Source of the DNA: a virus | UHGV virus genome: UHGV-0122002 | DNA length: 64,000 nucleotides | Strand: one strand, 5' to 3' | Shown here: piece by piece, positions 1 to 64,000 of the stretch | How the letters are laid out: every line of letters begins with the position of its first letter | Position numbering within the stretch: the first letter of the stretch is position 1 | Made by a program: the position numbers and the translations under genes | The notes under the pieces: generated by a model | The model's input: the letters and a program-made list of their open reading frames with translations, nothing else | The model's database searches: none | Told to the model about the DNA's origin: nothing

Positions 1-417
1 TGGCCATCAGCCACACCTCCAACGGGGTGGCTGAAATGCAATGGTGCAGCATTTTCTTCTGAAAAGTACCCAAATCTGGCAAAGGTTTACCCAACGTTAA
101 AATTACCTGATTTACGCGGTGAGTTTATCCGTGGTTGGGATGATGGGCGAGGTGTGGATGCGGGAAGGGTCATCTTAAGCATACAGGGGTGGTTAACAGG
201 AAGTCATTATCATAATATTCGGTCATGGGACGCGTGGGATAACACGGTATTGGTGCCAAATGACAGAGGGGGGGATAGTCTGTTGTCGACAGATAACGCC
301 GTCCAAGAAGGAGCGATTAATGGTAAATTTACCAGTCAATACAGAACGGAGTTATCTGGGGGGAATGAAACCCGCCCACGTAACATTGCCTTCAATTATA
401 TTGTGAGAGCAGCATAA
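1..417 (+). CDS. Tail fibre protein, C-terminal variable cassette (partial; 5' end upstream of window)
   Basis: Frame open from base 1 to TAA at 415-417; ends ETRPRNIAFNYIVRAA, the conserved C-terminus of P1/Mu-type fibres; tfa gene follows with ATG overlapping the stop. Confidence 0.8.
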   Translation, partial: WPSATPPTGWLKCNGAAFSSEKYPNLAKVYPTLKLPDLRGEFIRGWDDGRGVDAGRVILSIQGWLTGSHYHNIRSWDAWDNTVLVPNDRGGDSLLSTDNAVQEGAINGKFTSQYRTELSGGNETRPRNIAFNYIVRAA

Positions 418-1028
418 TGGATAATGCGATATTAAATAGCGAACTTATAGCCATACAGGCAGGAAACATTATCGTTTATAACTATGATGGTGGTAATCGG
501 GAATATATTTCTGCATCAACTGAATATCTTGCTGTTGGCGTTGGTATTCCGGCACATTCTTGTTTGGATGCTCCAGGCTCACATAAAGCAGGTTATGCGA
601 TTCTCCGTTCAGAGGATTTAAGTTCATGGGAGTATGTGCCAGATCATCGTGGCGAAACTGTCTATAGCATTGACACTGGGAATCCCGAAGAAATCACGGT
701 GTTGGGTGACTATCCGGAAAATACAACCACTATCGCCCCGCTAACACCATACGACAAATGGGATGGAGAGAAATGGGTGGTTGATACTGAGGCTCAACAT
801 AGTGCAGCTGTAGAGGCAGCAGAAACAAAACGTCAGTCATTGATTGATACTGCGATGGATTCCATTAGTCTGATTCAGTTGAAATTACGGGCTGGACGGA
901 AGTTGACGCAGGCAGAAACCACGCAGCTTAACTCCGTGCTAGATTATATAGACGAGCTGAACGCGATGGATTTAACCACGGCACCAGATCTCAACTGGCC
1001 TGAAAAACAACTTTCTACAGCCAGTTGA
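417..1028 (+). CDS. Tail fibre assembly chaperone (Tfa/U family)
   Basis: 203 aa; C-terminal LDYIDELNAMDLTTAPDLNWPEKQ resembles the conserved Tfa C-terminal domain; start overlaps fibre stop (TAATG). Confidence 0.8.
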   Translation: MDNAILNSELIAIQAGNIIVYNYDGGNREYISASTEYLAVGVGIPAHSCLDAPGSHKAGYAILRSEDLSSWEYVPDHRGETVYSIDTGNPEEITVLGDYPENTTTIAPLTPYDKWDGEKWVVDTEAQHSAAVEAAETKRQSLIDTAMDSISLIQLKLRAGRKLTQAETTQLNSVLDYIDELNAMDLTTAPDLNWPEKQLSTAS

Positions 1029-1033
1029 TATAA

Positions 1034-1531
1034 TTAATCCGCCCTCACAATATAATTAAATGCAATATTACGAGGGCGGGTTTCTAAGCCAGCAGTACCT
1101 AAATTAGCTACGGACTGTTTATATGTTTTAAAAGTTCCATAATTAGGGGCTGGCAATCCTGCATCGCTTGTGTTCCCCCATCTGATAACTCCCGTATTAC
1201 CACTAGTAGCCCATGCCTCGTCAAAGTAGAAATTAATTGAGCTGTCAGTTGCTACGGTTGATTTTGACGGTAATCCGTGAGCATGATCCTCCGTTGCATA
1301 TCCTTGCTCGCTTAAAATAGAGCGACCTGGATCAATCCCGCGCCCGTCATCCCAGCCACGAATGAACTCACCACGTAAATCAGGCAATTTATTTGTCGGG
1401 TAAGCCTTTGCCAGTTCCGGGTATTCTTCAGCAGAAAAAGCCGCACCGTTGCATTTCAGCCAGCCTGTTGGCGGAGTGGCTGAAGGCCACGGAACAGGGA
1501 CACCAACAGGTAATGCAGAGCCTTCTCCCAA
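1034..1531 (-). CDS. Alternative tail-fibre C-terminal cassette (Sv'-like), promoterless and currently in the unexpressed orientation
   Basis: No ATG start (first codon is TTG inside the crossover site); shares the N-proximal block WPSATPPTGWLKCNGAAF and C-terminal RPRNIAFNYIVRA with the + strand cassette but has a divergent middle. Confidence 0.7.
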   Translation of the reverse strand: MGEGSALPVGVPVPWPSATPPTGWLKCNGAAFSAEEYPELAKAYPTNKLPDLRGEFIRGWDDGRGIDPGRSILSEQGYATEDHAHGLPSKSTVATDSSINFYFDEAWATSGNTGVIRWGNTSDAGLPAPNYGTFKTYKQSVANLGTAGLETRPRNIAFNYIVRAD

Positions 1532-1548
1532 ACCAACGTTTTAGTCTT
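1523..1548. promoter_or_regulatory. Putative cix/gix/hix-type invertase crossover site (right end of invertible segment)
   Basis: TTCTCCCAAACC AA CGTTTTAGTCTT: 26 bp with an AAACC half-site like hix/gix sites, at the junction of the Sv' cassette, about 55 bp upstream of cin. Left partner must lie upstream of the window. Confidence 0.45.
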
Positions 1549-1602
1549 AATCCCTACCTATACCAACGATGTATTTTTAACTAAACAAAGAGGTTGTTTT
1601 TC

Positions 1603-2175
1603 ATGCAAATTGGCTACATTCGTGTGTCAACAAATGACCAAAACACAGATTTACAAAGAAATGCACTGAACTGCGCAGGATGTGAACTGATTTTTGAAGA
1701 TAAAATAAGCGGAACAAAGTCAGCCAGACCAGGCTTGAAAAAGCTGCTCAGAACGTTATCAGAAGGAGATACGCTGGTTGTCTGGAAGCTGGATAGGCTT
1801 GGCAGAAGTATGAAACACCTTATCACGCTTATAGAGGAGTTGCGGGAAAAAGGTGTTAATTTCCGTAGTCTGACAGACAGTATTGACACATCAACACCCA
1901 TGGGGCGTTTCTTTTTTCACGTCATGGGGGCTTTAGCAGAAATGGAACGTGAATTAATTGTTGAGAGAACACTGGCCGGACTGGCAGCTGCACGCGAACA
2001 GGGACGCATTGGCGGACGTCGCCCGAAGTTGACAAAAGAACAACATGAGCAAATAGCGAGGTTGATCGAAAATGGCTACAGCAGGAAACAGTTGGCAATT
2101 ATTTACGATATCGGTGTATCGACGATTTATCGTTATCATCCTGTAGAGAAGCGCCAAACTCAATCTGAGCTGTAA
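1603..2175 (+). CDS. cin: Serine DNA invertase, Cin/Gin/Hin/Pin family
   Basis: MQIGYIRVSTNDQNTDLQRNAL... with catalytic Ser in the RVST motif and a C-terminal helix-turn-helix; RBS AAAGAGG upstream; the track start at 1594 is TTG, the ATG is at 1603. Confidence 0.9.
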   Translation: MQIGYIRVSTNDQNTDLQRNALNCAGCELIFEDKISGTKSARPGLKKLLRTLSEGDTLVVWKLDRLGRSMKHLITLIEELREKGVNFRSLTDSIDTSTPMGRFFFHVMGALAEMERELIVERTLAGLAAAREQGRIGGRRPKLTKEQHEQIARLIENGYSRKQLAIIYDIGVSTIYRYHPVEKRQTQSEL

Positions 2176-2610
2176 TTCTAATGCCGCGTCGGTGTAATTT
2201 ATCTTGATAGAATAGGTACATTTATCGCGCGGCACATCAATTCGATGTATCTAGCGCCTGCTGACCGCTAATGAAAACTGTCCTCGAAATGTTGTCCCTA
2301 GCCCGAGACTAGGGTATCACCTCTGGAAAGCATACGCAGAACCTTTTTTAACCCAGGGTGCCCAGCCTTTTTGCTGCTCGCCTTATTCGCAAAAATTAGC
2401 TCACATCCTGCGCTTTCAAGTGCTTTTCACTGCATAGCTGTGTTTTGTTCATTTGTCTATATGCGTACATAGCCTATTAGCATATTTTCTGCCCACTATC
2501 GTTATTTATTGCATGCTACTGGTTTTAATTAACAAAACCAGTGTGTGTGGAAATCACAAAGTGCATACCGTTCTCAGATGTTGTTCAACTTACTGTTGTA
2601 TAGGTAAAAA

Positions 2611-2874
2611 ATGACATTTTATGTACATATCGTGATGTTATCCCTTCTTGGTGGGGTGTATTCGTATTTGAGTGGGCTATGTGAAAACCGTTACGAGTCT
2701 TCATGCAAGAAATTGCTGGCCGAATGTATTTCCGCCGTACTTGCTGGCTTTATTGGCATGTATCTCGCGGAATATAAGGATATGAATGAAAGCCTTCAGA
2801 GCTGCATGGTTCTTATTTTCAGCGCCAATAGCAGGCTTATTATTGAAGGTTCCAAAAGTCGGTTGAATAGGTAA
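2611..2874 (+). CDS. Small hydrophobic protein, function unknown
   Basis: 87-aa ORF with ATG start and hydrophobic N-terminal half; weak RBS. Confidence 0.35.
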   Translation: MTFYVHIVMLSLLGGVYSYLSGLCENRYESSCKKLLAECISAVLAGFIGMYLAEYKDMNESLQSCMVLIFSANSRLIIEGSKSRLNR

Positions 2875-2948
2875 GTCTCTTATGCAACATAACCGGTTGA
2901 GAAGTTACTTTGCATACCATTACCTCCTGACAACGTAGGAGGGAACTT

Positions 2949-3278
2949 GTGCTTGACACACAGGAATTAGCTCCAGTTGCTATTGCGCTCCTGCTTTCAG
3001 TAATTGGTGGGATAGGCACGTTCCTGATGGATGTCCGAGACGGTCGCCAGTCTGGCAATTTGTTGGGATTGGTTACGGAGATCTTTGTTGCAGTGACAGC
3101 TGGCGCGGTGGCGTACCTATTGGGGCAACACGAGGGCTGGGAGTTATCAATTACGTACTTAATGGTAACGATAGCCAGCAATAACGGTCATGAGGTGATT
3201 TCAGGGATGAAACGAGTGAATATCGATAGCATTCTGAATGTTCTTACAAGTTTGGTGAAAAAGGGAGGCGGGAAATGA
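2949..3278 (+). CDS. Putative holin (P1 LydA-like by position and topology)
   Basis: 109 aa, GTG start 6 nt after AGGAGG; two or three predicted transmembrane helices; first gene of the operon leading into hdf-darA. Confidence 0.5.
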   Translation: MLDTQELAPVAIALLLSVIGGIGTFLMDVRDGRQSGNLLGLVTEIFVAVTAGAVAYLLGQHEGWELSITYLMVTIASNNGHEVISGMKRVNIDSILNVLTSLVKKGGGK

Positions 3279-3718
3279 TTGGCTGGGGTGTATGCGTTCT
3301 TGCGTTAGCCTTAGCCGATCGCTATTTGCTAAAACGCAAGGACATCACGCATTTAGAACTTGGTGATGTGGAAATTAAACCGGGTTTCATCCGGGTGCCG
3401 TTCAAATACCGGTCTAAATTCCCGTTTTTGCGCGGCGCAACGGTCAGATATTGGATCCGCGATGTTCAGAAGCCGACGACAGTGATTGAAGGCGAACAAC
3501 GTTGTTTGACGTCGGCTGAACAGGGCGAAAACAGTGAATGGTTGTACATACCCACTGAATATATGGGTAAAGGAGAGCGACTGTGGCATTTCAACGTCAT
3601 GGTTACGCATGGCGACTCGTTCATTAACCCGTTGTATCGGATTTTCCCTGTTACTCAGCAAATCCGCAGAAGTTACGTAATAAATCTCGCACAGGATGTG
3701 TCAGATGACGAAAAATAA
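3275..3718 (+). CDS. Lysis regulator candidate (P1 LydB-like by position)
   Basis: 147 aa, start overlaps previous stop; RBS GGGAGG; no catalytic motifs recognised. Confidence 0.4.
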   Translation: MIGWGVCVLALALADRYLLKRKDITHLELGDVEIKPGFIRVPFKYRSKFPFLRGATVRYWIRDVQKPTTVIEGEQRCLTSAEQGENSEWLYIPTEYMGKGERLWHFNVMVTHGDSFINPLYRIFPVTQQIRRSYVINLAQDVSDDEK

Positions 3719-4307
3719 GTATGCAACGGTCGATTTTGACCAGGTTAATGAAAAGGGGCTGAAATCCCTTATCGCGGCGATCAATAAAACCGGTGTTACG
3801 GTAATTGAGGTTGACTCCAGCAACCGCGCAACAACGAAAGATGGCGTTAAAGTTAAAACCGCAAAGCTGGTTCTTAACGACGGACAAATTCTTGCCATAC
3901 AGGTAAACGATACTGGCGATATATCGTCTGTGAGGCTGAATGGAAAAGCTATTCCTAACGCTCAATCGCCGGATATCAAGACGCTTGGTACCGTCATGGG
4001 GCAAGCGGCCCGCAAAAACTCCGCAAAATTCCAGAAATCACTGATCGCCAAAGCGAAGCGTGTTGCCAATCCGGTAGACAAGAAACCGGCAGTAAAATCC
4101 AACTTTCAGCGCCTGCAAGAGGCAAAACAGCGGAATGCTCAGGTGGTTGCCGCTTATAAATCAGCGCAGAACTCGGTGTCTTTCAATCAACAGCAGATCA
4201 CTGATTTGCGGGCGAAGCTGGATAAGGAGACAGGCCGACTCAATAACGAAAAGGCCCGAAATGGCGAACTCAAACGCCGTCTTAAGCAACTGAAAGCAGG
4301 AAATTAA
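3705..4307 (+). CDS. hdf: Hdf-like protein (shares a KNSAKFQ segment with DarA)
   Basis: 200 aa from the ATG at 3705 (RBS AGGA 8 nt upstream); contains GQAARKNSAKFQKSLIAKAK resembling the DarA segment LAEKNSAKFQRAQKKKK; immediately upstream of darA. Confidence 0.6.
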   Translation: MTKNKYATVDFDQVNEKGLKSLIAAINKTGVTVIEVDSSNRATTKDGVKVKTAKLVLNDGQILAIQVNDTGDISSVRLNGKAIPNAQSPDIKTLGTVMGQAARKNSAKFQKSLIAKAKRVANPVDKKPAVKSNFQRLQEAKQRNAQVVAAYKSAQNSVSFNQQQITDLRAKLDKETGRLNNEKARNGELKRRLKQLKAGN

Positions 4308-4308
4308 C

Positions 4309-6228
4309 ATGGAACAGTTCAATATCAATAAAGGGGTGACGATCAAGCCTGGGCTTGACGTGCTTCCCCCGCCAGTGACTGATGATGAATATCGCGCATT
4401 AATGGCCGGTGAGGACCGCTATCTGATGACGGAATCCAACACCCTGGAGGAAATCGAGGCTACGTTCTTCTATGACACGCCGATCCACTGGTGTGCTACG
4501 GATTTACTGGAGGCGATTAGTTCTACTCGTTTGCAGTTACACCGGACCATGCAGGCATTTGTCCGGGCATTGAACCAGAAGCTGAATGGTACCGGAATCT
4601 CTGCGGGGAGTGATAAAACGGGGGATGTGGCCCAGAGCGGCGCGCGCGCGATCGGCGGTGCTGAAATTGGCCGGGCACGTAACGTTAACGGGCTGCCGGT
4701 CCTGCCAGCCATTATTCCGCTCAGTGATGGTCAGACTATCAGCATTCTGTTTCATAGCCCGACAGCGGAAAACCGGATCACCAATAGCGATACGCTGATT
4801 GCTTTCCAGTTCTTACTGAATAAAAAAGACGTTACTCATACCGTTGCTCCGATGAGTGGACGTGATATGACGCTGGCGCAGGTCACCATGAAACTTGCCA
4901 ACCTTGCAGAGAAAAACTCGGCAAAATTCCAGCGTGCGCAGAAGAAGAAAAAAGCCCTGGTTGATGAAATAACCCAACTACAGGCTGACAGTGACCAGAA
5001 AGAGGATGCCATGAGCGACCTCGCGGATCAGGTGACAGCGGTAGAAGGGCAGAAGGTAGATCTGGAGCAGAAAATTAACGCTGTTGCATCGGAAGCGGAT
5101 TCTCTTTATGAAGAGAATGAGCGTTTGCAGACGGAGATTGATCAGCTCAATCGCACAGGTGGGCGCGATACCATTGATCCAGCGGGGATGACTGGTGGGC
5201 ACTCGCGCGCGCTGACGGATCGCCTTGCCAGTATCAAAAATCGTATGCATATGAACGGGGAAGTGACGCTCAGTAATGGAGCATCAATGAAGCAATTCAT
5301 TGAGGACGGCGAAGGGTATATCCAGTTAACCGATTCGGATGGCAGCGTGTACATGATCAAGGCTAAATCCATACAGGGTGTGGACATGGCAGATGCGATC
5401 GGCAAGCTGTTTAAAGCCTATAAAGCGGGTAATGTATCGGAATATCTGGTCCAACCAGAAGAACATAAACCGGAAAACGTCGAACCTGAACCAGCGGAGG
5501 ATACCGGTAGCTCTTCGCCTGAACCAGAAGTCTCTGTAGGTGCATATCGATATGCCTTGCAAATGCGTCCGGCGGCCCCTGGCGCAATACCTGAAGGTAA
5601 CAAAGCAATTCTGCCGCGCCCTGATGAAGGTGACCCGTATTATGAATATGCACGCTACGGCATTGCTACTTACGATACCCCGCTTTCTGATCAGCAAATG
5701 AGTGAGTACGACCTGAAGTTATTGCCTCGCGAGGATTCTTTCGACTTCCTGGCGAAGACACTTACTAATGGTCCGTTTGGCAAATATGCACAAAAAGCTC
5801 TGGATCTGGCCACCAGCTCACCAGACGAGTTCCGCGTAATGCTGAAAACTCAGTTTCAAAAAACTTTCCCCAATATTGCGTTTCCGGGGGGCGCTGGCAC
5901 CGAGAAAATGGTGCAGAGCATGATCAATGCATTGCAGGCCGAAGTCGGTGAGATTACTCAGCCAGAACCTGCCCCGGCACAGCCTGATGAAACGGTTAGC
6001 GAAGCAGATGCAGAGGCTAATAAAGCCATTGAATATCTCAATAACGTGATGGATATGCAAAGCACTGACATGGCGGAGATCCGTAACGCCCGGGGTAATG
6101 TCCGGGAAGCGATTGCAGCCCTTCAGGCTGCCGGGCGTTTTGAGGAAAACGAAGAGCTGGTTAATGGCGCTGCTCGCCACCTGGCTGATCTGCTGGTAGC
6201 AATCCAGAAAGCGGGGGTAGCGGCATGA
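4309..6228 (+). CDS. darA: DarA-like capsid internal anti-restriction protein
   Basis: 639 aa (the size of P1 DarA), in the hdf-darA-ddrA-ddrB order, coiled-coil centre; assignment by size and synteny recalled from memory. Confidence 0.7.
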   Translation: MEQFNINKGVTIKPGLDVLPPPVTDDEYRALMAGEDRYLMTESNTLEEIEATFFYDTPIHWCATDLLEAISSTRLQLHRTMQAFVRALNQKLNGTGISAGSDKTGDVAQSGARAIGGAEIGRARNVNGLPVLPAIIPLSDGQTISILFHSPTAENRITNSDTLIAFQFLLNKKDVTHTVAPMSGRDMTLAQVTMKLANLAEKNSAKFQRAQKKKKALVDEITQLQADSDQKEDAMSDLADQVTAVEGQKVDLEQKINAVASEADSLYEENERLQTEIDQLNRTGGRDTIDPAGMTGGHSRALTDRLASIKNRMHMNGEVTLSNGASMKQFIEDGEGYIQLTDSDGSVYMIKAKSIQGVDMADAIGKLFKAYKAGNVSEYLVQPEEHKPENVEPEPAEDTGSSSPEPEVSVGAYRYALQMRPAAPGAIPEGNKAILPRPDEGDPYYEYARYGIATYDTPLSDQQMSEYDLKLLPREDSFDFLAKTLTNGPFGKYAQKALDLATSSPDEFRVMLKTQFQKTFPNIAFPGGAGTEKMVQSMINALQAEVGEITQPEPAPAQPDETVSEADAEANKAIEYLNNVMDMQSTDMAEIRNARGNVREAIAALQAAGRFEENEELVNGAARHLADLLVAIQKAGVAA

Positions 6229-6590
6229 CACTATCAGCTATTGAGTTAATGGATCTCAGCGATAAGTTGGATGCTCTGATGTCCAAAGCGGCTATCGCGA
6301 GTGGTATGGAGTTGCTGGATATCAGCGATGAAATTGACCAGATCATGCAACAGATGGGGTACGGCGCGTCCGGCGGTGGTAGTGGCGAGGAAAAACAACC
6401 TTCGGAACATGATGGTGTGCCAAAACTGGTTGCTGATTTCCTGGCTGATAAATTCGTCGATCAGAGCACTGATGCATTTATCGGTACGTTACAGGACTTG
6501 AGTCAATATGTTGGCACATACATCGACCTGGACCAGGTTAAACAGCACACGGCGGCATGGATAGCCGCCAACATTAAAGAGGCAGCGTGA
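6225..6590 (+). CDS. DdrA-like small protein of the dar operon
   Basis: 121 aa, start overlaps darA stop; by position only. Confidence 0.5.
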   Translation: MTLSAIELMDLSDKLDALMSKAAIASGMELLDISDEIDQIMQQMGYGASGGGSGEEKQPSEHDGVPKLVADFLADKFVDQSTDAFIGTLQDLSQYVGTYIDLDQVKQHTAAWIAANIKEAA

Positions 6591-7937
6591 CATCCTCCAC
6601 GCCCCGAAGGGCGTGGATTCCTGCTACGTTCAGGCTGTCGCCTGAATCATTTCGGTGGGTTCCTGCTTCAACGGGCGGCCTGACTGCACCATCCCTCCAC
6701 AGGCAAGAACGGCGTGCCCCGCCGCTAAAATGTTACGAGCGCCGTTTACATCGGCGTTCGCTGTATATCCACATACCTGGCATCTGAATTTACTTTGTGA
6801 CAGGCGATTTTCTTTCGCTGTATGACCACAGCACGCGCAACGCTGGCTTGTGTACGCTGGCGGAACAGCAAGCACCTGACCGCCACGCCAGAGCTGCTTG
6901 TACTCAAGCTGGCGGCGCATTTCATACCAGCCCTGATCCAGTATCGAACGGTTTAAACCTGATTTTGCCCGGACATTGCGCCCCGGCTGGCTGACCGTAC
7001 CCGCTGCTGACTTTGACATGTTGCTGACCTTCAAATCCTCAATGACTATCATTGCGTGGTTTTTGCTGACGGTCGTTGTGACTTTGTGAAGGTAGTCCCT
7101 GCGGATATTTGCGATACGGGAATGCAGTCGCTGTATTTTGCGTTTCTGCTTCTGCCAGTTGTTGCTGAATTTGACCTTGCGGCTTAACTGTCGCTGAAGT
7201 CTCGCCAGCTTCTTCTGGTTTTTCTGAAAACTGTTTACAGGTTCAAAGACTGTGCCATCTGACAGCGTGGCGAGTTTAGCCACGCCAGCATCCAGTCCGA
7301 CCATTGATGCTGAAGGGTGAACCGGAGTTGATACTTCATTTTCAGTCTGAATACTGATGTACCACTTACCGCAGGACTGGCTGACAGTGACATTTTTCAC
7401 AACACCCGTGACCTGACGGCTATTCCGGTAGCGCATCCAGCCAAGTTTCGGCAGAAAAATACGGCTGTTTTCCTGATCGAGCTTAACGCCCTGCGGGTAG
7501 CGGAATGCATCATTCTGTCCCCGCTTTTTGAATCGGGGAAAAGCAGCCCGCTTCTGGAAGAAGTTTTTGTAAGCCCGCTCAAGGTCTTTCAGTGACTGTT
7601 GCAATGGCTGTGAGGGAGAATCTTTAAGCCATTCGGTTTCAGTGTCTTTTTTCCACTCAACCAACCAGGAAGCCATTTTCGTGTAAGGGATGTATTTTTT
7701 ACCGGCCTCATGATTCTCATTCTGAAGCGCCAGAGCACGGTTGAAAACGAAACGACAAGCTCCGGCAAAGCGCCTCATTTGACGCTCCTGTTGACCATCT
7801 GGTTTTAACCGGAATTTGAATGACACCTGTTGTTTCATGTCACTATTTTAAGCAAAAATAGCCGGGAGGAAAACTGTGCCTTATATCCCCACTATGAGGA
7901 GCGTAGGGGGCGGCACATTGGATAAGGCGTAACAGGG
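6591..7937 (-). mobile_element. IS200/IS605-family insertion sequence carrying only tnpB (IS1341-like), boundaries approximate
   Basis: About 1.35 kb separating ddrA from ddrB; contains intact tnpB; perfect hairpin TCCACGCCC-CGAA-GGGCGTGGA at 6596-6617 at the tnpB-3' end. Confidence 0.65.
6630..7838 (-). CDS. tnpB: TnpB (OrfB) RNA-guided endonuclease-type transposase accessory protein
   Basis: 402 aa; N-terminal OrfB helix-turn-helix region, RuvC-like motifs, C-terminal zinc finger CACCGH...[18 protein letters not shown]. Confidence 0.9.
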
Positions 7938-10925
7938 ATGAGCTTAAGCGATCAGGTGGTAATGGCCACCAGCATAGAAACGCTGATCGAGCTGCTAAAG
8001 AACCTGCCCGATTATGGGCGGGTTTCGTATGTGGTGACAGCGAAGGGAGACGAGGTAAAAACAGCGTTTGATATCGTCGATGCCTCAGCTCTTTTGGTAT
8101 CCAATACTCTGGATGGGAAAATTAATCCTGACTATCCCCAGGAACTTCAACCGCGCGACCGGACCCGCGCATCCAGCCTTCTTCAGGTTAACCAGATATC
8201 CAAAGATTTGCGGCCTGCTCAGCTTACTGATTCCGGTTTATCCAGCCATGGCGCGCCGATAATTGGTGAGGACAATGCCGTTGAGTCAGGTAATGGACGG
8301 ACCATGGGGATCATCAAAGCCTATCAGGACGGCAATGCGGATCGGTATCGTGAGTACCTGATTGAACATGCGACCGAATTCGGCATACCTCCTGAAAAGG
8401 TTGAATCAATGACGGCTCCGGTACTGGTGCGCCGCCGGTTAACTAAGGTTGACCGTGTTCAGTTTGCCAAGGACTCAAATATTTCTGATCTCCAGGAAAT
8501 GGCAGCCAGTGAAAAGGCTTTTGTTGATGCCGACAGCATAACACCGGCGATGATGGCGTTGTTTAACCCGTCAGAAAGTGGAGATCTGCTTAGCCGCAGT
8601 AATGACGCGTTTATTCGCGGATTTATGACGCAAGTTGGTGCCACACAGGCGGCTGGCCTTGTAACTGAAGATGGGCGACCAACACGGCAACTTGTAGACC
8701 GTATACAAAACGCGATCTTTGCCAAGGCATATAAGGATGCGCGCCTGGTAAGGATGGTTGCAGAAGAACCTGATCCGGATATGCGTAATGTTCTGACGGC
8801 GCTTAATGCGGCAGCCAATGATTTTGTCCAGATGCAGGCTTTATCAGGAGAAGCGCACAAGCAGGCTGTGACAACTATTGTTGATGGCATTGAGACAGCG
8901 GATAGCCTCGATAAAAAGGCGCTGGCGGCATTGAAAGATGCGGTAGACCTGGTAAGGCAATCGAAGGAGTCAGGCCAGCATATTACCGATGTTATTGCTC
9001 AGGGGGATATGTTCAGCGAAACGGCCCCGGAAGTGAAAGCACTCGCGTTGTTCATCGTCGCGAATAACCGTAGCGCGAAGCGTATGGCCACCGCCTTTAA
9101 ATTGATGGCTCAACGTATCAATGATGAGTTACAGCACCAGGGCCAGGCGCTGGGGGATATGTTTGGCGGTGGTGATGTGTCGTTACAGGATATCCTTCGC
9201 CAGGTGTCTCAGGAACTGGAAAACGAAGGCATGCAAGGGATATCCGGCGGTCTTTTCGAGTCCGTTTCCGGCGGTAGTTACAACGGTGTTGCTCCATATA
9301 CCAGCTTGCTATTACATCGGGCATCCGGCATCAAAGACATTATTCATCTGATCAGGCTGCTTTCCCGTACAGATCCCCAGGATGAACAGCTTGTACAAGT
9401 GCTTGCGCATTTTGTTCGAATGCCTGTTGCCGACGTGAATAAATGGTGCCGATTATTCGGTATCAGCAATTCGTTACTTCGCGGATTGTTAAATCACGCA
9501 TCCTCCCTTGGGCGCGACGGCTTTGATGAGATAGCGCAGGCGATAAAAAACGGAGATATGCCACCAGCTATTGACTGGTTTTCCATTCGCCCAACCAGGG
9601 TGAAAGCATTCCTTAGCGCGGCGCATTCGGCATCACCATTGGCAGAAATGATTCAGAGGTTGTCGCTCATATTCACAGACCATACCGCGTTGGGTGATCT
9701 GACTCTGGACGAGATGAAAGAAGCCTCCATTCAGTGGGCCGATCAACAAAATGAGGTTAACTCAGACTTCTTGCCAGCATTCAGGAAGGCCGTTAGTAAA
9801 GCGGATGATGCCCGTGGAATTCTGAAGGCATTTAAGGCATTGCAAAGTCGGGTTAATAAACATGTCGGTGATATCGATGGGGTAACGGCGGAAGGCAGGG
9901 ATATCCTTAAAGAGCACGGCATAACGCCAGAGTTTATTGATGAGATCAGGACGGATATGCAGCGTGAGGTCGTATCGTCCCTGCAAATCGTAGCCAGAGC
10001 GTTGGCGGATGCTAATCCGAAGAGTGCGGCCATTGTTAACCGGGTTATTGGTGATATTGAAGCATCGGAGGGCATGGGGGCGCTGAAACTCTTCCTTTCG
10101 CGAGCGTTTAATCCTAACGGCAATATTCTCCCTGGCATTATTGGTGAGGCTAAAAAGTATGTCAGTGAAGAAGAACTTGAGCAGCTTGACCAACTACTTA
10201 AGCGATTCTCATATAACCCGCAGATACGCTGGCAAATGAATCAGCGAAGTATGGGTTCGGTCCACGAGAAAGTGTTATCTGCCATGAACAGTGCGATCGC
10301 AAACTCATCCGTATCTGAAGAAAAAGCTCTTGAGTGGGCCGACTCTTTTATCACAGAAGAAGTGGAAGAAGCCCGCGCTGGACAGAATGGTGGGATAGAC
10401 CTGCGCAAGGAACTTGCTGATATTTATCGCCTGACCGGCGGGAAAATATCGACCTTATCAAAGGTAGTTCACCACCAGGGAAGGGCATATGCAAATCTTA
10501 ATGGTGTTGTTGCTGTCAATTTGAACGATGAAAATGCAAGTGCACTGTGGCACGAGCTGGGTCATCATCTTGAGTACAGTAACCCTGGTTTGTTAGAGAA
10601 AGCCCGGTCATTCCTGAAGGCCAATGTTGAAGGGGATAAGCCATCTTTCGTCAATATCGGTGGGCGTGGCAAGCCTGAATGGTGCTTCAGATCTCGATTG
10701 AGTAATATTTATATGGCGAAGGTATACCCGCCAGCCTCAGTAAGTAACACCGGGAAAATTCGGCAGAAATCACCGACTATTTCCAAAACGTCAGCAACGG
10801 AAGTATTCTCTATGGCTCTTCAGTTGTATCATGACAAAGAGGCCGCTGCCGCATCACTGATGAATGGTGACGGATTGCTGGAACTGTTATTAGGTGTGGC
10901 AAAGGAGCTAAATAATGCAGATTAA
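7938..10925 (+). CDS. ddrB: DdrB-like large dar-operon protein with an HExxH motif
   Basis: 995 aa; WHELGHHLEYSNPG at residue ~872 (bases 10551-10568); position after ddrA; name by synteny. Confidence 0.55.
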   Translation: MSLSDQVVMATSIETLIELLKNLPDYGRVSYVVTAKGDEVKTAFDIVDASALLVSNTLDGKINPDYPQELQPRDRTRASSLLQVNQISKDLRPAQLTDSGLSSHGAPIIGEDNAVESGNGRTMGIIKAYQDGNADRYREYLIEHATEFGIPPEKVESMTAPVLVRRRLTKVDRVQFAKDSNISDLQEMAASEKAFVDADSITPAMMALFNPSESGDLLSRSNDAFIRGFMTQVGATQAAGLVTEDGRPTRQLVDRIQNAIFAKAYKDARLVRMVAEEPDPDMRNVLTALNAAANDFVQMQALSGEAHKQAVTTIVDGIETADSLDKKALAALKDAVDLVRQSKESGQHITDVIAQGDMFSETAPEVKALALFIVANNRSAKRMATAFKLMAQRINDELQHQGQALGDMFGGGDVSLQDILRQVSQELENEGMQGISGGLFESVSGGSYNGVAPYTSLLLHRASGIKDIIHLIRLLSRTDPQDEQLVQVLAHFVRMPVADVNKWCRLFGISNSLLRGLLNHASSLGRDGFDEIAQAIKNGDMPPAIDWFSIRPTRVKAFLSAAHSASPLAEMIQRLSLIFTDHTALGDLTLDEMKEASIQWADQQNEVNSDFLPAFRKAVSKADDARGILKAFKALQSRVNKHVGDIDGVTAEGRDILKEHGITPEFIDEIRTDMQREVVSSLQIVARALADANPKSAAIVNRVIGDIEASEGMGALKLFLSRAFNPNGNILPGIIGEAKKYVSEEELEQLDQLLKRFSYNPQIRWQMNQRSMGSVHEKVLSAMNSAIANSSVSEEKALEWADSFITEEVEEARAGQNGGIDLRKELADIYRLTGGKISTLSKVVHHQGRAYANLNGVVAVNLNDENASALWHELGHHLEYSNPGLLEKARSFLKANVEGDKPSFVNIGGRGKPEWCFRSRLSNIYMAKVYPPASVSNTGKIRQKSPTISKTSATEVFSMALQLYHDKEAAAASLMNGDGLLELLLGVAKELNNAD

Positions 10926-11226
10926 AATCGCAGCGCCATTAGGTGGAGATGCCATTATCGAATTTGATGATAATGAAGAAGTTTCCGGGCGTTTAAGCAT
11001 TATCTCCGGTGACATTACCGAGGACATGATCGCTGAAGCCATAGCTGGGGCAAATCCCAATAGCTATATGGGATTCGTTAACACCCTTGATGCTCCCGCA
11101 AGTGATGTTCTCCGAACGCTGCATCTTTACGCTGGCTGGTTTGTTGATTGGCCAGCAGTAGATGGTGGCGATGAGGACGACGACGACGATGATTTTGGTG
11201 ATCATGTAGACCAGATCGTATATTGA
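10915..11226 (+). CDS. Small acidic protein (P1 hxr position), C-terminal poly-Asp tract
   Basis: 103 aa; GGDEDDDDDDFGD near C-terminus; last gene of the operon. Confidence 0.45.
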   Translation: MQIKIAAPLGGDAIIEFDDNEEVSGRLSIISGDITEDMIAEAIAGANPNSYMGFVNTLDAPASDVLRTLHLYAGWFVDWPAVDGGDEDDDDDDFGDHVDQIVY

Positions 11227-11228
11227 AG

Positions 11229-11257
11229 AAATCCCGCCAGTCGGCGGGATTTTTTTT
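11229..11257 (+). terminator. Rho-independent terminator after the dar operon
   Basis: AATCCCGCC-AGTC-GGCGGGATT stem followed by T8. Confidence 0.75.
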
Positions 11258-12038
11258 AATCGCTTTCCACTTCTTCCGTGGTGTTTTCTTGCAGTTCTGT
11301 TAATGCAGCACGACATAGGTTCCGGGCATTGGCTATAGCCACACTTTTGACTTCATCCGTCATCGTGCAGGTAATGTACTGATCGAGTTCTTCAGCGCGG
11401 ATGATGCTTTTGCCAATCAGAAACTGTATTTGCCAGAGCAGATCGGCATCCATAATCAGAATTTCTGCCGGGCCTTCAGGGCCAGCCGGGAAGGAAACAT
11501 AAGACTGTTTGCCCAGGCCGACAACTCGACAACTTGCTTCAAGAATTGCGCGCTTGAGGTCTGACTTTATAACGGAAACAGGTTGATTTTCACCAGTGAT
11601 TACGCCGTTGACATGGAAAGGCATGTAGCTTGAAATACGCTCCACTTTCCACACGCCAGCAAGCGATCCTTCATGCAGCACAATGGGGGTAACCGCGAGT
11701 TTCATCTCACCATATAGCTGCTGGCAGATAGCTGGATTGCTGAATACATCTAAAGGCTCACATTCAAACAGCGGCGCAATCTGCATGAGGTCCATCATGG
11801 TCATCCCTGGGGTACGAGCAGTAATGAATCTGCGCATACCAGTATCCATTGCGCTCCAGATTGCTACACCATGCTTTTTGCTCACTTCTTCAGTAAAGCC
11901 AAGGTGGCACATGATGGTTTTTTCGATAGCCAGAGCAGAGATCGAAACCTTTTCGCCAGGCACACCATCATGATTGATGGTCACTTCGACACTCTGACCA
12001 TTACGCAGGCGGTATTGAATTGCTTTAGTATTTTCCAC
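11256..12038 (-). CDS. Hypothetical protein, distal gene of the ssb operon
   Basis: 260 aa, GTG start 6 bp after the upstream stop; no recognisable motifs. Confidence 0.55.
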   Translation of the reverse strand: MENTKAIQYRLRNGQSVEVTINHDGVPGEKVSISALAIEKTIMCHLGFTEEVSKKHGVAIWSAMDTGMRRFITARTPGMTMMDLMQIAPLFECEPLDVFSNPAICQQLYGEMKLAVTPIVLHEGSLAGVWKVERISSYMPFHVNGVITGENQPVSVIKSDLKRAILEASCRVVGLGKQSYVSFPAGPEGPAEILIMDADLLWQIQFLIGKSIIRAEELDQYITCTMTDEVKSVAIANARNLCRAALTELQENTTEEVESD

Positions 12039-12044
12039 GTTAAA

Positions 12045-12722
12045 TCACTCCACTACAAACCAGTCACATGCCAGTAAGTCGCCTACAGAAGGAACCCACG
12101 GAACAACTACACCTTGTGCATTTTTTAAGGCGAAATAAGCACCATACGGAACGAGGTCGCCGGGGAAATATCCCTTAATGGCTTCCATTCGTGCCGGGTA
12201 CTGTCCTTCAGGAACCAGCCAGCAGAATTGGTTTTCGCCGTTCCACCCGCGTCGGGCAACTTTCTTGCCATCCTTCAGCCACATCAGCGCGTCAGAAAAG
12301 TCGGCTGCTTCAAGGTCGATTTCTTCTTGTAGAGTAGCGATACCGCCAGCAGAAATAGTTACGTCCCTGGCTGTAATGAATGTCACCCCATTGTGACCTT
12401 CAATGCTGAGCGATACCCCATTTTCGAAGAAGTCGTTAGTCCGACTAAAGCCTTCTTCAAATGTTTTTTCTGGTGAATAGGACAGAGATCCGTCCTCATA
12501 AGCGACCAGATATCCGCCAATTTCTGGTCGGTGTTTTTGCAAAAATATTTTATCAACATGGACTTTTACCCCTTCTGGCTCAACGACTTCGATGTTGCAA
12601 AAAAGGACCACATCCATTAGGGCGATAATTTCGATATCTTTGATTTTTGAGGCGCGAACTGTTTTATGGCTTTTGTATTTTGGAAGTGCCGTCAAAAGCT
12701 CTTTCGTTGTCATGTTATTCAT
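12045..12722 (-). CDS. Hypothetical protein with C-terminal DUF2829-like (Tad2-like) domain
   Basis: 225 aa; C-terminal ~85 aa FSDALMWLKDGKKVARRGWNGENQ...VVPWVPSVGDLLACDWFVVE matches the remembered DUF2829 pattern (GKKVRRxGW ... W ... DLLAxDW). Confidence 0.55.
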   Translation of the reverse strand: MNNMTTKELLTALPKYKSHKTVRASKIKDIEIIALMDVVLFCNIEVVEPEGVKVHVDKIFLQKHRPEIGGYLVAYEDGSLSYSPEKTFEEGFSRTNDFFENGVSLSIEGHNGVTFITARDVTISAGGIATLQEEIDLEAADFSDALMWLKDGKKVARRGWNGENQFCWLVPEGQYPARMEAIKGYFPGDLVPYGAYFALKNAQGVVVPWVPSVGDLLACDWFVVE

Positions 12723-12820
12723 AGTCTTTCCTCTGCTTAAAACCTGATGTATTGCGCCTTCAGGTGGGTCAGGAATGTTTTCCCACCAGCGAAAGCAATA
12801 TCTCGGGGGGGGGCTATTCG

Positions 12821-13309
12821 TTAAAACGGAATATCGTCGTCAAAGTCCATTGGAGGTTCGTTATTGGCGTTGCTCTGAGGTTTACCGCCACCACTGTATT
12901 GCTGGTGGTTTTGAGGTTGGTTTGATTGCCCCCAGCCATTTGAGGACTGTGAATCGTCACGGCGAGCGCCGATCATTTGCATGGTGCCGCCCTGGCTGAC
13001 GATAATTTCCGTCGTGTAACGTTCTACACCGGCGTCATCTGTCCACTTACGGGTTTTAAGTTTCCCTTCGATGTAGACCTGAGAACCTTTTCGTAAATAC
13101 TCACTCGCAATTTCAGCAAGTTTTCCGAACAAAACGACTTTATGCCATTCTGTTTGCTCTTTCTGTTGGCCAGTTTGCTTGTCCCGCCATGATTCATTCG
13201 TTGCGATGCTGAGTCTTCCGACCGCGCCGCCATTTGGTATATACCTGATCTCCGGGTCTTGCCCCAGGGTACCAATCAGGATGACTTTGTTTACACCGCG
13301 TTGTGCCAC
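12821..13309 (-). CDS. ssb: Single-stranded DNA-binding protein
   Basis: 162 aa; OB-fold N-terminus [23 protein letters not shown], Gly/Gln-rich linker, acidic tail DFDDDIPF. Confidence 0.95.
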
Positions 13310-13328
13310 TTATCTTACCTAATAAAAT

Positions 13329-13345
13329 AAATTAATTAGAGCAAT
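13329..13345 (-). promoter_or_regulatory. C1 repressor operator-like site upstream of ssb
   Basis: AAATTAATTAGAGCAAT; one mismatch to reverse complement of remembered consensus ATTGCTCTAATAAATTT. Confidence 0.55.
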
Positions 13346-13478
13346 AATGTATATCTTTGAAACGTAGCTAACAAGTGATTTGCATTATCCTGTGCCTTCT
13401 AAAGGGATCGAGTCAGTCGGTATTGGCTGTGAATGGGTGTTTGTCCTGGAGCGTAAAAAATTCGCTTATGAGGTCTTT

Positions 13479-14036
13479 ATGAAGGGAAAAACAGCCGCAG
13501 GAGGCGGTGCAATTTGCGCTATCGCGGTGATGATTACCATCGTGATGGGTAATGGCAATGTGCGAACCAACCAGGCAGGGCTTGAGCTGATTGGTAACGC
13601 TGAAGGTTGCCGACGTGATCCATACATGTGCCCGGCGGGGGTATGGACTGACGGGATCGGTAATACACACGGGGTAACGCCGGGTGTGCGAAAAACCGAC
13701 CAGCAAATCGCCGCTGATTGGGAAAAGAATATCCTGATCGCTGAACGCTGTATTAATCAGCACTTCCGGGGCAAAGACATGCCCGATAATGCCTTCAGTG
13801 CAATGACAAGCGCGGCATTCAATATGGGATGTAATAGCTTACGGACCTACTACAGCAAAGCGCGAGGCATGCGAGTAGAAACGTCCATCCACAAGTGGGC
13901 GCAGAAAGGAGAATGGGTGAATATGTGTAACCATCTCCCTGATTTCGTGAACAGTAACGGCGTGCCCCTGCGAGGTTTAAAGATTCGCCGTGAAAAAGAA
14001 CGCCAGCTTTGCCTGACGGGACTGGTCAATGAATAA
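13479..14036 (+). CDS. lyz: SAR (signal-anchor-release) endolysin, lysozyme family
   Basis: 185 aa from MKGKTAAGGGAICAIAVMITIVMG (Gly/Ala-rich N-terminal membrane segment) followed by lysozyme-like domain; track start at 13380 is probably too far upstream. Confidence 0.85.
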   Translation: MKGKTAAGGGAICAIAVMITIVMGNGNVRTNQAGLELIGNAEGCRRDPYMCPAGVWTDGIGNTHGVTPGVRKTDQQIAADWEKNILIAERCINQHFRGKDMPDNAFSAMTSAAFNMGCNSLRTYYSKARGMRVETSIHKWAQKGEWVNMCNHLPDFVNSNGVPLRGLKIRREKERQLCLTGLVNE

Positions 14037-14283
14037 ACTCCGGCAGCTCCGCCGACTTTCGACAATGAAGTTATCGTTGGCGGCGATAGTTTTCGACTCG
14101 ATTTTCATGGCGGTATATGTGCTCAATGAGACGTGGCCACTGGAACCGCTATTGTATGCCGGGCTTCGGCTGTGCCTGACATTTTTGAGCATGGCTGCAA
14201 GATTGATGCAGCAGAAAGAAACCGCTTCAGATTGTCCACGCCGCGCGGTGCGCAAATTTATGGCACGCAGGCGAAGGCGATAA
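14029..14283 (+). CDS. Small membrane protein overlapping lyz 3' end (possible lysis accessory)
   Basis: 84 aa, one hydrophobic helix, Arg-rich C-terminus; ATG overlaps lyz stop region. Confidence 0.3.
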   Translation: MNKLRQLRRLSTMKLSLAAIVFDSIFMAVYVLNETWPLEPLLYAGLRLCLTFLSMAARLMQQKETASDCPRRAVRKFMARRRRR

Positions 14284-14294
14284 TAGTTAACGAG

Positions 14295-14325
14295 AACCCC
14301 GGCAGCCGCCGGGGTTATTTTTGGT
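14295..14325. terminator. Terminator hairpin between convergent lysis and head operons
   Basis: AACCCCGGC-AGCC-GCCGGGGTT followed by ATTTTT. Confidence 0.6.
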
Positions 14326-14327
14326 GG

Positions 14328-17058
<2,731 letters not shown>

Positions 17059-17124
17059 TTAATTAGAATAATTCACATCGTGTTTGAACGGAATTTAACA
17101 CTAGTCACTTGTTAAGGATTACCA

Positions 17125-20100
17125 ATGAACAAGCTATCTATGGGGGTGTTTCGCTGTTCAAGTGTCAGCGAAATATTGAAATACATTAGGGCAATAACAT
17201 CTCACCGAGCGCCGATTAAATACGGCGTGGAAAAGGTGGAAGGCAAAAGCTATGACCGACTGCGCCGGGAGGCGAATCAGAAGGCGATAGATTTGCTTAA
17301 TTCGCTGGTGGACGGCGCGACACTGACAGATGAACAGCGCCAGATCCTGGCTGGGTACACCGGTGAAGGCGGCATTGGCGGGTCCGTCTCCGAATATTAC
17401 ACACCAAAGCCGATCGCTGAAGGTGTCTGGGAGATCATGAAGCTCTACGGCGCGGACGTAGGTAACACTCTGGAACCATCGGCGGGCACCGGCGTTTTTA
17501 ATGAGACAAAACCGGTTGGTACGGTGATGACTGCGACTGAGATCAGCAGTGTTTCCGGTCGTATAAACCAGCTGTTACACCCGGAAGACAGCGTACAGAT
17601 TTCCCCGTTCGAACAGCTGGCTGTAAGCACGCCTAACGATTCATTCGACCATGTTGTGGGTAACGTTCCGTTCGGTGGTCGTGATAACACACGCAACATC
17701 GATAAGCCTTACGCAGAAGAAACGGACATGGGTTCTTACTTCATGCTCCGCATGCTGGACAAGATAAAGCCAGGCGGATTCATGTGCGTGATTGTGCCGC
17801 CGTCCATTGTTTCAGGTTCAAACATGAAGCGGTTACGCCTGCGCCTATCACGGAAAGCTGAATTTCTTGGTGCCCACCGCTTGCCTACCGGTACTTTTGA
17901 CGCAAACGGGACCAGTACGGTCGTTGACGTGGTGCTGATGCGCAAACATCCGGCGGAGATGGCTGAGAAAATCCCCCTGGTGGATGAAGGCACTCTTGAA
18001 TCGGCAAATGTGCTTTGGCCAACGTTTATTTCTGGCAAGTGGTTTGAAAAGGACGGCCGCCGGTTTGTTCATGGCACTCAGGAGAAGGGATTCCAGGGGC
18101 GTATTGAGGTTCGTGCCGACGGGCAGATTGATAACCAGGCTCTTAAAGCGAAGCTGATTCATCGTTTCGAAAGTCGTATCGACTGGTCTTTGCTCGATAT
18201 GGCTGAACCGTCACCGACCGCAGATGTTGTTGATGAAGGGGAAATGCGCCTGATTAATGGCGTATGGCAAAAATATGCTGGTGGTCGCTGGATTGAAGCT
18301 GATGCCGGGAAGGAGCTGAAGATTGAGGTTGCCAGTTATGGCGCGGATAGCTGGGAGGCTCTTCAGCGTAACCTGACTACAACAGAAGGCCGTCTCGGTA
18401 TGACATTTACCCAGATGGCAAATGTCCGCGATAAGTACACCACATCAATCAGCGACGATATGGTGCAGCTGGTGGACTGGATTAACAGCCAGCCTGAAAA
18501 ATACCGTGAACGCTTGTATCGTGGGGCGATGATTGGCCGGATGTTAATTGAATATCAGGACATGAAGGCCGCCGGGCATAGTGCTGAACAAATCGAACAG
18601 CAGCGCCTTTCTCTGGTATCCCGTTTGCAGGCAGAGATTGACCGTTTTGGTAACCCCGGTCGCGGTCCGATAGCGAAATTATCGGGGAGCGGTGCGCGCG
18701 CCTGGTTTGCTTTCCGTGGTGCAATTAAGCTGGATGGCACTATTTCTGACGAGCTGACAGGAAAACTGGTTACGCATGATTCCAGCGCCAGTTATGACTC
18801 CACCAGCTATCAGGACACCCTGCGTTATCTCTACAGTGATCTCACTCGCGATCCAATCCAGCTCGATGATTTCCGCCTTGCGTTTACCGGCGAACTGCCA
18901 GCCAGTGATGACGAGTTGCTTAATTTATTGGCCAGCACCCCTGGCATTGCGGTTTCACCGTATGGCGGGATTGTTCCGTTCGCCCGCGCCACCAGCGGCG
19001 ACATTAACGAGATAGTGGCTCCAAAGCAGGAATTCCTCGCCACGCTCCCCGACGGTCCAGTAAAGAACAACGTCCTTAATCAGCTGGCAGCGATCGAAGA
19101 GAAGCGCATCAAGACGCCAGCAGAGAATATCCGGTTTAAGCTCAATAGCCGTTGGTTCGACCGTTCCGTGATTCTGGAATTTTTGCAGGAAAACGGCTAT
19201 CCGGATCTGCGCTATGTGCAGTCAGTGCAGCTGGAAGGCGACGAAATGGTTTCTGACACCTATCACGGTGGTGATGGTCTGTTCGTCGGGCACCGATACG
19301 GTGTCGTCCAGCGCAAGGATAAAGAAACAGGCGAGATCCGCTACGAGTGGGACCGTAAATCAGGTGAAAACGCGACCGGGTTCCCGGCACAGCTGGAAAA
19401 GTATCTCAATGGTGCGCGTATCGGTGGCAAAGATAGCGCGACGGCGAACGGCTACCGCGAGCAGATGGCACTGCTTGAGGACCAGTTCAATAAGTGGATC
19501 AAGACGCACGATCGCTACGATGAGCTGGTTGCCAAATACAACGATGTGTTCAATAGCAATATCCCGTATGAACACTCTGGCGATCCGCTTGGGTTGAAGG
19601 GATTAAGCGGTAAGCGCCAGCCATTTGATTACCAGAATAGCGAGGTGCGCCAACTGTCCGAAGATGGGCGCGGCATCCTGGGCTTCGGCACCGGGCTGGG
19701 TAAAACCACGACCGCGCTGGCGCTTGAGGCGTTCAACTATGAGAACGGTCGCTCCACCCGTACTGCGTATGTAGTGCCTAAATCAGTGCTGGAAAACTGG
19801 TATTACGAAGCAAAAGAATTCCTGAGTGAAGAGGCATTCAGTAACTACCTGTTCGTCGGTCTTGATGTGCTGATGGATGGCGATCAGATTCGCCAGGTGC
19901 CGGTGCTCGATGAGAACGGTAAACCTGTTCTTGGTACTGATGGCACTCCAGTTATGCGCGATGCTCTTAAGCTGGCAGATGAAGCCACTATCACGGCGCG
20001 GATGAACGCGATCCCGCACTCAAATTACCGTGCAGTCGTGTTTACCAAAGAACAATACGCCCGCATTCCGCTACGTGATGACACCGTAGATGAGCATGCA

Positions 20101-23100
20101 CAGGATATGCTTTATGACTTCGTTGCCGCCGGGCGCGTAGCCAGCGCAATGGACTCCGACTCCCACCGCAAAGAGGCCGCGCGTCGCCGGGTATTGTCGG
20201 AGTATTCAGATACCGGCACCGAAAAAGCAGAGAAGTATCCGTACTTTGAGGATATGGGCTTCGATAGTGTGATCGCTGACGAAGGTCACAACTACCGCAA
20301 TAGCTATAAAAATGGTCGCGAAGCGTCACAACTGGCCTATCTGCCCACCAGCGCGGTGGCGCAATCGGCGCGGGATATGGCAATTAAAAACGCGTACCTG
20401 ATGAAAAAGAATGGTGGGCGCGGACCGGTTCTCCTGACTGCAACGCCAGTCGTTAACACCCCGATCGATGCATACAACATGCTTTCTCATGTTCTGCCGA
20501 AGGAATACTGGCAGAAGATGGGGATCTACAGTCCTGATGACTTCGTAAAATTCTTCGGCAAGACCAGGCTGGAAACGGTACAGAAAATCAGCGGTGAAGT
20601 TGAAGAAAAAATGGCGCTGGTGGGCTTTGAAAACCTTGATGCGCTGCGCGGCATATTCCATCGCTGGACAACGCTTAAAACGGCGGAAGACGTTAAGGAT
20701 ACCGTGGAGATCCCGGAACTGGACGAGCACCAGCAGGATGCACCACTTACTGAAGAACAACTGGCGGCGTATGAAGAATTACGTCAGCAGGCGGAAGCGG
20801 CAGCAAAAGCCAACAATGGCGTAACGACCTCGGTCAATGAAGACGGCGTGATTGAGCACGAGAAAGCCCGTCCGATCTTCTCAATAATCAGGGATATGGA
20901 CCGCGTATGTACTGACATGGACCTGTACTATCGCCGGATCACCTATCGTTTCCTGCCGGAGTACGCCGATGCGGTGCAGCAGCTGGCGGACAGTTTGCCT
21001 AAACAAGCCACCAGCGAAGACGACGACAGTGATGATTCAATCACGCAGCAATCGCAATACTCCCTGATAGATAAGGGCGAGTTTATTCAGTTGCAGGTTC
21101 CGGAAGCGTTCGAGCAGGAAGTGAATAAGCGCCTGGCCAGGTTTGGCATTGACGAACAGACCGTAACTCACCCCGTTACGCCGAAATACGCGAAGCTGAT
21201 CGCCACGCTGAAGGAGTTTTTCCCGGAAGGGAAGCAAATCATCTTCACCGACGAAAAAACGCAGCACCAGAAGCTCAAACGCATTATCTGCAATGCTCTT
21301 AACCTTGAACCTTCAAAGGTAGGGATCCTGAATGCTCAGACGGTTGCCGAGGCAGGTAAAACCGGTAAGAAACTGAAAGCGGTTAAACCGCCGAAAGAGT
21401 TACCGGATGAACCAACAGATGCACAGATAGCGAAATACAACGAGCAAATGGCTCTGTATGACGCCTATATCGCGCAGCAAAATGAAATGTCGCTGGGTGG
21501 GCTGGAAAAGATTGCTGCCGACTTCCAGGAGGGCCGGACTCCGATCATCATCTGCAACAAAAAGGCAGAGGTGGGTATCAACCTGCATCGAGGAACGACG
21601 GATATCCACCACCTGACGTTGCCGTGGACACCAGCCAGTATCGCACAACGTAACGGTCGCGGTGCACGAGTTGGCTCCAACCGTGCAAGCGTTCGCGTTC
21701 ACTACTACTGCGGCAAGGGTTCTTTCGATGAATACCGACTGAAGACGCTGAAGCGTAAAGCAGGCTGGATCTCCGATATCCTCCGCTCAGATAAGTCTGA
21801 AATGGAGAACGCCGACGCCAACGATATGATCGAAATGCAGATGTATACCGCTAAGGATGATGGCGAACGTCTGGCAATGATGCAGGTTCAAATGGATAAG
21901 GCGAAAGCCGCGCAACGCGCTCGCCAGAAAGAACAGGCTACTATCGACCTTCAGAACTACATCAAGGCGCAGCACGCAGCTGGCGAGGATGTGGAGGTAC
22001 TTACCGCTGAATTAGAGCGAAGCAAAGCGGAACTTGAAAAGACCACCGCCGAGGTAGCTAAATTCAAACAGGCGGTAATGGCCAAAGCAGCTGATAACGC
22101 AGACTGGAAGGCCCGCTGGGGGAGCGTCCATCACACAGACCGTATGTTGTTAGCACAGTATCGCGCGTCGTTGAAAAACGCCATTCAGCGCAAGGCTAAT
22201 ATCTCTCAAGCCATCTCCCGCTATGAGAAATTATTGAACCGTACTCAGAAGGCCGCGACGGATATCAAACGCCTGCGCCCGCTGGTGGAGGATGCAATAA
22301 ATAAAGGCATTCTGGATGTTGATCCTGACCTGGTTAACCATGCGAGTGAGTTCCTTGTTATCGGCGATCGCTCATGGCGTGTAGGCCAATACTACGATTG
22401 TGCCGGTGATATCGTTCGCATTAAGTCGCTGGACTTCGACAGCCAGCGCGCAGACGTGGAGATCATCTTTACCTTCAAAGGCACCAAATCGGGTAACTGG
22501 GATGTGAAGACGCTGGATAAACAGGTGGATGTAACTCCCGATGAAGATGCTGTTATGCAGAAAATCAGTGGTGGCGTCTCCATCGCCGGGATTAACGACA
22601 TCATTTCCTGTGACGATTTCTACCGTTTCCAGCAGCGCGGCATGATCAAAATAACTGACTCGTACGGCGTTCAGACTACAGAGTCAGGCTATAGCATTGA
22701 TTTTGTTGGTACCTATACGGACCCACTGAAGCATGCGGTTTACCCGGATCGCCGTGACGGCGCGCTGAAGTCGTCAATTGCAAAATGGGTGCTTGGTATG
22801 ATGTCGGAAGGGAATAACCGCCAGATCCGTTCGGCAGAAACATTCCTGGTTGAATTGTTTGGCTCCAATTATGGCGATGTAATCGCGTCATACGGAGATA
22901 CGCTATCCCCTGAAGCAATTCAGGAGAAAATAGCGGATGCGATCGCCAGAATGCCGGAAAAAACAAGCCAGGGGGCTACTCGTAACGGGGATTCTGAACT
23001 TGAAGTCACCAATGCCATTTTCGGTACCAATGAGTTCCGGGCGTCAGATTATGAGATCACCACAGCACAGTTTGGCACCATTGGCATTTACAGCAATAAA

Positions 23101-23892
23101 GCCGAGATCAAGCAGGCAATGGACGCAGCAAGCGCGCGCATCGCAGCAGAACGGGAAGCCAATCTGAATCATGCAGTCGCCGCGCTGACTCAATCGTGGG
23201 TAACAGCAATCAGGGAGGCCGCCACCACAGGGAAAATCACACCTGCAATAGCGGATGTCGTAAACAACGGCTCTAAATTTATGGATGCCTATCAAATGGA
23301 TGCGGTGAAGTTGCCATCAGCCTATGGTCAACTCAGCTATCGCATGACCTACAACCTGGTATCAATGTTTTCCGACCTTGCCATCCTTGGGCTGGTGGAT
23401 CTTAACGAGGTTACGCCGGAATTGCTCAGCATGCGCAAGAATCATGTGGAGATATTGCAGAGAATTAACACGGTTCTTGCCGGGCGCACCGATGAAGAGA
23501 AACAGGCCGACGCTGATCGGATAAACCTAACCCTTGGCAACATCACGGAGGAAGAGATTGCCGCCAGAAACGAGAAACAAGAAGAGTTATCATCAATACA
23601 GGGTGATGCCACCAGCATAGCTCAGTCTCTTGGTCTGAATTATCGCGTATCCACCGCCGACCTGAAGATGATGTACGCACCAAAATTCGCCGCTGGCGAG
23701 GTATTTGGGCTTCAGGAAGCCTCAGGCATGAAAGGCGTTCTTTTCCGTGCGAAAGACGCAATCAAGGCGAAATTCGGCGCTCGCTGGCTGCCAGCGAAGG
23801 CGAAGAACAGCGATTTCCCGGGTAACTGGTGGATTATCGAGACAAAACACAACGTGGCGGACGTTCTGGCCGTCATCCAACAATACGCATAA
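17125..23892 (+). CDS. darB: DarB-like giant anti-restriction protein: N6-adenine methyltransferase domain plus SF2 helicase domain
   Basis: 2255 aa; AdoMet motif LEPSAGTGVF and motif IV-like GNVPFGG; helicase motifs GFGTGLGKTTTALA, DEGHNYRN, QRNGRGARVG. Confidence 0.85.
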   Translation: MNKLSMGVFRCSSVSEILKYIRAITSHRAPIKYGVEKVEGKSYDRLRREANQKAIDLLNSLVDGATLTDEQRQILAGYTGEGGIGGSVSEYYTPKPIAEGVWEIMKLYGADVGNTLEPSAGTGVFNETKPVGTVMTATEISSVSGRINQLLHPEDSVQISPFEQLAVSTPNDSFDHVVGNVPFGGRDNTRNIDKPYAEETDMGSYFMLRMLDKIKPGGFMCVIVPPSIVSGSNMKRLRLRLSRKAEFLGAHRLPTGTFDANGTSTVVDVVLMRKHPAEMAEKIPLVDEGTLESANVLWPTFISGKWFEKDGRRFVHGTQEKGFQGRIEVRADGQIDNQALKAKLIHRFESRIDWSLLDMAEPSPTADVVDEGEMRLINGVWQKYAGGRWIEADAGKELKIEVASYGADSWEALQRNLTTTEGRLGMTFTQMANVRDKYTTSISDDMVQLVDWINSQPEKYRERLYRGAMIGRMLIEYQDMKAAGHSAEQIEQQRLSLVSRLQAEIDRFGNPGRGPIAKLSGSGARAWFAFRGAIKLDGTISDELTGKLVTHDSSASYDSTSYQDTLRYLYSDLTRDPIQLDDFRLAFTGELPASDDELLNLLASTPGIAVSPYGGIVPFARATSGDINEIVAPKQEFLATLPDGPVKNNVLNQLAAIEEKRIKTPAENIRFKLNSRWFDRSVILEFLQENGYPDLRYVQSVQLEGDEMVSDTYHGGDGLFVGHRYGVVQRKDKETGEIRYEWDRKSGENATGFPAQLEKYLNGARIGGKDSATANGYREQMALLEDQFNKWIKTHDRYDELVAKYNDVFNSNIPYEHSGDPLGLKGLSGKRQPFDYQNSEVRQLSEDGRGILGFGTGLGKTTTALALEAFNYENGRSTRTAYVVPKSVLENWYYEAKEFLSEEAFSNYLFVGLDVLMDGDQIRQVPVLDENGKPVLGTDGTPVMRDALKLADEATITARMNAIPHSNYRAVVFTKEQYARIPLRDDTVDEHAQDMLYDFVAAGRVASAMDSDSHRKEAARRRVLSEYSDTGTEKAEKYPYFEDMGFDSVIADEGHNYRNSYKNGREASQLAYLPTSAVAQSARDMAIKNAYLMKKNGGRGPVLLTATPVVNTPIDAYNMLSHVLPKEYWQKMGIYSPDDFVKFFGKTRLETVQKISGEVEEKMALVGFENLDALRGIFHRWTTLKTAEDVKDTVEIPELDEHQQDAPLTEEQLAAYEELRQQAEAAAKANNGVTTSVNEDGVIEHEKARPIFSIIRDMDRVCTDMDLYYRRITYRFLPEYADAVQQLADSLPKQATSEDDDSDDSITQQSQYSLIDKGEFIQLQVPEAFEQEVNKRLARFGIDEQTVTHPVTPKYAKLIATLKEFFPEGKQIIFTDEKTQHQKLKRIICNALNLEPSKVGILNAQTVAEAGKTGKKLKAVKPPKELPDEPTDAQIAKYNEQMALYDAYIAQQNEMSLGGLEKIAADFQEGRTPIIICNKKAEVGINLHRGTTDIHHLTLPWTPASIAQRNGRGARVGSNRASVRVHYYCGKGSFDEYRLKTLKRKAGWISDILRSDKSEMENADANDMIEMQMYTAKDDGERLAMMQVQMDKAKAAQRARQKEQATIDLQNYIKAQHAAGEDVEVLTAELERSKAELEKTTAEVAKFKQAVMAKAADNADWKARWGSVHHTDRMLLAQYRASLKNAIQRKANISQAISRYEKLLNRTQKAATDIKRLRPLVEDAINKGILDVDPDLVNHASEFLVIGDRSWRVGQYYDCAGDIVRIKSLDFDSQRADVEIIFTFKGTKSGNWDVKTLDKQVDVTPDEDAVMQKISGGVSIAGINDIISCDDFYRFQQRGMIKITDSYGVQTTESGYSIDFVGTYTDPLKHAVYPDRRDGALKSSIAKWVLGMMSEGNNRQIRSAETFLVELFGSNYGDVIASYGDTLSPEAIQEKIADAIARMPEKTSQGATRNGDSELEVTNAIFGTNEFRASDYEITTAQFGTIGIYSNKAEIKQAMDAASARIAAEREANLNHAVAALTQSWVTAIREAATTGKITPAIADVVNNGSKFMDAYQMDAVKLPSAYGQLSYRMTYNLVSMFSDLAILGLVDLNEVTPELLSMRKNHVEILQRINTVLAGRTDEEKQADADRINLTLGNITEEEIAARNEKQEELSSIQGDATSIAQSLGLNYRVSTADLKMMYAPKFAAGEVFGLQEASGMKGVLFRAKDAIKAKFGARWLPAKAKNSDFPGNWWIIETKHNVADVLAVIQQYA

Positions 23893-23925
23893 CAGGAGCG
23901 CCCGGTTCGCCGGGCGTCGCATAAT

Positions 23926-24366
23926 ATGGCCACACTATCTGATACAATAAAACCGAATAAAACATATCTTGAGGCGGTACTCCGTACAGCGTTGTTAGGA
24001 AAGACAGAAGACGAATACGTTGATTTCTTCCTGTCAGGGCTACGCGGGCGATTACTGAAAAATCCCCGCCTGTACCGCAGCTATGGTCCATACTGGCCGG
24101 AAATTAAAAAATTATTACTGGAGCGCGGTTATGGTAATTTCGGTCGTCTCGTTGACCGTGACGTTCGCAAAATTTACCGTTATGACCGCCCGGCGCTAAC
24201 ACTCATAGCCGCGACGCTCTACAGCCAGGAGCGTTTTGATAATGGTCAGATATACTCAGCCTGGCATTTACTGCCAGTGCCTGAAGAAGTTGACGACCAG
24301 GACTATGAGTTTGAGTCTTACGATTTGGAAGTTGAAGCCTTGGCACAGGCTGGAGAGAAAACTTGA
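23926..24366 (+). CDS. Hypothetical protein (P1 ulx position)
   Basis: 146 aa immediately downstream of darB. Confidence 0.45.
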   Translation: MATLSDTIKPNKTYLEAVLRTALLGKTEDEYVDFFLSGLRGRLLKNPRLYRSYGPYWPEIKKLLLERGYGNFGRLVDRDVRKIYRYDRPALTLIAATLYSQERFDNGQIYSAWHLLPVPEEVDDQDYEFESYDLEVEALAQAGEKT

Positions 24367-24611
24367 AAAAGCGATACTACACAGTAAAGCATGGGACGCT
24401 ACGAGCATTACAAGAGTTTGCTGACAAGCATAACGTTGAGGTGCGCAGGAAAGGGGGAAGTAAAGCTCTGCGCATGTACCGTCCGGACGGGAAATGGCGT
24501 ACGGTCGTCGATTTCAAAACTAACAGTGTTCCCCAGGGCGTCCGCGATCGGGCATTCGAAGAATGGGAGCAGATCATCATAGATAACGCATTGCTCCTGA
24601 ATGCTGATTAA
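24363..24611 (+). CDS. Small basic protein (P1 lxc position)
   Basis: 82 aa, TTG start overlapping upstream stop, RBS GGAGAG. Confidence 0.4.
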   Translation: MKKRYYTVKHGTLRALQEFADKHNVEVRRKGGSKALRMYRPDGKWRTVVDFKTNSVPQGVRDRAFEEWEQIIIDNALLLNAD

Positions 24612-24650
24612 ACTTTCCGCCCTTTTGCCCGGTCTATCGCCGGGCATCTT

Positions 24651-25319
24651 TCAGAGATAATTACCTTTACCTGTCAATTCCCCTTGTGGTACTTGTTTTT
24701 GCGCCAGTGTTTGGGTTCCGCGAATTATGTTAATCAGAGGGCTTAGTAACGATGGTTCCTGGCGTGCCTCAACTTCTCCAGCCATTGCCCTGATGTAGTC
24801 GGAGCTTGCAACGTTGTTGTATTCCGTTGCGAAGCAGCATAACAACGTCAGAACGTGCTCTGTCGTTATTTCGCTCCAGTTGATGTTGAAAAATTCATCG
24901 CCTTTTTTATCGTGTTCGGAATCGAAGATGCTTTGGTGGAGGATGTATTTGCCGGATTCCTTGCGCGGTAACTTGATCGCTTTCTGGCGTTCCAGCTCCT
25001 TGTAAATCTGCATTGCTTCAATCAGTACCGGCCTGCCGTTCATGAAGGGATCGCGCAACCTTACACGCTGGCCAACTCGACCAGTAATAAAGCTGTTTTC
25101 CTCTTCCACCAGCACGATAAAACCCTTTTCCTCTTTTTCTCGCAATTCGCGCAGCAGCTGGAGTTCCATATCGCGGCGGCGTTCAGGGTAGCTGGTCCGC
25201 TCAGCCATTATTAGCTCATTGTTGATCCATGCGGCAGTCATTGACGCCGGTTTGCCGACGCTCATCGAAACAACGCATATTTTCTTATCCATAGCGCCCC
25301 TACAAAAAAGAAAAGCCAC
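24651..25319 (-). CDS. Hypothetical protein (P1 mat position)
   Basis: 222 aa; convergent with lxc-like gene, only 40 bp apart. Confidence 0.45.
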   Translation of the reverse strand: MAFLFCRGAMDKKICVVSMSVGKPASMTAAWINNELIMAERTSYPERRRDMELQLLRELREKEEKGFIVLVEEENSFITGRVGQRVRLRDPFMNGRPVLIEAMQIYKELERQKAIKLPRKESGKYILHQSIFDSEHDKKGDEFFNINWSEITTEHVLTLLCCFATEYNNVASSDYIRAMAGEVEARQEPSLLSPLINIIRGTQTLAQKQVPQGELTGKGNYL

Positions 25320-25480
25320 CAGCGGCGGCTTAGCAATACAACTGAAGGTAGCGCCCGGTACTCAGACTGTGCCGTCCATGGAATATTTGAAAAGGGATCC
25401 ATCCGTACCGGGCATGTGATGATTCTGACTGAAGTCACTTGTCAGTTGTCAATTATTTCAGATTAAAAATAATATATTTA

Positions 25481-26041
25481 TTAGTGCATGATGTTTGCCA
25501 TCTCATAGGCGTCAGCCAGCAACTCCATCTCTGACTTGTTCAGCAAGGTGAATTCTTTCTTGCCTCCAACCACACCATCGGCATGAACAGGGACCAGCCA
25601 GGGGTATTTTTCTCTTACTTCAGCCGGTGCTGCATGCTGGTGGTGCCATCTACAAAGGGGCAATTGCTTTTTGTGACAACCCGGCGCGGTACGACCGGAG
25701 ATATGGTGCAGAGATACCTCTCCAGATATTACTCCATGCATGTAGCAGGCAATGCAGGGGAGAGCGCCAAGAGCATTGGCGATGCGCCGTTCCTCCGCCA
25801 TTAGTGTTCTCCCCTTCAAGCCACGAGATTTTATTTTTACCGCGCTTTTCCGCGTTTTGCTGGCTGGTGGGCGCTCTTTCTGTTTAGCGATACGGCGGTC
25901 GATAGAATCCCGCATTTTCTGATATTGCGATTCTCGCCAAGCGGGGTCAGCCAACTTTTCCCGTTGCCGAGCGATCGCTCGTTCTCTGGCTGCCTTCTGC
26001 CACTCGCGGCGCTGTTCAAGTTTTTGTTCGATTGTTTTCAT
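25481..26041 (-). CDS. ref: Ref-like HNH-motif endonuclease (recombination enhancement function)
   Basis: 186 aa; basic N-terminus, Cys/His cluster CIACYMHG...HHISGRTAPGCHKKQLPLCRWHHQ typical of HNH nucleases. Confidence 0.7.
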   Translation of the reverse strand: MKTIEQKLEQRREWQKAARERAIARQREKLADPAWRESQYQKMRDSIDRRIAKQKERPPASKTRKSAVKIKSRGLKGRTLMAEERRIANALGALPCIACYMHGVISGEVSLHHISGRTAPGCHKKQLPLCRWHHQHAAPAEVREKYPWLVPVHADGVVGGKKEFTLLNKSEMELLADAYEMANIMH

Positions 26042-26053
26042 ATGGCAAAAAAA

Positions 26054-26071
26054 AAGGCGGCCTAATGGCCG
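26054..26071 (-). other. Hairpin in the ref leader (terminator or attenuator-like)
   Basis: GGCGGCC-TAAT-GGCCGCC followed on the minus strand by a T-run, ~10 bp upstream of the ref start. Confidence 0.4.
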
Positions 26072-26128
26072 CCAATGATGTCAAGGAGTTAAGTAATGGC
26101 AACGTCTTCGTAGTTGACAAAAACTGCG

Positions 26129-26157
26129 GCTTAATTATAGCAATCAATTAGAGCAAT
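26129..26157 (-). promoter_or_regulatory. Tandem C1 operator-like sites upstream of ref
   Basis: TTAATTATAGCAAT and ATCAATTAGAGCAAT adjacent; TTGACA at 26114. Confidence 0.5.
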
Positions 26158-26288
26158 GGTAGATATTTTGTTAATCGCGAATCACATTTTTTCACTTCAG
26201 TACCTGTGTGCTATACTCCTTCTTGATTGATTGGATGCGGAATACAAACCCGCTCTTTTGTGCAGCCTGGCTCCTTGCCAGGCTTTTT

Positions 26289-26600
26289 TTATTTCATCAT
26301 GGAAGCTGTTAACGCTTTGGATCTTGCTGAACTGATTGAAAGGGCATTGTTTACCTTACCCAGGAGTTCGCCAAATTCCACCATCACTCTAGTAAGCCCG
26401 CGCCGCGCTTCCTCCTCCGTTGCATTCATCACAAAATGTTCAGCACTCCGCATGCTTTTAACGGGGAACGCAACAGATATCGAGTCGATATCAGGCATCC
26501 TATCGCTCAACTTTACGGTGACAATGACAGATGGTGACTGAATTTGAGAGCTTACAGACAGCACCACATATTTTCCGTCTATTTTGAAATCCTTCCGCAT
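26289..26600 (-). CDS. Hypothetical protein (P1 cra position)
   Basis: 103 aa directly downstream of cre. Confidence 0.45.
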   Translation of the reverse strand: MRKDFKIDGKYVVLSVSSQIQSPSVIVTVKLSDRMPDIDSISVAFPVKSMRSAEHFVMNATEEEARRGLTRVMVEFGELLGKVNNALSISSARSKALTASMMK

Positions 26601-26616
26601 GTGTCACCATAAATAT

Positions 26617-26633
26617 CAAATAATTAGAGCAAT
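26617..26633 (-). promoter_or_regulatory. C1 operator-like site between cre and the cra-like gene
   Basis: CAAATAATTAGAGCAAT, core ATTAGAGCAAT intact. Confidence 0.4.
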
Positions 26634-26650
26634 CAGTTGCAAATAAACGG

Positions 26651-27682
26651 CTAATCGCCATCTTCCAGCAGGCGCACCATTGCCCCCGTTTCACTATCCA
26701 GGTTACGAATGTAGTTCATGACAATATTTACGTTGGTCCAGCCACCAGCTTGCATGATCTCCGGTATTGAAACTCCGGCGCGGGCCATATCTCGCGCGGC
26801 TCCGACACGGGCACTGTGTCCAGACCAGGCCAGGTATCTCTGCCCAGAGTCATCCTTAGCGCCGTAAATCAATCGATGAGTTGCTTCAAAAATCCCTTCC
26901 AGAGCGCGAGTTGATAGCTGGCTGGTGGCAGATGGCGCGGCAACACCATTTTTTCTGACACGGCAAAACAGGTAGTTATTCGGATCATCAGCCACACCAG
27001 AGACAGAAATCCATCGCTCGACCAGTTTAGTTACCCCCAGGCTAAGTGCCTTCTCTACACCTGCGGTGCTAACCAGTGTTTTCGTTCTGCCAATATGGAT
27101 TAACATTCTCCCACCGTCAGTACGTGAGATATCTTTAACCCTGATCCTGGCAATTTCGGCTATACGTAACAGGGTGTTATAAGCAATCCCCAGAAATGCC
27201 AGATTCCGTATATCCTGGCAGCGATCGCTATTTTCCATGAGTGAACGAACCTGGTCGAAATCAGTGCGTTCGAACGCCAATGCCTGTTTTGCACGTTCAC
27301 CGGCATCAACGTTTTCTTTTCGAATCCGCCGCATGACCAGTGAAACAGCATTGCTGTCACTTGGTCGTGGCAGCCCGGACCGACGATGAAGCATGTTTAG
27401 CTGGCCCAAATGTTGCTGGATAGTTTTTACTGCCAGACCGCGCGCCTGAAGATATAGAAGATAATCGCGAACATCTTCAGGTTCTGCGGGAAACCACTTC
27501 CGGTTATTCAACTTGCACCATGCCGCCCACGACCGGCAAACGGACAGAAGCATTTTCCAGGTATGCTCAGAAAACGCCTGGCGATCCCTGAACATGTCCA
27601 TCAGGTTCTTGCGAACCTCATCACTCGTTGCATCGACCGGTAATGCAGGCAAATTTTGGTGTACGGTCAGTAAATTGGACAT
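26651..27682 (-). CDS. cre: Cre tyrosine site-specific recombinase
   Basis: 343 aa beginning MSNLLTVHQNLPALPVDATSDEVRKNLMDMFRDRQAFSEHTWKMLLSVCR and ending MVRLLEDGD; matches Cre as remembered; loxP 420 bp upstream. Confidence 0.97.
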   Translation of the reverse strand: MSNLLTVHQNLPALPVDATSDEVRKNLMDMFRDRQAFSEHTWKMLLSVCRSWAAWCKLNNRKWFPAEPEDVRDYLLYLQARGLAVKTIQQHLGQLNMLHRRSGLPRPSDSNAVSLVMRRIRKENVDAGERAKQALAFERTDFDQVRSLMENSDRCQDIRNLAFLGIAYNTLLRIAEIARIRVKDISRTDGGRMLIHIGRTKTLVSTAGVEKALSLGVTKLVERWISVSGVADDPNNYLFCRVRKNGVAAPSATSQLSTRALEGIFEATHRLIYGAKDDSGQRYLAWSGHSARVGAARDMARAGVSIPEIMQAGGWTNVNIVMNYIRNLDSETGAMVRLLEDGD

Positions 27683-28100
27683 TTAACACTCAGATAATAG
27701 TTTTAAGTAAAGTGTACAGGATTGGCTCTGCCTTTACCTGTTTATGGTTCTCGTCATAGAAACGCCAGCGACCGCGCGTGCGTTCTATTTTCTCTTCACC
27801 GCGCGATAATGACAGTTGGCAACTATCACGATCAAACCCTTTTGCCCGCCAGTAACCACGGTTTTTCTCAAGCTCAAGATGAGTGGACACTTTAGCAGCT
27901 GAATATCCCATTTTTCACCTCTGATTGATTGGTGGTGCTAAGTGCGCTACGCGAAATCTGGAGCACTAACACTGCCAACATTTCGCAGATTTTACGTAGC
28001 GCAACCTTGATCAAATGATCAAGTGATCACTATTTGACCTGATAAGGTATTGAACTGTATGGATTTACAGGTAAATTGATCATGTTCAATAACCCTTAAG

Positions 28101-28134
28101 ATAACTTCGTATAATGTATGCTATACGAAGTTAT
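28101..28134. other. loxP recombination site
   Basis: ATAACTTCGTATA ATGTATGC TATACGAAGTTAT: exact canonical 34-bp loxP. Confidence 0.97.
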
Positions 28135-28177
28135 TAGGTCCGAAGAGGAGTTTACGTCCAGCTGCGCATAAAAATCA

Positions 28178-28194
28178 AGAATTATTAGAGCAAT
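28178..28194 (-). promoter_or_regulatory. C1 operator (immC, Op99-like)
   Basis: AGAATTATTAGAGCAAT. Confidence 0.6.
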
Positions 28195-28254
28195 AAATTT
28201 TGAGAGAAAAATCCCACTCCACCAGCCAAAAACTGGATTGTTTTTCATAGTTGT

Positions 28255-28277
28255 TTGACAATTGCTCTAATAAATTA
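28255..28277 (+). promoter_or_regulatory. Promoter -35 element overlapped by C1 operator (P99-like, drives coi-c1)
   Basis: TTGACA immediately followed by ATTGCTCTAATAAATTA (1 mismatch to consensus). Confidence 0.65.
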
Positions 28278-28515
28278 TAGTTTTGCCGCCGTTTCGTAAT
28301 ACGACTTTGGATTCACTATTTAATGTGTCTTCAGCGTTGTAGAGCGGCTCAGAAGGAAATGAGCAAACAGGGAAACCTTATACAACGGCATTACAGCTAT
28401 GCATTGCTCATCTTACACACAGCGCAATGTTGTTAGATTACCCCAGCATGGATCATGGGTGAAACAGTAGGTCAGAGCTTCAGGCTCTGTGTTGTCAATA
28501 CAGTGAGGCATAATT

Positions 28516-28725
28516 ATGGCTTTCATTCCACCAACCATCGACGACGTTAGACATTGCTCTAACGCTTTATCTGTAGACCCCGCCGAAACCGACGCTGCCC
28601 GCGCCATTGCTGAACACTACTCAAAGATATCCAATCAGGAGTACCGCATCACCCAAGACGACCTGGATGATCTCACTGACACAATCGAATATCTCATGGC
28701 CACTAACCAGCCAGACTCACAATAA
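28516..28725 (+). CDS. coi: Coi-like C1 inactivator
   Basis: 69 aa ORF with RBS GAGG, directly upstream of c1. Confidence 0.75.
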   Translation: MAFIPPTIDDVRHCSNALSVDPAETDAARAIAEHYSKISNQEYRITQDDLDDLTDTIEYLMATNQPDSQ

Positions 28726-28771
28726 ATGCACTAATAAATCTATTATTTTCGTTGGATCCTTCTATAATGGT

Positions 28772-28812
28772 GGCCAACAACTCCCAGTGTAATCCGCTGT
28801 GAGTTGTTGGCC
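28772..28812 (+). other. Stem-loop in coi-c1 intergenic region
   Basis: Perfect 12-bp inverted repeat GGCCAACAACTC / GAGTTGTTGGCC with 17-nt loop, just after a TATAAT hexamer, 24 bp before c1 ATG. Confidence 0.5.
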
Positions 28813-28835
28813 ATGTCAATTCTGGAGGAGGATCA

Positions 28836-29687
28836 ATGATAAATTATGTCTACGGCGAACAACTGTACCAGGAGTTCGTCAGCTTCAGGGATCTCTTTCT
28901 AAAAAAAGCTGTTGCACGCGCCCAACACGTTGATGCCGCCAGCGACGGTCGTCCTGTTCGCCCGGTTGTCGTTCTGCCGTTCAAAGAAACGGACAGCATT
29001 CAGGCTGAAATTGATAAATGGACTTTAATGGCGCGGGAACTGGAACAGTATCCAGACCTCAATATCCCAAAGACTATTTTATATCCAGTGCCTAACATCC
29101 TTCGCGGTGTGCGTAAGGTTACAACTTATCAGACAGAAGCTGTGAACAGCGTCAACATGACCGCTGGCCGCATTATTCATCTGATTGATAAGGACATTCG
29201 CATCCAAAAAAGCGCGGGGATCAATGAGCACAGTGCGAAATACATAGAGAACCTGGAAGCAACAAAAGAGCTAATGAAGCAGTACCCGGAGGATGAAAAA
29301 TTCCGTATGCGCGTACACGGCTTTAGCGAAACAATGCTGCGCGTCCACTACATTTCCAGTAGCCCTAACTACAATGATGGTAAATCAGTTAGTTACCATG
29401 TGCCACTGTGTGGCGTGTTTATCTGCGATGAAACTCTCCGTGATGGAATTATCATCAACGGTGAATTCGAAAAAGCAAAATTTAGCCTTTATGACTCCAT
29501 AGAACCGATCATCTGCGACCGCTGGCCGCAAGCAAAAATATATCGCCTGGCAGATATTGAAAATGTAAAAAAACAAATTGCCATCACTCGCGAAGAGAAA
29601 AAGGTTAAGTCAGCCGCATCAGTTACGCGCAGCCGTAAAACCAAGAAGGGGCAGCCAGTAAACGACAACCCCGAAAGCGCGCAATAA
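28836..29687 (+). CDS. c1: C1 repressor of lysis
   Basis: 283 aa starting MINYVYGEQLYQEF; downstream of coi and the operator cluster next to loxP. Confidence 0.9.
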   Translation: MINYVYGEQLYQEFVSFRDLFLKKAVARAQHVDAASDGRPVRPVVVLPFKETDSIQAEIDKWTLMARELEQYPDLNIPKTILYPVPNILRGVRKVTTYQTEAVNSVNMTAGRIIHLIDKDIRIQKSAGINEHSAKYIENLEATKELMKQYPEDEKFRMRVHGFSETMLRVHYISSSPNYNDGKSVSYHVPLCGVFICDETLRDGIIINGEFEKAKFSLYDSIEPIICDRWPQAKIYRLADIENVKKQIAITREEKKVKSAASVTRSRKTKKGQPVNDNPESAQ

Positions 29688-29689
29688 AT

Positions 29690-29715
29690 TATGCCCGGCA
29701 TCAACCGGGCATTCT
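29690..29715. terminator. Hairpin between convergent c1 and antirepressor genes
   Basis: GCCCGG-CATCAA-CCGGGC followed by a T-rich stretch on + strand. Confidence 0.35.
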
Positions 29716-29719
29716 TCTA

Positions 29720-30838
29720 TTATTCAGCCGCCACCGGTTTTAACAAGCCAGCATCGAGCAGTTTACGCGTCAACCACTGCTGGCCTTTACCCGTTAATTG
29801 AGGCGTCAACCGTATCTGGTAGCCATCTTCATCATCCAGCACCACTTCTTTCACCGTGAAATACCCCGCGTTGATGTACTGCTGGAACGGCACATTTTTA
29901 CGTCCACCGGACGCTATCAGGATGCCGTTCTCCCGTAACCAGACAAACAGCGCGTTTTGTTTAAGTCCAACAACCTTTGCAAAATTCCCAATCAGGATCC
30001 CTTTAGCTACTGATACCCGGTCGGCAAAATCGACTTTAGGAGCGGCGGCCACCAGCTGCTGATTTAGCTGGTGGGCTTTCTGTTCCAGAAGTTGCTTTTG
30101 TTCAGCCAGTTCGGCAGCCAGGCGTAGGGCTTCAGGAAGCGTCTGGGGGATTGCGATCGGTTGCTGTTCTTTTTGTCGGAAGTAGCTGTCTTCCAGTTTT
30201 TCAAAGAATGCCCATGCCTGATCGGTTTCGAGCATTTTAGCGTGGCGGGCTGCGCCGCGTTCTGTCCAGAGGGTGAGTGAGCGAACATTGCGAGCAATTT
30301 TTACAGAGTAGTTTAAAGCTACTCTGTGCTTCAACTCGCGCAATGATTCTCCTTCAACTTTGAAAAAGTGCTTCCCTTCAACAAAGCGTACTTTGTTCTC
30401 ATGATGATTTTGGCGAATACGGATTGTTTCTGTCCCATACCCTCTAGCAAGAGTCTCGGTTGTCACTACACGCACTCCCTGCCATTCCAGAACGGGAATT
30501 TCATCAGACTGATTCTGAACAACCACCAGCTCCGATTCTTGAACTGAAGGTGCATGAATTTTTTCTGATTTAACGTTAGTTGCTTTCATTCTGTGTGCCT
30601 CCTTGCGTGCTTCGGCTGCGGCGGTTGCGTAATTCAGATGACCCTGTTCGAGCAGGTATTCGCGGATATCAGACAACAGGATACGGTGAACCGCGTTCTT
30701 GTCCTTTCTCCGGTAAAGTTGTTTGGTGATCATGAAGTAGTTGGCAATAACGCCTGGTATATCCCTGGTACTGATACAGGCAGTGTGCTGTTCAATTGCC
30801 TCGATCATCTCTTCACGGGTGACTAATGACGTTCTCAT
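29720..30838 (-). CDS. Antirepressor (ORF6N/Bro-N-type central domain plus KilAC/ANT C-terminal domain)
   Basis: 372 aa; central VLEWQGVRVVTTETLARGYG...FFKVEGESL; C-terminal VAKGILIGNFAKVVGLKQNALFVWLRENGIL...YFTVKEV; start overlaps upstream small ORF stop. Confidence 0.7.
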   Translation of the reverse strand: MRTSLVTREEMIEAIEQHTACISTRDIPGVIANYFMITKQLYRRKDKNAVHRILLSDIREYLLEQGHLNYATAAAEARKEAHRMKATNVKSEKIHAPSVQESELVVVQNQSDEIPVLEWQGVRVVTTETLARGYGTETIRIRQNHHENKVRFVEGKHFFKVEGESLRELKHRVALNYSVKIARNVRSLTLWTERGAARHAKMLETDQAWAFFEKLEDSYFRQKEQQPIAIPQTLPEALRLAAELAEQKQLLEQKAHQLNQQLVAAAPKVDFADRVSVAKGILIGNFAKVVGLKQNALFVWLRENGILIASGGRKNVPFQQYINAGYFTVKEVVLDDEDGYQIRLTPQLTGKGQQWLTRKLLDAGLLKPVAAE

Positions 30839-31056
30839 AGTCCCTCCTGAGCAGAAGCGTTAACAGGGAGGCACCAGTAACTGAGAGAATTGCGTGAATC
30901 AGTGGAAAAACGGGCAGAGAAAATACATGGGGCGTCAGGAAGCTGAGAGCGGGCCTCATCTTCTGTCGGTGCAATAACGAAGTGATAGTGACGTTTTTGG
31001 CAGGAGTAAAAGCGCCAGATAAATTCAGGATGAGTTGGGGTAGGGATAGTAGCCAT
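30835..31056 (-). CDS. Small ORF upstream of and translationally coupled to the antirepressor (Icd-like position)
   Basis: 73 aa from internal Met MATIPTPTHPEFIWRFYSC...; stop overlaps ant start; longer frame up to 31284 probably non-coding leader. Confidence 0.35.
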   Translation of the reverse strand: MATIPTPTHPEFIWRFYSCQKRHYHFVIAPTEDEARSQLPDAPCIFSARFSTDSRNSLSYWCLPVNASAQEGL

Positions 31057-31375
31057 ATTGGCAGCCTCCTTAGACGTTGGTATGTAACCACCGCAGAAGA
31101 GACCAATCTTGCTGGCGGTGGACTGTACGGAGTTGGCCTTACTGGCGTCCAAGGTAACCAGCCTACCCGAAGGTAGCCCCATACAGCCCACCATTGTAGA
31201 GGTGTGCGTGTACGCCGATACAAAAAAAAGACGCGAGCGGCGTCTGTATCGCCTTAGACTTAAGCGGGAGGCCAATCCCGGCACCCGTTTTAATGAGGTG
31301 CCTGATAAGCATAAACCGAAAATGCCTCAAGGCGCAAGAGGTCAGGCTCAATGTAACATCGGTAGTTAAAAAACA

Positions 31376-31392
31376 CAATTTATTAGAGCAAA
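31376..31392 (-). promoter_or_regulatory. C1 operator-like site upstream of the antirepressor module
   Basis: CAATTTATTAGAGCAAA; 15 of 17 to operator consensus. Confidence 0.5.
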
Positions 31393-31395
31393 TAT

Positions 31396-32880
31396 TCATT
31401 CATTAAGCCATGCCAGAGCTTCATCAACCTGCGCTTCGTCTTCGACGCTAAGCACTTCATCCTGGGGAACATAATCCGCCAGCATAGCGAAACAATATGT
31501 ATCCCAATGGTCTGGTGAGTGCAGGTTGAGTTTTTTCTTCATATCCTCCTTACTCATCACCTTCCATTGACCTGCGGAGTTAATCCCTACAGGGATTTTC
31601 GACGCTTCCTCAATAGTTTCATTACCCTTATCCAGTCTCATACGACCAGATTTTACGGCCTCTGCGGCTTGAACGTTGGCATAAGCACGTTTATCAAAGT
31701 ACAGGCTCTTATCTTCACGGCTATGCATCTTTTTACCCCAGCGTATACGCTGTACGGTAATACCATAATACTCGTACATCAGATCCGCCGTTGCTTTACC
31801 CAGGCCATCGCCGTCTATCGCTATGGTGATATTTGGGAATCGCTCAGGATTACATTCTGCGAAAATTTTGGCGGCAAGCTGCGTTTCTGTAACGTCTGTG
31901 TATTCCAGCATTCGATAGTTGATTACACGGCGTTTATTTCGCTGGCCGGACACCATCATGATATTGATAACGGACTTATCCCGTCCCGTACCACCAGCAA
32001 CGTCCACACATGCAAGCCAGCCCCATCCTTTGGCAATCTTGACTTTCCGCCGCGTTGCACGTTCAACCTCATCACGTCCAAGAAGGAAGCCATCCTGTGA
32101 TTTAGGGAATAGGCCGCGTACCTTAATCATGTACATAGGGTTATCACGCCCGCCGTACTCCGCCAGCTTCATTTTGATAAATGCTGGCGTTACCAACGGT
32201 GATTCCTCACTGTTAAGCGTGATCGCCGTATAAACGCCATCAGGGTTACCAGGACGCTTGGCCAGTTTATGGTGTGTATCGTAGAAATAGCCGCTTGGGC
32301 GTGTAGGCTGTGACAGCAATAAGATGCGGTTATCCTGTCCGGTAAGAGCACCGGTGATGATACCGAAAGCTCTATCACTGACACCGGAGGCTTCATCGAT
32401 AATATACAGAAGATGATCTGCGTGTTCACCGGCGAGAGCTTCTTCACTTCCCAGACGAAAGCCCTTCGGTACTACAGTCCATACACCTTTACCAGTAACC
32501 TCATAGAAAGCGGTTTCTGTCAGAACAAAATAATCAGCAAGCCATGGAAAACGGCTGGTGGCAGTAGCCCAGTTTATCTTGATGTACTTGAATATACCGG
32601 TCATTACCTGCTGAATTTTGTTCGCAACGATAATGGCGCGGGCACCGGGATACATGATTATGAACAACATGATCATGATAGAAGTCATGTCTGATTTCCC
32701 GGTACCGTGACCAGACGAAACAGATGTCTTGCTACCCTGTTCCTGCACAGACTCAATAATCAGATCCTGCTGCCAGGTAGGTGTTTTGCCGAACAAAACA
32801 TCAGCGGCAGCAATCCAGTCATAACGATATAGCGCCACCAGCTCGCGCCAACGTGGATCCGTTACGCAACTTCTGGCCAT
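31396..32880 (-). CDS. pacB: Terminase large subunit PacB-like
   Basis: 494 aa, directly downstream of pacA which carries the pac site; Walker A-like SGHGTGKS and Walker B-like [11 protein letters not shown] are my reading. Confidence 0.85.
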
Positions 32881-34073
32881 TAATCATCATCCCCGTATAG
32901 CTTGCGGGTAACTTCTTCGTCTTCCTCCTCGTCTTCGTCCAGGTCTTGTTCCAGCCATGGGTCGTTTGATACACCTTCAGTATCAACATCTCCATAACCG
33001 CCTGTATCAACGATATCGGCGATTTCTTCCCTACGCTGCTCAATCCACAATGCGGCATCGGCGCGGCGGTTGGCGGCCCGTTCTCGCGCAACTTTGTCCA
33101 GATCTTCAAGAGAAGGGCCACCGACGGCTGTTTGCCTTTCCTCATCATCGGTATTGGTCTTAGGAGCACGCAGATCGGCTTTGATTTGCTCCAGCATCAG
33201 GGGCGGCACTTTCCCGCCATGCGCCTCAATGAATTCAGCTGCTTCCAGCACTGACCAGTTATTTTCACGCTTTCGTTCGTATGCCAGCTTAACAATGCCA
33301 GCTTGCCCCATAGACAAAGCGTGCTTTTCCGCCTCCCGGCTTTCTTTTCGATAGTTATTCCGGATGCTGTAAATGGTGTTGATCAGGCTGCTTATCTGCG
33401 CGGAACAGCTGTTTAGCATGCTCGCGATACGGTATTCAGGCGGAGTACCTTCATCATCGTCTTTTTGCTGATCGCGCATTTCCTGCACCAGGCGAATACA
33501 CGTATCCCTGGCGTTCTCCAGCATAAGGAGATGAGAGAGAGACTTTTCCAGAAGAGTGGTTTCCAGAACATCAGCCCCGGACCGACGCAACATAGCGCGC
33601 GCGGCCTTCCGCGCTTCAACGTTATCTATCAGGTAATCGCCAGCTTCGAATTCAAAGCGTTCACCATCATCATCCAGGGTGTCGCGTTCCAGGCGATCAC
33701 GTAAGGTCCGGTGGGCGCGGGTGATCACGTCATGATCATCAGAACGATCATTTATGCGCTTATTCTGGCGCTTCGCGTTCTCGACTGCGGCACTGACAAC
33801 AGCATTAACTCTTTGTTTTTCAGCCATTTCAGCCACAACGTGATCACCTGCACGTTGATCATTAGCGTGATCAATGATCATGCTTTTTAGTGGTTTTCTG
33901 ACAGGCTTATTTGGCTTACGGCTGTCCGCTGTTCCGGTGTCTTCTTTGAATGCACGGAGATAACGACGTGCGGTGTTTGGGTTGAGATTAAACTCGGCGG
34001 CATATTGTGCGATGGTGTAACCACCATCTCGCGCCAGGCGAGCAAAATTCTTCTTGTGATCGTCCCAGGTCAC
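32880..34073 (-). CDS. pacA: Terminase small/recognition subunit PacA-like (contains pac site)
   Basis: 397 aa, GTG start; pac hexamer clusters lie inside the coding sequence; acidic C-terminus. Confidence 0.8.
33722..33880. other. pac packaging site (clustered TGATCA hexamers with Dam GATC sites)
   Basis: TGATCA at 33722, 33733 (plus CGATCA at 33745) and at 33841, 33856, 33868, 33875; two clusters ~95 bp apart. Confidence 0.75.
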
Positions 34074-34159
34074 TTATGCTTCCTTTCGTATAAAACTCTT
34101 TTTGACGCGAGGGTAACGAAAGTCACATGTCAAAAGGCCCGGAACGGGCAAGCAATCAA

Positions 34160-34612
34160 TCAGATACGTGCGGATGTGGCATTACCGTAATGACGGTGCT
34201 GACGGACCACCTTATTGAAAAGTTGACGCGCCACCACCCAAGGCTGGTGCTCCCGGCGTTCCTTTTCGTCCTGCGTCATATAGAGTTCGTTCTGGAGTTT
34301 TTCATCAAACCGGCGCGGAGCGCGGCTGCGGCGAAAGAATTCAGGATTCAGAGAGTGGATCTGAAATCTACGTGGGCGTGTACTGTCATCAATCAAAACA
34401 GACGAATACTTAGACACAGCGATAGCCTTTAAGCGCAGATAAACATCGCGCTTATCGACATCCAGATGCGGGTATTCCTTTTCAAGAATTGCTGCGAGTT
34501 CTTTCGCTGATAGAAGAGATTTAGTGCGGATCATGTAATCCGCAATCTCGTACGATGTTATTCGTGAGTGATTTATTTCCATGAAGTGGCGTCCCTGCCA
34601 GTTAAGTAACAT
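34160..34612 (-). CDS. lpa: Late promoter activator candidate (P1 lpa position)
   Basis: 150 aa just upstream of pacA; operator-like site upstream; by synteny. Confidence 0.5.
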   Translation of the reverse strand: MLLNWQGRHFMEINHSRITSYEIADYMIRTKSLLSAKELAAILEKEYPHLDVDKRDVYLRLKAIAVSKYSSVLIDDSTRPRRFQIHSLNPEFFRRSRAPRRFDEKLQNELYMTQDEKERREHQPWVVARQLFNKVVRQHRHYGNATSARI

Positions 34613-34682
34613 CCTGTCACCTACTGATTAGCCCATGTCAACTAATCAACGTCGAATATAATACCCTCGATTAAATAAATAG

Positions 34683-34699
34683 CAATACATTAGAGCAAT
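34683..34699 (-). promoter_or_regulatory. C1 operator-like site upstream of lpa
   Basis: CAATACATTAGAGCAAT; core intact. Confidence 0.45.
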
Positions 34700-34700
34700 T

Positions 34701-35744
34701 TTATCTAACGCTCGACGAATGACTTGTGATAGCGCCGACTCCAAGCGCGTAATCAAAGAACAATCGTTGATGCATCGCCAGCCTACCGTGCGTCTTCTCC
34801 CAATTATCGCGGTCACGCTCAATATCACGCTGGCATGACTGGCACAGAGGAATAGCATAAATGTCATGCGCGCATAATCGACTATGACGAACGATATAAG
34901 GCGTAATGTGAGCGCCAGCTCCCGCAGCTCCACAGCCACAGCATGGACGGGAAGCCACAAAGTCCATGTACTCGGGCAATTTTAGCGATTGAAGTTTTGG
35001 TATCTTGAAATGCGCCATACCTGGGTCGGAGTCAACATCCACAGGGCATACTTTTGCACGCATCGGCGCGGCGCGTTCTTCCATCATCTGAACATATGCT
35101 GTAGCGCGATCGTCATACGGGCGAATATCCGCCTCTTTCAGAGGTCCGCTATCCTGCGGAGTAGCCTTCATCTTATTTATTGATATGCGGCAGACTTCTT
35201 CCGGCATCAGGTGCATCATGTTGCGCATGAAAGCCCACCAGCACAGCTCCTGAATACTTAAATCATGGCTATTTGAAAGGCCCATTTCCTGACGGGCGAC
35301 ATCCAGTATCCAGTTAACGCGATTATTGTGCAGCGTTTCTTTCAGCTCATTAAAACCACGCATCCGGTAATGGTTATCGTGATGCCAGCACAACAACACC
35401 GCGCTATTGTCTCGTTCAGCGTGGACAATATGGTTGTCACACCAACTACGATCTGCGGCCTGGCATTGACCCTCTTTCCTACGCAACCACGCCACCAGCG
35501 CGTCAATTCCACCAATACGGCGAAACAGTTCATCGCTGTTAAAAAACGGCTGCAACGCCTCATTTGTTGCCATGGTTTGCTCGGTAACAACGAGGCCGTC
35601 TTCCATGTGCTCGATTAACTCACGCGGCACCGGCTCCATAATAAATTTACGGCCAGCCTCCACCAGCTTTCTGACCTCCTGATCCACTTTGAACGTGGCG
35701 AGGCCAAGCTCTTTCTGTACAAAGGGAGTAATTACGGCTTTCAC
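34701..35744 (-). CDS. Hypothetical Cys-rich protein
   Basis: 347 aa; C-terminal [12 protein letters not shown]...[15 protein letters not shown] possible zinc-binding. Confidence 0.5.
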
Positions 35745-35955
35745 ATCACACCTTTAATCACTGATTGGGCTTTATCTGCTGCCCGGCATTCTCTGTTTAA
35801 GCACAACCATTTCCTGACGGCATAACACAGCAATAGCGGTCCTGACTCCAATTTGCTTACCAACCAGGTATTGCTTTACCTTGCGGCGACTCACGCCATC
35901 AAGAAGCATCTTTAACGCTTCACGGGACAATTTGTTGTATTTGCGTGCCATTAAT

Positions 35956-36336
35956 CTACTCCGCAGAACCATACAATCTACGTAACGTGTCGGCGACAGA
36001 AGATACAGATATCTCGCCAGTCGCAGCGCCTACAGTAAGGTCTGCCAGTTCAGGTGAATCAAATACCTGCACCCCGTTACGGCGTAGAAATAGCAGCGCA
36101 CTGTTTAGCGCGGTACGCTTATTGGCATCATTGAATATATGCCCTCTCGCCGTAGCCACCAGGTAGGTGGCGGAGACTTCGAAAAGGTCGGTGATCTCTT
36201 CGTAGGCAACTCTGGCCTGAACTCTCCCGATAATGGCCTCTGCCCTACCCGGATCTGACATTCCCGGCAGGCCGCCGTAGCGGCTTATATTCGCATCATG
36301 AAGCGCAATAAGTTCTTCCGGTGATATATGCCTCAT
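35956..36336 (-). CDS. doc: Doc toxin (Fic-fold kinase) of the phd-doc addiction module
   Basis: 126 aa; [12 protein letters not shown] motif; directly after phd with overlapping stop-start. Confidence 0.95.
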
Positions 36337-36557
36337 TATCGGTTAACCAGTTCCTTGTTGGTGGAGTCCAGGGTGTCAAACAGGGATGCAAATTCAGCAT
36401 CCAGCGCCGCTTTTTTGTAGGCTTCGAAAGTAGCCTTGCTGACAATTACTGCTGGCTCACGGCCTCTGCGGGTGATTTCAACCTCTTCCCCGGCTTCAAC
36501 ATTGTTGAGCACTTCAGAAAGGTTGCCACGCGCGGTACGGAAGTTAATGGATTGCAT
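36336..36557 (-). CDS. phd: Phd antitoxin
   Basis: 73 aa [49 protein letters not shown]...; recognised. Confidence 0.9.
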
Positions 36558-36629
36558 AAACACCTCGTGTACTCGTTATGTGTACACAATTATAAACTTC
36601 ACAGGCATAAAGCACCAGCACTTTGCAGC

Positions 36630-37019
36630 TTAAATAACCGGACAATCATCAAATTCCCCACTTCGGGCATCATTGATGACATGAGTGATCACACCAAAAA
36701 CAGCATTACTGCCCGTGTATCCATCGTCATCTACTGGTAACGCCTCTTTCTTCCCGGTGCTTAAATCCTCCAGGTGCTGGCGCGGATACTTCCTGTATCT
36801 CTTTATGCGATATTCACCCTCCATAGCGCACACAAGCAGAGAACCATCAACCGGAGTAAGCGAGGAATCAACCACCAGCAAAGCACCCTGCAATATTCCC
36901 TCACGGTGATGGCTATCAGCTGCCCGCATGAAGTAGGTCGCTGAAGGATGTCTAATTATCTGCTGATCAAGAGAAATTCGGCTTTCAACATAATCCGCCG
37001 CAGGAGAAGGGAAGCCCAT
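36630..37019 (-). CDS. humD: HumD (UmuD'-like translesion synthesis accessory protein)
   Basis: 129 aa S24 peptidase-like C-terminal domain without LexA-type N-terminal extension. Confidence 0.8.
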   Translation of the reverse strand: MGFPSPAADYVESRISLDQQIIRHPSATYFMRAADSHHREGILQGALLVVDSSLTPVDGSLLVCAMEGEYRIKRYRKYPRQHLEDLSTGKKEALPVDDDGYTGSNAVFGVITHVINDARSGEFDDCPVI

Positions 37020-37039
37020 AGCGTTTTACCTCAATGATA

Positions 37040-37055
37040 CTGTTTATTCATACAG
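37040..37055. promoter_or_regulatory. LexA box upstream of humD
   Basis: CTGTTTATTCATACAG matches CTGT-N8-ACAG, ~20 bp upstream of humD start. Confidence 0.7.
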
Positions 37056-37142
37056 TATACATTGAAAAGGCATAGTTTGTGAAAGCGGGGTTTGTAGGCG
37101 CGCCACGCTGGGGGCTAATCACATTTCTCCCCCATCTTGCCG

Positions 37143-37415
37143 TTATTTTTTTGGTGCATCCTCGTTCTGATACACCGGATCGCTCCCTTTTGGCAACTGG
37201 AGGCTTAACTGCCGATAGTGCCGTAACCGTTCCATGAAATAGGTGCGCAGATTCTCTGGTTGCTCGCGGGCTACCTGTTCAGCTATGACAGGTATGTTCA
37301 ATCGCTCTTTGTACGCCACACCGCTGGCAGCCAGATCAACGTTAACCTTATCCCGTTCTTCCTGACTTTTAGCTGCAATATTCCAATCGTGCATATCAAA
37401 TCCCATCCAGAACAA
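37143..37415 (-). CDS. hot: Hot, homolog of DNA polymerase III theta subunit (HolE)
   Basis: [43 protein letters not shown] closely parallels E. coli theta; start may be internal Met at 37394. Confidence 0.8.
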
Positions 37416-37843
37416 TTGCGTAACGACTATTATTTAACCAGCAAAGTAACTTTTAATTTTTTTTCTTTTCCCATTGATTTTTGTGCACAGCTTATCTGCC
37501 TTGCCGTGCGCAGAATCAACTTTTTTCTTCCTGATTTATCCACAAAGTTATGCACTTGCAAGAGGGCCATTTTCTAAATATTGTGATGTTTCACAAATGA
37601 AATGAATTTTGATTAATGAAGATAAGGAGAAAATTTGAGATGCAATCATGACGTTAATAGATAGGGTCTGCATTACAGACCCCATCCGCATCAAGGAATT
37701 AGCCGTTCCCTGATGTTGTTCCGAAAACATGTGCCGTAAGCTCACGTTAACGACTTTCTTTCACCGAATCCAACTATATAGGGGTTGGGTTTCTACGTCA
37801 ACGTGAGCAAGTGCTCCTTTACATTTGACAAGGAACCACCTTA

Positions 37844-37981
37844 ATGACTGCTTTTTTTCAGTTCCTGAGTGCATTTTTAGATGCGCCTGTTATTAGCCAG
37901 ATTCTGGCGATCATCCTCATCATCGTTTTGATTTTGCTTTTAAGGTCAGTAAAAAATGGAATTATGCACTGGCTTACTTAA
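37844..37981 (+). CDS. Candidate small hydrophobic peptide (45 aa)
   Basis: MTAFFQFLSAFLDAPVISQILAIILIIVLILLLRSVKNGIMHWLT; RBS AAGGA 10 nt upstream; in 640-bp gap between hot and downstream operon. Confidence 0.3.
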   Translation: MTAFFQFLSAFLDAPVISQILAIILIIVLILLLRSVKNGIMHWLT

Positions 37982-38055
37982 TGTTCAGTGAAACATTAAA
38001 ATCTCCTTGATGTGGAAACAATCATTTTCTGTATGTGCTGGTGGGTACCTGTAGT

Positions 38056-38418
38056 TCAGCTTTCGTTGGCATTTAACTTCGTCTTTGCTTTCTCCACCAG
38101 CAACTTCCAGATGCCTATTTCATTAGCAGCCGCCTTGATGGCGGCATAAAAAGCATCTTGCTGATCGTAACGCTGAATCTGTTTTTTCAGTTTTGCCTCC
38201 ACCAATTTAATTTCATTACGTGCTTTCTGAAGCCGCAGCGCCGCCCGGTTACGTCTGTTCTTGTATAGCGCGTTAATCTCTGATAATTGCTTTAATTTAC
38301 CAGCCTGACTGCGGATTATCGCCTCCCTGGCTTCTGCCGTGCGTCTCATCTGATCTCTTAAGAGTTCACCGTTTTCGATAATTCTTTCAAGGTGTTTGAT
38401 GTGATCTGCAACTCTCAT
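38056..38418 (-). CDS. Hypothetical coiled-coil protein
   Basis: 120 aa, stop-start overlap with upstream gene. Confidence 0.5.
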   Translation of the reverse strand: MRVADHIKHLERIIENGELLRDQMRRTAEAREAIIRSQAGKLKQLSEINALYKNRRNRAALRLQKARNEIKLVEAKLKKQIQRYDQQDAFYAAIKAAANEIGIWKLLVEKAKTKLNANES

Positions 38419-39347
38419 ACTTCACCCTCGCTTGTATCACCAGCGTCCACCAACGACAATAAAGCCCTGGCCATCTTATGAACCAACAGTGCATCAATAA
38501 TGCCAAGCGTATGCCCCGGCTTAATGTTTAATGCTGCCTCAAGATGACACCTTTCCAGACCGCTTTTCTCGGCTTGTTTATGATGATATGGCGTAATAAC
38601 GTCGCCCAAAACACGGCTAATTCTTTCTCGTAATTGCTGGGTGCCAGCACACTTGATCGCTGTATCGTGGAGACGGTTAACCAGTTCGCGATAAACATGC
38701 GGCTTAATTCGGATACGTTCACCGGTGACGCCCTTTCCTGGCGCTGGCACCGAACTATCCGGAATATCCGGATAGTTGCCAGCCTCGTAAGCTACCCGCA
38801 GCCAGTGCATGAATGTTTCAGTGGACACACAACCACAGTCCACATCGATTTTCCCGCGTTGCTGTTCCAGCCATTGCCCAAAATCCAACCTGTAAGTCTT
38901 ACTTTCAAGTTCATCACCATTGAACTCGACTTTCTGCGACGCTATGAGAGCTGATTCGTATTGTTCGCGAGTGACAACTGACTGGTATTCATCGCTATCA
39001 AGGTCACCAATTGGAAGCTCAATCTCACAACAAAAATTGCGCCCAAAGAAAGTGTCTTTTTTGTGGTCTGAGCCAAAAGCAAAAGTCGCGCATGGTGCCA
39101 TTAAATTGACACTGGGTAGGTAACAATAACTCATTCCATCAGGCCACCCGCCACACTTAGGCAGCTCCTTCACTAACAAGTCGATAAGCTTCATTTTTTT
39201 ATCATCTTTGCAAGCCGCCAAAGCCATTTGGGCAAGTGCCAATACTTCATCTGCCGTATATCCAGCACCGTGACCATACATTTCGATACGGGAAATAATC
39301 TCTGATATACGCTCTTCAGTGATTCTGGTCATTTCTTTTTGCGCCAT
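38415..39347 (-). CDS. Hypothetical protein
   Basis: 310 aa ORF in minus-strand operon. Confidence 0.55.
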   Translation of the reverse strand: MAQKEMTRITEERISEIISRIEMYGHGAGYTADEVLALAQMALAACKDDKKMKLIDLLVKELPKCGGWPDGMSYCYLPSVNLMAPCATFAFGSDHKKDTFFGRNFCCEIELPIGDLDSDEYQSVVTREQYESALIASQKVEFNGDELESKTYRLDFGQWLEQQRGKIDVDCGCVSTETFMHWLRVAYEAGNYPDIPDSSVPAPGKGVTGERIRIKPHVYRELVNRLHDTAIKCAGTQQLRERISRVLGDVITPYHHKQAEKSGLERCHLEAALNIKPGHTLGIIDALLVHKMARALLSLVDAGDTSEGEV

Positions 39348-39703
39348 TTCTTTTCACATTCCTTAGTCCATTTTTCAATGTTCATTTTGGCAATATCAGT
39401 CATTCCATCACCTAAGAAATACTTTCTCCGGTACGTCTTGCACTTAAACCACACTACAACAGCCACCAGCCAGAAAATAAAAGGCCATACAGCAATACCA
39501 ACTCCAGCCGCGATAAAGCCCAATAGCCATAAATGAAGCTCTCCAACTTCTGTTTGCGGCAATATTCTTAAAGAATTAAGCAGCAGACTGAAGGAATAGT
39601 CGTATGCATTGGCGGTATAAGACATGCAATCCATATAATTAAAGTCATAGCCTGCGGCTGCCGCCCATAATGGGCGGTCAAGAAAATGTTTTAGTGTCAT
39701 CAT
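39329..39703 (-). CDS. Hypothetical membrane protein
   Basis: 124 aa with two hydrophobic helices and Lys-rich C-terminus. Confidence 0.45.
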   Translation of the reverse strand: MMTLKHFLDRPLWAAAAGYDFNYMDCMSYTANAYDYSFSLLLNSLRILPQTEVGELHLWLLGFIAAGVGIAVWPFIFWLVAVVVWFKCKTYRRKYFLGDGMTDIAKMNIEKWTKECEKKWRKKK

Positions 39704-39709
39704 ATAAAT

Positions 39710-40099
39710 TTAAGGTTCAGACCAGTTATCTTCAATAGCAATGCTTAATCTTTGTAGCCATTCTGCTAATTTCAGCATTGCTTCTCTTTCGCTTAAACCA
39801 CGAGGAAAATCATCAAGCGAAATTGTTGGCTTGAAGCCCCCGTAATTATCTATTTCAACAGTCAGATTTTGCTCCAGCACGGTATTCCTTACGCGGCTAT
39901 TGTGCCGAAGCAAATATACTGAACGTGATTTATTGGTTTTATGGTCAAACTGATATTCGGTAAGTATCATCTGGCTTTTGCCATGACTATTACCTCTCCA
40001 CATACTTACCTCACTTAATAAAACAACTCCATGCGTAGTTGATGATTTTTTCCCACGTAATATAAATCTGCACTCCGGCAGTAAAACCAAAGCCAACAA
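39710..40099 (-). CDS. Hypothetical protein
   Basis: 129 aa ORF. Confidence 0.45.
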   Translation of the reverse strand: MLALVLLPECRFILRGKKSSTTHGVVLLSEVSMWRGNSHGKSQMILTEYQFDHKTNKSRSVYLLRHNSRVRNTVLEQNLTVEIDNYGGFKPTISLDDFPRGLSEREAMLKLAEWLQRLSIAIEDNWSEP

Positions 40100-40181
40100 T
40101 TGCTGAAAAAATCAAAACATTTACTTTTGACATTATAAATTTTCTCTCGGTGTCGTAGGTGATAGCACCATAATTGATAAT

Positions 40182-40433
40182 TTAGTGAGTTAGCAGTTCC
40201 ATTTTTTGGATGATTTCCGCATGAGCATCATCGTTATCAACACTTAACTCGTTTAATGCCTCTCGCACTACATCAACTTCTTCTGGTTGGAAGAAGTCAT
40301 CTCGGTAGTCACCAAATAGAACCGAAACAAGCCTGCCACCAGCAACATCAAGATTGGCGCTAACAGGTGGCTCTTTGCCATCCTCAAATTCGACTACAAA
40401 AGTTATTTTTCCCATCGTTACCACCAGCGACAA
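40182..40433 (-). CDS. Hypothetical acidic protein
   Basis: 83 aa ORF. Confidence 0.4.
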   Translation of the reverse strand: MSLVVTMGKITFVVEFEDGKEPPVSANLDVAGGRLVSVLFGDYRDDFFQPEEVDVVREALNELSVDNDDAHAEIIQKMELLTH

Positions 40434-40497
40434 ATTGAATACAAACCCAGTGCTGCCGCCATCACAATTCCTACCGTGGTGAATGCTTCAGGCCAGC

Positions 40498-41385
40498 TCA
40501 TTGATTCACCTCCTGCGGCGGTTCTGGTAGCGGCATCCAGAACAAGGCGTTCCCTAACCACGATAAAGTGCCGTCGCTCAACTCCACGTATTCCCCTTGC
40601 ACCTGGCCTGCCATATACTCGCCGTGCTTTGAATAAATTAAAATCCAATCATCTTGAGCGGGCATTCGCTCACTACAGCTTATCCAACTATCCGGAGTTA
40701 CCGGAGAGTTGCCAGCCAGTCTACGCAAAACAGCCTTAACAGCCTCAATACGGTCATCATCGCAATTTTCCAGCGTATCTATGCGGTCGAGCATGATGAT
40801 GGCGTTATCAATATCAGGATTGCCAGTCCACTCATTACCGCGATTGGATTCGGCAGCCTGGTTGCCAGATGCTGGCTGATTGTCGGCTTGGCTATAGCTA
40901 ACAGCACGGCAGGCATCCTCTACGTTCTTCACTGCATCTGCGCAGTAGTTATAGCGATTGCATTCCACTAACTTCTGCTTGAGATTTTCAATTGCTTGCG
41001 CGACATCAGCCTGTATTGGCGGAACGGCTGTTTGCTCTCGAACGTCATTAGTCGCTATCGGTTCTGCTGCCAACTGACTGGCATATTTGTTAATGGTAAC
41101 GATAAGCTCTTGCTCGGCCTCATCCAGACAATCACCGATACCTCGCCTGTCACCGTCAAAATCATCGAAATCGGCACGAATCCTGGCAACCTCCCGGATT
41201 GCGGACAACACTTCACCAGGAATAAGCGGAGAGTTGCCCGATAGTACATTCTGCTCCAGCGATGCCAGAGCAATTCGTGCCAGTTCTTCCGCTTCTTCTG
41301 CTGGCAGTACAACGTTGCTACCAGGTCCGTATGTTTCGCGCCACTGCTTGATTGTCAGTAGTCGCTCTTTGGTTATAGTGGTCAT
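40498..41385 (-). CDS. Hypothetical protein with DUF551-like C-terminus
   Basis: 295 aa; C-terminal SWISCSERMP...DDWILIY...WMPLPEPP pattern seen in Ea22/Ead-like phage proteins. Confidence 0.5.
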   Translation of the reverse strand: MTTITKERLLTIKQWRETYGPGSNVVLPAEEAEELARIALASLEQNVLSGNSPLIPGEVLSAIREVARIRADFDDFDGDRRGIGDCLDEAEQELIVTINKYASQLAAEPIATNDVREQTAVPPIQADVAQAIENLKQKLVECNRYNYCADAVKNVEDACRAVSYSQADNQPASGNQAAESNRGNEWTGNPDIDNAIIMLDRIDTLENCDDDRIEAVKAVLRRLAGNSPVTPDSWISCSERMPAQDDWILIYSKHGEYMAGQVQGEYVELSDGTLSWLGNALFWMPLPEPPQEVNQ

Positions 41386-41591
41386 TTGTTAACCCTCAAA
41401 ACTTTATGCCCGGGCGCAAAAGCACGCGTTTTGTCTTTGCTTATTCGCCAGCCATCCTTGCGCGCCTCTTTTGCACAGCCAGCCCATGACGTACCTATAT
41501 ACTCACCGAAGTCTGGCACTGGATATACACCTTCCGTGCACTGACGGCAGTCACAATAGAGATGCATTGTGTAACTTGCGGCAATAGCCAT
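41382..41591 (-). CDS. Small Cys-containing protein
   Basis: 69 aa; CDCRQCTEG...C possible zinc ribbon. Confidence 0.4.
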   Translation of the reverse strand: MAIAASYTMHLYCDCRQCTEGVYPVPDFGEYIGTSWAGCAKEARKDGWRISKDKTRAFAPGHKVLRVNK

Positions 41592-41592
41592 A

Positions 41593-42057
41593 TCACCCTC
41601 CTTTACCCTGAAGCATGGCGTCGCTCCGCTCTATACCATCCAGCGCGATTCGCAGTGCCTGAATTGTGGTAGTGCTATCGTTTGGGGCTATTCCATATCG
41701 CTCGAATACAGCTAAATGGTTGCGCATAATCTCAGGCGTAAGCTCTTTGTAAGCATAAGCAAGAGGCTCTGATGCATTATCCGGCACAACCGACGCAGGC
41801 GCGGCAGCATAAACAGGAATAACGTCCGCTTGCTCTTTATTGCTTTCATCCGTTAAAGCCCAGAATAATTTCCCGGCCGGATGTTTGAAAATATAAGCAA
41901 CTGGTTCTGCACTATCAGCTTCGCGCCGCTTCTGTAGCTCTGCTGCCATTGCTCTCACGACTTCAACTGGTGCCCTTGCGGCAAACTCTATGTTGGTGAT
42001 CAGCTCATTAAGATATTGCTCGCTGGGATACTGTTTCTTATTGGTAATAGTGGTCAT
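41593..42057 (-). CDS. Hypothetical protein
   Basis: 154 aa ORF. Confidence 0.5.
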   Translation of the reverse strand: MTTITNKKQYPSEQYLNELITNIEFAARAPVEVVRAMAAELQKRREADSAEPVAYIFKHPAGKLFWALTDESNKEQADVIPVYAAAPASVVPDNASEPLAYAYKELTPEIMRNHLAVFERYGIAPNDSTTTIQALRIALDGIERSDAMLQGKGG

Positions 42058-42641
42058 GCCGCGTTTCCTTCTTTCTTATTAACAATTACACCGTCATATA
42101 TTTCATTAAGGTGCCCTCTCAACTCCATGCGCCTTAATGCAGATAACATGTAATCGCATTCAACCTGCTTATTTCCAGTAAATGGCTTATCGTCAGGATT
42201 ACCCCAACAGCAATTACCCTTGGGCCACCCATGTACTTTCCGTACTCTTCCGTTAACAACGTGAAGTAATCCCCAGCCAGGTGGTAAATCCTCAATTGAA
42301 ATAATTCCCGGCTCACTAATAAAGAATCGCCAGTCGCCCATTCCAAGAGACGGATTTTTACGAAAACGCTTTTTTCTATCTGCCAACAAGTCAGCACGAG
42401 AACACTTCGCCTCTATCAGGCATGATGCTGAATTTCTGAATCCCATAGCATCTGGCTGTTCTCCGGTACTGGTTACAGCTATAAAGCGGTCATGAAAACA
42501 AACCTTGAACCCGTTGCGCTTAAGGAACTTGTACGCAATCTGACAGAGTTCGCGGTGTGTTAACGCCATATCACTCTCCTTTAGTGCGCAAGTGGTTTTT
42601 CCAGCGGTTTTGCGCCGCGCTGGGCTTTTTGCAAAAACCAC
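42054..42641 (-). CDS. Hypothetical protein, possible PD-(D/E)xK nuclease fold
   Basis: 195 aa; HDRFIAVTSTGEQPDAMGF...CLIEAKCSRADL resembles D...E.K restriction-endonuclease-like core. Confidence 0.4.
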   Translation of the reverse strand: MVFAKSPARRKTAGKTTCALKESDMALTHRELCQIAYKFLKRNGFKVCFHDRFIAVTSTGEQPDAMGFRNSASCLIEAKCSRADLLADRKKRFRKNPSLGMGDWRFFISEPGIISIEDLPPGWGLLHVVNGRVRKVHGWPKGNCCWGNPDDKPFTGNKQVECDYMLSALRRMELRGHLNEIYDGVIVNKKEGNAA

Positions 42642-42931
42642 AATCCATCATCCCGTAATATTTCATCAACCCCATCCGTCGGTTGCTGAGTCTCACCCAC
42701 TGCCAGACGCCAGGAGCGTTTCTACGAACTAACAGAATCTTTGCTTTACGGTTTTTCATCGCTTTGCTCTCCTGCGTCTCTTTGCTGCTCGTCGTGCCGC
42801 TGCAATACCGGTATGGCGGCGCTTTGGTGCCGGGATGATGTTGTCAGCCATCAGGACATGTGGCTTTGCAATTAGCGCAGAAGCCCAAAAACGAGTCGGG
42901 TACGGTAACAAGCCGATACATGCCACACGCA

Positions 42932-43720
42932 TTACTCACCTCCTTTGATGCGAATGCCTGCGGCGCGGATTGCAGCGATGACTTCAGAAACTTTGTATGC
43001 CATTACCGTTTGGTAATCATCGTGAAAATCTGTTCGATGAAGCATGCTGCTACGTTCCGGGAGCGATATTTCCCGAGCATCCAGTTCCTTAACGCGTTCC
43101 TCCAGTTCGTAGACCCTGCATTGTTCTCTATCATCAATCAGATATAACCCAAGACATTCGCTTTCTACCCAACCGCCAAAATCATGATCGTAACGCTCAC
43201 ATGAAAACTCACCGTCACCGTCCTTTGTTGGAATGGTGTAACTATCTAATGGGCCACCATATGTCGGCACATTTCCCAATGTTGGATGCTCAATCCACAT
43301 GAAAAATGCACGTCCGGTTATTGGGCAAATATCTGGCCGCCATTGGTTACGAACAGCCTTGGTTTCGGATAATTCTTCAGCGTGTTGTTTTACTTCCTCA
43401 AGCTCAACTCTCAGCTTCCCTACCGTTAGCGCAATATCCTCGTTCTCCTGATCGCGGCGTTTTATGTATTGCTGGTTTCTTTCCCGTTCATCCAGTAGTG
43501 CCAAAGCAACCTTTGGGTTGAACGCGGCAACATAACGAGCGTTGTTCTCTGCATTTTTCTGTCCATCAAAGCCGGTCCATTTGATAACGTCTTCACATCG
43601 TTCATCACCGGGCGTGTGCACCGCATAAGTACCAGTATCCGTCGAAATAAATGCGACCCATTCGTCTGGTGTTGCCTTTTCTGCTATCTCACGCAGCGCC
43701 TGATAGTCAATCTTGCTCAC
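42932..43720 (-). CDS. Hypothetical protein, paralog A (shared N-terminal domain)
   Basis: 262 aa; N-terminal ~85 aa MSKIDYQALREIAEKATPDEWVAFISTDTGTYAVHTPGDERC... nearly identical to neighbour. Confidence 0.6.
   Translation of the reverse strand: MSKIDYQALREIAEKATPDEWVAFISTDTGTYAVHTPGDERCEDVIKWTGFDGQKNAENNARYVAAFNPKVALALLDERERNQQYIKRRDQENEDIALTVGKLRVELEEVKQHAEELSETKAVRNQWRPDICPITGRAFFMWIEHPTLGNVPTYGGPLDSYTIPTKDGDGEFSCERYDHDFGGWVESECLGLYLIDDREQCRVYELEERVKELDAREISLPERSSMLHRTDFHDDYQTVMAYKVSEVIAAIRAAGIRIKGGE
43505..43715. repeat. Direct repeat copy 1 (5' coding region of paralog A)
   Basis: ~210 bp, ~88% identical to 44231-44440, e.g. GCAACCTTTGGGTTGAACGCGGCAACATAACGAGCGTT in both. Confidence 0.8.
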
Positions 43721-44451
43721 TGGTCGCCTCCTTTGCGAAGCTGTTCAGCAATACTTACGCATATCTCTGCGCCTCTAATCAGCCCCGGAACGTTCTTGTT
43801 TGGCCCCACTTCACCATCAACAAAATCAATCATCGCGTTACGAGCCATATCTACCCCCTGCGCCCGCACTTCAGCCAGGCATTTGCGAAACTCGGAAACG
43901 TACTGTTCGACGCTCATTCCCCAGCTAAGTGGACATTCATTGAATGTTTCGCCTTCGTGCTCTTCATCAGGTAGCTCTTTGGTAAAGAACTCACGCTCAA
44001 TGGCGTGGAGTGTGTCAGCAAAACGACGTAAGTTACTCAAACCTACCGTAATGGAGAATTCAGGAGCATCACATCCGACGCCCATCTGCTGATAAACGGC
44101 GGTTTTGAAGGCCTTAAGCCCCGCATTCTCCGCCACCAGCGCCGCGAGATTAGTCTCAAGCTCTGCAATTCGACACATAGCATCAATATTTGTGTCCTCC
44201 AGGCGCTTAATTTCACCAAGCAGCTCCAGTGCAACCTTTGGGTTGAACGCGGCAACATAACGAGCGTTATTCTCTGCGTTTTCCTGTCCATCAAAGCCGG
44301 GCCATTTGATAACGTCTCCACATCGTTTATCACCGGGTGTATGCACCGCATATGTACCAGTACCCGGCGAAATAAATGCGACCCATTCGTCTGGTGTTGC
44401 CTTTTCTGCCGCCTCACGCAGTACCTGATAGTCAATTGTCATTCTCGCCAT
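43717..44451 (-). CDS. Hypothetical protein, paralog B (shared N-terminal domain)
   Basis: 244 aa; N-terminal MARMTIDYQVLREAAEKATPDEWVAFISPGTGTYAVHTPGDKRC...; divergent C-terminus. Confidence 0.6.
   Translation of the reverse strand: MARMTIDYQVLREAAEKATPDEWVAFISPGTGTYAVHTPGDKRCGDVIKWPGFDGQENAENNARYVAAFNPKVALELLGEIKRLEDTNIDAMCRIAELETNLAALVAENAGLKAFKTAVYQQMGVGCDAPEFSITVGLSNLRRFADTLHAIEREFFTKELPDEEHEGETFNECPLSWGMSVEQYVSEFRKCLAEVRAQGVDMARNAMIDFVDGEVGPNKNVPGLIRGAEICVSIAEQLRKGGDQ
44231..44440. repeat. Direct repeat copy 2 (5' coding region of paralog B)
   Basis: Matches 43505-43715. Confidence 0.8.
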
Positions 44452-45083
44452 CCTTCACAGTTGTAATCACGACAGCCTTCAAAATCATATGGGCTGTACT
44501 GCCAGGTGATTTTTCCGCAATGCGGACAATTCCAACGCACCTTCCCGCTTCGCGACTTCTTTCTTCTGTTCTGCTTTTTCAACCAGTCAGGCATGACCAA
44601 ACCTGCGCCCTGAACCATTGTTCTGCGGTTAAATTTATTGATATTGAACGTCCGGCGCTTTGCTGCATCAGCAATGGAAAATGGCAACCAAACTATTCCT
44701 GGTTCGTTTTTGTTGGCGACGCTAAAGATGGTCGCTTTACTGAAGTCATCTGTTGGCAATCCACCGTGTTGAAGCCAGTAAACATCGTTGCCGTTCCAGC
44801 TACCTTTTTTGTAGGCCACATACGCAGTGCAATCTGACTCAATCAGGCTTTCTGTAGGGATGTACTGGCAATCAACGTGCCACACTGCCATTGCATCCAC
44901 GCTATCCGCGCAAACAGGCTGATCGATATCTCGCCCACAATTCCAGGCTTTTTGGGCTTCTTCCAGCGTGTAAACATGAGCGCGATCGATATCAGAACTG
45001 TAACCATTGCCGTTATGGCAATGGAATGAGGCGTTATTACCCACAGTTTCACGCAAGCACATCAGGTAAAAGCGGTTATTCAC
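44439..45083 (-). CDS. Hypothetical Cys-rich protein
   Basis: 214 aa; several Cys/His clusters (CHNGNGYS, CPHCGK). Confidence 0.5.
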   Translation of the reverse strand: MNNRFYLMCLRETVGNNASFHCHNGNGYSSDIDRAHVYTLEEAQKAWNCGRDIDQPVCADSVDAMAVWHVDCQYIPTESLIESDCTAYVAYKKGSWNGNDVYWLQHGGLPTDDFSKATIFSVANKNEPGIVWLPFSIADAAKRRTFNINKFNRRTMVQGAGLVMPDWLKKQNRRKKSRSGKVRWNCPHCGKITWQYSPYDFEGCRDYNCEGWRE

Positions 45084-45360
45084 TGGTTGCCTCCGCTTCC
45101 CACGTTTTCAGACTTTCACCACAGAACGGGCAAAATGAAACTCGAATAGGCGATTTAGAAAATTCACCAGACCGCAGCATGATCAGGTCTTGTGAATGAA
45201 TTAATGCATGGTTATAGATTTTGTATTTCAGCAGACCTTTTCGCGTCGTGTATTCAGCGTCATGCTCCAGGGATTGCGTCAACGCCGCGCACGGTTCTAT
45301 CTTGTTGCCATTAATTTGGCATTTTGACTCACTCACTGGTTGCCCCCTGAATACGCTCAA
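45076..45360 (-). CDS. Small zinc-ribbon-like protein
   Basis: 94 aa; CPFCGESL near C-terminus. Confidence 0.4.
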   Translation of the reverse strand: MSVFRGQPVSESKCQINGNKIEPCAALTQSLEHDAEYTTRKGLLKYKIYNHALIHSQDLIMLRSGEFSKSPIRVSFCPFCGESLKTWEAEATSE

Positions 45361-46069
45361 ACTCGATTACCCACACCCAGGGATTAGCGTTCCAGCATTC
45401 TTCACCATAGATGGATTCCCACAGGCGCTGGAACGCAACCTTGGCCATTGCGAAATCTCCCTTGGGAGTTAGGAATGTTCCCGGGTGATCAGGAAGCAAA
45501 CTTCCAGCAGGCTGAACGCCCTCATCCCTTGCATCGCATTCGCTGATATCGTTCAACCGCTCAACGCGCACGTTGGTAATTTCCAACAGGATGCGTGATG
45601 CCCATCGCGGCATGTGAATTGATGGACGCCACCCACCATCAAACTTTTCATTCACAGTGTGAGGTTTCCAGTCGGCATCATCGGGTATCGACCATAAACC
45701 GTAATCACCAGGTTTTTGCTCACAACTGGCCCGATAAATCCTTGCTGCGTTCTTCTCATCGCCACGACAAAGGTTGTCGTTCCAGTCCACACTGCAACCA
45801 TCTTCATTGCCTAATATCGCCCATGTTTCACGAACCCAAATTCGATCGCCGACGATACCAAAGGGGCAATTGAAAACACTGCTTACACCATCAGCCCCGT
45901 ACCACTGAAAACCTGCACCAATTTCCCTAACCATCACTGGTGCTTCTGGACCAACTTCCGCAGGCTGATTTTTCATTATCCGCCGCGTCTGCGTTTTCCT
46001 TCCTTCGAGGATGGCTCGGACCATCTCATCGTTGAAAATCATGCCGCGCTCTTTCACTTCGCCTTTCAT
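45329..46069 (-). CDS. Hypothetical protein with ASCH/PUA-like N-terminus
   Basis: 246 aa; N-terminal MIFNDEMVRAILEGRKTQTRR pattern typical of ASCH-domain proteins. Confidence 0.45.
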   Translation of the reverse strand: MKGEVKERGMIFNDEMVRAILEGRKTQTRRIMKNQPAEVGPEAPVMVREIGAGFQWYGADGVSSVFNCPFGIVGDRIWVRETWAILGNEDGCSVDWNDNLCRGDEKNAARIYRASCEQKPGDYGLWSIPDDADWKPHTVNEKFDGGWRPSIHMPRWASRILLEITNVRVERLNDISECDARDEGVQPAGSLLPDHPGTFLTPKGDFAMAKVAFQRLWESIYGEECWNANPWVWVIEFERIQGATSE

Positions 46070-46247
46070 GCATCCCCCTTACCCATGCGCGACGATGCCG
46101 CCAAAAGTGATAGAGAACAGCCAGAAATAAATCGCGGCCATAATGATTTTGAATGCCGTGTTCATATTTTCAGCTCCTGTGATTGATTGGATACATGCCG
46201 CGCCTTACGGCATGTTTTTATTTTCACTTTCTCTGTTTTAAAAATCA

Positions 46248-46264
46248 AGATTTATTAGAGCAAT
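46248..46264 (-). promoter_or_regulatory. C1 operator upstream of the 45329-46069 operon
   Basis: AGATTTATTAGAGCAAT, one mismatch. Confidence 0.6.
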
Positions 46265-46770
46265 TATTGTTGATGGAGAAGCGCGTTTTCATACTCCCTG
46301 ACCATTAACGTAAGTACGCCGTGACTCCTGAAAACACGCGCCACTTCAATCTTATCTTCCAGCGCGAACGCAATTTTACTTAGACCAATTTTCTTCAGGA
46401 GATCAATCTTTGCTGGACCGTCATTTCTGTCATCGGTGGCAGGACGCATAGATAGCAAAGGCTCCGCCCCATTTGTTACGTGCTTACGCAACCAGGCTCG
46501 TGTTTTATCCCTGGCTATCTCACAGCGCCCGGTTACAAACCAGAGGGTGTAAATGCCGGACAACTGGCGCACCATATCAATAACTGGAGTGATGGGAGCA
46601 TCAGTGTCACAGGCAAGGTTAAACTCGTTCCAGTGCTCTGTTAATGCACCTTTGCCAGGTGGTGGAAGTAAATGCAGCCTGTCTTCCGTTGCCTCTGATA
46701 TCGTCCCATCAATATCTACTATGACGATGTACGGACGTTCCTGGTGTGCGTGTTTATTGAAAATACTCAA
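46264..46770 (-). CDS. HAD-superfamily phosphatase-like protein
   Basis: 168 aa; IVIVDIDGTISE motif I (DxDGT) at N-terminus. Confidence 0.55.
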   Translation of the reverse strand: MSIFNKHAHQERPYIVIVDIDGTISEATEDRLHLLPPPGKGALTEHWNEFNLACDTDAPITPVIDMVRQLSGIYTLWFVTGRCEIARDKTRAWLRKHVTNGAEPLLSMRPATDDRNDGPAKIDLLKKIGLSKIAFALEDKIEVARVFRSHGVLTLMVREYENALLHQQ

Positions 46771-46842
46771 ATGCCCTCCTCATTGGACGAAAAAAATGCT
46801 GGTGGGAGCACTCCACCAGCATTAAAAGTGACACTGTAACTA

Positions 46843-48105
46843 TCAGCGAACGTAAATAGTGCCGCCGTTCTCTTTTTCCCATGCATCGCTACGTGCATAG
46901 CAAACATCGAGAAGTCTTCTTGCCGCAGTTTCCTCTAAACCCAATTCGACAACCAACTGCTCATGACGGCGGGTAACCACATCAAACAGGGTATGCAGCC
47001 CTTTAGTTGCCAGATCATCAATGAATTCCGGTTCGAACGGCAGCTCTGCATCTGCCAACATAACCTCTTGCGCCCACTCAACTCGACGGACCAATTCCGG
47101 GCGACGGCTTTCCATCTCTTTACAGATCAATTCATGGAAGAACTCTACCCAACCTTCCGGCTGGAACTCGCGGAAAATTGCCAACGGCTGGAAGTTTGGC
47201 ATCAACCATTCGTTGATTCGGATATCAATGGCATAGCCCATGTCGCAGCAGAACTGATAAGCAAAGTCCAGCTTAGAAACGATATAAGGACGCTCGTTAT
47301 TGAACTCTTTAGGCGATGAGATCCCATAAGCCAGGAGGCGCGGGAAGAAGGAGATTTGCCCTAACGTCGGATGAAGTTTGCTTGCAGGGAAACGGCGCTC
47401 AGTAATGCCATACATTTCCTTCTTGAGCGTCGCAAATTTGGCATTCTCATTAACCAGCGCGGTAACCTCTGCTTTTTTATTAGCAAATGCCACGCGCGCC
47501 TCGCTTGCATCTTTAATAGTTTTTTTGAGCTGTTGGTTAAGGTCGGCGACCTGCTTACGCAGTTCCTGTCGCTCGCTTTTAGCTTTGTTATAGCGTTTCT
47601 CAAGGTTAAAAGGATCAAGTTTCATGATCTCTTTATATTGAGATTTTAGCGTTGAAATCTGTGAGTTCCGCAGTTCAACCATCGCGGTCATTTCATTGAG
47701 TTTTGTTTCCAGCTCAATGCTTATACGTTCGGCATTATCAGCACGCTGGTTGGCGTCATGCGTCGCATCGTCGATCGCGTCCTGTTGCTGGCGTTTCAAA
47801 TGTTCAATTTCCAGCTGAAGCTCTTCAATTTCTTTACCCTTCAGACCGAGATCCAACTGCATATTTTCAGCTGCATCTACCAGGGAATTATGGCTATCAG
47901 CTTCTGCGTTATAAACATCAATAAGCTGTGCGTGAAGCATCTCCGCTGACTGAACCGCATTATCAAAAAAACGTGCTGTGAGGTCATCACAACTAACGCG
48001 GCGTTGCGCGGCCCGGATGTTCTGGATAATGGCCGGGATACCGGCATTCAGGACATCAGGGATACATACATTTTCGATTGATTGGTTTTGTGCTGAAGTG
48101 CTCAT
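46843..48105 (-). CDS. Hypothetical coiled-coil protein
   Basis: 420 aa with long heptad-rich central region. Confidence 0.55.
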   Translation of the reverse strand: MSTSAQNQSIENVCIPDVLNAGIPAIIQNIRAAQRRVSCDDLTARFFDNAVQSAEMLHAQLIDVYNAEADSHNSLVDAAENMQLDLGLKGKEIEELQLEIEHLKRQQQDAIDDATHDANQRADNAERISIELETKLNEMTAMVELRNSQISTLKSQYKEIMKLDPFNLEKRYNKAKSERQELRKQVADLNQQLKKTIKDASEARVAFANKKAEVTALVNENAKFATLKKEMYGITERRFPASKLHPTLGQISFFPRLLAYGISSPKEFNNERPYIVSKLDFAYQFCCDMGYAIDIRINEWLMPNFQPLAIFREFQPEGWVEFFHELICKEMESRRPELVRRVEWAQEVMLADAELPFEPEFIDDLATKGLHTLFDVVTRRHEQLVVELGLEETAARRLLDVCYARSDAWEKENGGTIYVR

Positions 48106-48106
48106 T

Positions 48107-48325
48107 TCAAAGTTCCGTATTAGCTTGTGCTTCGGTCATTTTTCCTAAGTATGAAGGAGGAAGGACTACGCAATTTGTATCCAGTCCCTCACCTATGGCA
48201 GCCTGTAAAATTCTGGCTAAGGTGAGTCTCTTGTTGCGATACCTGGTGATGACATGCCTGATACCGCCGGTCGGCGTAACAAAGGCGATCAGCCAGTAGT
48301 GATATTTCCGTCGGAATGGCCACAT
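48107..48325 (-). CDS. Small hypothetical protein
   Basis: 72 aa, first ORF after operator pair. Confidence 0.35.
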   Translation of the reverse strand: MWPFRRKYHYWLIAFVTPTGGIRHVITRYRNKRLTLARILQAAIGEGLDTNCVVLPPSYLGKMTEAQANTEL

Positions 48326-48339
48326 AGTGCACCTTGTAG

Positions 48340-48356
48340 ATTGCTCTAATAAAAAA
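48340..48356 (+). promoter_or_regulatory. C1 operator-like site
   Basis: ATTGCTCTAATAAAAAA (14 of 17). Confidence 0.5.
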
Positions 48357-48388
48357 CGTGATGAGTGTACATCACGTTTTAAAAATAT

Positions 48389-48405
48389 GGAATTATTAGA
48401 GCAAT
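48389..48405 (-). promoter_or_regulatory. C1 operator-like site
   Basis: GGAATTATTAGAGCAAT. Confidence 0.5.
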
Positions 48406-48406
48406 A

Positions 48407-49108
48407 TTATTCTGATTCTCGCTCAAAAAATGAGCTGATAAGGGGAAGCCAATCCTCTGACACTTCGCGAGGTCGCGGTTTGCCGTGGAAAAAGATTATT
48501 CGGCAGTCTTTTGGTAATGCCCCATTCCCCCTGGAGTAACGCGCGCTCGCATATTTTGAACCAGGTTCCACAACATCGGCCTTGTAACTTACAAACCATC
48601 CTGGATACAGATCCTGAAATGCTGGTGTATCATCGCCCATAACCTTTCGTAAGAACCCCTGGTCACCCCAACACTCAGTAGTGACACAACGAGAAATCCA
48701 ACCTTCCGGATCTTGCCAGAATGAACTCCAGATATGCGCTTTAACACTATTTGGTATCCACAGGGCACCGCTGCCACGATATTGTGGATGGTAAAAATCC
48801 CTAAGCATGGTGAAGCTGGTTGGTGGATGCTCTAGGATTGGGCGTATATCACCGGCAATAACCGTGTCCAAATCCAGATAGAACAGATCATCGGTTATAT
48901 CCGGTCGGAACAACTCGATTTTCGCCCACCAGCCACGGCACTTTTGCCACTGGTTGATCAATGGGACAACTTTGACGCCAGGTACATGTAAACGCTTCAG
49001 GTCTGTCAGGCAAATAATTTCATAGCCTTTTGGCAGTTGATTAACCAGCCACTGCACATCGGAAGCGTTATAGTCACCACCAGAGCGAAAAACTAAAGCA
49101 ATCTTCAT
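48407..49108 (-). CDS. Hypothetical protein, possible nucleotide-sugar transferase (DxD-like motif)
   Basis: 233 aa; [12 protein letters not shown] resembles glycosyltransferase DxD motif; weak. Confidence 0.4.
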
Positions 49109-49797
49109 GCTGCACCATCACCTTTCACTTTCATCAATGTCAGGTTTCCGCAAAATACGGCACCAGTGTCGATATACTGCTGATTCCAGAATGTCTTCGG
49201 GCTTTTCACCGGAGTGTGACCAAAGATAAAACGATCTGCGCCCGAAATTTCGCCACCAATATCATCCATCGAATCACTGATACGCTCGCGCGCCCAGACA
49301 ACGTTGAAAAGCGGCACCTCCTTACCGAATTGGTATTCATTATCCGGATAGTCGGCATGGGCTATAACGATAGTTTCTTGCCCGGTGTTCAACTCAATGA
49401 TATAGGGCAGACGCTTTACCAGCTCCACCAGCGCCCAGGCTAATATTTCCTGATCAGTGTCCAGCATGAAGAACCATTGTCCGCCATTCATTAGCCAGTT
49501 ATTCACGTTGCCATCTGGACTTAACGCATCAATCATCAGCCGCTCATGGTTCCCCATCACTGCCCTGAACCAGGGCATCTGCAATAGTTCCAGACATTCG
49601 ACATTTTCAGTACCGCGATCGATAAGGTCGCCGACCGATATCAGTAAATCCTGCGCCGGGTCAAAATCCACACGATGGAGTTCGGGCATCAGTCTGGTGT
49701 AGCAACCATGCAGATCACCAACAACCCAGACATTCCTGTATTTGGTACCGTCGATACGGTGATAAATTGTGGGTGCCATCATGTATTCTTCAGCCAT
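49105..49797 (-). CDS. Ser/Thr protein phosphatase, lambda-PPase (calcineurin-like) family
   Basis: 230 aa; motifs GDLHGC, GDLIDRG, GNHE in canonical order. Confidence 0.85.
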
Positions 49798-50405
49798 TCT
49801 TTAAGAGTCATCTGCGGAATACCTCCCATTTTCCCGCATGAAACAACGTCAATCCGTTCACGCGCAGACTGGAATAACAAAGGCAGGTGACTTAGATTTT
49901 TTGGCGTGCCGCCGGAGTGAACGCGTGGTTCTTGTGTAGCGTCAACGCCCACCAGGGCGACATGTTTGAATCCGATATGGAAAGCCAGGTTCAGAGCACC
50001 ATATGCACTATTGCCGCTGGCAATTTCATTCTCATCTTCGCAAAGGCCGAAATGTGCGGACCAGCGCCACGCCCACCACTCGGGAGAATTCGTATTTTTT
50101 GGCTCCATGCCGCGTTCAGCCACACGACGGAAGCACAGAACGCCATCTCTGACTTCACGTTCTTTAACATCGGGTAGTGCCATGCAATAACAAACACCAC
50201 GGCGACGGCGGCCACGACCAACGCGCCGCATATTGTCTGGGGATGGATCAAGGGTGAAAAAATAAGAAGCGCGGTTAAGCCAGTCGATGGCCCCATTGAC
50301 CGCTATAATCGGCACTCCGCGCGGCGCAACAAAGTTTGCGGCGCTTGGGCCACTGCCGACGATAATAACGCGATCACTGCCTCTAAATTTATTCTTGGGA
50401 AACAT
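49779..50405 (-). CDS. Hypothetical protein, GSGPS-motif family (MptE/DUF115-like), paralog 1
   Basis: 208 aa; [10 protein letters not shown]...IIAVNGA...HVALVGVD. Confidence 0.5.
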
Positions 50406-62463: not shown

Positions 62464-64000
62464 ATTGCTATAACGTCATGAGCAACACCTCGAGTGTCCC
62501 CCTTACAAGACACAGAACGTCTGGCAAAAAGAGGTTCCACTCTGAAGCCACTGCCCTGATAAAGTTCTCTGATGTTTGGCGCGCCACTGTTAGTAATGAG
62601 AACCTTTGCACCTCGGCGATGAGCATCCGTCAACAGAGACGCCAGGCGTTTTTGCTCTTCAAACTTAAAGTCATGACCGGAATAGTTCGTGAATCCCTCT
62701 GTATTTGGGAGCGGTTCATACGGCGGATCGCAAAAGATGACATCTCCTTCTCCGGCAGCTTCAATCACCGCAGCAAAATCACCACATACAAACTCAGAAC
62801 GCCCTTCCGCACCAAGGAAGGCTTCCATCTCCTGCAATGGGAAATACGGAGTTTTATACTTCCCATAACCGACATTGAACTCACCGGCTTGGTTGTAACG
62901 CGTCAATCCGTTAAAACAATGTCGGTTCAGGAACAAAAACGCCGCTGCGCGATGTAAATCATCATAGACTTGTTTGTTAAACGCATTCCGTACTGCCAGG
63001 TATCCTTCCTGCGTGTTGTAGTCCTGGAAGAAACGATGTGCCAGAGTGATAAGTGAATGCGCCTCGCGTTGCAGAGTCTTGTAAAAGTTAATCAGGTCAG
63101 CATTCACATCATTTAGCAGATTTTCCTGGTATCCGGCATTCATGAAGACAGCTCCGCCACCAACGAAAGGCTCAATCAGGCGCTTCCCTTCTGGCAAATA
63201 GCGAAAGATTTGTTCCAGAACACCAAATTTTCCACCAGCCCATTTGAATATGGACCGTTCGAATTCTGCCGCTGGTTTAACTTTTCGCTCTTTTGTTTCA
63301 CTCCCTTCCTTCTGCCGACATGCAGCCTTGGCAATCCGATCGCCAATCCAGCGCATTACTGGTATCGCCATACTATTGCCGATCGCTTTGTAACGAGGTC
63401 CGTCAGCTGCAAGCATGGCGGCCTCTTCTTCACTTAAATCAGGATCGTGATTGCGAAGGTATATAAGTTCATCTGAAGTAACTTTCTTACGCTTTCCCGT
63501 TGGAATCAACGTATGTCCATCAGGAAAACCTTGCAGCCTTTCACATTCGACAGGAGTCAGACGGCGAACGCTCATCATATGAGGTAAGTAACCATTCTCA
63601 CCTAATTCGCCTTTTTCAATACTTTCCTGCCCCCAAAAAGATAACGCAACGGCGTCAGCTGTTGCGCGGGAATCAAGAGTAAAACTTATCTCTTTTTGCC
63701 ACCCTTTACCCTGCGGTCCAGCATCATCTTTTCGCCCAATTTGTGCATGTTGTAGCGAATACGCAACAGCTGGTGGGCATCCCGCGTTTTGATTGCTATT
63801 AGCAGAGTTACCAGCTCGTAAAGTTGGGGAAATCTCAACACCCGCATCCTGCCCATAATTTTTGCTTGTAAACGCAATAGCTTTCTTGCAAGAAAACACA
63901 ATTGGAGCTTCATGATTACAAGTAAGAGTAGGTGATGTCCCATCATTTTTTATTTCTGCCCCCCCTTGCCCATGCGCCATGCAATACACAAGTCCGCTGC
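62454..64000 (-). CDS. dmt: DNA methyltransferase with Dam-like N6-adenine domain (C-terminal) and C5-cytosine MTase-like motifs (partial; N-terminus beyond window)
   Basis: C-terminal FCDPPYEP (DPPY); upstream part has RLTPVECERLQGFPDGHT and KAIGNSMAIPV, C5-MTase-like; frame open to window edge. Confidence 0.75.
   Translation of the reverse strand, partial: SGLVYCMAHGQGGAEIKNDGTSPTLTCNHEAPIVFSCKKAIAFTSKNYGQDAGVEISPTLRAGNSANSNQNAGCPPAVAYSLQHAQIGRKDDAGPQGKGWQKEISFTLDSRATADAVALSFWGQESIEKGELGENGYLPHMMSVRRLTPVECERLQGFPDGHTLIPTGKRKKVTSDELIYLRNHDPDLSEEEAAMLAADGPRYKAIGNSMAIPVMRWIGDRIAKAACRQKEGSETKERKVKPAAEFERSIFKWAGGKFGVLEQIFRYLPEGKRLIEPFVGGGAVFMNAGYQENLLNDVNADLINFYKTLQREAHSLITLAHRFFQDYNTQEGYLAVRNAFNKQVYDDLHRAAAFLFLNRHCFNGLTRYNQAGEFNVGYGKYKTPYFPLQEMEAFLGAEGRSEFVCGDFAAVIEAAGEGDVIFCDPPYEPLPNTEGFTNYSGHDFKFEEQKRLASLLTDAHRRGAKVLITNSGAPNIRELYQGSGFRVEPLFARRSVSCKGDTRGVAHDVIAILL

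Follow-up and report, generated by a model that had tools for sequence, protein, structure and literature searches.

A tnpA-less IS609-like insertion between ddrA and ddrB of a P1-like phage-plasmid, with a predicted omega-RNA directed at the uninterrupted junction

The window analysed here, a 64,000-nucleotide stretch of virus genome UHGV-0122002, is part of a P1-like phage-plasmid and hosts an insertion at the ddrA-ddrB junction. The element belongs to the IS200/IS605 family as an IS609-like, non-autonomous insertion sequence, in which tnpB is present and tnpA is absent; we consider likely the account given here as a whole, in which this identity is joined to a single insertion event and to the predicted targeting of the empty junction by TnpB and an omega-RNA. 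The surrounding genes follow the order hdf, darA, ddrA and then ddrB, as assigned by the Pfam families DarA_N, DarA_C and ddrB-ParB together with the P1 annotation, and the element is oriented convergently with this dar operon. As annotation the insertion is routine, being already on record in RCS47, SJ46 and pSvP1. The features discussed below are as follows.

6225..6590, plus strand: ddrA homologue, 121 aa, length unaltered by the insertion (P1 comparison)
6567..6586, minus strand: predicted guide GCTGCCTCTTTAATGT(TGGC), outside the element, reverse complement of the ddrA 3' end (position immediately 3' of the right-end motif)
6587..7921, minus strand (the top strand of the element is the minus strand of the window): whole element, tnpA-less IS609-like insertion of 1335 bp (comparison with the P1 empty site)
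6587..6590, minus strand: right-end terminus TCAC, reading G+TGA on the plus strand (P1 comparison, alignment of relatives)
6587..6736, minus strand: predicted omega-RNA scaffold, formed by the tnpB 3' end and the right end (covariation; 5' boundary provisional)
6709-6714/6720-6725, 6673-6679/6688-6695, 6626-6635/6640-6650 and 6596-6604/6609-6617, minus strand: omega-RNA helices (alignment A5)
6596..6617: subterminal hairpin of the right end, nine perfect base pairs around a 4-nt loop, arms 6596-6604 and 6609-6617 (inverted-repeat scan, folding, covariation)
6630..7838, minus strand: tnpB (insQ) coding sequence, 402 aa plus TGA stop (ORF, Pfam and PDB matches)
7839..7921, minus strand: left end, 83 bp, with a non-canonical hairpin at 7887-7910 (comparison with relatives)
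7922..7925, minus strand: target and predicted TAM, TTAT (plus strand ATAA, which includes the original ddrA TAA stop; TTAT/TTAC abuts the left end in relatives)
7938..10925, plus strand: ddrB homologue, 995 aa, intact, starting 16 nt after the element (Pfam ddrB-ParB)

Insertion site, boundaries and ends of the element

Phage RCS47 shares 98.3% identity with the window over about 3 kb (5800-8800), and phage SJ46 shares 96.8%. For P1, P7 and most other relatives the match is confined to the two flanks, in two pieces with 56% coverage. The empty junction of P1 reads GAGGCAGC|ATAAGGCG, and its two halves border 1335 bp in the window (GAGGCAGC, 1335 bp, ATAAGGCG), rejoining exactly and without target duplication; the element is thus placed at 6587-7921. 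The initial annotation had proposed an IS200/IS605-family tnpB element inserted between two otherwise adjacent genes, to be checked by alignment with P1-like genomes. This alignment defined both the ends and the target motif from the P1 empty site, and it agrees with the proposal: the ends are discrete, the element is absent in P1, P7 and most relatives instead of being shared by all of them, and the ddrA-ddrB spacing is 12 nt in P1 against 1347 nt in the window. The intact 402-aa TnpB gene lies antisense between the ddrA-like and ddrB-like genes as described, according to the ORF, Pfam and ISDra2 matches. The interval given there, 6591-7937, stands as the intergenic gap but not as the element, whose span is that set by the empty site.

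Members of the IS200/IS605 family duplicate no target bases on insertion and lack inverted repeats at their termini; a scan for inverted repeats with arms up to 60 nt apart reported no terminal one here. In agreement with the family pattern, the left end of the element abuts a short specific target, TTAT, and in about 35 relatives the bases next to the left end on its 5' side are TTAT or TTAC. The cleavage sites described for IS609 are TTAT and TCAA (PMC6906374). At the other side, the element finishes with GGAGGATGTCAC. The motif GGAGGATGTCAA is invariant at the right end in all of the approximately 55 related loci (one genome per species, from Enterobacterales to Zetaproteobacteria and Acidobacteriota), with unrelated flank beyond it; including the last base, it reads GGAGGATGTCA[A/C] in these roughly 55 genome_contigs loci, and the flanks that follow differ in every locus. 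An invariant motif followed by variable flank fixes the right boundary independently of P1. The terminus itself is TCAA in the approximately 55 relatives, whereas the element ends with TCAC.

The element starts at the third base of the last ddrA codon, and the present ddrA stop is located inside it. This alanine codon is GCA in P1 and GCG in the window, where the right end supplies the TGA stop; because the right end contributes G+TGA, DdrA stays at 121 aa.

Autonomous IS200/IS605 members encode the Y1 (HUH) transposase TnpA, which is absent in the IS1341-type, tnpB-only group. Between tnpB and the tip of the left end there are just 83 bp, without a tnpA, and tnpA is absent from both the element and the whole 64-kb window, which makes the element a non-autonomous member. 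No second copy of it occurs within the 64-kb window.

Family members bear similar, imperfect subterminal hairpins at their two ends, and both ends of the element were compared with those of relatives. The inverted-repeat scan, which allowed arms up to 60 nt apart, recovered hairpins that include the right-end one; this begins 5 nt past the ddrA stop codon, with the same arms and the same 9 bp as the perfect hairpin at 6596-6617 that had been noted next to this stop. It folds better than shuffled sequence (z -3.35, with 1 of 200 shuffles folding equally well) and is kept in relatives with compensatory changes (helix 7, in which 5 pairs show a compensatory change). This hairpin would act as the predicted TnpA recognition hairpin in single-stranded DNA and also as the last helix of the predicted omega-RNA. 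It is canonical in type and stronger than the canonical one (-12.1 vs -7.7). The left-end hairpin, CCCCCTA...TAGTGGGG (CCCCCTACGCTCCTCATAGTGGGG), is unlike that of all relatives, in which the canonical form CCCCGTCCTTCAGGGCGGGG is conserved with covariation. As single-stranded DNA the left end reaches -6.9 kcal/mol, with a z of -1.3 that is no better than shuffled sequence, compared with -14.1 (z -2.9) for the canonical left end.

Of 5426 complete E. coli genomes, only 64 have a left end at least 95% identical to this one; a separate count of the filled ddrA junction also gave 64. In PLSDB, a left end of this type is confined to similar plasmids of E. coli and Salmonella. Judging from its altered left-end hairpin and TCAC terminus, the element is probably immobile now, its TnpA substrates having presumably degraded after one ancestral insertion. 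A TCAC terminus is also seen in one distant relative (L054).

TnpB, the predicted omega-RNA and its guide

The 402-aa protein carries the Pfam domains HTH_OrfB_IS605, OrfB_IS605 and Cas12f1-like_TNB, all above cut-offs (E 1e-16 to 1e-34), and matches the ISDra2 TnpB structures 8exa and 8h1j over its full length (E 2e-53). Its RuvC triad, D183, E267 and D363, aligns with the catalytic residues of ISDra2 TnpB, and two CxxC motifs (334-337 and 353-356) form the zinc finger. The protein thus combines the OrfB_IS605 RuvC D/E/D triad with a zinc-ribbon TNB domain, and by analogy with ISDra2 the copy in the window may be an active nuclease. The promoter scan called no promoter-like site for tnpB inside the element.

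A 150-nt structure at the tnpB 3' end and right end is conserved and covarying, as expected of an omega-RNA. In alignment A5, which covers the 150 nt upstream of the right-end boundary in 33 relatives, the consensus has 43 pairs in seven helices, and 98.1% of the cells hold a standard pair. Compensatory double changes are found at 10 pairs, a number that none of 500 column shuffles attained (4.4+-1.0); slid controls, in which the partners were moved by 1-3 columns, gave 2-5 pairs. Every helix is preserved in the window. The structure overlaps the tnpB 3' end and the right end, and the invariant boundary motif marks where a guide would start. The initial annotation had placed an omega-RNA on the minus strand around 6550-6700 with its guide in the ddrA 3' end, and the covarying structure at 6587-6736, with the ddrA 3' end beyond its boundary, corresponds well to this placement. 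The last scaffold base is C in the element, compared with a near-invariant A in relatives.

An Rfam scan of 6000-8500 at E<=1 returned only sub-threshold hits and no curated omega-RNA family. These hits, HgcC (22.6 vs 50 bits), sot0042 (19.5 vs 88) and RAGATH-18 (28.1 vs 44.9), share the strand and place of the scaffold and give a hint on strand and position only. At the Rfam gathering threshold, the whole window contains only ordinary P1 RNAs, namely C4, isrK and three tRNAs.

The predicted guide is assigned from its position immediately 3' of the right-end motif and from the established TnpB mechanism (PMC8612924). TTAT together with this guide forms the uninterrupted ddrA-ddrB junction of P1, on the P1 minus strand, and no TAM-plus-guide target is present in the 64-kb window.

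Copies of the element, their origin and possible roles

Among complete E. coli genomes, the junction is empty in 388 and filled in 64 (14%), and exact-match patterns in IMG/VR contigs gave 60 empty and 15 filled. Fifteen complete copies at the ddrA-ddrB site, the window included, were compared; 14 of them are 1335 bp long, and all 15 have the TCAC terminus and the variant left end. The full 402-aa tnpB ORF is intact in 14/15 and is frameshifted in vB_EcoM-813R1. The shared TCAC and variant left-end hairpin in every copy examined point to one insertion event behind all copies.

The copies differ from each other at 1-4.6% of sites and their flanks at 1.3-3.6%, and tnpB has a dN/dS of 0.15-0.2 among them. 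The differences are arranged in patches, with alleles that other IS609 copies also have; at variable sites this holds for about 90% of the alleles in the window, and only eight lineage-specific sites remain from the tnpB start to the right end. Such patchy gene conversion, from chromosomal copies, may explain part of the apparent constraint and weakens tnpB dN/dS as proof of selection; even without selection at the site, it could have kept the ORF intact and the dN/dS low. An association between insertion state and the haplotype of the flanks is limited to +-200 bp (permutation p 0.01-0.03), and beyond this distance the flanks of insertion-bearing copies do not cluster. This short-range association fits equally well an old insertion in a highly recombining backbone or homing with short conversion tracts. 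Flank phylogeny was dropped as a test of single origin, since homing is inseparable here from general recombination.

A mechanism can be proposed for both the origin and the present state of the element. TnpA acting in trans would have inserted it once, by single-strand 'peel-and-paste' transposition, in an ancestor of the RCS47/SJ46-type P1-like phage-plasmids, 3' of a TTAT overlapping the ddrA stop and without target duplication. A transcript running beyond the right end into ddrA antisense sequence would carry the guide GCUGCCUCUUUAAUGU(UGGC), and TnpB with this omega-RNA would cut DNA in which TTAT is followed by the guide sequence (TTAT+GCTGCCTCTTTAATGTTGGC), a predicted target that corresponds to the uninterrupted ddrA-ddrB junction of P1 and most P1-like relatives. 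An insertion-free copy in the same cell, once cut, would be lost or repaired from the insertion-bearing copy, and such cutting of empty copies, the effect usual for TnpB, would let the element persist or spread. The copy number of P1 prophages is low, and close relatives are excluded by immunity and incompatibility, so encounters with an empty-site copy may be rare.

Two other accounts of the insertion find less agreement with the data. The junction might be a transposition hot spot, at which the copies arose by independent recurrent insertions, as the preferred TTAT target at the junction would allow and as might be expected where insertion-bearing flanks, beyond 200 bp, differ from each other as much as from empty-site copies; this account is already contradicted by the shared ends, in that the 15 complete copies have the same orientation, left-end hairpin, TCAC and 5' tnpB variant (MKQQVSF), and the variant hairpin, TCAC and MKQQVSF appeared at no other site, and we regard it as highly improbable. 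It is improbable as well, though less so, that the element is maintained because it alters regulation of the dar operon, uncoupling ddrB and hxr from ddrA and altering the anti-restriction phenotype, either through polarity over 1.3 kb of untranslated antisense sequence or through a new outward promoter. The widened gap between ddrA and ddrB, a weak plus-strand promoter-like site at 7820-7849 directed at ddrB, and the divergent tnpA of full-length relatives, which is transcribed toward the ddrB-equivalent direction, would all be in line with such an effect. However, the promoter-like match is 9/12, with four such sites against 2.2 in shuffled sequence, and the promoter and terminator scans in general gave site numbers about as in shuffled sequence; no T run follows the plus-strand hairpin, after which no terminator-like site was called. 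The ribosome-binding region of ddrB is downstream of the insertion point and unaltered. Moreover, all 10 insertion-bearing loci that contain the whole gene have ddrB as an unbroken ORF of 995 or 991 aa, and the pairwise dN/dS of ddrB is 0.03-0.17 among the nine 995-aa insertion-bearing copies, window included, which argues that ddrB stayed under strong purifying selection after the insertion and was not silenced. A disabling polar effect on ddrB, cautiously suggested in the initial annotation, is therefore not supported as a loss of function.

Two further readings concern what the element does at present. It could be an inert relic, an immobilised passenger whose TnpB and omega-RNA are silent or inconsequential and whose ORF stays open only via conversion from chromosomal IS609; we find this doubtful, although it has several observations on its side. 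The clustered copy differences with their alleles from other IS609 copies, the small number of lineage-specific sites, the non-canonical left-end hairpin and altered right terminus, the frameshifted copy in vB_EcoM-813R1 and the presence of around two related copies in most E. coli genomes all accord with it. Against it are the intact TnpB of the other 14 copies, the retention of all catalytic residues, the perfect pairing of the right-end/omega-RNA hairpin, which is more stable than the canonical one, and the commonness of the guide target among relatives. In the other reading the cassette has ceased to be a transposon, and an immobilised TnpB-omega-RNA of one P1-like lineage, its guide fixed on the uninterrupted junction, cuts superinfecting or co-replicating insertion-free relatives, which are then excluded or converted; the target junction is present in about 80-86% of related phage-plasmids. 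We put this forward as a tentative idea and, on the present evidence, an unlikely one.

Were it true, the cassette would parallel, with RNA guidance, the marker exclusion exerted by homing endonucleases of phages, and its cutting would explain why the flank-haplotype linkage is limited to about 200 bp. The locus offers a natural test case, in which a cassette that looks dead for transposition retains an intact nuclease gene and guide-RNA structure, with the majority allele of its competitors as the predicted target. The importance of P1-like phage-plasmids comes from the resistance genes that they spread, ESBL genes among them. If active, the cassette would lend itself readily to the study of gene drive or exclusion by RNA guidance between phage-plasmids, and would be relevant to P1-based delivery vectors entering strains with such a prophage.

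Comparison with known systems

The closest known element is IS609 of E. coli (insQ/tnpB, IS605 group). Chromosomal copies are about 96% identical in DNA over 6588-7822 and have the target TTAT, the right-end motif and the omega-RNA region in common with the element, whereas the first ~30 nt of tnpB and the 83-bp left end are particular to the window's lineage. IS609 has the canonical left-end hairpin CCCCGTCCTTCAGGGCGGGG and TCAA, in place of the variant hairpin and TCAC of the element, and no copy with the element's ends was found at any other site. The chromosomal copies, which adjoin ydcO, yfeD, yedK, yfaV and hslO, are about 1749 bp end to end; the space from tnpB to the left end is taken up in them by a divergent tnpA, which is a pseudogene in most cases. 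The element belongs to a tnpA-less class of about 1337 bp, which has further members in Citrobacter (L014) and in another phage-plasmid of E. coli (L008). A plain deletion derivative of chromosomal IS609 was rejected, because the homology ends at 7822 and the left end differs.

RCS47 and SJ46 carry the insertion (annotated as insQ in both) at the identical site, with identical orientation and ends, within the 3 kb of 96.8-98.3% identity given above. Venturini et al. 2019 described IS609 in P1-like plasmids, and the same insertion in pSvP1 as an 'IS609-like sequence 25,544-26,881' (PMC6906374); our left-end query matches pSvP1 at 25,540-25,675 with 100% identity. The records and papers on RCS47, SJ46 and pSvP1 annotate a transposase or IS and are silent on the omega-RNA, on the target of its guide and on the altered ends, and searches of the literature on TnpB with phage-plasmid and on IS609 with TnpB returned no study of the function of the ddrA-ddrB insertion.

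The ISDra2 TnpB-omega-RNA system of Deinococcus radiodurans resembles the cassette in its full-length protein match, its RuvC D/E/D triad and its zinc finger. The ISDra2 TAM is TTGAT, whereas TTAT is predicted for the element. In addition, the element has no tnpA, and its TnpB is a predicted nuclease, while ISDra2 TnpB is a characterised one. In ISDra2, the 3' end of tnpB and the right end likewise encode the guide RNA, and the TAM is the transposon target site; TnpB is an RNA-guided nuclease that cuts TAM-flanked targets (PMC8612924). TnpB biases the inheritance of its own element, favouring retention and spread (10.1101/2023.03.14.532601), and it drives IS-bearing plasmids to fixation in a gene drive, replication being skewed in favour of the plasmids that have the IS (Mears et al. 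2025, PMC11870625). Our case differs from the latter in that the replicon is a low-copy phage-plasmid that also replicates lytically, that the element is apparently unable to transpose further, and that its drive is a predicted one. Both systems have in common a plasmid replicon whose insertion-free version is matched by the guide.

Stop codons at the insertion site

At three chromosomal IS609 sites (ydcO, yedK, and yfeD), the annotated end of the host gene is a TGA located within the right terminus of the element. The stop codon of ddrA in the window is supplied likewise, by the TGA of the right terminus. The segments carrying these stops, in the window and in three comparison loci, are as follows.

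Window 6587-6590, host-gene strand: ddrA stop inside the right terminus, G+TGA
L004 1800-1803, host-gene strand: host-gene stop inside the right terminus, TTGACATCC
L005 1800-1803, host-gene strand: host-gene stop inside the right terminus, TTGACATCC
L003 1805-1808, host-gene strand: host-gene stop inside the right terminus, TTGACATCC

The IS609 target TTAT reads ATAA on the opposite strand, and the element therefore inserts one base ahead of a TAA stop, with an in-frame stop restored. Such stop-restoring insertion may be a general low-damage mode for this IS family.

Mobility, decay, and probable exchange of the element

Among the copies at the ddrA-ddrB site, substitutions are bunched in short patches (window 6587-7838 compared with L002, L009, L011, L012, L154, and L157), for example at nt 494-515, 812-848, and 965-974 as counted from the start of tnpB. 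The patch alleles are also present in chromosomal IS609 copies, and this sharing indicates that the prophage and chromosomal copies have probably undergone gene conversion with each other repeatedly. Insertion state and flanking haplotype are detectably linked over no more than about 200 bp on each side (flanks of 6587 and 7921; loci L093-L167), and the P1-like backbones near the dar operon appear heavily recombined.

Another tnpA-less IS609-like copy (L008 1341-2660) is found in a distinct 92.5-kb phage-like plasmid, E. coli p1_000837 (NZ_CP032875.1). It possesses canonical ends (TTAT and TCAA) together with a short annotated tnpA fragment, and shows that the 1.3-kb IS609-like form has moved to several sites. 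The TnpB reading frame is broken in one of the 15 copies examined, that of Escherichia phage vB_EcoM-813R1 (ON470617.2), where the element is 1333 bp long and the frame opened by the tnpB start codon stops after 82 aa (annotated length, 341 aa).

The right-end hairpin and the sequence beyond the guide

The loop of the right-end hairpin (window 6605-6608) is CGAA in the window and in RCS47-type copies. In SJ46-type copies (SJ46 and JS01), it is the reverse complement, TTCG, and one stem pair differs. Immediately past the predicted 16-nt guide, the minus strand carries a further hairpin, which is the antisense reading of native ddrA sequence.

Window 6550-6570, minus strand: terminator-like hairpin with T-rich tail, TGGCGGCTATCCATGCCGCCG TGTGCTGTTT

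This hairpin could set the 3' end of the predicted tnpB/omega-RNA transcript.

IS609-like sequence in other phages and RNA genes of the window

The database entries for Morganella phage IME1369_01, filamentous phage If1 (ORF348), and Aeromonas phage AP1, as well as two short Salmonella/E. coli 'phage' records, also contain IS609-like sequence (85-98% identical). Elsewhere, the window contains several RNA genes.

Window 31111-31301 and 59549-61778, minus strand: genes for C4 antisense RNA, isrK, tRNA-Met(cat), tRNA-Thr, and tRNA-Asn

All are usual features of P1-type genomes.

Follow-up and report, generated by a model that had tools for sequence, protein, structure and literature searches.

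A Tad2-family domain joined to a Dec-like OB fold in the ssb operon of a P1-like phage genome: a likely counter-defence protein

Introduction

Why does the ssb operon of a P1-like virus genome (UHGV-0122002) contain a gene for a 225-residue protein, and what might this protein do? We addressed this question in one stretch of 64,000 nucleotides of the genome, referred to as the window, to which all coordinates refer. Databases already label the protein as a member of the DUF2829/Tad2 family, and one more Tad2 homologue is not news. P1 is a workhorse phage, and in E. coli and Salmonella P1-like elements have an important role in carrying resistance genes; the presence of a Tad2-like gene may account for differences in host range between laboratory P1 and wild P1-like elements.

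Layout and control of the ssb operon

The operon comprises three minus-strand genes between the ssb promoter region and a GC-rich hairpin. The reading frames are located where a sequence-only reading of the window had placed them.

13312..13374 (-): ssb promoter region, positions carried over from the P1 annotation (NC_005856, offset 8828)
13329-13345 (-): C1 operator Ossb/Op21, 17 nt, ATTGCTCTAATTAATTT
13312-13317 and 13335-13340 (-): -10 and -35 elements of promoter P1ssb
13346-13351 and 13369-13374 (-): -10 and -35 elements of promoter P2ssb
12821..13309 (-): ssb, 162-aa single-strand DNA-binding protein, first gene of the operon (PF00436 SSB, E 7e-40)
12723..12820 (-): spacer between ssb and the Tad2-like gene (DNA alignments with P1 and SJ46, ORF listing)
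12045-12722 (-): gene for the 225-aa protein (ORF listing)
11256..12038 (-): gene for a 260-aa IsaA-like protein (ORF listing)
11229..11252: GC-rich hairpin between the convergent genes for the 260-aa protein and a 103-aa protein (RNA folding)

The C1 operator and the whole flanking ssb promoter sequence are identical in a DNA alignment to Ossb/Pssb of P1, where Ossb/Op21, P1ssb and P2ssb are annotated, and ssb has 96-99% DNA identity with its counterparts in P1 and SJ46. A generic sigma-70 scan of positions 11100-13500 returned no promoter at all; it also missed the documented ssb promoters of P1, so that its silence on internal promoters is weak evidence. No minus-strand terminator-like site was found within the operon in this range. 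The identity of the operator supports the earlier proposal of a C1-controlled operon in which the gene for the 225-residue protein would be co-transcribed with ssb.

The spacer contains what remains of the "leader" ORF, which is annotated in P1 and SJ46, as well as the Shine-Dalgarno sequence GAGGAAAG. It also contains the junction of a deletion of about 100 nt with a run of nine C (on the plus strand G9, at about 12805-12813). Only 6 nt separate the stop codon of the 225-residue reading frame from the GTG start of the 260-residue one, and a GGAG motif is located within the end of the upstream ORF. The hairpin has folding energies of -21.4 kcal/mol on the plus strand (z -5.1) and -17.1 kcal/mol on the minus strand (z -4.1) and is followed by a U-run on the plus strand and by UUUCUUC on the minus strand. 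It is probably a bidirectional terminator that ends the operon.

The locus in P1, P7 and P1-type plasmids

The ssb-isaA locus of P1 (Lobocka et al., NC_005856) has the same promoter, operator, ssb, leader, Shine-Dalgarno sequence and ATG as the window. In P1, however, the ATG leads directly into isaA and there is no Tad2-like ORF at the locus; P1 instead has IS1 and isaB downstream. P7 carries a porin gene at this locus. The suggestion that the two genes behind ssb may simply belong to the P1 backbone thus holds for the 260-residue protein, which corresponds to the body of P1 IsaA (95% identical), but not for the 225-residue protein.

About 500 plasmids in PLSDB carry a P1-type ssb, nearly all of them with at least 95% DNA identity, and 266 plasmids encode a homologue of the 225-residue protein (59-100% protein identity). 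Such a homologue is present in about half of the P1-type plasmids. Its three modules, an OB domain, a stalk and a Tad2 domain, recombine independently among alleles. The gene is accessory and fast-evolving and not part of the P1 backbone. Because P1 lacks it at this locus while about half of the natural P1-type phage-plasmids carry it, in many shuffled alleles, a counter-defence hotspot appears to lie downstream of ssb.

The Tad2-like domain and its pocket

The usual Tad2 protein is a short, single domain of about 80-150 residues. The window protein departs from this architecture with 225 residues in three modules.

12432..12695 (-): residues 10-97, Dec-like OB-fold domain
12303..12431 (-): residues 98-140, variable, β-rich stalk or linker with a conserved EIDLE motif at its end
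12048..12302 (-): residues 141-225, Tad2-like domain (PF11195 match)
12045-12047 (-): stop codon

The sequence-only reading had assigned the C-terminal segment of about 85 residues to DUF2829 and had named an HMM search and a fold comparison with Tad2 as the means to check this. PF11195 (Tad2-like, formerly DUF2829) matches residues 141-224 over profile positions 2-73 of 73 with an E-value of 1.6e-22 and a score of 80.2 bits (gathering cut-off 25), well above what chance would produce. In a phmmer search the significant matches among PDB sequences were Tad2 proteins only: ModTad2 (9eib, 6e-20), Tad2 (8v3e, 8e-20), AcrIIA7/HgmTad2 (8kbi, 4e-10), SPO1 Gp34.65 (7e-9) and SptTad2 (5e-8). A structure comparison of the model showed that the predicted fold of the C-terminal domain agrees with solved Tad2 structures. 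Since the profile match is significant and the predicted fold is Tad2-like, the assignment stands, and, as judged from profile and model, the C-terminal part of the protein clearly belongs to the Tad2 family. None of the 225-, 260- and 103-residue proteins had a match in PADLOC or NCBIfam.

Tad2 proteins are homotetramers built from two V-shaped dimers, and the ligand pockets are formed at the interfaces. In SPO1 Tad2 the ligand is contacted by W25, N26, W73, S76 and D79; the pocket of HgmTad2 involves W21/N22 and S90/D93, and gcADPR binding is lost on mutation. Residues W160, N161, W209, S212 and D215 of the window protein align to these ligand-contact residues. W160, W209 and D215 are conserved in all 72 homologues compared, S212 in 71 and N161 in 62 of them. 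With SPO1 Tad2 (Gp34.65, PDB 8SME) and HgmTad2/AcrIIA7 (8KBI) the window domain therefore shares the Pfam family, the fold and the gcADPR-contacting W, N, W, S and D at an identity of about 36%.

From this homology we infer a role in counter-defence. Our preferred reading, which we consider likely, is that the gene serves as an accessory, early counter-defence gene whose Tad2 domain would sequester TIR-made alarm molecules and so act against Thoeris.

The Dec-like OB domain and stalk

The N-terminal part of about 135 residues, previously taken as unrecognised, is in fact recognisable as a homologue of the decoration protein Dec of phage L, with OB fold and stalk (profile E 4.6e-7). Both proteins have a Dec-type OB-fold N-terminal domain (Dec: PDB 6E3C). 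Dec, however, is a 134-residue, capsid-binding protein that trimerises via its C-terminal spike, a three-stranded β-helix, and lacks a Tad2 domain, whereas the window gene is part of an early operon and has relatives near sponge genes. Residues 98-123 can be aligned with Dec residues ~100-127, where the spike begins; their pLDDT in the monomer model is low (50-59). Many homologues have unrelated linkers in place of the stalk, and among alleles it is exchanged without regard to the modules on either side. If the sponge is a tetramer, a trimer-like stalk may not match it in stoichiometry. Hadary et al. (bioRxiv 10.1101/2025.08.24.671296) dropped Tad2 homologues with a 6E3C-like domain from their screen and gave no reason; the OB-stalk-Tad2 architecture was thus deliberately omitted from the sole systematic Tad2 screen.

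The OB domain is characterised by the signature LPxYKCHKVVRAxKI...GGYLVxYEDGYxSYSPxxAFExGY and occurs mostly as a stand-alone phage protein of 80-110 residues. In proteins without Tad2 it is fused to Sequestin (PF21825; P0206, P0253, P0260) or to the Acb2/Tad1 hairpin domain (PF24729; P0278), and four proteins combine OB, Tad2 and Sequestin (P0062, P0099, P0109, P0114). At another locus (L011) a stand-alone OB gene is flanked by a stand-alone Tad2-like gene and a gene of the Acb4 family. The homologue in SopranoGao (gp55) is located among small early genes and regulators, outside the structural module. As a separate observation, the OB domain is probably different from Lockin, a hexameric cog reported absent from INPHARED; the OB domain is found in SJ46 and SopranoGao.

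Because of its fusions with Sequestin and the Acb2/Tad1 hairpin domain, the OB domain may itself be an anti-defence module. It might tentatively be regarded as a previously uncharacterised family of such modules, possibly a new signal sponge. The domain is joined independently to sponge families of three unrelated kinds (Tad2, Sequestin and the Acb2/Tad1 hairpin domain) and is located in islands of sponge genes. Applied to the window protein, this leads to an extension of the preferred reading that we regard as possible, if doubtful, namely a protein of dual or multiple specificity in which the OB domain would bind a signal of its own, or act against defence in another way, and widen the range of systems neutralised. 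The mostly stand-alone occurrence of the domain and the gene arrangement at L011 argue in its favour, as does the parallel to the sponge-sponge fusions Acb4-Tad2 and Tad2-Sequestin (Tal et al. bioRxiv 10.1101/2025.07.12.664507), in which Tad2 is likewise joined to another small phage module. Sequestin itself was uncovered by the same logic, that is, by its fusion to known sponges (10.1101/2025.07.12.664507). In some relatives of the window protein Sequestin is present as an additional, third module, whereas the partner of Tad2 in the window protein is the Dec-like OB domain, a candidate sponge only. Against the extension, the only solved relative of the OB domain binds capsids, and the fusions could merely reflect a role in scaffolding or oligomerisation. 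If the extension holds, the window protein would be an inhibitor with two warheads, and its conserved 260-residue partner could likewise take part in anti-defence. Through its pattern of fusions and neighbourhoods the OB domain becomes a candidate, open to direct testing, for a new family of anti-defence domains.

Ligand specificity

Specificities of Tad2 proteins are known to vary widely, and the signals bound include those of Pycsar, of CBASS and of type IV Thoeris. Of the sponge homologues assayed, about one in four inhibited none of seven systems. Three of the four positions that directly contact adenine in SPO1 Tad2 (I63, T65, T78) differ in the window protein, and two of its water-coordinating positions, D67 and H71, are changed as well (N201 for T65, Q203 for D67, V207 for H71, G214 for T78). 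At the positions equivalent to T65, D67 and H71, ModTad2 has T, D and A. The ligand specificity is uncertain because of these differences from SPO1 Tad2.

The closest tested relative is Tad2_68, an IMG/VR metagenomic protein (Hadary et al. bioRxiv 10.1101/2025.08.24.671296, Table S2) with 68% identity over 82 residues (window residues 141-222). It shares the equally short insertion, the PSxGD motif and the glycine at the adenine-contacting position T78/T92 (T78 in SPO1 Tad2, G214 in the window protein) but, unlike the window protein, is a stand-alone protein of 87 residues without OB domain or stalk. In the published assays Tad2_68 was positive for types I and II Thoeris and negative for type IV, two CBASS and two Pycsar systems (10.1101/2025.08.24.671296). 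ModTad2/MoTad2 from a Myroides odoratus prophage (PDB 9EIB), a single-domain tetramer of 88 residues per chain, is a sponge for His-ADPR that binds cUMP and cCMP too, and does not inhibit type I Thoeris.

These comparisons bear on the alternative that the Tad2 fold is directed not at Thoeris but at Pycsar or CBASS nucleotides, or that it acts as an anti-CRISPR like the relatives of AcrIIA7. MoTad2, 45% identical to the window domain, has a second pocket that accepts cUMP and cCMP, HgmTad2/AcrIIA7 binds cyclic dinucleotides, and the adenine-contacting residues are unlike those of SPO1 Tad2; in addition, the legend of a supplementary figure (Fig. S2A) describes laboratory P1, which has no such gene at the locus, as restricted by an E. 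coli Pycsar system. The cyclic-dinucleotide pocket of the HgmTad2/SptTad2 type, however, needs an insertion of 35-41 residues between β2 and β5. The insertion of the window protein comprises 24 residues (PEGQYPARMEAIKGYFPGDLVPYG), as in SPO1 Tad2 and MoTad2, and the long insertion of the cyclic-dinucleotide-binding type, present in HgmTad2, is missing. Together with the negative results of Tad2_68 for the two Pycsar systems and the two CBASS systems and a section heading in Li et al. according to which HgmTad2 does not inhibit SpyCas9, this makes a target other than Thoeris unlikely.

Proposed mechanism

A role in virion decoration, with the OB domain and a trimeric stalk on the capsid and the Tad2-like domain displayed outside for adhesion or stabilisation, is highly improbable: the gene belongs to the early, C1-repressed ssb operon with no late promoter in front of it, the sole annotated late promoter in this region of P1 (LPlyz) faces the opposite direction, the SopranoGao and L011 homologues have small early or accessory genes as neighbours, the stalk is swapped for unrelated linkers in many homologues, normal P1 virions are made without the gene, and the partner domains of the OB domain are intracellular sponges.

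For the preferred reading, sequestration of Thoeris signals, we propose the following course of events. Once infection or induction relieves C1 repression, the operon would be transcribed from the ssb promoters and the cell would fill with the three-module protein consisting of Dec-like OB domain, variable stalk and, at the C-terminus, Tad2 domain. The latter most likely assembles into oligomers in the manner of the solved Tad2 proteins. Signals derived from ADP-ribose and produced by TIR proteins would then be bound in the canonical pocket between protomers, which would be formed by W160/N161 and W209/S212/D215. Likely ligands are 3'cADPR (type I Thoeris) and/or His-ADPR (type II Thoeris). 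With its signal sequestered, the Thoeris effector would stay off.

The 260-residue IsaA-like partner

No Pfam match up to E = 1 was obtained for the 260-residue protein, and a scan of its family gave none for it up to E = 10; the other family members showed only scattered, single-member Pfam matches with E of at least 0.17. A profile of the family had no match among PDB sequences, and a Foldseek search of BFVD returned only the protein's own P1 fragment. In D6-like elements the gene accompanies the Tad2 gene. A distant IsaA homologue (L008, 33% identical) is preceded by a gene that has no relationship to the OB or Tad2 modules, and the linkage between Tad2 and IsaA thus extends only down to about 42% IsaA identity.

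Operon structure

The window is a P1-like phage-plasmid. Over the segment 11200–13400 it shares 99.5% identity with Salmonella phage SJ46; identity to P1 is 96%, and the P1 match spans just 66% of the segment. Three ORFs are arranged head-to-tail on the minus strand.

13329–13345: C1 operator Ossb/Op21, from identity to the annotated P1 operator
12821–13309, minus: ssb (PF00436, E = 7e-40)
12045–12722, minus: 225-aa ORF, from the ORF listing
11256–12038, minus: 260-aa ORF, from the ORF listing
About 11229–11252: strong hairpin between the operon and a convergent 103-aa gene

The DNA 5' of ssb is identical to P1 through the annotated Ossb/Op21 and the promoters P1ssb and P2ssb. Only 6 nt separate the 225-aa stop codon from the GTG start of the 260-aa ORF, with a GGAG within the 3' end of the 225-aa ORF. 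A minus-strand scan found no terminator-like site inside the operon. Given the ORF positions, the operator, the 6-nt gap, the closing hairpin and the absence of an internal terminator, the operon described in the sequence-only reading stands.

The convergent 103-aa ORF (10915–11226, plus strand) has a poly-Asp tail. Its counterparts in SJ46 and P1 carry the annotation "Hxr, putative repressor / Xre homologue". Since it had no match in Pfam, NCBIfam or PADLOC and was assigned to phrog_2292 (function unknown), this label looks weakly founded.

The Tad2-like domain

Residues 141–224 of the 225-aa protein match PF11195 (Tad2-like, formerly DUF2829) with an E-value of 1.6e-22; the score is 80 bits, the cut-off 25 bits. 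Judged by sequence, the domain is real; the earlier DUF2829 assignment of the C-terminal segment was correct, and the first interpretation is essentially right. The core finding is a further member of a known family, already labelled in databases. In a PDB sequence search Tad2 proteins were the only significant matches, led by ModTad2 (9EIB, 6e-20) and followed by HgmTad2/AcrIIA7, SPO1 Gp34.65 and SptTad2.

SPO1 Tad2 contacts 1''-3' gcADPR through W25, N26, W73, S76 and D79, and binding by HgmTad2 requires the equivalents W21/N22 and S90/T92/D93. W160, N161, W209, S212 and D215 of the 225-aa protein align with these positions. Among 72 homologues W160, W209 and D215 are invariant, S212 occurs in 71 and N161 in 62. 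Adenine-side positions that differ in the 225-aa protein include N201, Q203, V207 and G214. The β2-β5 insertion (24 residues) is of the short type found in SPO1 Tad2 and MoTad2, whereas HgmTad2 forms its cyclic-dinucleotide pocket from an insertion of 35–41 residues.

The closest assayed relative comes from Hadary et al. (bioRxiv 10.1101/2025.08.24.671296, Table S2; column reading confirmed from that paper's Methods): Tad2_68, a metagenomic protein of 87 aa. It is 68% identical to residues 141–222; identity to the Tad2 domain is 45% for MoTad2 and 36% for SPO1 Tad2. Tad2_68 was positive for Thoeris types I and II and negative on type IV Thoeris, two CBASS and two Pycsar systems. MoTad2 sequesters His-ADPR, and a second pocket takes cUMP and cCMP. 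From this activity profile and these ligands, the 225-aa protein would most likely bind 3'cADPR and/or His-ADPR, in a family whose ligand specificity is labile.

Comparison of the accessory locus

P1 IsaA (320 aa; L001 3001–3963), compared with window 11256–12038 and 12723–12820, consists, by protein and DNA alignment, of a 56-aa leader and a 95%-identical copy of the 260-aa protein. The leader, Shine-Dalgarno sequence and ATG are common to P1, the window and SJ46. In P1, isaA follows the shared ATG at once, a clean absence of the 225-aa ORF, and is itself followed by IS1 and isaB. The suggestion that both genes are P1 backbone thus applies to the 260-aa gene and fails for the 225-aa gene, which by these alignments is accessory. 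Its absence from classical P1 at a polymorphic hotspot is one addition of the present analysis. The name isaA is used inconsistently: in P1 it denotes the leader/260-aa chimera, in SJ46 the 260-aa gene, with the Tad2-like gene there called "hypothetical".

In P7 (L003 2650–3765) an nmpC/OmpC-type porin gene 3' of ssb replaces the Tad2 and IsaA genes, a further sign of a cargo hotspot. In D6 (L004 3265–4997) and D6-like elements (L006 2808–4777, L010 3064–4813), a cassette of dUTPase, Tad2-like and IsaA-like genes adjoins cre and c1. The dUTPase and Tad2 domain form one ORF in L010 and in homologue P0056, whose Tad2 domain is 98–100% identical to that of the window.

At 12795–12820, directly following the ssb stop codon (TAA in the window, TGA in SJ46 and P1), ~100 nt present in those two relatives are missing. 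The junction carries a 9-base homopolymer (C9; G9 on the plus strand, about 12805–12813), and the loss may be genuine or an artefact of assembly or sequencing. Missing with it are the first ~28 codons of the leader ORF, annotated in P1 as the N-terminus of IsaA and in SJ46 as that of a 281-aa protein; the predicted functional reading in the window is therefore the 225-aa form, which has a Shine-Dalgarno sequence of its own.

PLSDB holds about 500 plasmids with a P1-type ssb, nearly all at a DNA identity of at least 95%. Across all PLSDB plasmids, 266 carry a 225-aa homologue (59–100% protein identity), full-length in 233. Variation in the OB, stalk and Tad2 modules is independent: in several alleles a Tad2 domain of 100% identity is paired with an OB domain of only 55%, and the converse was also seen. 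Such presence/absence and mosaicism is the pattern expected of a counter-defence locus.

The N-terminal OB domain and stalk

A profile of 23 N-terminal regions matched the phage L decoration protein Dec (E = 4.6e-7; positions 10–123 against Dec residues 14–127) over the OB fold and the start of the spike. The N-terminal ~135 residues, previously called unrecognised, are thus recognisable as Dec-like. In Dec the OB fold (residues 10–77) is the capsid-binding part, and residues 78–134 form a three-stranded β-helix in the trimer only, being disordered in the monomer. The low pLDDT of the predicted stalk fits this behavior. A possibly trimeric stalk together with a tetrameric Tad2 core in one protein would pose a structural puzzle. 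This three-module variant architecture is part of what the analysis adds. Hadary et al. left out Tad2, Tad1 and Acb2 homologues with a PF21825 or 6E3C (Dec) domain, so the OB-Tad2 architecture had been noticed earlier and lay outside their screen.

In some homologues (P0057, P0100, P0106, P0110, P0115) the OB and Tad2 modules are separated by an additional small domain with the motif WRKKPVVIEA...GDWIIxGVKGELYPCKPDIFAATYEP. It had no Pfam match and may represent one more shuffled module.

When residues 8–97, the OB domain on its own, were used as query, most homologues were stand-alone proteins of 80–110 aa. Fusions lacking Tad2 comprise OB-Sequestin (PF21825; P0206, P0253, P0260) and OB with the Acb2/Tad1 hairpin domain (PF24729; P0278); OB-Tad2-Sequestin triple proteins occur among the Tad2 homologues. 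In the P22-like metagenomic contig L011, a small-gene island upstream of terminase (3319–5445) includes the three genes listed below, the OB gene lying two genes after the Tad2-like gene and four before the Acb4-family gene.

3319–3594: stand-alone Tad2-like gene
4001–4258: stand-alone OB gene
5167–5445: Acb4-family gene (PF13876)

The OB-Tad2 gene of Klebsiella phage SopranoGao lies among small genes and regulators outside the structural module. Sequestin itself was found through its fusion to Tad2 and Acb4 (Tal et al., bioRxiv 10.1101/2025.07.12.664507). By the same token, fusion to sponges (phage proteins sequestering immune signals) makes the Dec-like OB domain a candidate anti-defence module, a testable hypothesis that the analysis adds. 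The paper collection searched contained no characterisation of this domain.

Proposed function

The best explanation, which we consider rather probable, is that an early, C1-repressed accessory gene in the ssb operon encodes the 225-aa protein, whose Tad2 domain would sequester Thoeris ADP-ribose-derived signals. The OB domain could extend this as a second warhead, a tentative proposal. It is unlikely that the ligands belong to another class (Pycsar or CBASS signals) or that the protein has an anti-CRISPR role, given the short β2-β5 insertion and the Tad2_68 profile. That the protein decorates virions, as its likeness to Dec might suggest, is very improbable: the gene sits in an early operon, the neighbourhoods of homologues are non-structural, the stalk is replaceable and P1 virions are normal without the gene.

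The 260-aa partner

We regard the 260-aa gene as linked to the Tad2-like gene, with its function unassigned; the protein had no match in Pfam, NCBIfam, PADLOC or PDB sequences. Its family is small (30 representatives at E ≤ 0.001 among 1.84 billion representative sequences). Homologues down to 42–50% identity, at a different genomic site, still adjoin a Tad2-like gene with a 6-nt gap; at 33% identity the homologue is no longer beside one. P1 retains the 260-aa protein without Tad2.

What the first reader, a model, noticed from the sequence alone, without database searches (positions are those of the whole stretch)
29720..31395. Antirepressor module wedged between pacB and c1, with its own C1 operator
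A 372-aa ORF6N/KilAC antirepressor is preceded by a translationally coupled 73-aa ORF, a ~230-nt leader and a C1 operator-like site (31376-31392). The layout mimics a P1 immI unit (c4 RNA, icd, ant) but sits beside immC and convergent with c1. As I recall the P1 map, pacB and c1 are adjacent and immI lies elsewhere, so this may be an extra or relocated anti-immunity module.
Basis: partly seen in the sequence, partly recalled or inferred. Interest (0 to 1): 0.5.

Follow-up and report, generated by a model that had tools for sequence, protein, structure and literature searches.

The report
Second antirepressor switch in P1-like plasmid
This P1-like phage-plasmid carries, between its packaging gene pacB and its repressor gene c1, a complete second copy of the RNA-gated antirepressor switch (immI) that laboratory P1 has only once; the copy has its own RNA specificity, is common in natural E. 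coli plasmids and is already annotated, so it is real and tidy but only moderately new.

Summary
Window 29688-31395 replaces the 24-bp pacB-c1 spacer of phage P1 with a 1.7-kb unit on the minus strand. The unit runs: C1 operator (15 of 17 consensus positions), tandem promoters, an IsrK-type leader carrying a1/b1 boxes and a terminator, a c4 antisense RNA (Rfam 75.9 bits), a2/b2 boxes with b2 over the icd ribosome site, icd (73 aa, 80% identical to P1 Icd), and a 372-aa Ant1 homologue with a conserved nested Ant2 start. It is colinear with, and homologous to, P1 immI.

It is an extra copy, not a relocated one. The same plasmid (100% match to NZ_LR130557.1) keeps the canonical immI beside kilA-repL. 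The two c4 RNAs have different recognition boxes and should not cross-react, a contrast at least as large as that between P1 and P7. This held in 9 of 9 genomes checked. Across 17 leaders, every change in the c4 boxes is matched in the target boxes, with one degenerate b1.

The module is common: 249 of about 700 P1-like elements in complete E. coli genomes. It is annotated by PGAP and in RCS47, and gets one sentence in Venturini 2019. Antirepressor activity is inferred, not shown.

The parts
31376..31392 (-). C1 operator (TTTGCTCTAATAAATTG). It lies 4 nt after the pacB stop and overlaps the -35 of the upstream promoter, the same geometry as P1 Oc4/Op51.
   Evidence: 15 of 17 to the consensus; 15 sites in the window against 0.36 expected. 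The core is invariant in all six module copies aligned and sits in register with P1 Oc4.
31350..31378 (-). Upstream promoter candidate (TTGTGT-17-TACATT), counterpart of the C1-controlled P1 promoter P2c4/P51a.
   Evidence: Positional homology with the annotated P1 promoter. The hexamers are weak (7 of 12) and the consensus scan missed it. Inferred.
31302..31340 (-). Downstream promoter candidate (counterpart of P1 P1c4/P51b and of the isrK promoter). The likely -10 is TATGCT at 31308-31313 if the transcript starts at 31301.
   Evidence: Alignment with P1. The Rfam isrK model starts at 31301. Exact hexamers are uncertain; inferred.
31224..31301 (-). IsrK-type leader RNA. It has two hairpins; a1 (TTGGCCT, 31269-31275) sits in the loop of the second, b1 (GTCTAAGG, 31252-31259) is single-stranded, and an intrinsic terminator (31229-31245) with a U-run follows.
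   Evidence: Rfam isrK RF01394 scores 60.8 bits (gathering score 50). c4-a1b1 RF03163 overlaps at 20.5 bits. The terminator was found. The a1/b1 boxes are complementary to the c4 boxes.
31111..31198 (-). c4 antisense RNA. By homology the mature form is about 79 nt, 31114-31192. Recognition boxes: b' CCTTGGAC (31147-31154, hairpin-2 loop) and a' AGGCCAA (31133-31139, single-stranded junction).
   Evidence: Rfam C4 RF01695 scores 75.9 bits (gathering score 45). The minimum-free-energy fold has the same architecture as P1 and P7 c4, with both boxes unpaired.
31065..31106 (-). c4 target region in the icd leader: a2 TTGGTCT (31100-31106) and b2 GTCTAAGG (31068-31075). b2 overlaps the icd Shine-Dalgarno AAGGAGG (31065-31071).
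   Evidence: 7-bp and 8-bp antiparallel complementarity to a' and b', each including one G-U pair. The position matches P1 a2/b2.
30835..31056 (-). icd homologue (73 aa), translationally coupled to ant1 through an ATGA overlap.
   Evidence: NCBIfam NF033153, E 2.6e-13. 80% identical to P1 Icd. PGAP annotates it as such.
29720..30838 (-). ant1 homologue (372 aa): P1 Ant1-like N-terminus, ORF6N middle domain, KilAC/ANT C-terminus.
   Evidence: Pfam. BLASTP against P1 Ant1 gives 56% identity overall (E 3e-130), with the last ~145 aa nearly identical.
29720..30589 (-). Nested ant2 homologue (289 aa). It starts in frame at Met84, preceded by AAGGAGG at 30598-30604.
   Evidence: Met84 aligns with the annotated P1 ant2 start at codon 84. 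The ribosome site was read from the sequence.
29691..29712 (.). GC-rich hairpin between the convergent c1 and ant genes; a candidate bidirectional terminator.
   Evidence: The terminator scan finds it on both strands. The T-runs are weak.
29688..31395 (-). The whole 1708-bp unit that replaces the 24-bp pacB-c1 spacer of P1. Homology to P1 breaks exactly at the two stop codons.

Best explanation
The segment is a second, complete immI-type immunity/anti-immunity operon, a paralogue of P1 c4-icd-ant1/ant2. It sits between pacB and c1 in addition to the canonical immI carried by the same phage-plasmid.

Proposed mechanism, by homology with P1 immI:
1. Transcription starts from two tandem promoters just downstream of pacB. 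The upstream promoter is shut off when C1 binds the overlapping operator.
2. The transcript carries a leader with decoy boxes a1/b1 and a leaky intrinsic terminator (IsrK-type). The c4 RNA follows and is processed out.
3. c4 pairs through its b' loop and a' junction with b2 (over the icd ribosome site) and a2. This blocks icd translation and, through translational coupling (and Rho-dependent polarity in P1), blocks ant1/ant2 as well.
4. When cognate c4 is missing or outnumbered, Icd and Ant1/Ant2 are made. This happens on fresh infection, or on superinfection of a lysogen whose c4 does not match. Ant then inactivates C1 and favours lytic growth.

The module's c4 boxes (AGGCCAA / CCTTGGAC) differ from those of the plasmid's canonical immI (GTTCCAA / CCTTTTGC). 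The two switches should therefore be orthogonal. The element would have two independent locks: as a prophage it is immune to two ant types, and as an incoming phage it escapes a resident that lacks either matching c4.

Shown here: the anatomy, the homology, the box complementarity and covariation, the co-occurrence with canonical immI, and the prevalence. Inferred: promoter use, c4 processing, Ant binding to C1, and orthogonality in vivo.
For: - The unit is colinear and homologous with P1 immI, from operator to ant1 (P1 annotation).
- Rfam finds C4 at 75.9 bits and isrK at 60.8 bits.
- The operator matches 15 of 17; the window has 15 such sites against 0.36 expected.
- Icd is 80% identical to P1 Icd. 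Ant is 56% identical to P1 Ant1, with a near-identical C-terminal ~145 aa and a conserved Met84/Ant2 start.
- c4 folds with both boxes unpaired. Cognate duplexes are -21 to -22.5 kcal/mol. The cross-pairing between the two modules of this plasmid is -10 to -12. The P1/P7 pair is, as recalled from the literature, heteroimmune, and gives -9 to -14 against -20 cognate.
- Across 17 leaders there are 7 b' alleles and 5 a' alleles. Each is matched by its own a1, a2, b1 and b2, with one degenerate b1.
- The same plasmid keeps the canonical immI beside kilA-repL.
- In 9 of 9 genomes carrying both modules, the two specificities differ.
- The module is intact in hundreds of plasmids: 268 PLSDB records and 249 complete E. 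coli genomes at 80% coverage or more.
Against: - There is no experimental evidence for this module.
- The promoter hexamers are weak and the consensus scan did not detect them.
- The middle domain of Ant (ORF6N) differs from that of P1 Ant1, and which part of Ant contacts C1 is not known to me.
- Decayed copies exist, so the module is dispensable. Examples are a frameshift in the ST2747 copy, an internal stop and loss of the leader in pPKF8, and IS insertions.
- For four of the nine genomes, the module's c4 allele was inferred from 99% or higher identity to the window rather than read directly.
Confidence: 0.8

Rival explanations
1. The module is immI relocated: the phage has a single immI that moved next to immC.
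For: Within the 64-kb window only one C4 RNA is found, because the canonical immI position lies outside the window.
Against: The plasmid that matches the window at 100% has a second C4/isrK-icd-ant unit beside kilA-repL, at record positions 13640-15640. So do RCS47, JL22, 673R5, pZ1323CEC0005_1-2 and four further plasmids.
Confidence: 0.02
2. The module is a selectively neutral or decaying duplicate picked up by recombination between P1-like plasmids. It is transcriptionally silent or without effect on immunity.
For: Some copies are broken. About 44% of P1-like elements do without it. The promoters look weak.
Against: All ORFs, both ribosome sites, the nested start, the operator core and the four target boxes are intact. 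The boxes covary with the c4 loops across alleles, which would not be maintained without selection on the RNA-RNA interaction. Copies are 99% or more identical in over 100 plasmids from different hosts and continents.
Confidence: 0.08
3. The module is functional, but its Ant does not act on C1. It targets the repressor of another prophage, as Gifsy AnrP does, or acts as a DNA-binding regulator through ORF6N (some records name it 'Roi DNA-binding protein'). It would then serve inter-prophage competition rather than P1 anti-immunity.
For: The ORF6N middle domain is absent from P1 Ant1. The leader belongs to the IsrK family known from a lambdoid Salmonella prophage. Annotators of 673R5 and JL22 called the gene roi.
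Against: The N-terminal 84 aa and the C-terminal ~145 aa are shared with P1 Ant1/Ant2. The plasmid's own canonical Ant also carries ORF6N. The operon is placed under a C1 operator, which ties it to the C1 circuit.
Confidence: 0.1

Closest known systems
immI operon of phages P1 and P7 (Oc4/Op51, P51a/b, c4 RNA, icd, ant1/ant2)
   Same: The order and spacing of all elements match, and the DNA is homologous along the whole length. A C1 operator overlaps the upstream promoter. c4 has the same fold. a1/b1 and a2/b2 boxes are present, with b2 on the icd ribosome site. Icd is 73 aa. icd and ant overlap by ATGA. The nested ant2 start is at codon 84.
   Different: The location is between pacB and c1 instead of between sim and kilA-repL. 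It is present in addition to the canonical copy. The c4 recognition boxes are new (AGGCCAA / CCTTGGAC). The leader is of the IsrK type, with a strong intrinsic terminator upstream of c4. The Ant middle domain is replaced by ORF6N.
IsrK-orf45-AnrP module of Salmonella Gifsy-1 (PMC4825925)
   Same: The leader matches the Rfam isrK model over its full length (60.8 bits). Both have a promoter-proximal short RNA ending at a leaky terminator, a processed ~80-nt RNA downstream that is complementary to it (STnc1160 in Gifsy-1), and a translationally coupled small ORF followed by an antirepressor.
   Different: In Gifsy-1 the small ORF (45 aa) overlaps the processed RNA and there is no Icd. The published model has short IsrK activating translation in trans and does not invoke a c4-type repressor. 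The Gifsy-1 module has no C1 operator. Whether the short leader RNA here acts as an activator or a c4 decoy is untested.
'ant' gene between pacB and c1 in RCS47, pTZ20_1P and other P1-like plasmids
   Same: It is the same insertion at the same junction: RCS47 covers 92% of the query at 92% identity. It is noted in one sentence in PMC6906374.
   Different: RCS47 carries different c4 boxes (GTCTCAA / CCTTTGAC). The published notes describe only 'two short orfs and an antirepressor'. They do not describe the c4 RNA, the operator or the specificity.
immI of Salmonella phage P22 (ant controlled by sar antisense RNA, Mnt and Arc)
   Same: It is a functional analogue: a second immunity region whose antirepressor is held down partly by a small antisense RNA (from memory, not tested here).
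   Different: The proteins and RNA are unrelated, and the control logic differs.

Membership tests
P1-type immI operon | C1 operator overlapping the upstream promoter | tested here: met
   31376-31392 matches 15 of 17. It aligns in register with P1 Oc4, and its last 3 nt form the start of the -35.
P1-type immI operon | c4 antisense RNA gene between promoter and icd | tested here: met
   Rfam RF01695 scores 75.9 bits against a gathering score of 45, over the full-length model.
P1-type immI operon | c4 boxes a'/b' complementary to a2/b2, with b2 covering the icd ribosome site, and to upstream a1/b1 | tested here: met
   7-bp and 8-bp matches at all four sites. b2 overlaps AAGGAGG. The boxes covary across 17 leaders.
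P1-type immI operon | icd (73 aa) translationally coupled to ant1, with nested ant2 | tested here: met
   ATGA overlap. Icd is 80% identical to P1 Icd. Met84 with AAGGAGG aligns with the P1 ant2 start.
P1-type immI operon | Map position between sim and kilA-repL | tested here: not met
   The unit lies between pacB and c1. The canonical position is occupied by another copy.
P1-type immI operon | Ant1/Ant2 bind and inactivate C1; c4 represses icd/ant in trans | not testable with these tools
   Needs genetics or biochemistry.
Rfam isrK (RF01394) | Score at or above the gathering score, with two 5' hairpins and a terminator | tested here: met
   60.8 bits against 50, model positions 1-77.
Rfam isrK (RF01394) | Short RNA acts in trans to activate translation of the downstream antirepressor | not testable with these tools
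   Known only for Gifsy-1 (PMC4825925).
Phage antirepressors with KilAC/ANT domain (PF03374) and ORF6N (PF10543) | Domain matches above the Pfam cut-offs | tested here: met
   ANT 107.9 bits (cut-off 25.3); ORF6N 70.1 bits (cut-off 27.8).
Icd-like cell division inhibitors (NF033153) | Model match above the cut-off | tested here: met
   49.8 bits against 25.

The most novel reading that the evidence does not exclude
Natural P1-like phage-plasmids may run a combinatorial RNA 'barcode' immunity system. The a' and b' boxes of c4 reassort independently: at least 5 a' and 7 b' alleles occur in 17 leaders. About a third of the elements carry two c4-icd-ant switches whose specificities are kept different. 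On this reading, the pair of barcodes, rather than C1, decides which P1-like elements can coexist with, exclude or induce one another. The IsrK-type short leader RNA would act as a decoy for c4. That would unify the Salmonella IsrK/AnrP system with P1 immI.
Probability: 0.4. Interest if true: 0.55.

Novelty: new member of a known kind. Interest (0 to 1): 0.35.

Why it matters
P1 immunity has been worked out almost entirely on laboratory P1 and P7, which carry a single immI. If many wild P1-like phage-plasmids carry two orthogonal c4-gated antirepressor switches, two things follow. Superinfection immunity, heteroimmunity groups and cross-induction among these elements would be set by pairs of RNA specificities that can be read from sequence. 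That gives testable predictions about which plasmids can co-reside or displace one another. These elements often carry resistance genes, so the predictions have practical interest. The finding also links the Salmonella IsrK sRNA family to the c4 leader.

Tried and rejected
- Relocation hypothesis: rejected, because the canonical immI is present in the same plasmid.
- Independent chromosomal source: the one near-full-length chromosomal hit (ST2747) is a degraded, integrated P1-like element with pacA/pacB attached. It is not a different prophage family.
- Consensus promoter scan: it did not recover the promoters. Their placement rests on homology with P1 and on the start of the isrK model.
- Formal pooled covariation with the count of structure pairs: not run. 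The two leader scaffolds are out of register by one column at b2 in the MAFFT alignment. I used explicit box tables and a cross-matrix instead.
- The PGAP 'ash family protein' pseudo-CDS lying on c4: its translation matches no NCBIfam model. I treat it as a protein call on an RNA gene.
- Literature searches for a described 'second immI' found only the one-sentence note in PMC6906374.
- Insertion or deletion: I could not decide whether the module was inserted or P1 lost it. The 24-bp P1 spacer shares only a CCGGCAT heptamer with the module's left end.

Full report
**What the window is.**
The window is a P1-like phage-plasmid. Around the finding lie cre (26651-27682, -), coi (28516-28725, +), c1 (28836-29687, +), pacB (31396-32880, -) and pacA (32880-34073, -). 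The 1.8-kb query spanning the finding is 100% identical to E. coli MS14385 plasmid 3, NZ_LR130557.1. Window position 1 corresponds to record position 45554.

**Checking the observation.**
- The 372-aa ORF (29720-30838, -) has Pfam ORF6N and ANT/KilAC domains.
- The 73-aa ORF (30835-31056, -) has an AAGGAGG ribosome site, and its TGA stop overlaps the ant ATG.
- That small ORF matches the NCBIfam Icd-like model. It is 80% identical to P1 Icd, which is also 73 aa.
- The proposed operator (31376-31392) reads TTTGCTCTAATAAATTG on the minus strand, 15 of 17 against the C1 operator consensus.
- The window has 15 sites with 3 or fewer mismatches, against 0.36 expected from shuffles.
- In P1 the pacB and c1 stop codons are 24 bp apart, and immI lies 45 kb away.
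- Homology between the window and P1 breaks exactly at the two stop codons. A 1708-bp unit (29688-31395) therefore replaces the 24-bp spacer.

**What the leader contains.**
- Rfam finds a full-length C4 antisense RNA at 31111-31198 (-), 75.9 bits against a gathering score of 45.
- Immediately upstream is a full-length isrK match at 31224-31301 (-), 60.8 bits against 50.
- The isrK match comprises two hairpins, a single-stranded stretch and an intrinsic terminator (31229-31245 plus a U-run).
- The Rfam family 'c4-a1b1' overlaps the same hairpins below threshold, at 20.5 bits. In P1 that family hits the equivalent place.
- The whole stretch from operator to the start of ant aligns colinearly with P1 immI. 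This covers Oc4/Op51, P2c4 and P1c4 promoters, a1, b1, c4, a2, b2, icd and ant1.

**The RNA logic is intact.**
- P1 c4 recognises its targets through b' (hairpin-2 loop) and a' (single-stranded junction).
- The window's c4 folds into the same architecture, with b' = CCTTGGAC and a' = AGGCCAA unpaired.
- Downstream, a2 (TTGGTCT, 31100-31106) and b2 (GTCTAAGG, 31068-31075) are complementary to a' and b'. b2 overlaps the icd Shine-Dalgarno sequence.
- Upstream, a1 (TTGGCCT, in the loop of the second leader hairpin) and b1 (GTCTAAGG) repeat the same boxes.
- I compared 17 leaders: six pacB-c1 modules and eleven canonical immI copies. They carry 7 b' and 5 a' alleles.
- In every case the a1, a2, b1 and b2 boxes changed in step with the loops. 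The one exception is a degenerate b1 in 673R5.
- This covariation is the strongest sequence-level evidence that the RNA-RNA interaction is under selection.

**The protein is an Ant1/Ant2 homologue.**
- Against P1 Ant1 it is 56% identical overall (E 3e-130).
- The first 84 residues are about 55% identical, the middle is unrelated, and the last ~145 residues are nearly identical.
- Met84 is preceded by AAGGAGG at 30598-30604. It aligns with the annotated in-frame start of P1 ant2 at codon 84.
- P1 Ant1 has only the ANT domain. The ORF6N middle domain is a swap, and it is also present in this plasmid's canonical 469-aa Ant.

**Extra, not relocated.**
- The canonical immI position lies outside the window. 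In NZ_LR130557.1 it is occupied by an isrK-type leader, C4 (76.7 bits), icd and a 469-aa ant, followed by kilA and repL.
- Its c4 boxes are GTTCCAA / CCTTTTGC.
- Cognate box-target duplexes are -21 to -22.5 kcal/mol. The two cross combinations within this plasmid are -10 to -12.
- For calibration, the P1/P7 pair, which I recall from the literature as heteroimmune (not tested here), gives -9 to -14 against -20 cognate.
- RCS47, JL22, 673R5 and pZ1323CEC0005_1-2 also carry both modules with different boxes.
- Four further plasmids have a window-type module (99% or more identical) and keep canonical immI. Their boxes are CTGCTAA with TCATTCGT, TCACAATC, TCGTAAGT and TCACAATC.
- In total, 9 of 9 genomes have two different specificities. 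The same module allele is paired with at least four different canonical alleles, so the two loci reassort independently.
- For those four plasmids the module's c4 allele was inferred from overall identity, not read directly.

**Prevalence and prior knowledge.**
- The full module is found in 268 PLSDB plasmids and in 249 of 5426 complete E. coli genomes, at 80% or more of the 1.8-kb query.
- 700 genomes hold pacB/c1 junction sequence, and 308 of them have the empty P1-type junction.
- Roughly a third of P1-like elements therefore carry the module.
- PGAP annotates the two proteins correctly, and RCS47 annotates 'ant'.
- Venturini et al. [quoted passage not shown] RCS47)' (PMC6906374).
- In the searchable library I found no description of the c4 RNA, the operator or the specificity of this second unit.

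**Mechanism proposed.**
I apply the P1 model. The c4 translational block of icd with polarity on ant, and Ant binding C1, are recalled from the P1 literature and not tested here.
1. C1 at the operator shuts the upstream promoter, and the downstream promoter keeps c4 supplied.
2. c4 masks the icd ribosome site, and the coupled ant1/ant2 stay off.
3. Without matching c4, Icd and Ant are made and Ant inactivates C1.
4. Two orthogonal switches give the prophage immunity against two ant types. They also give the infecting phage a way past residents that lack either c4.

The IsrK precedent adds a possible layer. In Gifsy-1 a short leader RNA, ending at the leaky terminator, activates translation of the downstream small ORF and antirepressor. 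A processed ~80-nt RNA complementary to it (STnc1160) lies downstream (PMC4825925). Here the short leader carries a1/b1 and could titrate c4. This is inference.

One further consequence of the position is also inferred. pacA, pacB and the module are on the same strand, with only 3 nt between the pacB stop and the operator. Late pac transcripts would therefore run into the leader instead of running antisense into c1 as in P1.

**Weaknesses.**
- No experiment supports activity of this module.
- The promoter hexamers are weak and the consensus scan missed them.
- The C1-contacting part of Ant is unknown to me.
- Broken copies exist, so the module is dispensable.
- I could not tell whether the module was inserted or lost.

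**Verdict.**
The unit is an extra, complete, apparently functional immI paralogue with its own c4 specificity. It is a new member of a well-known kind. It is common in nature and already annotated, so interest is moderate (0.35). The more novel reading is a two-barcode RNA immunity system among wild P1-like plasmids, with IsrK-type leaders as c4 decoys. The evidence does not exclude it, and it can be tested directly.

Noticed in passing
window 31081-31194 (-): PGAP annotates an 'ash family protein' pseudo-CDS lying on the c4 RNA gene (31111-31198). The same happens at the canonical immI (L005 15286-15405). The translations match no NCBIfam model. This looks like a protein call on an RNA gene.
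   Followed up: partly
window 31224-31314 (-): Rfam isrK (RF01394) and c4-a1b1 (RF03163, clan CL00128) overlap on the same leader hairpins. In P1 the equivalent leader hits c4-a1b1, while here and in RCS47 it hits isrK. The two families seem to model variants of one element, the a1/b1 leader of c4 operons, yet isrK is not in the clan.
   Followed up: partly
window 1-7618: A cargo island sits in the P1 backbone next to ssb. It contains AVAST type 4 Avs4 (which runs off the window start), two hypothetical genes and two adjacent tyrosine recombinase/integrase genes.
   Followed up: no
L005 13640-15640 (NZ_LR130557.1, outside the window): The canonical immI of this plasmid does not have the P1/P7-type leader. 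It has an isrK-type leader nearly identical to the pacB-c1 modules of other plasmids; for example, its boxes equal those of the pZ1323CEC0005_1-2 module. Its Ant is 469 aa and carries both the P1-type middle region and ORF6N. Leaders and Ant domains are evidently exchanged between the two loci.
   Followed up: partly
L010 (pPKF8-120kb), L006 (ST2747 chromosome), H38 and H63: Decayed or disrupted copies of the module exist. In pPKF8, ant has an internal stop, and the leader, c4, operator and pacAB are replaced. In a chromosomally integrated, degraded P1-like element, ant is frameshifted. Two plasmids have IS3-family insertions in the module.
   Followed up: partly
window, 15 sites (e.g. 13329, 26141, 26617, 28178, 28261, 28725, 34683, 46248, 48340, 48389, 52013, 62436/62447): A map of C1 operator-like sites (3 or fewer mismatches) across the window, including an overlapping inverted pair at 62436-62463. 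Most probably correspond to known P1 operators. They were not matched to those one by one.
   Followed up: no
window 59552-61778 (-): Three tRNA genes (Rfam tRNA, 65-75 bits), consistent with the P1 tRNA cluster.
   Followed up: no
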